Positions 1 to 32,000 of a DNA stretch of 32,000 nt are shown in pieces (the first letter of the stretch is position 1; each line of letters begins with the position of its first letter). Source of the stretch: Paramicrosporidium saccamoebae KSL3 (lineage: Eukaryota > Fungi > Cryptomycota); assembly GCA_002794465.1 (NCBI GenBank), contig MTSL01000072.1, forward strand, positions 1 through 32,000, written 5' to 3'. Below the pieces are notes generated by a model. That model was given only the letters and a program-made list of their open reading frames with translations. It ran no database searches and had not been told where the DNA came from. The position numbers were made by a program, and so were the translations under genes.

Positions 1-120
1 CAATTCGACAGGGCACACGAATTACATACTCCTCTGATGACGAGTTATTTCGCAGAGGCGGGGGCGTGGGTGTTGGCAGCGAAGCGTCTCATTGAGGTTG
101 CCAAGATTTGTCTGCACTGA
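1..120 (+). CDS. Possible 3' end of an upstream gene (partial)
   Basis: Frame 1 is open from base 1 to TGA at 118-120 (QFDRAHELHTPLMTSYFAEAGAWVLAAKRLIEVAKICLH*). No family recognised. Confidence 0.25.
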   Translation, partial: QFDRAHELHTPLMTSYFAEAGAWVLAAKRLIEVAKICLH

Positions 121-235
121 TGTGGGACTGAAGAGTATAGTAGTAAATTGATAAATCGACGATAATATCTACCGACCGATGCAGTAGAGAAATTGATTAA
201 ACGTTTCCTTGCGGTGGATGCTATTGGCGAGTGAC

Positions 236-1200
236 ATGAGCGGCAGTCCCCACCAACAGCCCTACCACCAACCTCACCAACAGCCCCACCAGCAGCAACA
301 ACAACAGTACCAACAGTCCCAGTACCAGCAACAGTACCAGCAGCCTCAGTACCAACAGTCTCAGCACCAACAGCCGTCTCAGTCCAGTCCATATGCCCAG
401 CCGCCGCAATCCTATCAGGCTGCAGAAACTGACTTTTTAAAGGGCGTCTTGCCCAACCCTCAGCTTGGTCTGCAGATTGGGACACAAATGATCAATGTCG
501 GCCAGGATTATGTCCACAAGAATGTACATGTGCTGGAATGCTCATTCTGTAGATCTCTCCATACATTCCATATGGCGCCCTGAAGACGTACTTTAATGTC
601 ACAAACTTGTATGTTCTGCAAAAGCTGACTATTATTCTGTTCCCGTTCCGGCACAAGGCGTGGCAGCGGAGTGTATTGCGGGACCCGTCCGGACAGACAA
701 TGGGCTTTGTTCCTCCACGTCAAGACATTAACTCGCCCGACCTGTACATCCCCACCATGGCGGCTGTGACCTATGTCCTGCTAGTGGGATTTGTTCTGGG
801 CTTGCGCAAGTCTTTCCATCCAGAACAGCTCGGCATCACCGCCACGGGGGCGGTTATTTTCATTTTCTGCGAATTGCTGCTGGTAAAGCTTGGGGCATAC
901 CTGCTGAGTCTTGGCAATGACGTGACAATCCTCGACATGCTTGCCATCATTGGCTATAATTTTGTTCCCCTGATCGTGACATTGTTGGCCGATCTCTTCC
1001 TTGGACGGACCTTTAAGTATATTGCCTTTACCTACTGCAGCTTGGCGATGGCATTTTTCATGCTGCGCAGTCTGCGGTACTCCTTCCTCCCCGAGTCCAG
1101 TGCCGCCCCGTTGGTGATCAACCAGCGTCGGACAAGAGTGCATTTCCTCTTTGGGATTGTCGCAGTGCAGATCCTCTGCTCCTACTTCCTCCTAGTGTAA
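236..1200 (+). CDS. YIF1: YIF1/HRF1-family ER-Golgi membrane protein, 311 aa, 2 exons
   Basis: A 29-nt intron at 524-552 joins the ORFs in frame (DYVHKN|ISPYIPYGALKTYFNVTNLYVLQKL..LFPF). Also has the DINSPDLYIP motif, a Q/Y-rich N-terminus and several TM segments. Confidence 0.92.
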
Positions 1201-1341
1201 TAAACTATAGTATAAATGGGACGGGTATTTATTCAAAATGCCTAATCATTCCAATCCGGTTTGGTCATCGTAGTCGGGTTGTATAGTCATCGCATTCAAG
1301 AGATAGTTGTCACATTTAAAAGGTAACCATAATTGAATTGT

Positions 1342-1509
1342 TTAGTCCTCGTGGGTCTTTAGGGCTTCGGCATTGGCACCGACTCTGATGCGCGGATTGG
1401 CGTTCGAGCGAGGTGCAGCGGCACGGACCGCAAACTTTTCATCGTCGCTCATCAAGAAGACGATAGCAAGCACAGTAAAAAAGGTGGTGATGCGTTGAAG
1501 TCCAAACAT
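1342..1509 (-). CDS. Putative 55-aa small secreted or membrane peptide (below the ORF-track cutoff)
   Basis: MFGLQRITTFFTVLAIVFLMSDDEKFAVRAAAPRSNANPRIRVGANAEALKTHED*. Hydrophobic N-terminus, minus-strand AATAAA at 1228-1233 and upstream CCAAT at 1600 and 1624. Confidence 0.45.
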   Translation of the reverse strand: MFGLQRITTFFTVLAIVFLMSDDEKFAVRAAAPRSNANPRIRVGANAEALKTHED

Positions 1510-1695
1510 TGGAAATTTGTGGATGATAGCTTTGCGCCTATACAGATTTATAGTTTAGCTGAAACTGGTAGCGAATCCGAGACGGGCTTCAGACAATGTC
1601 CAATCAGAAAACACAATTTGCAGCCAATCAGCTAGCAAATTCTGGCAAATTCGGAATGGGCGTTTTTATAGGCTGACGTTGACAACATTAGGATT

Positions 1696-2091
1696 ATGCT
1701 CACCATGTCCCATCCTGTCAATACTGGGCTATGGCGAAGAAAGAGGAGTAGGCCACCTTCAGAGCTAGGAGAAGAATGGGATACCATCGAAGAGCTAAAA
1801 AGACTCAAGCTCCACGACGCTCTGCCCGTCAGTGTGCGCAAGGAGCCATCTAGCTCGCAGGCTCTGATTCCCCTTCCTGTGGCCCCCTCGAAAGAAACTT
1901 TCAAGATGGCTATATCTGTAGATTTTCCCGAAACCTCCCTGGGACGACTTTTTCGTCAAGCCGACGCCAATTCCCAGGCGGAGGAATCATCAGCCTCCGG
2001 GAAGGAACTTGTCGTATATCAACCAACTCCATTATCCGAGCTACTGAAGCAAGCCGCCTACCTCGACGAGCATCAGATGCTACTAGATTAG
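1696..2091 (+). CDS. Hypothetical 131-aa protein with basic NLS-like patches
   Basis: ATG-initiated ORF filling the intergenic gap. Contains RRKRSRP and KRLKL. No family recognised. Confidence 0.6.
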   Translation: MLTMSHPVNTGLWRRKRSRPPSELGEEWDTIEELKRLKLHDALPVSVRKEPSSSQALIPLPVAPSKETFKMAISVDFPETSLGRLFRQADANSQAEESSASGKELVVYQPTPLSELLKQAAYLDEHQMLLD

Positions 2092-2156
2092 ACATTTTCT
2101 AAGCAATACATACGTGTCCGCTTTATTCTCATTGGCTTAGCTCTTCTGTGCGTACA

Positions 2157-2990
2157 ATGATGGACAAACTGCGGGATACGTCGCAACACGCCGAAGTTGT
2201 CCTCAACAACCTTGCCGCGCCCCTCAAGCCCTATCTCTCCCACATTGGGCGTTTCCTCCTCGTCGTTACCTTTTTGGAGGACGCCCTGCGTATTTTCATG
2301 CAGTGGTCAGAGCAGGTTCGTTTCATGGAATACTACCGCAACTTTCCCCGTTCTCTGGCACACATTTTTCTCTTCTATAATGTTACCATGATGTTAACTG
2401 GCTCTGTGATGGGTCTAGCGCGTTTCAAGACGCCGGTGGCCTGTGGATTGCTAGCCTCTGTCGTCGTGGCCCAGACTCTTGGTTACGGACTGCTCTTCCA
2501 TCCAAGTTTCATGCTCCGTAACTTTTCTCTCATCGGTGGGATTCTTCTACTTCTCGCAGAATCATTTACAAGTGACGGAAAGCGCGGTCGAGCGGTCCTC
2601 TTCCCCGGCTTGCCCAATATCACCGAGACAGAAAAGAGTACTTATGTTTCCCTCTTTGGGCGGATCCTTCTGATTTTGCTGTTTGGTGCGCTCGGTTTAC
2701 AGGGCACCTTTTCTCCCATGAAAAAAGTATTTGCAGTCCTGGCGTGCATCTCTTGTATGATGGTGGCCGTTGGATTCAAGGCGCGCTATTCGGCCATGTT
2801 CCTGGTGGCCATCTTGTCAGTAGCTAACATTGTCATCAATCCGTGGTGGTCCTACGGCACGGACAGTGCAGAACGTGACTTTTTGCGCTACGACTTTTTC
2901 CAAATGTTGTCCATCATGGGTGGATTCCTCTTGCTAGCCAACTCTGGTCCCGGTGAACTGAGTCTTGATGAGAAGAAAAAGTCCTACTAA
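2157..2990 (+). CDS. ERV29: ERV29/SURF4 COPII cargo receptor
   Basis: GRFLLVVTFLEDALRI and YDFFQMLSIMGG..GPGELSLDEKKKSY motifs, multiple TM segments and a di-lysine tail. Confidence 0.95.
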   Translation: MMDKLRDTSQHAEVVLNNLAAPLKPYLSHIGRFLLVVTFLEDALRIFMQWSEQVRFMEYYRNFPRSLAHIFLFYNVTMMLTGSVMGLARFKTPVACGLLASVVVAQTLGYGLLFHPSFMLRNFSLIGGILLLLAESFTSDGKRGRAVLFPGLPNITETEKSTYVSLFGRILLILLFGALGLQGTFSPMKKVFAVLACISCMMVAVGFKARYSAMFLVAILSVANIVINPWWSYGTDSAERDFLRYDFFQMLSIMGGFLLLANSGPGELSLDEKKKSY

Positions 2991-3045
2991 GTCTCTAAGC
3001 TAAATAAACCCTGTCCATTGACTGAGAGATTACAAGAGCTTCCTA

Positions 3046-3150
3046 GATGAATAAGGTTGTGAAATGATACATGATTACGAACCAGCGAGATGGATAAAGT
3101 TGTGAAATGACACGGGATTACGGATCAGCGAGATGGATAGTTGTAAAGTG
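3046..3150. repeat. Imperfect 43-bp tandem repeat, 2 full copies plus a partial third
   Basis: gatgaataaggttgtgaaatgatacatgattacgaaccagcga (3046-3088), gatggataaagttgtgaaatgacacgggattacggatcagcga (3089-3131), then gatggatagttgtaaagtg. Confidence 0.85.
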
Positions 3151-3222
3151 GTATAGAATCACTGATTACCAAAAAACGCGCAGTGACTATAGGATAACAT
3201 TTATTTGTCTCACAGAAGCAGC

Positions 3223-3744
3223 TTAGAACTTCATGGTGTGGGGAGCCTGACCCTTCTGAAGAGTAAAGAGAGACTTTAGGTACGAACGCATGTTGGGGAC
3301 CTTCTTGATGTGAGTCAGCAGCAGGCTATCAACCTCGCTCTGGATCTTCTTGCGCTCAGCACTGACCTCCTTCTTTTGCTCCTCACCTTCGAACATTCCC
3401 TTCTTGGCCTTCTTGCACTTTTTGAAGAGAGTCTCGGAAAATTCAGGGACCTTGACTCCCGAAATGTCCACCTTTGTGGAGGTAGCCAGCACATATGACT
3501 GGTTGACACGCTTCAGCGGCACACCGTTAACCTTCATAGGTCCAGAGACCAACAGCAGACCAGAGGCGAGCTGCTTAAGGAACACGACGCGACGACCGCG
3601 GAAACGTCCAGCGAGCAAAATAAGGACGGTACCGGGTGTGATGGAAGCACGAAGTTTGGCAGTCTTCGCGGAGCGCTTGGGGGCCGCTACGGGGGCGTCA
3701 TGGAGCTCGACGTTACGGGGAGCAGGTGCAGTCTTTGCGGCCAT
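3223..3744 (-). CDS. RPL6: 60S ribosomal protein L6 (eL6), 173 aa, with a probable 37-nt 5'UTR intron (3745-3781)
   Basis: LRASITPGTVLILLAGRFRGRRVVFLKQL..GP..NGVPL.RVNQ.YV.ATST and YLKSLFTLQKGQAPHTMKF. The upstream gtacccac...ttaacccctag ends exactly at the ATG. Confidence 0.96.
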   Translation of the reverse strand: MAAKTAPAPRNVELHDAPVAAPKRSAKTAKLRASITPGTVLILLAGRFRGRRVVFLKQLASGLLLVSGPMKVNGVPLKRVNQSYVLATSTKVDISGVKVPEFSETLFKKCKKAKKGMFEGEEQKKEVSAERKKIQSEVDSLLLTHIKKVPNMRSYLKSLFTLQKGQAPHTMKF

Positions 3745-4203
3745 CTAGGGGTTAATGGATGGATGGGAGATGGGTGGGTACCTTTATATGTCACTGACTA
3801 CCAAGGTCAAGCCAGGGTTCCCGAGGTCCATTTCCTAGCATTGCATCTATTGTTAGATGGCAGAACAATACCTCAAGATCCTTGATTCTAGCAGTCGATT
3901 ACAAGAATCAGGCCGATACACTAAAATATCCAAGTGTTGAGCGCAAGAGCTGCTCCTCGGTAATGGGGGGGGAGACAATCGCATATTCGTTAATTATTGT
4001 GCATATATGTATGGCTTCAAGCTGTGTAGGCTTGCAAGGTGTTATCAATATGGCAATACTAGCAGCTACACACGATATCATTATAATTATAATACAAGTC
4101 GACTAATTCCATTGGCCGACGACTAGAGTTATGGAAGTTTCTAGACCCTTGATCCTGGAGGAGCCATTTAAGCCTCATTTCCGGGGAGGGCAGCCAATAT
4201 TAC

Positions 4204-4825
4204 ATGACTACTGAATCTCCGTATACCTGTATTGGGTGACTCTAATACGTATAGAATTGTACGAGCTCCCCGTGTCCTTTGGGCACAACGCAAGGACGTT
4301 CTGTACCTTACAATCGAAATCGTCGAGGCCAAGGACGACTCGCTCACCATCACTGAGAAATCTCTAGCTTTTTCGGCCTCTGAGGGCAGCAGTGGAAACA
4401 AATACTCGGTCAGCTTTGACTTTTACGACCTCGTTAATGCAGAGTCCGTAGAGCAGCACAAGACGGACCGTCACATTAGTCTGGTGGTGAAGAAGGTAGA
4501 TGAGGAAAAGCCATACTGGCCACGGCTGGTAAAGGTTGGAAAGCCGCATTTTGTGCACACCGATTTTAGTCGCTGGAAAGATGAGGATGAAGAGGACGAA
4601 GAGGAGCCTGGAATGGGTGGAATGAGTGGAATGGGCGGAATGGGCGACATGGATTTTAGCCAGTTTGCCAGTATGGCTGGAAACGGTGGCTTTCCCAACA
4701 TGATGGGAGGACAAAACTTTGATGAGGAGGATAGTGACGAGGAGGAGACTGGCAAAGATAATACTGACGAAGAGGATCCGTATCAAAAGACCAGCAAGGC
4801 CACCTTAGTTGAGGACGATGAATAA
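4204..4825 (+). CDS. SBA1: Hsp90 co-chaperone p23 (CS domain plus acidic/GM tail), 195 aa
   Basis: A 34-nt intron at 4221-4254 gives MTTESPIVRAPRVLWAQR. Has YWPRL..K.HFVHTDFSRWKDEDE and GGMGGM repeats. Confidence 0.93.
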
Positions 4826-4935
4826 GATACTTTAATTACACGCATTCTGTCTCCATAAATGGTTGTAGTCTCAAACTGATATTTGCGATAACAAGGGCGA
4901 ATAATTAGGGAAATTGCGGCCAGCCCATGGTGACA

Positions 4936-5630
4936 ATGGATGACGCACCCGACGAGTCTGCCTTGGTAGGCACCTTTGGAGTACGTCTCGGCGACTCGAT
5001 CACTAGCAAACAAGCCAAGAGCTCCTTTCATTCTTTCCGGTGTACTGCACACATACTAGAGTGACGGTGTAGATAACTTTGCACCCGACTCGGCAGACAA
5101 GTCAAAGGGTAACCTGATAGTCAGCGGGTCCGGTGAGACCTCGCTATCGTTGGCTAGCACCACCAAGGTATCTTTCACGCCATTTGTAAGTTTGCGGCAC
5201 ATGGGCCCATAGTCTGCACACTTGCAGCCAGCCCATGGCCCACAAAGAACGGAAGCAACAGGACGTGCCGGTATATTTTTTGCCGGATGCGTAGTATTTC
5301 TTCCTACATCTACCCTTTCCTTAGATACTATATTATAACTTGCAGGATATCGACGAGCATTTGTTCAAGGGGCCACAGACAAAGTGCAAGGAGAATGACT
5401 ATTTGTTAGTGTTTGATCCTGACACTCGTGAATTTGTATTGGAGAAGCATTCTAGCTCATTTGCACTAAGGAACATTCGTCCCACTAAGCGGAGGAAGCC
5501 GGAATCAGGAGAAGATGACACACCAACTGCGGGACGAATCCTGATGCCCGTTGCACGGGCCGTGGAGGATGATGGAGACGAATTTTCAGATCTGGAGAGT
5601 GACCTGCTTCGTGACTTGGAAAAGTCCTAA
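4936..5630 (+). CDS. ELL-associated factor (EAF) family elongation factor, 161 aa, 3 exons
   Basis: Introns at 5042-5072 (31 nt) and 5168-5345 (178 nt) give ...FHSFRYNFAPDS...LFKGPQTKCKENDYLLVFDPDTREFVLEKHSS, the EAF domain pattern. The spliced length is divisible by 3. Confidence 0.8.
5196..5311 (+). ncRNA. Candidate intronic box H/ACA snoRNA
   Basis: Hairpin (5196-5240), H box AAAGAA (5244-5249), second hairpin (5251-5304) and ACA (5306-5308), all inside the only 178-nt intron. Confidence 0.65.
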
Positions 5631-5750
5631 ATTTTGCATCCATTGTATAATAATAAAGAACATTCATTCTGTTGCAGCGTAGCGTGCATTGCAGCCGCGT
5701 ATTGATGGGGGCTGTCCGGGGTGGCCGAGCTTTATAGAGGACCCGGTTCC

Positions 5751-6318
5751 ATGAAGTACACTATCCATCCATTTAATTCAGTACAAAACGCAGTATCTGG
5801 TGCTGCCATTCCATTTTCCATTACAAAATAGATACTAACCTGCGTCTAGAACTGAAGTTTGCAACTTTTCCGGCGCCAAGATCTACCCGGGCCACGGAAA
5901 GCTCTTTGTCCGCGGCGACAGCAAGGCCTTCCGCCTGATTAACCGCAAGTGCGAGTCCCCCTTCCTTAGCAAGAAGAACCCGCGCAAGTATCACTGGACC
6001 GTCTTCTTCCGTCGCCTGCACAAGAAGGGCACCGCCGAAGAGGTCGCCAAGAAGCGCGTCCGCAAGACTGTCAAGGTGCAGCGTGCCATTGTTGGTGCTA
6101 GCTGGGAGCAGATTGTGGCACAGCGTGAGCAGCCTTTGGCTGTACGCAAGGCCACTAGGGATGCGGCCACGGATGCGGCCAAGGATAAGAAGAAGCAGGA
6201 GCAGGCCAAGAAGAGAGCCGAGAAGGTCAAGGCAGTTGGATCAGCCCAACGCCAACAGCCCAAGTTCAAGGCGTCCAAGAACGCCCCCGCTTCTCGTCCT
6301 TCTGCCACCAGTCGTTAA
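5751..6318 (+). CDS. RPL24: 60S ribosomal protein L24 (eL24), 157 aa
   Basis: A 94-nt intron at 5756-5849 with TACTAAC gives [27 protein letters not shown]...KNPRK..WT..FRRLHKKG. Confidence 0.96.
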
Positions 6319-6387
6319 GTCGTGGTTGTCAGTTCAATAAATGTTTGATCATACAACGGCAGTGTTTACATTTGATTGGCCGCCCAC

Positions 6388-7405
6388 ATGTACCGCTGGA
6401 ATATAAGACGGATATCCACAAAAGCGGTGCGGTTAGTGGAAGTGGGTCCGCGCGATGGACTACAGAACGAACCTAACACGGCTGCACTGACCACCAAGGT
6501 CAAGGCCGAGTTTATCCGCCGTCTGGCGAATAGTGGACTCCGTTGGATTGAGGCCGGGAGTTTTGTTTCCCCCAAGTGGGTTCCCCAGATGGCCGATACA
6601 GAAGCCGTCCTGGAGACCTTGGCCAAAGATCCTGAAATAGCCAAGATGAGCAGTCTCCGTCTGCCCGTACTGGTGCCCAATATGACTGGCTTGGAGACGG
6701 CTCTGTCATCCGGATTGTCGACAGTGTTGAAAGAAGTGGCAGTATTTACAGCAGCCAGCGACACTTTCAATAAGAAGAATACCAATTGCACAGTAGAGGA
6801 ATCTCTGAAGCGACTGGCTGAGGTGTGCAAGACTGCCACGGATAAAGGACTGATGGTCCGCGGGTACGTGTCAACAGTGGTTGGATGTCCGTATGAAGGC
6901 CAGATTGCGCCTGAGAAGGTCAGAGATGTGACCCTGGAGCTGCTCAGACTGGGATGCTATGAAGTTTCCCTCGGGGACACAATTGGAGTAGGCACAGCAG
7001 GTAATTTGGACCGGTGAGTAATGGATAGGCAGTGTGAGGGAGATGCTCAAGACTGTGCTGACCAGCGTGGATCCTTCCAAACTGGCCGTCCACTTCCACG
7101 ACACTTACGGACAGGCACTTGCCAACATTCTCGTTGCTCTGGAGGTACATTGATGTTGACACTGAGATGTTTAGAGCGGAATCCGGACGATTGATTCGTC
7201 AGTCGCTGGCCTGGGTGGATGTCCTTACGCCCCGGGAGCCAGTGGAAATGTCGCCACCGAGGACGTTGTTTACATGTTACATGGACTGCAATACTTTACG
7301 GGCGTCGACCTGGCCAAGCTTGTGGCGGCGGGGGAGTTTATCACAGCCAAGTTGGGTCAGACAAATCGTTCCCGGACTGCAAATGCTCTGCTCACCAAGA
7401 AATAA
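6388..7405 (+). CDS. HMGCL: Hydroxymethylglutaryl-CoA lyase, probably mitochondrial, 319 aa, 3 exons
   Basis: [33 protein letters not shown] and [19 protein letters not shown] after removing introns 7001-7028 and 7145-7174. Confidence 0.95.
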
Positions 7406-7406
7406 T

Positions 7407-8065
7407 TTATTTCTCAGATAAAAGCTCCTTGGTGATGCGTTTCATAGCGGCCAGCTCAGCCTCAGTAGCTTTGCCGCTGGCCTTCCAGCGCACCTGCGCG
7501 TGACGATCGATCAAATAAACATATGCGCCGAGGTAATTGGGCACAGTCAGCGTGTCTAGCAGCTGCATTGGCCGATAGGCAACTATAAAACTGTTTTGTA
7601 TGGATTCGGGGAGGGTGGCCAGGGCGGTAGAGCGGAGTAGGCGTGAGAATAACAGCCATTTAATACGACTCATCAACGGTCTCACGTCTATTAGCCGACC
7701 TCCCGCCTCCAGAAAGGGACGTCGAAAACTTTCGAGATGCGGCTCAGAGTATGCGGTGAAGCAGATGGTCAACAGGGTAACATGTCCCATGCAATGTCCA
7801 CGAAGTGACAATTCGTTACCAGTAATTGTTGTTGGCGTCCACTCAGGAAGAGCAATGGGGGTAATGACATTCTGGGATGCGGAAAAGAATTTTCCTTGCG
7901 ACTTCAAAATGTCGCTAATTTCCGCGACGGGACTTTTTGCCATGTCGCGAGCACTATCGGTTAGCCGATGCAGTGGGGATACAGACGCATCTTGCGCTGT
8001 TTATGCGCCTCGGCACTAAAAAGGGTGTGTCTTATGCGCGCCCACCAGGACGGTTTAGCAAGCAT
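7407..8065 (-). CDS. ATP10: Mitochondrial ATP synthase F0 assembly factor, about 209 aa
   Basis: C-terminal GAYVYLIDRHAQVRWKASGKATEAE. A 29-nt intron at 7954-7982 (ctaac branch) extends the frame to MLAKPSWWARIRH. The start codon is tentative. Confidence 0.8.
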
Positions 8066-8649
8066 GACTGGCTAGCACACTTTCGTGCGAGAGGGAGAGC
8101 AAGTATATCTACAGACCAGGGACTGAGAAGGCATAGCGATGGATCACAACCCCAATAAAGAGTCGTTACCACAAACGCGACCCTTACAAGCGTCTAATTT
8201 TTCAAATAAAACTGTAGTGATTATAAATCTGATATTTCTCAACCTATGTTCATCTTATTAATTCCAGGAACAACTCGAGAATCTCAAGTACTTGCAGTCA
8301 TCCCTCACGCTTCCCCGTGACGCTTGCAGTATTAGAAATAAAATCATGTTCTCCTAATCCCAAAATGCTAATGAAAGCGCGTATTCATTAATTCTACAGT
8401 ATCTTAGATTGAGAGTGATCCGACCTTACTGCATTGTCAACCTTACCATTCGTGGCTTCAGACTTGTCGTCTGTCGCTTTCTTATTGGTTATTTAACATT
8501 AATCTTCTGGTGGCTTATAAAAGCGGATTGGGTGCTTCGAGTGTAGGGTTACAAACCGATAAGCCCAACATGAAACATCAAGGCGAGATCGAGATAACCA
8601 AAGTTCCGAACGTAGTACAGCCCAACATCAAGGAATTTGGTAACACACA

Positions 8650-9631
8650 ATGAAGAATAACTCTGACGTCGTGCTAGGCTGTGAACTTTCAGACAAAGAA
8701 AGGTTGCATTACGAGTTTGTAAACGAAATGAGTCTTGCCTTCGAGTTCAGCGATCTTAAAGACAAGGGCAGAGAAACGATGGGCGCCCTTGAACATCTTG
8801 AAGAACTAGTGTTCGGAAAGAGTATAGGAAGCACTAGACATCCAATGGCGCGTATGGAGGTTCTTTGGGAACACTTTAAGGATGTTACATTTCAGCCGAG
8901 AATAAGGTATCCAATTTGAACTATTCTAATAGAGTAGACCACGCGATGGTATGTTCATTACTGTGGACTTTGCCCCAGGCTGGGGATCAGGGACAGCTGT
9001 TCGATGTGGTCAATTGCCCGATTCACCATTTTCCGAAGATGATATCCCAAATATGATTGTTGAAGAAGTCGCCTACATTACTGGAATCCAACTCTCCACC
9101 GATGAGATTTATTTTAAGCATAGCATACGCGTCAAACAGTCCTATGAAGACTACGAAGGACCTTTGGAGTTTTTTCGAGACGGTGGGATCATGGGATGGG
9201 GATACCTGCCCAAGACACGGACAGTTCCCGGCTTACGCTGGAGAGTACACATTTCGCAGATTTCACATGAAATTAGCGCAGCATTTCAACGTATCAAGAT
9301 GTTTAAAGAAGGCTATCTAACAGCTGAAGAGCGATTCACAAGGTGGGGAATTGTAATGCATATTTCGTCAAGAGTTCAAGAGCTTCAGGGTGATTACTCC
9401 GATCGCCCAAGCGAGTGGAAACATGTTCTTCTCATCCTTGACACGTGCGAGGAGGACATTCAGGCCATGTTAAATTTCACTAACAGGATGAATTTGCTTA
9501 ATCCGGTTCACGATCTCATCCCTATCCGGGTTCTTGAAGTAATCACTGTGTTCCGGGTACTATTTCGAGTGTCTCTGCGACAATTCGAGCTGGCCTATGA
9601 TGACTATGTACAAAGAGAACGTCGCTTATAA
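8650..9631 (+). CDS. Orphan protein A, 316 aa, 2 exons (paralog of 10776-11744)
   Basis: A 31-nt phase-2 intron at 8907-8937 joins ORFs 8650 and 8951. Clear similarity to orphan B. Confidence 0.75.
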
Positions 9632-9791
9632 TAGAATCACAAGTAGTGTAGAGCAATACCGTAACCATTTATTGCCAGAAGAATTTTTCACCGACAATGT
9701 ATAGCGAATAAACCACAAACAGTTTCATCAGAGCGTAATCTTCTCAAGTTAGACGTGGATCAGCAATTATAAAGAGACACGATAGACGCGT

Positions 9792-10253
9792 ATGTTGGAC
9801 AAAACGTTATGCAACGCCGCGTAGGTTACAGCACATGTCGAGTCGTTTAGGTACACGGATCCTGGACGCTCCCTGCATTTCTCTCAGAGCATCAGGGAAG
9901 CAAGTGATGTCGACTACTCAGAAGACATTAGCATTATCGGGCTTCAGCACGGGCTGGTTGTCACAAGGCCCGCAACGATGCCGGACGGGCCCTTGGAGGC
10001 TATGCTCCTAGTGGGTGAGAAGGCCGGCTTATTTCTCGAGAGGAGCAGGACGACACCGGAGCTTTTTTCCAGAGTCCTTGGAGTCCAGGACGACAGCCAC
10101 TCTCGACACATCATTAGACTACTCCAGAGGAGCAGGAACAAGCTAGCCCACCCGGATCCCCTTAGAATTATTGAGAGAGGAACTGATCTTAGCCTGGTCC
10201 CCCAAGGATACGAGGGTTACGCAAATCTACTTATTAAATGGGACTCATCATGA
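9792..10253 (+). CDS. Orphan protein C, about 143 aa (3' end uncertain)
   Basis: The frame is open from 9825 to 10253. A 30-nt intron at 9821-9850 links it to an ATG at 9792. A second possible intron (10216-10265) would end at TAA 10342-10344, just before AATAAA at 10351. Confidence 0.45.
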
Positions 10254-10775
10254 ATTGATGTCCAGAAGCGGCAAGGCCAAAGAGTCTGGCCAACGTTTGT
10301 GGAAGTCACAAACACATCGCCTCCATTTTGAGAATCTTAGTGTAATCTTTAATAAAGTGTTAGTTTAGGACTTTGTGTTATGGGACATAAACTGTGCTTG
10401 TAGACATCGCCAATCCCGAGATGGTTAGTGTGATAGCCAGGTGAAGATACCAAGATGGAAGGAAATAATTAAACAGAAGTGTAAGCCTGTTGACTTTATC
10501 ATTTAATATAACATTGTAGTACCTTTTTTATTCAGAGAGCACGGTTACCAACAGGCCGGCCTGAGGTATTTAAAATTGTAGCCAAAGAACGCTGATCCTC
10601 GATTGTGTGGGATGTGGGCACCTGTTTACAGCCCGATTGGATGAACACAAGACAAATGAGCACATAGTTTGGATGCCGTGGGCATCCATCTGCAAGTCAA
10701 TTGGATAAGCATCCGACGATTAGTCGCATTTGAAGAGACGCTGTTCAGCTCACCGTTGAAGACGTCGGTCACACA

Positions 10776-11744
10776 ATGAAGAGAGACTTTGACACTGCAA
10801 TAGGCCCTGAGATTCCAACCCCAACCACAATAAAAGAAGAACTTGAACGAGATGCCTGGAATCCCTTTGAAGCCGACCCAAGTGTTCCTGGAGAAGAAGA
10901 GGGCATTGTTAGTTGCCTTGAGAGAAGTATCCTCGGGATTACCCAAAGGGGTGCCATTTCTTTGACGGCTCGAATGGACAGGCTGTTAAAACCGTTTAAG
11001 GATTACGTACCCGAGTCAATGTACGCGCAGCTGATTTATTGTACTTAATAGTGTAGGGTGAAAGGCGGAATGTTTGTCACCACGTGCTACATCCCTGAAG
11101 ACGGGTCAAAACGGCTCGGATACGGCAGGCTGCCAGATGAGCCATTCAGTAAAGGAGACCTTTTGCCCATGCTCGTCAAAGATCTCGGCCGCATTACTGG
11201 CATTGGAGTCAGAGGTAGAGATATGTGCAGGGGACGGGATATCCTGCCCCAAATCAAATACGAAGATCGTGAAGGGCTGCGTAAGTACTTTGTGGAAGGT
11301 AGCGCAGTGTGGAGTAGGTATGATCCCTATGCAGACATACCGGGAGGATATTGGAGGCCGCACGTTCCCTTGACATCACACGAGATCACTGCCGTCGGCC
11401 AGCGTATGGATAGATTTAATAGAAACTATCTCACAGCAAAGGAACGTCTCACGCGATGGGGACTCGTACTGCTGATCTCGTCCAAAATTCAAGCCTTTAA
11501 AGATGGTTACTCTGGCTGTCCCGAACAATGGGAACACGCCATTAGCGTTCTCGATGTTCATGAGAAAGACATACGGGCTACGCTGGATTTTACTAACGGG
11601 ATGCACACCCTCGATCCCGTTCATGACCTTATTCCTATTCGGGTCCTGGAGGTGATTTCAGTGTTCCGGACAATGTTCCGAATTTCTTTACGACAGTTCG
11701 AGCTGGCATGTGGTAGACTTGGGTGTAATGCCTCCATCTCCTGA
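10776..11744 (+). CDS. Orphan protein B, 310 aa, 2 exons (paralog of 8650-9631)
   Basis: A 36-nt phase-2 intron at 11021-11056 lies at the same position as in A. The start context cacacaATGAAGA is shared with A, and AATAAA follows at 11787. Confidence 0.75.
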
Positions 11745-11998
11745 CGACACGATCAACAAGGCAGAAAGTACTGGTGTGAGGTTGCTAATAAATGTCCTTT
11801 AGTAAAATTTCTGGTCCATAGTTGATTGTGAAGCCAAGAAGTCTAAAATGTGGAATCAAGATTACATAACAGGGTGTCGAGAGTCTGCAGAGTACATCTG
11901 CACTCACAAACTGACCGCCACGTAGTTTGTGGACGCAAATCGATAGACATGATACAGTCATTGTTATTAAATATCTAGACTTTTTATAGCTTCCCAAT

Positions 11999-13552
11999 TT
12001 ATCCGTCGACAATACTGATGGCATAGAGACTGAAGGCCGCCACTACACCAGTTATAGTCACAATTCGACTGAAATCATCAGCCCAGTCAAACTTTACGAG
12101 CACCAATTCTTCTCGGATGTAGTCAAAAAAGCTTGATGTGGCTAGGATTTGGCCAAAGTGGTGGTCAGGATCAAAGAGGTTCACTTTTGCCGTATGTAGT
12201 ATGGGATCTGCTCTATTGGTGTGTAAAAATACGGTGGCCCACAATCTAGTGCTGGCGCGTCCGGAAAAGATTTCTTCATTAGACCACCTTTCAGCAGATC
12301 TATACAGTTCGACAGACTCTTCAGCGAGACAGAGCACAGTAGTACACGTGACGGTGGGGAAATTAATGGGGTAAGGCAATTTTGTGAAAGCGGGGATAGC
12401 ATGCTTAAGATCGCCATCATAGTCGTTCCAGAAAGTTTCCGCCTCATTAATGGTGCTTATGGATAATGGCCAGACGATTCCGGCAAAATTTTGATGCAGA
12501 AAAGTGCCCCACTGCTTGGCAGCCTGCAAAAGTCCGCCATAGATACTGGCTGATGAAGGGACAGATGCTTGCGCATGTACCAGACTCGTTGCATAGTCAC
12601 TGGTGGGGTTCGTGTCACAATTTACTTTGTTGAGGGCCAAAATCTTCACTATCCCCTCTAGATACAAGGGAGGAATCAGTTCTACACCGTAGGCAGCCAG
12701 CAACCATTTCAACATTACGGCCGCGCGCTTTTTGACCGAGTCATTTAGAAAATTTACGTTTGGTAAAGACAGAATGCTGTAGACAAGACGGGCATGCCAA
12801 AACGCCAGCATCGCCGGTTTGCCGGAGAAGCGCTTATAAAGTATCAAGTACAGATTCTTATGGGCGGATATAGGATCTCTCCCAAACACAAGCTCGATTC
12901 TCGTTGCAAACTTTCCATTTCCATAATACTTTGTTGCATTTGCCTTTGTGAGTTTTTCGGTAGAACCATCATGGGAAGACGGGTCCAAAAGCGATATGAT
13001 GGCGAGTTCTCGGTTGTCCATGTGCGGAAGATCATTCCACGTATCCGTTGCATTCCAATAGAAATCCGAGTTACCCGGGATGGATATTTTTCCGATGCGA
13101 GATTTCAGCATTGAAGGCTGGTGAATTAACATTTCGAATAGCCTGTTCCGAAAGTTATTAGAAAACTTTTCGAATTGACTCTCATCATACTCGATGTAAC
13201 GAGGCGTATAATCATCCCATCTCTTCTCAATCAGCTCCAAAAGCTCTGGCTCACGAGCAACGAAAGAAAGCGGAAACAGAAGGGGATGGAGACTTTTGGC
13301 ATTAAAGTAGCTCCAGACCAATGCTGATGCATCCTTTAACGATATTGAGCGGGCATAAAAATCCTCCTTGACTGAGAATGGGTCGATAGTGTTCAAAATT
13401 TCTGGAAGAGCAGCCACTGTTTTGTGGTCTGTAAGGTCAAGATTCTGCATAGCCTCTATCCGACCTTGAGTCCCAAGGGCGTAATACTCGGCCATGTTGA
13501 GAATACTTTGCAGCCCAGAGACCACAGGGAATAGAGCGCTAGCAAGCAGCAT
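11999..13552 (-). CDS. Orphan protein D, 517 aa, predicted secreted and C-terminally anchored
   Basis: Long intronless ORF with a signal-peptide-like MLLASALFPVVSG, N-glycosylation sequons (NAT x2, NDS) and a hydrophobic end IVTITGVVAAFSLYAISIVDG. Confidence 0.7.
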   Translation of the reverse strand: MLLASALFPVVSGLQSILNMAEYYALGTQGRIEAMQNLDLTDHKTVAALPEILNTIDPFSVKEDFYARSISLKDASALVWSYFNAKSLHPLLFPLSFVAREPELLELIEKRWDDYTPRYIEYDESQFEKFSNNFRNRLFEMLIHQPSMLKSRIGKISIPGNSDFYWNATDTWNDLPHMDNRELAIISLLDPSSHDGSTEKLTKANATKYYGNGKFATRIELVFGRDPISAHKNLYLILYKRFSGKPAMLAFWHARLVYSILSLPNVNFLNDSVKKRAAVMLKWLLAAYGVELIPPLYLEGIVKILALNKVNCDTNPTSDYATSLVHAQASVPSSASIYGGLLQAAKQWGTFLHQNFAGIVWPLSISTINEAETFWNDYDGDLKHAIPAFTKLPYPINFPTVTCTTVLCLAEESVELYRSAERWSNEEIFSGRASTRLWATVFLHTNRADPILHTAKVNLFDPDHHFGQILATSSFFDYIREELVLVKFDWADDFSRIVTITGVVAAFSLYAISIVDG

Positions 13553-13739
13553 CCTTGGCTGAGATGAAAGTACCCGAAAATGGGGACCGGGGCCAATGAT
13601 CTTACAGTATAAAGTCGGGGTTGCTAATAAAGGCTATGGAAATCGCTGATCTGCAGGCATGCATCTCACACTAGCAGCTTTGAATTTTGGTAACACTTAA
13701 AAAACTCCTTTCCTGGCTTACATTCTGCATTTATTATGA

Positions 13740-15209
13740 CTAGAGCTGCTGCTTGGGCCAGGAATATTCCAGACCGTGTCGGAGAAATCCCAGCTCCTTT
13801 AGCCGTTCATCGGCGGCTGCAGGACCCCGCGATCCGTAGGGATACTCGGCGGGGATGGAATGACGCTCTTCAATCTCTTTCAAAAGCGGAGTGAAAATGC
13901 GCCAGGCATTCTGTAGCTCATCGGCACGCACAAAATTGGACCGGTCGCCTCGCAAGGCGTCCAGGATGAGTGCTTCATAAGCCTCGGGGATGTGTAGACC
14001 GACGTACCGGTCGGCATAGGACAGATCCAGATCGCTGACAATGGGCTGCGAGTCAAATCCGGGCCGTTTGACCATCAATTTCATGTAAACAGCCTCATTT
14101 GGTTGCACACGAATGACCAACTCGTTGCGAGCGGCATTTGGGAAAAGACAGCCGGGGACATTGGTGAATTGGATCCGAATCTCTGCCTTTTGCTCGTTCA
14201 GCGCCTTACCGCAGCGCAACACAAAAGGCACGCCTGACCAGCGCTCATTCTCTACAAACAGTGTGGCCATGGCAAAGGTGGGGGTATTCGAGTTGGACGG
14301 GATAGTCTCATCGTCCAAATATCCTGCATGGCTCCCATCTGCGCTGCCCCGGTACTGTCCCAAAATGACCTCGTCCCTGTGCAGGGGACGGATGCATCGG
14401 AGCACTTTAACCTTTTCGTTTCGTACGTCCTCGGCGTCCAAAGTAGCGGGTCGCTCCATTGCCACCACTGTCAGCATCTGCAGCAAATGGTTCTGCATCA
14501 CGTCCCGAATGATCCCGAATTCGTCAAAGTAGCCACCCCGTCCCTCCACGCCCAGCGTCTCTTTGAAGACGATCTGCACATTTGCTATACAGTCTCGGTT
14601 CCAGACAGCGTTAAAAAAGAGATTGCTGAAGCGGATGGTCATAATGTTCTTTACCATCTCCTTCCCCAAGTAGTGATCGATCCGATATAACTCGTCTTCT
14701 TGGAATAGCGGCGCCAGAGCCTGGGAAAGGGCGTTGGATGATTCAAGATCCCGGCCAAACGGCTTCTCCACAATCAATCGGTTCTGATAGCGGTCATTAT
14801 ACAAAACCGACTTGATCTGGGTTGCAACCTCAGTGAAAACGGATGGTGGCAGGGCCAAGTAGAAGAGACGGACATGATCATACTCGTGTCCCGTGTCCTC
14901 AGTCGGGAGCGCCTCAATCTTCTCCTTTAGGGCCACATAGCCGCTTGGGGAATTATATGATCCCGAAATGTATTCGCACCGTCCCAGGAATCGGCCCAGT
15001 AGCTCCTGGTCGCCTTGGGTAATGGCGTGTTTCTTCAGAAAGGGCATCAGCTTGGCATTCAGTTCCTCCTGGGTTAGTTCTGAACGTGCATATCCAAAAA
15101 TGCGGAAATCCTCTGGAAGATATTTCCGGCGATAGAGAGCAAAAAGGGCCGGATAGGTTTTGCGACGAGCCAGGTCGCCAGAGGCTCCAAAGACGACGAC
15201 GACTAACAT
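13740..15209 (-). CDS. ZWF1: Glucose-6-phosphate 1-dehydrogenase
   Basis: GASGDLARRKTYPAL, EKPFG, RIDHYLGKEMV, RGGYFDEFGIIRDVMQNHL and RWSGVPFVLRCGKAL. Confidence 0.98.
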   Translation of the reverse strand: MLVVVVFGASGDLARRKTYPALFALYRRKYLPEDFRIFGYARSELTQEELNAKLMPFLKKHAITQGDQELLGRFLGRCEYISGSYNSPSGYVALKEKIEALPTEDTGHEYDHVRLFYLALPPSVFTEVATQIKSVLYNDRYQNRLIVEKPFGRDLESSNALSQALAPLFQEDELYRIDHYLGKEMVKNIMTIRFSNLFFNAVWNRDCIANVQIVFKETLGVEGRGGYFDEFGIIRDVMQNHLLQMLTVVAMERPATLDAEDVRNEKVKVLRCIRPLHRDEVILGQYRGSADGSHAGYLDDETIPSNSNTPTFAMATLFVENERWSGVPFVLRCGKALNEQKAEIRIQFTNVPGCLFPNAARNELVIRVQPNEAVYMKLMVKRPGFDSQPIVSDLDLSYADRYVGLHIPEAYEALILDALRGDRSNFVRADELQNAWRIFTPLLKEIEERHSIPAEYPYGSRGPAAADERLKELGFLRHGLEYSWPKQQL

Positions 15210-15408
15210 TCACAGAATTAAATTAAAAGGCTTATTTGTTTTTTAACCCTGTTTGCCTCTTCATTGTGTCCAGTATCCAACGAATCTATTGAGATGATAC
15301 ATTGCTCTGTGAAGGATCCATGATGGTCAGCAATGTCTTCCGTCTTGCAATGATTGGCTCAGTCAGTCAGTTTAACAATTTCTCGATAATTTTGATTAAG
15401 CAGCGTTA

Positions 15409-16467
15409 ATGCTGTCAGCTGAAGTGTCCTCCCCCCGACGAGGCACACGCAAAAGTGCCGAGTCTGGTAATGTCAGCGGCGAAGAGCTCTTCTCGCAGCC
15501 TCTCCAGGACACTATCCAGAGCGGGGAGGAGGACATTTACACCCAAGCCAGAACGCAGCTCGCCGAGGAGCTAAGCAGGACGACCAGCCGCTTCAATCCA
15601 CATCCCGACGAGGCCGAGGTGCGTGATGTACGTAGCGGCTATGCCAAGTTGTTGGGTGAGGTGCGCCAGCGCAAGGGAGACTTAATGCAGCCCGAGTCCA
15701 CCCGACTCCAGGATATGCTCCTCGATGCAAACCGTCTCATGAACCGAGTCCGCACCACAGCCGATGCCTCTCTCGATTCGCGATTCGTGGCCATGTCGGC
15801 AGACATTGGTGCCGAGAAGATTAACAAACTGGCAGCTGGGAGCATGGACTATAGTGTCAGTGATTTCAGCACCTTGGTGAAGATGGTGCTGACGCGACCA
15901 ACAGGAACTAATGTAGTGGGATTGGATGACAATGATAATGGCGAATCCTATGACTGGGCGTCGATAGGAGAGATAGCCGAACGACATTGGCAGGGCGTGA
16001 CTGCACCTGATTTCTTTTTGGGTCCTATAACGGTTGAACCAAAGGAAAAGAGACCACGAGCCAAATCAGTCAGAGAGCAAAAGACGGTTGAAGCTGTAGT
16101 GCAGCCAACTGTGCTCGGGGCGGCTGATGCAGGCAGTGCGGGCGGGTCCGAGACGGCGGAAAAGGTGCGGTTAGTGTATCGCGCCCTGGAAGCACTTCCG
16201 TCTCCCGTGCCATTTTACAAATTCATCATCCATCCGACGTCGTTTTCCCGAACTGTCGAGAATCTTTTCTACTTGTCGTTTCTGGCCAACGATAATCGGG
16301 TCAGATTGGAGTCATCAGACCGTGATGGACTTGTCATATACATTATAGAAGAGGACGAGGAGGACACGGCGAAACCAAAGTTCCAGCGGATATATCCAAT
16401 GACAATGGCATTGTGGAGGGAAAAGATTGCCGAGTATGCCATCAAGAGGCCGTTGCTGGATTTTTAA
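15409..16467 (+). CDS. NSE4: SMC5/6 kleisin subunit Nse4
   Basis: N-terminal DASLDSR motif and C-terminal FYKFIIHPTSFSRTVENLFYLSFL. Confidence 0.9.
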   Translation: MLSAEVSSPRRGTRKSAESGNVSGEELFSQPLQDTIQSGEEDIYTQARTQLAEELSRTTSRFNPHPDEAEVRDVRSGYAKLLGEVRQRKGDLMQPESTRLQDMLLDANRLMNRVRTTADASLDSRFVAMSADIGAEKINKLAAGSMDYSVSDFSTLVKMVLTRPTGTNVVGLDDNDNGESYDWASIGEIAERHWQGVTAPDFFLGPITVEPKEKRPRAKSVREQKTVEAVVQPTVLGAADAGSAGGSETAEKVRLVYRALEALPSPVPFYKFIIHPTSFSRTVENLFYLSFLANDNRVRLESSDRDGLVIYIIEEDEEDTAKPKFQRIYPMTMALWREKIAEYAIKRPLLDF

Positions 16468-16816
16468 AGTAAGTAATGGGCGATGATTAGAAAGAGGAAT
16501 TACAAAGGACATCCCAGGATGTTCTGATGCGTGTCGTCTCTCTACACTTGAGGATTAGCCAAATATGAGCCTAATATCTATTGTGTCAGCTGATTTGTAG
16601 GTTCTGTCTGTCGACACGATCGTCTATGCGTCAAATACGACCATGAGGGTCAGTCTGGAGTTGTAATGCCGTAACCTATCTCCCACGTTGGCATATTCAG
16701 CAGGCGGTTGCTAGCTCCCATTGTAGAACCATCTCGTTTAAAGTTTCAATATAAAACCATTTGCTCGCACCACAGGACCATCTCATTCAGGCATTCAATA
16801 CAGAACTGCTATAGAA

Positions 16817-18773
16817 CTACTTGTTTGGATTGCAGGATAGTCGCATTATGGATACAAAGGCGTCGTGGGGAATCTCCACCTTGCCAAACATTCTCATTCG
16901 GGCCTTTCCTTCCTTTTGGGCTTCTAGTAGTTTCATCTTTCTCGACTTGTCTCCGCCATACTACACACATCAAAACCATGTAATTGGGCCCTACACACTT
17001 GGCAATCACATCTTTGCGCACTGCAGAAATGTCTTCACGGGCGATCACTTTGGTGCCAATCACTGCCTGAACCGCAATCGGGAATTGCTGTCTCGGGAGG
17101 AGATTGGCCAGCTTTTTCACCCAACTCCTTCCTACCGGCTCTGCCCGAGACCGTGGCTGTACCGTGCTTAAAATATCCACCAAATCGCCATTCAAACGGA
17201 CGCCAATCTTGACGAGCTCCACGGATCGCATGCTCGCAGGTTCATAATCAAGACTGGCGTAGCCGGCCGAGATGGACAACAGACGGTCGTTAAAGTCGCC
17301 AATAATCTCGACTAGTGGCAGGTCGGCAGTCATTAACACACGATCGGTGGAAAGATATTCAATGGTCGTCTCACCACATCTCGATTCAGAGCACAGCTGT
17401 GAGATTGGCCCTATGTTGCTCACTGGAAAGATTAGTGTCGCTTTGACAAATGGCTCCCGAAACTCTCGGACATTGCAAAGCTCGGTAGTGCTGGGGTACT
17501 CTTCTGCCGACGAAATCTCCCGTGCTGAGCCATCTTTGAATATGGCCTCGTAGGATACATTAGGCGACGTTAGGATTACATTTACGCCAAACTCTTGCTC
17601 CAACCTTTGTGCAAATACATCCATGTGCAAGGATCCGAGAAATCCAAGTCTCCAGCCGGGTCCCAACGCCACCGATACAATCTTTTCGGCACTGACACTA
17701 GAGTCGTTCAAAAGGAGTTTGTCCACTGCAATTGAGACTTGATCATACTCTTCGCGTACCGCAGGGAACATTCCCGCAAACACAATAGGCCGTGCTTTGG
17801 TCGGAATGGTGATTTCTGTAGTATCAATCGCCTCAGCCGGGTCGTAAAAGGTATCACCAATCAAGGCGTCATGGGTGCTCTTCATTCCACATCGGATATA
17901 TCCGACCTGTCCGGCATGCAAATAGTCTGTTCTGACAAGCTCGGGCTGCAAGATCCCAACTTCATCAACCACAAAAACACGCTCATTTGCGGCACTCTTG
18001 ACCGAATCACCTGGTTTAATGGCTCCTCTCCTTACAATTATCATACACACCACTCCTCTGAATTCGCGGAACCAGCAATCGATCAAGGTTGCCTCAAACG
18101 TTCCCTCAACCACAGCCTCTGGTGGGGGTATCCTTTCAATGATTGCAGGTAGAATAGATTCCACATTCAAGCCCGTCTTTGCCGAGATGGCCAACACGGG
18201 CATATTAAAAACGTCCAATCCAAGCTGCTCTTCAAGTTGTTCCATAACCATTCCCACATCGGCCTGTGGCAGGTCCACTTTGTTAATCACCGGCACTACC
18301 GTTCTGCCGCGTGCCCTCAAGTAATGCGCCACAGTCTGTGCCTGCACACCTGTAGTCGCGTCTACTAGTAGCAGTACACCTTGCATTGCCCCCATCGATC
18401 TGCTCACTTCGTTACTAAAATCTGCATGTCCTGGCGTGTCAATTAGGTTCAGCAAGTGGCCAGAGTGGAAGAGGGAGGCTGCTTGGGCCTTGACGGTGAT
18501 CCCACGCGTCCGCTCCACCGGAAGTGTATCGAGAGTGGGGGTGGTAGACCGGAGGGTAAGACAGCCGGTGAGCTCGAGAAGACGGTCAGCCAACGTGCTC
18601 TTCCCATGGTCAATGTGTGCGATGATGCCAAAGTTGCGGATGCGAGAGGGTGGAATTTCTCTCATGCATGGAGGAGGCCCTACTCCCTCAAGATACTAGC
18701 AACATTACCCAACAAGCATGAATTCAACCTTAATGCTGGCGAATCCCCGCACTTGCCATTTCCGTCCCAGCAT
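16817..18773 (-). CDS. GUF1: Mitochondrial translation GTPase GUF1/LepA (EF4), 629 aa, 3 exons
   Basis: [23 protein letters not shown] and NKVD. Removing intron 16961-16994 restores [24 protein letters not shown]. Removing intron 18696-18728 adds a presequence, [13 protein letters not shown]. Confidence 0.95.
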
Positions 18774-18848
18774 AAATGTTAACATTTTTGTAAGATCTTA
18801 AGATGAGGGAAGGGTCTTGACTTTTAGGGTCAGTTTTATTGTACAATC

Positions 18849-19970
18849 TCAAACCGCATTAATCTCGGAAGAATCTACATTCAGCCCTCGTTCGGCCTTT
18901 GTGAGCATGCTCTTCAGCTTCTACAAGTAAAAATTAACGTAGAAGGGCTACTGCGATCCGTGGCTTTAACTCGACACAGCTCTCAAAGTCCTGTGCATCA
19001 ATGTATTCGGACAGTTCGTTCTCCAACCCTGCCAGCTTTTCTTTTATCCGCTTCGTGTTGTTTGTCGTCGGAGTTGCAGTTGTTACGGGAGTGGCTCGCA
19101 ATGCGGGCACTTGCGGCATGGACTGTCTCGTCGACATCGATTGTTTCGTCGAATTGCCATTCATCCTCCCACTCGGATGCATTACAGCATCATCAGACCC
19201 TTCGTTAATGTAACAACCTTGCTCTCGTCCGCTTGGATAAACAAACGCCCGACCACTATGTTTTGCCGGCTTAGGAATCTGTCCCTCTCCCTTGAAAGAC
19301 CAATTGCTTACCGACAAGCCCTGCATCCGCTCTGTCACCTCTGAAGGACGACTCGGAAGCGGTGGTCTAGATGCAGGAAGAGGTGGACGACTTGGGATAG
19401 CCGGACGAACACCGGCAGGTACACTACGACCAGCAGCGGGAGCAGGACGACTGCGATCGGGACTGGCTGCGCGCATGGGACGTGTGATTGTTGGCTTTGC
19501 AACCGGCGGAGTCTTCATTGGAGACCGGTTCACATTCTCTTGACCTGCAGGACGCTGTTGGAAAATGTTTGGTGCTTTCTTGGGCGATTCTTGCAATGGA
19601 GTTTTGGGGACCGAGGTTGGACGCGGTGTAGGCCGCAATGAGTTGGTCGTCGGCGGGGATGGTCGTGTCGGAGGATCCTCAGAGGCGGGGAGACGCCCCG
19701 TGGAACGCAATTTTGGCATTCCGCCTGCAAAGAGGCCGCCGAGTTGTGGACCGCTTGGTGCAGGTGGAGCATTGGTACCGCCTGAGGAGGGTCGTCCTGC
19801 TGCTCCGCCACCAGCGGGCTCACTAGTGCTGCCTATCCGCGGTTAGTCTCACTCATCCCCCTCGTACCTCCAGCAACCAAAGGTGCAGACCGGTCATTAG
19901 TGACAGTCTTTTTCAGTTTGGCTCCCTTCTGAATTGAGGAAAGTAGTGCATTCCGATCACCCGTTGGCAT
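18849..19970 (-). CDS. VRP1: WIP/verprolin-family actin regulator, 351 aa, 3 exons
   Basis: WH2 motif RNALLSSIQKGAKLKKTVTNDRSAP, then GGLFAGGMPKLR, a proline-rich core and WSF...YPSGR. Introns at 19833-19867 and 18921-18951. Confidence 0.85.
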
Positions 19971-20038
19971 TATCAATGCGGTCCGCCCAATCAAATTACA
20001 CCAATAACTGTGAAAATCACTATTTAGCTGTACAAGTT

Positions 20039-21976
20039 TTATAATGGGATGGTTTGGAGCGTTTGAAGGAAACCTTTGAGATCCTCCGACTTGACCTCAA
20101 TCATGGCCGAATCGAAGCCGTCGTGTTTGACTCGAGCGCGTACCATCTGCGCCGCCCGTCGGAACGTAACCCCAAAGCAATTCCTGCTCGATTCTTCGCC
20201 GCCCCCATTGTTGGTCCAGACGACCACCAGGTACGTGTCTGTGAGAGCCTGGAAGGCCGCCAGTAGGAGCGGCGTCTGTGCCCGCTTGGAACCCCGTGTG
20301 GCTTCGGAAAGGAATAAAGTCAGCTTGGTCAACGAGAGGGGGTGGTTGGAGAGCCAAGCCAGATCAGAGCTGTGTCGCAGGACCACATATCGGAATCTCC
20401 TCCCATACCGCAGCAGACGATGCGAGAGTATGGTGGTGGCCTCGTGTAGAATAATCTGCTGCTGCTTCATGGCCAGGTCAATGCCACGCTTCAGCTTTTC
20501 TATGTGCTGACTACGACAATTAGAACAAAGATTGCCAGTACTAGTCTAATGCATCAAATGCATAATAAAAATTCTTCACCCAAATAGGAGACGCATCCTC
20601 CACTGGATCATTTCCACTCAGGTTGCAGTACTCTATGGCACTATACGGTGCCTCTATGAGTGCCATCAGCGAGTAGACGGCATCGCTTGCAGACAGTCGC
20701 ATCACAAAACCAAAATCGCGAAGGAACGAGGGGATGGAAACATCGTTTATGCCAAACTCGGCGGCATGTTTGCTGATCCGGGATGGAAGAGACTCTTTGA
20801 GATCAACTTCCATGGAAGAGTAATCAATTTTACATTGGGCCAGGGGCACGCCCATCTTGACAATAAATGTCTCCAGCAGACGACGGCCCTTGTCTCTCCA
20901 GACGCCCAGCCGTGTCGCCATGTACCGAGAATGCAACATGCTGTTGAACAGTGTCCAATGTCGGGTCAACATGAATCGAAATTCGGGCTCATATCGTATC
21001 CGGCCATCCCGATTTGCAAAATCATCGGGGGCTCCACCTGAATCACGGTTTAGCAATAAGCAGCGTTCGCGCAGATATGTAATCTCTGCTTCGTATGCAT
21101 CCTTCCCGGTCAGCTCCATTATATGCTGTCCCGTCACCCCCAATATGGAACACCACAAATGGTCATTGCAGTTTCTGTTGAGAGAATCTGAAATGTCAAA
21201 AATTAATCGAGAAACAGAGGTCCCATAGTAGGATCCTTCTCGATAGTAGTCAAAGTACTTTTGTCGACAGGCCTCTCGATATTGCCGTTTTGATTCCTTA
21301 CTGATTGTTCGGACAGAAATATTACCGTCGTCTTTGTTTTCGTCAGCCTCATTACCATCTTCATCACCACTATTCTCATTGGCAATCTCCTCGGGATCCT
21401 CATCACTTTCTGACTCACTGGACGGCTCCGTGCCAAACTATACCAATTAGTTACTAGAATAGTGCAACCTTTGTAGCCTCAAAGGCCTGCTCTAAATCTA
21501 TCAAATTCTCTTCAATAAATCCATCATCAAAAATGACAAGTTGGCTGTTGCTGAAAATGTTAAAGAGTGAATATGGCCGATGACTATCCAGGACATATAT
21601 TGTCATCTCTGGGGAAACGGAGAGCAGTTCGGCTAAATCAACCGTTGCCCCACAATCGATCATGACCACTGATCTAATCTACAGACGTCATCAACTTATA
21701 GATGCCATACCTCATCTTTGCCCTGGAGGAAATTGTCATTCGCCTTGACAATGTCATCATAACCTGCCACCGGGACAACCTTGAACGGCACAAAATCGCA
21801 CTTTAGCAACTCCTACCTATTAAGCACGTCCTTCAAGGTACGGTGAGAATTCGAAGGGCACAAAGAGCGTCGACTGTGGGCGCGACAAGGATGAGGACGG
21901 AGCAGGTGCGCCCAGCAGCGTCCCTTTTGATGCGATGGTAGGCGGTGATTAGCTCGGGACGGCAGAGGTGGCCCAT
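20039..21976 (-). CDS. CDC45: Replication initiation factor CDC45, 604 aa, 5 exons
   Basis: VDALCALRIL, VMIDCGAT, VLDSHRP and LTRHWTLFNSM. Introns at 21813-21841, 21679-21710, 21438-21468 and 20511-20541 all restore the frame. Confidence 0.95.
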
Positions 21977-22138
21977 GCTGCGGGGTAAAAGGACTACTGA
22001 GAAGGGAACAGCCGTCCGCTGGGCCGATAAGAAACGAGAATAATTGCGGATATTTCATGCGCGCCCTCGGTGCAACCAATCAGGCCATCCTACACCAATT
22101 CTACTCAAAGACTCGGTTGAACAGGTTTATTCTAAGGG

Positions 22139-23805
22139 CTATGGGAGACATTGGAGTCGTGACATCAAGATCGCATCGCCCATTGCCTTGACCTCCCACT
22201 CGTATCTCATCGGGAACTGCGCCTTGAGTGTCGGAAAAGCCAAATAGGATTGTCCCACCTCACGCACCACTGGAACCTGATATAGATGAGATCCAGGAGT
22301 GCTTCCCATATATGAATACACATTCCGGCGATAAGTTGAGGCGCCGGCAGTAAGGGCCTCCAATTGGCGCACATCGGCGACCGTCATATAAGAGATTTGA
22401 AAGTGTCGTGGGGTTGTGTCAGCGGGATCGATGGTCTGGTAGGAGAGATAGAAGCGATTGTCCCAAAGAAACGATTCTCCCGCACGCAGAGTGACGTCAA
22501 TGGCACGGAAGGCTGCCTTTTGATTGTCGATCCGGGTGGGCGGCTCGCGCTGCACAAGAAAGACAGTGCCGTACTTTAATTTCCGACTTGCGGTTCGGTT
22601 GACATTGTCCAGGCGACGCAGTCCATCGGTGCGGGACATTGGATAAAAGACGGCTCCGCCCATTGTAGCTTGGGTGGATACGGCACGTCGAGTCAGGTCA
22701 AATGGCTGCAAGTCGGTCATTCCCGTCCGTTTCGCAACCTGGTTAACGAGCTTTCGCTGATCCTCCCGATACGCTTCGAATGCAGCTAGAAGATGTCTCC
22801 TGATGGACACGAGACGAGACGTCTTGAGCCCAGTGGGACGGGCACCTGCATAGGACGCAAGAAGAGAGATTACACGGGTCGCTAGGGGCTGATTGGAAAG
22901 CCATTTGTTGTTATTCAGAACAAGCGTTACATCGCCGTTCCGTCGGTTTATGGCTACGGAATTGTTGATTATTGGGACTACTTCCTGATGCATATCACAG
23001 CGGATCTGCTTGAAAAACTGCAGTGCTTCCTGCAGCCGCTCCAAACTAGTGAATCCTTGTGATTGCAGCGTTGAAAGCACACCCTGCAGGGCGTTTCTAC
23101 TAAAGTCGCGATCCTCATTGCTTTGGTCTCGGTTAATTTGCAGTCCTAATTCTTCACACGTCCTGTGGAGGCGCTCCTTGGGCACTTCCAATAACGGATG
23201 TCCTACGAAATGCTCTCCTGCATGTCGATCGACGATGGGAAATGTATTAATAGACTTCATCCCTGCCAGTCCGTCGGTTCCGCTGCCGTGGGACATGCGA
23301 TACATCATTGTCACAATGTCGTCATCCAGATTGTGTCCCGTCAGCATTAGTCTGATTCCGTTCTTGCGGCACGCCTCCAGAAGCGCCCTATGACGTCGCT
23401 CACGGAGACACTCTAGCATCTGTCCTTTGGTCATCTTTTCCAATTCTTCTGGTTCCCATTGCATCCGCATGATTTCGCCGTCCACATCCAACGATTTTAG
23501 TGTCGACTGTATCTGTATCTCGTCCTCGGTGACGCCGGGAAAATTATGCTGTACAAATACGGCCATTATTTGTTCCTTTGGATACAGTTTTCGGGAAAGA
23601 GCCAGCAATGCCAGGCTATCCGCTCCCCCCGACAATGCCACTCCAATCCGTCCGACACCAATCAAACCTACGGGTTAGCATGCATAAGAGTTGTACGAGA
23701 GACTTGGGGACCAGCCTTTCTCATCATTTTTTGCATACAACTCCGGAACTCTTCCACACTAACAGCGGCTACAGGTCTCGCTCCCTTTAACATGGCGGAC
23801 TGCAT
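22139..23805 (-). CDS. tilS: tRNA(Ile)-lysidine synthase-like PP-loop ATPase, 545 aa, 2 exons
   Basis: VALSGGADSLAL, GHNLDD..T...R..HGSG..GL.GM, PLL, DQSNED..F.RN and a late WDNRF. Intron at 23668-23696. The start is 23805 or 23793. Confidence 0.8.
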
Positions 23806-23879
23806 TCCAAAAAGGAAACGCCCGTGAGTGTATCTAAGGCCAGGGATAAAATATCTCTCAGTGATTGTGAGCTAGTATC

Positions 23880-23966
23880 AACAGATTCCTAATAAGGAGT
23901 GTTTCATTAATTGTGAGAGTATATAAACAGCTACCTAATAAGGGGTGTTTCAGTAATTGTGAGTAT
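23880..23966. repeat. 46-bp imperfect direct repeat, 2 copies
   Basis: aacagattcctaataaggagtgtttcattaattgtgag... at 23880 and aacagctacctaataaggggtgtttcagtaattgtgag... at 23926. Confidence 0.85.
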
Positions 23967-24047
23967 TGTGTGCACTGTGTGTATTGTGTGTATTGTGAGT
24001 ATCGTGTATATCGTGTATATCGTACATGTCGTGTGTATCGTATGTAA
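23958..24047. repeat. 9-bp minisatellite, 10 degenerate units
   Basis: tgtgagtat tgtgtgcac tgtgtgtat tgtgtgtat tgtgagtat cgtgtatat cgtgtatat cgtacatgt cgtgtgtat cgtatgtaa. Confidence 0.9.
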
Positions 24048-24073
24048 CGGACCAGATTCAAGAAAATTTGGAT

Positions 24074-26416
24074 TTATTGAAGAAAAGCGACGGAAGAATA
24101 CAGAATGGAGCGGACCGAGTAATATTCAGAACAGAGAGGTCCTTCCAGAGTGAGGGCCCCGCTGGCGTCCCTCCGGATAACCACTCGCCGTTCATCTACA
24201 CCACAGACCAGATCACCACTGTCAAAGACTGCAGGAATCTTTAATTCGTTCTGTATAAGTCGTCGCATCTCGCTGAGACGAGGGTCACCTATCATTATTG
24301 GGCTGGATTTGGATTCTACAGCGGTGAGGACAATCATGGCTGTGGCCCGTTTGGCACGAGGTTCCTCATCCACTTCACCGTCTTCGGGAATCTTTACCGC
24401 ACCTCTTACCCAAGCCAATTCGTACTCTCCAAGAAGCTGCAGTTGCAATTGGGAAATGAGCGATTCTGACAAAATGGCCTGCATCACATTCACTGCCGAT
24501 GATACAGTAACCGTTTCCATTAAACTTGGTGCAAAGATTTCCATGGTCCGGCTAGCAGTGGTTTGTTGGAAATGATTCAGCAAATAGTCGGTTGATTCGG
24601 GAGAGCCTCCTACGAGCAAAAGACGACGCGGCTGTACACGAGAATAGATGGTCTTTAGGGAGCGACCATCCGAAACTCCAGAGAAATCAACAAACTTTCG
24701 TGTGCTTTTGACAGCCACCTCGGAGGTTCGGGTGAGCCATTTCATTGGGATTGCGGGCTTCTTTTCCGGCTCTGGAATGGGAGCAATTGCCTGGATCAAT
24801 GGAGTTACAGGCACCGTAGCTTCTGTGGCTGAGCTGCTTACTTTCGGCCTGAAATCTGCGGGATCGACAAATTCGCCGTATGCATCAGACAGGTGTCGCG
24901 TCTCCCTAAATGGAAACACTTGGTGACGAAGTGGCACTCCCGACGGCAACATGGCCATATCGGGGGGAATCATGGGGTAGAATGGCGAGTTTATGGGTGA
25001 TGGAAGTACTTCTTGATTGACAAACCAATCTTGTCGGTAATCAGTCCAGTAGAAATTCTGCAAGGCAGCAGCACTGTTAATCTGTTCCTGTTCCAATTTC
25101 TTGGCCTGACCGGCGGCCTCTGTCTCTCCAACCTCTGTCTCCTCTTCACTTTCTGTTTCGTCTTCACGCTGGCGTTGCAATTGAGCAAAAGCAGCTTCGG
25201 CCGCTTCCAACTCGGTTGCTTCCCGCTCAGCCTCGCGGAACGTTTGTAATTCGTCGCCCTCCAAGGGCACTTGTTCGGAAAATGTAACAACAATATTGGT
25301 TCCCTTTGAACACGACAAAACCTTGGCAGCCATTGATTCGGCATCTGATTTCGTGGTAAAGATGACGGCGGAGGAGGACTGCGCCAAAATCTCTGGCAGC
25401 AATGTCAAAGCAAAGCCTGTATCAAGAGAGGACAGACTGGCAATGACCATTTTGGGACCAGCCACCGACGCAACTTGGTCCAGAGAATGAACAATGCGCA
25501 CTGCCCGAAGATCAAAAGGGTTGCTGCGATCCTGTTCAAAGATTTTGGCAAGAGTCTGGCTCGTCCATTCGAGCATTCCCTTGGCCAGATCAACTACTCG
25601 CTGGCTCTGATGAGACAGGAAGAAGACGGGATAGGACACTCTGTTACTCGTCCAATGGCTTTCTACCACCTGAAGAATTTCTAACGAACGTCCTGCCGAA
25701 TCTACTGGAACAAGTACGGTCCCGCCGGCCTTTAGGGATGCCATGGCTGCCTCAACAAAATCTGAATCGCGTTGTTTCCTGGCAGAGTGCACTTCCAACG
25801 CACCTTTGGCGTCGGCAATCAGCAACGACGGCCTCTGCACACAGTCCAATGCCGCTCCATCCAAATGAGCCTCTTTTTTGTGGTTAAAATCGACTGCATA
25901 GAAAATCTCTTCGGAATGTCTCCGTATCCTCCAGATTGCGCCTCCGAGGGTGTGGCCTGCCGAGACGGGAGTCACTTGGATGCCTGCTGTTGTGAAGGAC
26001 TGCGAGTAGCGCAGCATGGTGATCCGCTCAAAGGCAGTATCAATTTCGTCTAGAGACACTGCGGGTGCAGTGCCCGTTGCTTGATAGTGCGATTGGTAGG
26101 CGTCATAGAGAGTGACTAGACCCAGGTGGTGGACGGGCACAGTGGCAAGGACTGGACAGCTTAGCTCCATCATGGCAAGAAGCTGGGGAAGGGCACCACA
26201 ATGCTCCAAGTCACCATGGGAGAGCAGGATAAGGTCGAGGTGGCGGGTCAGTTTCTTCAAAGCATGCAGATGGGAGACCGAGAAGGAGGGAGTGCCACCC
26301 ACATCAAGAAGGATGCGTGCCTGGTCAATTTCAAGCAAATAGCATGACGGTGCAAATTCCTGACGACAGCCACTAATTGGAGTGACCTTGACAATGGCAG
26401 TGGAGACATCCCCCAT
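24074..26416 (-). CDS. CFT2: Cleavage and polyadenylation specificity factor subunit 2 (CPSF100), about 780 aa
   Basis: CYLLEIDQARILLDVG, SAGHTLGGAIWRI, YAVDFNHKKEAHL and DFSGVSDGRSLK. An inactive-type metallo-beta-lactamase/beta-CASP. Start chosen at MGDVS. Confidence 0.94.
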   Translation of the reverse strand: MGDVSTAIVKVTPISGCRQEFAPSCYLLEIDQARILLDVGGTPSFSVSHLHALKKLTRHLDLILLSHGDLEHCGALPQLLAMMELSCPVLATVPVHHLGLVTLYDAYQSHYQATGTAPAVSLDEIDTAFERITMLRYSQSFTTAGIQVTPVSAGHTLGGAIWRIRRHSEEIFYAVDFNHKKEAHLDGAALDCVQRPSLLIADAKGALEVHSARKQRDSDFVEAAMASLKAGGTVLVPVDSAGRSLEILQVVESHWTSNRVSYPVFFLSHQSQRVVDLAKGMLEWTSQTLAKIFEQDRSNPFDLRAVRIVHSLDQVASVAGPKMVIASLSSLDTGFALTLLPEILAQSSSAVIFTTKSDAESMAAKVLSCSKGTNIVVTFSEQVPLEGDELQTFREAEREATELEAAEAAFAQLQRQREDETESEEETEVGETEAAGQAKKLEQEQINSAAALQNFYWTDYRQDWFVNQEVLPSPINSPFYPMIPPDMAMLPSGVPLRHQVFPFRETRHLSDAYGEFVDPADFRPKVSSSATEATVPVTPLIQAIAPIPEPEKKPAIPMKWLTRTSEVAVKSTRKFVDFSGVSDGRSLKTIYSRVQPRRLLLVGGSPESTDYLLNHFQQTTASRTMEIFAPSLMETVTVSSAVNVMQAILSESLISQLQLQLLGEYELAWVRGAVKIPEDGEVDEEPRAKRATAMIVLTAVESKSSPIMIGDPRLSEMRRLIQNELKIPAVFDSGDLVCGVDERRVVIRRDASGALTLEGPLCSEYYSVRSILYSSVAFLQ

Positions 26417-26425
26417 CTTAACAGT

Positions 26426-26443
26426 GAGGCCAGGCCTGGTCTC
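26426..26443. promoter_or_regulatory. 18-bp near-palindrome between divergent CPSF2 and CSL4
   Basis: gaggccaggcctggtctc has 8 of 9 Watson-Crick pairs and a perfect core ccaggcctgg. It sits in the middle of the 33-bp ATG-to-ATG gap. Function is inferred. Confidence 0.45.
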
Positions 26444-26449
26444 CTTGTC

Positions 26450-27022
26450 ATGCAAGTGCTTCCGGGTTCCTTACTACAAGTGACAGGTGATGTGGAGCTT
26501 GGTGAGGGACTATACCGCCGAAACGGATGCATCTACGCTTCCCGTGTGGGCACTGTTGCCACGGTTGACGACAAGCTGCTCCAAGTAACAAGTCGTCGCA
26601 CCAACCACTCACTCCTTCCCTCCATCGGCCAAACAATAATTGGTACCGTCACCCGTCTCACCACTCGTTACGTGGGCATTGATATTTCTGTGCTAGAAAC
26701 CACTCCTCCCGTCTACCTTGAGGAGCCCTTTAAGGGAACACTGAGGGGACAGGATATATGGCCACCAGAGGATAAGGAGGCACCCACGCAGATGAACTTG
26801 GCAATGAGGCCAGGCGATCTAGTAAGGGCGCGGATCATTGGAGTAGGAGATGCTAGTGCGGGATTCCTGCTGTCAACAGCCATAGATGAGACGCTGGGAG
26901 TAGTGTTTTCTAAGTGTGCATCCACGGGCGAGCCCTTGGTGCCAATATCCTGGAACGAAATGGTGTGCTCCAAAACGGGAATTAAAGAGCATCGCAAACC
27001 TGCCAAGCCCTCAAATAAATAA
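26450..27022 (+). CDS. CSL4: Exosome cap subunit CSL4/EXOSC1
   Basis: VLPG..L...GEGLY, PSIG..IIG.VTR, FKGTLRGQDI, MRPGDLVRARII, LST...LGVVFSKC and KEHRKPAKP. Confidence 0.92.
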   Translation: MQVLPGSLLQVTGDVELGEGLYRRNGCIYASRVGTVATVDDKLLQVTSRRTNHSLLPSIGQTIIGTVTRLTTRYVGIDISVLETTPPVYLEEPFKGTLRGQDIWPPEDKEAPTQMNLAMRPGDLVRARIIGVGDASAGFLLSTAIDETLGVVFSKCASTGEPLVPISWNEMVCSKTGIKEHRKPAKPSNK

Positions 27023-27294
27023 TTCCGTGTACCACCCACTGTTGCATCGATGTATACTCTGACAATAGCCATCTATTTATTTGGCGTCGATACAAACTCT
27101 CATTACAATGGGAATTATATTGTTATGTGGCGAGGAAGGTGCTAATACATGGGTACATAAGAGTATTAATCGTCCTATTTCTCGTCTTTCGCCTCTGATT
27201 CTTCTTTCCACATTTGGTTTACCAAATATCACCCAGATGATCATTCTATAACTCTATACAACTACCAGACTCACTGATTAGGACATTATTGATA

Positions 27295-27346
27295 ATTCTA
27301 TTTACTGATGGTCACTGCCTGGATTCTATTTACTAATGGTTACTGC
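27295..27346 (-). repeat. 28-bp-period tandem duplication of the UTP22 C-terminal codons and stop
   Basis: Minus strand reads GCAGTAACCATTAGTAAATAGAATCCAG, then GCAGTGACCATCAGTAAATAGAAT. Both encode AVTISK*. Confidence 0.9.
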
Positions 27347-30319
27347 ACTTATTAGATCACCACCAATCTTTCTGATGACGCTTGCAGTGTAGTCCTTGTC
27401 CAACGTCTCGTCAACAGCCACACCGATAAACTCGTCTCCTCGGTAAAAAGTGGCTTCGGGAAGTGACTTTTCCAAATCGGCAATCAACAACTCGTAAGCA
27501 TCAAAGCCAGGTAGGGCACGAAGGAATCTGGCCTCAGAGGAACCATTCGTAATCACGGCAGCTATTCTCTTGGTGGGTCTCTCAAGGTCGGCCAGAGTTA
27601 TGATGAGATTAAACCGAGAAGGGGAAGGCCGGAACATGATGCACATGTCTTGTTCGTCGTTGCCGAGGAGGTTCAATGTCGCCCCAGCGAGTTGTTGCAA
27701 ATGTCCCAATTCTTGAACAGTGAGCTTGGACATTGTAGACCAGATGCAGACAGATCCATCCGTTTCGTAGGATGGAGCAATCCAAAGGGCTGGACGATCA
27801 GAAGCGTCCGAATAAGCCATCTCAGCCTTTTCCCAAGACTTGGAATCGGTTCTCTCAAAATCAACCAACAATGGAGCCCTATCCCATGTATGCCGCATCA
27901 GCAGGGTCAGTACTGCTGCAAACCCTGTAACCACAGAATTAGGGGGAGAGTCGCGCAGGAAGACGTACGCACAGAGCAGCTCGCATAATTCCTCTCCCAC
28001 CTGGCCGAAATACATTTGAGATGCCAGCCATTTCTTGAACAACCTGCACGTCGGCGCAAAGACTGAGTCTCCAAGCGCAAGTGCACCGATCATCCTGGCA
28101 TGTTTTGGCATCTGCTCATTTCGTCGTTCTACAATCCGAGTGTCCAGTCCGTGGAAGGCCATTAATTGGACTTCTGATTCATGATGTATGTAGCATCTGA
28201 ATACAAAGCCTCCCGAAAGCACATCGAAAAATTCAGAGGACATGCTGCATTGTAGGCCAAAGTGATCGGAGAGGTGACGACAAATTTGAACTGCAAAGGC
28301 TTGCTTGGCGTATTTCAATCCGTAGAACTCGTCGGGCCAGCGGGTACTCCCCTCAAGATATACGAGGAGCTCTACAACGGCTCGCTGGGGAGGGAGAGTC
28401 CCCTTATTGGGGAATAAATCATTGTCCTCGATTGCTTCAGGCGGGGCGATACAGGTCAATCTCCCAGTTGTGCTGATGGTTTCACAACGGGAGATGGACA
28501 ATGGTAAGCTTGCAATGGACCGCATGGTCTTGGTAAAATGCTGCAGTGCATCCTGTAAAGGAGCAAACACAGCATTTGAAGACCAGGCAAAGTCAAGTGC
28601 CATATCGACGCATGACATTGAGTCGGTCTGGAAATGCTTGGAGATTACAAAGTCGACAATATCTGGACAGACGTGATGACGGCATTCTCTCATCTTGTCC
28701 CATGCGACAGCTTCCCGAATAGAACCATCTTGGAACCGACGCAACTCTGATCGTTCCTGCCAGAAATGTCTAAACTGCTTTACACCCTCAACATTGTCGG
28801 CCAGCGGCCCCAATTCGACAATCCTCTGGCATTCATCGCGATTGAAGATGAGGCCTATCCCAATGGAATCCACTGGAGATGCGAGCATCGAATTCAAAGA
28901 CACAGAGGGGGATGCTGTGGAATGAACAAAAATATGCTTGGCTCTTGAATTCAGTCCATACGCCAGCTTTTTGGAAATCATCTTGACACGGGCAATCTCG
29001 GGCACAAATTGGCCGAGATAATGTTGAATATTGGCTTGTACATCTGGCATCCATGTGAAATCCGACACCCGGTAGTAGGCATCGTATCTGGCCACCGTGC
29101 TATCAGGGAGTAAGAAGAGCGAGTTAAAGTCCGGGCTAGGCTGGTTGAGACAATACAGCGCCTGCTGGGCATCATGGGTCACTTCAATTGCAACTTCGGC
29201 AGTCCAGTCAAAGAGAATGTTCATCCCCATGATGGGTTCCACTAGACATGCTGCAAACGCAGTACTATAGACAGAAGATGCAAAATCTTCCGGATGGGGA
29301 GTATCAAGTTGCGCCATGAATATGGGTTTCGTCCAATCCGTCTCGCTGAGCAGCGACATTACTGCTTTGAATATTTGCATATCGCTCATGTCGGTGCTTA
29401 TGCGCCCATTTTTGGCGAGGAAGATGCAGAACATGGTGAATTGGAAGCCTGAAAAATGGAAATTATGGCTCGGATAGCCGCGTTGCTGTGCCCAAGCCTT
29501 TCCGAGTTTGATGGCATCCCTTAGGGCAGGATATTTTTTGCATTCCGTGTGGATCAGTTTCAAGTGCGACACCATGGTCATTTCTGATTGCAAAAGCGAG
29601 TTATATACTGGCGTTGGTGGTTCTGCAGTTCCCTCAAGTTCAAGACTCCTCTTGGGCTGCTGGGCATCTTCAGAACCCAGAAACGCTCCCCTCCGGACGA
29701 GGTTTTTGCTAGGTGAGAATCTGTGCGTCTTGAAGAATCCCGACGGCAGCGATGCATGGATACAAAGCTCCATGTCGCAGTTCTTTGGTTTGACTATGAG
29801 TAGTGGCTTCAGGACATGTCCACGATATGATTTCCATCCAAAAACGGCACCTTGCAGTTCGGGCATTTTTTGTAGACACTCGGCAAGTTTGGCCAAATAG
29901 AATGCGCGCTTCAGAAAATAACGATAATTAACCTCGTCACGCTCCTCTAGCAGCTCCTTGGGGATTCCAACAGAAATGTCTACATTGGCAGGTGACACCA
30001 TTGTCTCTAACAGCATGCTCCCAACCACCGTCACGTTGGTGGGCGGCATGACGGCAAACCTTAGTTTCTCGCGCTCTGGGGACCCCACTTTGGGCAGACC
30101 GACGAAGGGGACGCGTATCTTTTGCTGCTTTGACCATTGAAGGACATCTTCCACCTACAAAATCAGAGCTGTGGATCAGATTACCGAAAGACTAGAAACT
30201 GCCACAAGCTTTTCTATATTCTCCTTGATCGCATGCAAAAGATCCGAGACTGCCTTGCTGCTTGGTTTGGTCAACTTTTCCGCGTCTCGACCAGACTTTG
30301 TCCTTTTCCCTGAACTCAT
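27326..30319 (-). CDS. UTP22: U3 snoRNP-associated Nrap protein UTP22/NOL6, about 987 aa
   Basis: NYRYFLKRAFYLA, FRHFWQERSELRRFQDGSIREAVAW, LEGSTRWPD and RLFKKWLASQM. A 30-nt intron at 30155-30184. The start (30319 or 30442) is uncertain. Confidence 0.9.
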
Positions 30320-30807
30320 CGGACAGGTCAGCCGGGGTTCACAACTGACAATGAATCTATAGAACATGTCAAGTGTGAGGATAAAAGCAGAGATTTTGTT
30401 AGTAAACGGAGACGATTTTCTTGTTAAAGCTCGTGGCGCCATTACATATTGACACTCTCATCAACATACTGGATTGTGGAGATGGCCATCTGGGCTGGGG
30501 CCACCAATAATAAACGATTATTATTGTGTGACGTAGAAGACTGATTAGTTGGGTGTTTGAAGATAGTTCACTAGTTTGGAGAAGATCTGGTTGTGTGCTA
30601 AAGTGGATCGCTTTGCTGAATATTTGAAGATTATTACTATGCAACTCGGGAGACTATAAAAGGGCCATTGGATTAAAAATGAACGGGTTCTCTTCCCGCT
30701 TGACAAAGTCCGTGGTATTATCCCCACCATGCGACAGTTGGATAGATTGTTTATTCGAATTCTTGATTCGCAAATATACTCGTTCATATTAAACTAATAC
30801 TAAACTA

Positions 30808-32000
30808 TTATTGACCTACTCCTGGTGTCTTGTGAGTGCTTATCATTTGGAGGACCTGCCTGAGCCCCAAGGCAGAGATGGCACCAAGAAGCAGGCCACA
30901 TCCGATCGCAAGCACCATAATGGTGACTGCCTTTCCGCGATTGACAGCCTTGACTCTAAATGGCGACCACATCATGCACAACGTGCCCACATATCCGCCT
31001 GACAGTGCTTTCAAGGCCATAATTCCCATGAAAATATAGTCGTTTTGGTAGAGGGGACTGAACGGTAGAGTGTAGTTTCGCATTTGCAAGTTGCCAAATA
31101 GAAATAATGGAATCAGAATGACTCGTGCGCAGGCGATGGCAAGAAACGGCATCTTTTTGATAGCAAAGATGCTGATGACAGGAATGGCCTTGCCTATCAG
31201 ATCAAAGATGCTGCTAACAAGGAACGCGAGGACATGGAACAGATCACGGGTGTCACCCTTGGAGGCGGCAATGACCGAATCAGTCATGACAACCAGCATG
31301 GGAGAGGCGGTGAGATTGACCCAAACAAGGATAAGAACGGTGAAAAAGAGATCGTAGATTTCCTTGAACACTTCTGCGGCGGAAGAATGGCCGTTGGCAG
31401 GAATTCCAGTGGCCTTGGCCAGCTTTTCGGCCTCTTCCTGAGCCTCCACTACACTACGACCTTTCCGGAAGTAGTACTTGAACATGTTCAGTGAACGCAT
31501 CACATGGAACATGCCCAGACTAGCCAGAATGACTCCTGTAGTGACACCAAAGTAAACTGTGGCAAAGGAATTGGATGCGGCTGAATCTGAATGGAGGGTC
31601 GATGCAATATGTAGCACAGCACCCGCAACACCAGCAAAGCCATGGCCTACCAGATAGGATTGAGTATACTTTGCCGGAAAATACGTCAAAGTCGTCAGGA
31701 ATGCCGCCTCGGAAAACGCCGAGAACAGCGATCCTAACAGCACCAGTACTAATACCAAATAGTAGAACGTTCTCGCAGCCAAATCCATGACACAAGTCAC
31801 TCCCATCACTGCAAACACTAACGTGTTGCCAACAATGGACCAGATGATTTGCGAATCGGGCTCTACTCGTTTCGTCACGGAAATGCCCGACACTAAAAAT
31901 ACAAACTTCATCGCCATGAAAATCAACGTAAAGTAGGCGATAAAGTTTTCTGCCTCTGGAACAGTGCTCAAGCGAGCTTCAAAGTACTTGTTCGAGAAGA
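30808..32000 (-). CDS. Equilibrative nucleoside transporter (ENT/SLC29, FUN26-like); N-terminus lies outside the window
   Basis: The frame is open to the window edge (FSNKYFEARL). Many TM helices, with FPAKYTQSYLVGHGFAG, FDLIGK, RVILIPLFL and SGGY.GTL.M..P patterns. Confidence 0.88.
   Translation of the reverse strand, partial: FSNKYFEARLSTVPEAENFIAYFTLIFMAMKFVFLVSGISVTKRVEPDSQIIWSIVGNTLVFAVMGVTCVMDLAARTFYYLVLVLVLLGSLFSAFSEAAFLTTLTYFPAKYTQSYLVGHGFAGVAGAVLHIASTLHSDSAASNSFATVYFGVTTGVILASLGMFHVMRSLNMFKYYFRKGRSVVEAQEEAEKLAKATGIPANGHSSAAEVFKEIYDLFFTVLILVWVNLTASPMLVVMTDSVIAASKGDTRDLFHVLAFLVSSIFDLIGKAIPVISIFAIKKMPFLAIACARVILIPLFLFGNLQMRNYTLPFSPLYQNDYIFMGIMALKALSGGYVGTLCMMWSPFRVKAVNRGKAVTIMVLAIGCGLLLGAISALGLRQVLQMISTHKTPGVGQ

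Follow-up and report, generated by a model that had tools for sequence, protein, structure and literature searches.

The window, a stretch of 32,000 nt of Paramicrosporidium saccamoebae KSL3 DNA, is gene-dense eukaryotic sequence with a G+C content of ~49%. Removal of two introns from a plus-strand gene at 4927–5630 leaves an open reading frame of 167 residues, and the spliced protein matches the Pfam EAF family (PF09816) above the gathering score (59 bits compared to a cut-off of 26, E = 6.6e-16). EAF is the ELL-associated factor, a family of RNA polymerase II elongation factors; the initial annotation had likewise called the host a transcription-elongation gene. The only relative of the spliced protein found in the databases is a JGI metagenome protein (P0001), which is 92% identical to the product of the third exon. 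The short first intron is identical at 20 of 22 positions to that of the closest relative (contig L001), and its homologue measures ~39–42 nt in two other relatives (L003 and L007). The second intron separates ...ASTTK from DIDEHLFKG in the protein, a position that tblastn finds in common with L001, L003, L007, L009, L011 and L014. This intron is long throughout the group (~174–345 nt across the relatives); the other introns placed in the window are that of 22 nt at 5040–5061 and one of 94 nt in RPL24 (5756–5849). The features of the gene, and of the RNA that the second intron is predicted to carry, are collected in Table 1.

Table 1. The EAF-family gene and the predicted box H/ACA RNA of its second intron (window coordinates).
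Feature	Position	Strand	Basis
EAF-family host gene, exon 1	4927–5039	+	Open spliced translation, PF09816; conserved in L001/L002 (tblastn)
Host intron 1, 22 nt, GT..AG	5040–5061	+	Frame demands a removed length of 1 mod 3
EAF host gene, exon 2	5062–5167	+	Open spliced translation, PF09816, tblastn to relatives
Host intron 2, 178 nt, GTATCT...TTGCAG	5168–5345	+	Real GT..AG intron
Predicted mature box H/ACA RNA of ~118 nt with putative ends	5194–5311	+	Conservation limits in comparison with L001
5' hairpin	5196–5240	+	RNAfold; lower-stem covariation
H box region, ACAAAG overlapping AAAGAA	5242–5249	+	AAAGAA (5244–5249) fits ANANNA
3' hairpin with predicted pseudouridylation pocket	5251–5304	+	RNAfold, RNAalifold, covariation
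5' pocket strand CAACAGG	5256–5262	+	ACAGG invariant in 7 aligned lineages; predicted U1 pairing
3' pocket strand AGUAUUU	5293–5299	+	AGUA invariant in 7 aligned lineages; predicted U1 pairing
ACA box, followed by 3-nt tail UCU to inferred 3' end	5306–5308	+	Invariant; conservation ends at 5311
Putative branch site, TTATAAC, just upstream of 3' splice site	5333–5339	+	Inside block ATATTATAAC, conserved with L001
Exon 3 of the EAF host gene, with the stop codon TAA at 5628–5630	5346–5630	+	Open spliced translation, PF09816

The initial annotation proposed that the second intron hosts a box H/ACA snoRNA. All of the motifs on which it drew lie where it had placed them, both those of the 5' side (CATGGGC/GCCCATG at 5200–5206/5231–5237, CTGCA/TGCAG at 5214–5218/5223–5227 and AAAGAA at 5244–5249) and those of the 3' side (GGAAG/CTTCC at 5251–5255/5300–5304, CCGGTA/TGCCGG at 5268–5273/5281–5286 and ACA at 5306–5308). 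Unconstrained folding with RNAfold arrives at the same hairpin-hinge-hairpin-tail architecture. The 123-nt core has a folding energy of −43.9 kcal/mol, compared to −32.1 ± 3.3 kcal/mol for shuffled sequences (z = −3.6; none of 200 shuffles was as good), and the whole intron one of −51.3 kcal/mol (z = −3.0). The 5' hairpin consists of a GC-rich lower stem of 10 bp (GGC/GCC, a bulged A5199 and CAUGGGC/GCCCAUG), a small internal loop (5' strand CCAUAGU, 3' strand CCA) and the upper stem CUGCA/UGCAG. It is followed by a hinge (5241–5250) containing ACAAAGAA. The hinges of the relatives carry the H boxes ACAAAA, ACAGUA, ACAUUA, AUAGCA and ACAAUA. The positional homologue of these boxes is ACAAAG in the window and ACAAUG in L003, both with a final G, and within the window the ANANNA consensus is fitted by the shifted AAAGAA only.

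The 3' hairpin is built from a lower stem (GGAAG/CUUCC, 5251–5255/5300–5304) and an upper stem (5263–5273/5281–5292) with a bulged A5287, and U5305 separates it from the ACA box. The upper stem is longer than originally described, as ACGUG (5263–5267) pairs with UGCGU (5288–5292), an extension backed by covariation. Therefore, the pocket strands are CAACAGG and AGUAUUU, not those first assigned. The closing pair of this stem, A5263–U5292, is positioned 14 nt upstream of the ACA box, at the canonical catalytic distance. The 3' pocket strand of the 5' hairpin is only 2–3 nt long. Two G-U pairs of the upper stem (U5266–G5289 and G5267–U5288) would be C-A mismatches on the opposite strand, which places the RNA on the plus strand, in the sense orientation of the host. 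The apical loops in the window read CACU and UAUUUUU; neither contains a CAB box (ugAG), and no AG motif is conserved in the loops of the relatives.

Comparative evidence was obtained from environmental contigs that share the gene order of the locus. The two contigs that encode the database relative of the EAF protein (L001 and L002) are ~93% identical to the window, with the gene order shared, and further contigs were gathered through a search with the neighbouring RPL24. The conserved block comprises SURF4, RPL6e, CS/p23, EAF, RPL24, HMGL, ATP10, G6PD, Nse4 and LepA, and recurs in seven or more additional environmental lineages, whose RPL24 proteins are 70–96% identical. The contigs with the SURF4-to-G6PD order and a homologous long EAF intron (L001/2, L003–5, L006, L007, L009, L011/12 and L013/14) each carry the RNA. 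The compared lineages come from JGI data sets 3300042203/3300042204, 3300037657 and 3300036987 and from read sets SRR28204431/33/34, SRR23012404, ERR4405439, SRR27341044, SRR27639470 and ERZ650281. The nearest named RPL24 and G6PD proteins, at 55–66% identity, belong to chytrids, Basidiobolus, Glomeromycotina, Mortierellomycotina, Zoopagomycota and aphelids, all of them early-diverging fungi. Judged by these similarity ranks rather than by a phylogeny, the host is probably a deep-branching fungal lineage. The EAF–RPL24 synteny is absent in two named chytrids, Quaeritorhiza and Gaertneriomyces, which offer no homologue for comparison. More distant contigs anchored on G6PD (L260 and L261) stop short of the EAF gene.

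In comparison with L001, the region 5194–5311 is 94.1% identical, which exceeds the identity of the exons (~87%) and of the upstream intron flank (84.6%). Conservation ends at 5311, 3 nt past ACA, and identity just after ACAUCU falls to 61.8%. Such a profile, with an identity above that of the exons and a sharp drop after ACAUCU, is characteristic of an H/ACA RNA that is trimmed down to its protein-protected part. At the other end, the initial GCGGCAC is kept as CGGCAC in L007 and L011. Only seven differences distinguish the RNA from that of L001, and four of these make up two compensatory changes, G5255A/C5300T and C5268T/G5286A.

Both hairpin stems stay paired, despite sequence change, in six of seven further lineages. 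The 3' hairpins of the homologues have a common form: a lower stem, ..ACAGG, an upper stem, AGUA.., the other arm of the lower stem, one nucleotide of any identity, and ACA. When seven lineages were aligned with MAFFT without regard to structure (alignment A2), only three blocks proved invariant, ACAGG, AGUA and ACA, and the distance from AGUA to ACA was 13 nt in all seven. Likewise, 13 nt separate the closing pair from ACA in 7/7 lineages (a spacing of 14), in keeping with the 14–16 nt rule. For the ten pairs flanking the pocket, 88.6% of the alignment cells are paired, compared to 68.0 ± 3.4% after shuffling (reached by 0 of 500 shuffles) and to 34–64% in slid controls, in which the 3' partners were moved by 1–3 columns. 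Seventeen cells are changed on both sides, compared to 5.7 expected. RNAalifold, run on its own, predicts the same ten pairs. Four lineages have A-U as the closing pair 5263–5292 and three have G-C, and the adjacent pair 5264–5291 is C-G in six of the seven. The lower stem of the 5' hairpin covaries as well: among five lineages (alignment A3), 88% of cells are paired compared to 71% in shuffles and 26–50% in slid controls, and six pairs are changed on both sides. One row of A3, that of L014, is misaligned, to the detriment of the structure; another alignment (A4), made with MAFFT from the 5' hairpins of four lineages, misplaced the two arms and was discarded. A divergent homologue, that of L013/L014, has the 5' strand UAUCAGG, which keeps CAGG, and an AGUG that is 20 nt from ACA, outside the 14–16 nt rule.

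In the initial annotation, a lack of conserved structure in relatives was to count against the snoRNA. Such structure is found, both by RNAalifold and in the covariation of the two hairpins across up to seven lineages. Thus, we regard 5194–5311 as very likely to be a genuine box H/ACA RNA gene. It matches no curated H/ACA family, those of SCARNA18/U109, SCARNA16/ACA47 and the yeast snR RNAs included. With the Rfam 15 covariance models, a check proposed in the initial annotation, no family reached the gathering threshold across the window and none matched at E ≤ 10 in 5100–5420, and the homologues in L007 and L009 gave only chance-level matches to unrelated families. A covariance model built from the seven-lineage alignment (R1) detected no second copy in the window or in the related loci; it also missed the divergent L013/L014 copy.

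We considered the 5' hairpin as a second guide and rejected it. Its 3' strand is limited to CCA, two loop bases (5208 and 5210) differ even in the closest relative, and no pocket sequence is conserved. This hairpin is probably structural.

The invariant core of the 3' pocket is the exact Watson-Crick complement of nucleotides 2–5 and 8–11 of U1 snRNA, with U6 left unpaired between them. A5293, G5294, U5295 and A5296 complement U5, C4, A3 and U2, and G5262, G5261, A5260 and C5259 complement C8, C9, U10 and G11. U5297 additionally complements A1 in the window, L001 and L003. With the universal U1 5' end (AUACU-U-A-CCUG), this amounts to 5+4 Watson-Crick pairs, and up to 11 would be available with U12(U13). 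Where the guide varies, it does so either past the 5' terminus of U1 or opposite the part of U1 that starts at position 12. On this reading, the 3' pocket strand is free to vary after AGUA(U), where the substrate ends, as it does in the relatives (AGUAAAA, AGUAACU, AGUAAGU, AGUAAAU and AGUAUCU). Similarly, U1 differs among eukaryotes from position 12 onward, and the 5' strand varies only opposite this part, as in L003, where it reads UUUACAGG. We estimate the chance of a perfect 9-nt match centred on a known pseudouridine (Ψ) at ~4^-9 per site, or ~5e-4 over ~130 rRNA and snRNA sites. U1 Ψ6 is a conserved modification that is made in human by the H/ACA guide U109 (PMC7960923), and pugU1-6 has been verified biochemically as the Ψ6 guide in Drosophila (PMC3884663). 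Ψ5 and Ψ6 of yeast U1 have no known guide, and how they are made is described as unclear (PMC7960923). The complementarity suggests that the target of the RNA is probably Ψ6 of U1, and a box H/ACA guide RNA in EAF intron 2 directed at this position is, as an explanation of the whole locus, the one that we consider reasonably probable.

Some points weigh against a U1 target. Nine base pairs are close to the functional minimum for H/ACA guiding, and the true target may be another one specific to this lineage, in rRNA, an snRNA or elsewhere. Moreover, U1 position 12 is a G in most well-known U1 RNAs and would mismatch the invariant A5258. The UAUCAGG strand of L013/L014 could form a wobble pair with this commoner G12. 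The AACAGG kept in most lineages would form more pairs if U1 read ..CCUGUU, and any pairing past the nine universal base pairs is hypothetical. We scanned metagenomes for U1 genes with the pattern ATACTTACCTGT...ATTGCAC. Many environmental genes reading AUACUUACCUGU(U) were returned, ten of which were confirmed by Rfam above the gathering score, and none of them can be assigned to the present lineage; U1 genes of this kind would lengthen the pairing with the conserved AACAGG. Several of the Rfam-confirmed environmental genes begin with AUACUUACCUGUUCG. No U1 gene is present in the window or in any of the related loci, and a string search of the literature for AUACUUACCUGU gave no useful match. 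U2, U4 and U5 genes from metagenome contigs contain no site for the core, apart from one all-wobble chance match in a single U2. If U1 Ψ6 is the target, the U1 genes of this lineage would be expected to start with AUACUUACCUG, with positions 12–14 tracking the bases of the guide.

A substrate in rRNA has also to be weighed, as rRNA is the target of most H/ACA RNAs. The RNA would then be a genuine intronic snoRNA directed at an LSU site (GUGAAAUACCAC-U-AC) or at a site specific to the rRNA of its own lineage. The initial annotation had assigned the pocket to the LSU motif GUGAAAUACCACUAC, through the pocket strand GUAGUAUUU. We searched 120 eukaryotic rDNA loci that contaminate bacterial (GTDB) assemblies (592 kb, nine of them with complete SSU-5.8S-LSU units); IMG/VR contributed one LSU fragment only. 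The motif does exist in real rDNA (69 of the 120 loci) and pairs with eight of the nine bases of GUAGUAUUU. However, it is followed there by CCUUUAU, UCCUAUU, UUUUAAC or similar, which leaves no more than ~3 nt of pairing downstream of the target U. Its pairing would also require G5291 and U5292 to be released from the upper stem, that is, the opening of the covarying pair 5263–5292 and of the pair 5264–5291 that is C-G in nearly all lineages. Furthermore, the 3' pocket strands of the relatives cannot pair with AAAUAC. The LSU assignment was accordingly abandoned. When the invariant core was converted to the target pattern U-R-Y-U/U-N/Y-Y-U-G-U, no conserved site was found in mature rRNA among the 120 loci, even with wobble or one mismatch allowed. 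With wobble, there were nine distinct matches, about the number expected by chance. They are singletons except for one recurrent match, which is located ~1.2 kb upstream of 18S in the spacer of a yeast-like repeat. The rDNA searched is that of other eukaryotes, which leaves room for a lineage-specific site; all considered, an rRNA target appears unlikely.

We consider it slightly less likely still that the RNA belongs to the H/ACA class with none of the usual modification targets, and acts for example as a chaperone in processing, as a guide directed at an mRNA or at some other noncoding RNA, or is an orphan. Orphan H/ACA RNAs exist, as do non-modifying ones of the snR30/U17 type, the present RNA matches no Rfam family, and its U1 target is a prediction from sequence. 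Nonetheless, no part of the RNA is better conserved than the pocket strands, and AGUA always stands at the catalytic distance from ACA in the seven aligned lineages, a combination that points to a modification guide, and the nine-nucleotide match centred on a universally conserved pseudouridine would rarely arise by chance. The locus may, finally, produce no stable RNA at all, in which case the intron would contain a cis-element, perhaps one that regulates the splicing of EAF, or would resemble an H/ACA gene by coincidence. The RNA is a prediction from DNA, and a GTAAGT inside the intron, at 5186, could be a sign of alternative splicing. This GTAAGT is not conserved, since it reads GTAAAC in L001. 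In addition, two covarying hairpins, an H box, an ACA at fixed spacing and a drop in conservation 3 nt past ACA, in up to seven lineages, form a specific H/ACA signature that is not expected of a generic splicing element. This possibility seems quite improbable, and a guide RNA directed at U1 Ψ6 is retained as the preferred interpretation.

We infer the expression, processing and protein partners of such a guide, together with its action on U1, as follows. The guide RNA gene (approximately 5194–5311), carried in the sense direction in EAF intron 2, would be transcribed as part of the host pre-mRNA. By analogy to intronic H/ACA RNAs, the Cbf5/dyskerin–Nop10–Nhp2 core would bind co-transcriptionally and Gar1 would join later, and the spliced intron would be trimmed by exonuclease to the protein-protected hairpin-H-hairpin-ACA core. 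The pocket of the 3' hairpin would serve as the guide, with the 5' hairpin in a structural role only. In the complex with U1, AGUA(U) of the 3' strand is predicted to pair with (A1)U2-A3-C4-U5, and (AA)CAGG of the 5' strand with C8-C9-U10-G11, as well as with positions 12–13 where these are U. U6 and A7 would thereby stay unpaired at the foot of the upper stem, at a distance of 14 nt from ACA, and Cbf5 could convert U6 to pseudouridine.

U1 Ψ5 and Ψ6 belong to the stretch of ten nucleotides with which U1 recognises 5' splice sites. The EAF-intron RNA would be the first candidate fungal RNA guide for U1 Ψ6. Whether it is in fact the first such guide in the fungal kingdom, such that a pseudouridine involved in reading splice sites is made by the H/ACA route in early-diverging fungi and the guide co-evolves with U1 positions 12–14, is a suggestion that we put forward tentatively, with the balance just short of even. 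Animal EAF homologues belong to the little elongation complex, which transcribes snRNA genes. If the assignment is true, the location in EAF would, speculatively, link the expression of the machinery that transcribes snRNA genes with the modification of snRNAs. The conserved elements (..ACAGG, a stem, AGUA, 9 nt, ACA) provide a template with which other fungi, model species included, can be searched for a guide that is either present or lost. More generally, covariation across metagenome and SRA contigs that share gene order can validate a noncoding RNA where Rfam is silent and where cultured or annotated representatives are lacking.

Among characterized systems, human U109 (SCARNA18) and Drosophila pugU1-6 are like the EAF-intron RNA in class and in the position of the substrate, U1 Ψ6, which is predicted for the latter; the EAF-intron RNA is also intron-encoded, like most animal guide RNAs. 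It differs from both in having no CAB box, in its origin from an early-diverging fungus and in its host gene (EAF), and no sequence or structure homology to either is detectable (no Rfam match at E ≤ 10). The EAF-intron RNA would be a functional analogue of U109 and pugU1-6 by predicted target, which does not imply common descent. Human ACA47 (SCARNA16), the guide for U1 Ψ5, pairs with the same 5'-terminal segment of U1, but is one nucleotide out of register, as the EAF-intron pocket leaves U6 rather than U5 unpaired, and again there is no Rfam match. The EAF-intron RNA resembles generic intronic rRNA-guiding H/ACA snoRNAs in architecture, in a pocket 14 nt from ACA and in its sense orientation; in contrast to these, no conserved rRNA complement was found for it among the loci searched, and its host functions in transcription elongation, not in a ribosome-related process. 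In S. cerevisiae, the H/ACA RNA snR81 acts on an snRNA and directs formation of U2 Ψ42 through Cbf5 (PMC7960923). Both are fungal H/ACA RNAs with a spliceosomal snRNA target, which is predicted in the case of the EAF-intron RNA, whereas the target and the sequence differ. Some relatives of the EAF-intron RNA (L007, L009 and L011) are further set apart from U109 and pugU1-6 by an additional small hairpin, the third, which is inserted after the H box and before the 3' hairpin.

The gene block from YIF1 to LepA keeps its order across many environmental contigs (L003, L006, L007, L009, L011 and L013, together with the more distant G6PD-anchored L260 and L261, in which the block additionally contains CDC45). 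Protein identity is only 60–96%, and none of the named chytrid genomes checked contains the block. This combination suggests a compact-genome clade without an annotated reference.

Homologues of the predicted H/ACA RNA at this locus vary in layout. Three lineages (L007, L009 and L011) have a three-hairpin arrangement, in which an additional small hairpin separates the H box from the 3′ hairpin; the window and its closest relative, L001, have no extra hairpin. The homologue in contigs L013 and L014 is divergent, with pocket strands UAUCAGG and AGUG, and a 10-nt mini-hairpin (GCCAUUAGGC) interrupts its 3′ pocket strand, so that 20 nt separate AGUG from the ACA. Its fold z-scores are weak (−0.7 and −1.5) and it was missed by the covariance model. 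This homologue could be degenerating, or it could be using a variant geometry.

Features of the window and of the homologous environmental contigs
Feature	Sequence	Position	Strand	Remarks
Gene block	window	~600–20000		YIF1, SURF4, RPL6e, CS/p23, EAF, RPL24, HMGL, ATP10, G6PD, Nse4, LepA
EAF intron 1	window	5040–5061		22 nt, GT..AG, GTGTACTGCACACATACTAGAG; needed for reading frame
Internal GTAAGT	window	5186–5191		consensus-like; in EAF host intron, 18 nt past the real 5′ splice site
RPL24 gene	window	5751–6226		intron separates start codon from remaining coding sequence
RPL24 intron	window	5756–5849		94 nt; canonical TACTAAC branch site
Tandem repeats	window	23959–24060		imperfect, short; rich in GTGT, GTAT and CGTGTATAT units
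Large ORF	window	24074–26455	minus	
Divergent H/ACA homologue	L013	~2880–3030		
Divergent H/ACA homologue	L014	1010–1156		
Additional small hairpin	L007	5066–5092		
Additional small hairpin	L009	~2933–2962		
Additional small hairpin	L011	~2712–2730		

Within the EAF gene, use of the internal GTAAGT as a splice site would break the reading frame, and the motif is not kept in L001, which reads GTAAAC there. Intron 1 is identical to that of the closest relative at 20 of 22 positions, and its counterpart in L003 and L007 measures ~39–42 nt. Its length is unusually short among fungal spliceosomal introns. The first exon of RPL24 consists of ATGAA only; no C/D or H/ACA motifs were seen in the intron that follows.

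Among the species-representative “bacterial” or MAG assemblies of the GTDB genome contigs, at least 120 include contigs with eukaryote-type LSU rRNA (L138–L257), several carrying complete 18S-5.8S-28S units; the yeast-like rDNA in the Planomonospora, Cellulomonas and Ornithinimicrobium assemblies is one case of this. Such rDNA is contamination. A 751-residue G6PD annotated in the assembly of the pitcher plant Sarracenia purpurea (P0130) is among the best matches to the fungal-type G6PD query (E = 3.8e-210); the plant assembly could be contaminated by a related organism, or the gene model could be fused.

Genes for the spliceosomal snRNAs U1, U5, U4 and U2 are tightly clustered, within 1–2 kb, in environmental eukaryotes (metagenome contigs L042, L129, L085, L098 and L019). 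The U1 RNAs of these clusters start AUACUUACCUGU, unlike textbook U1, which reads ..CCUGG.

The tandem repeats of the window lie upstream of the large ORF.
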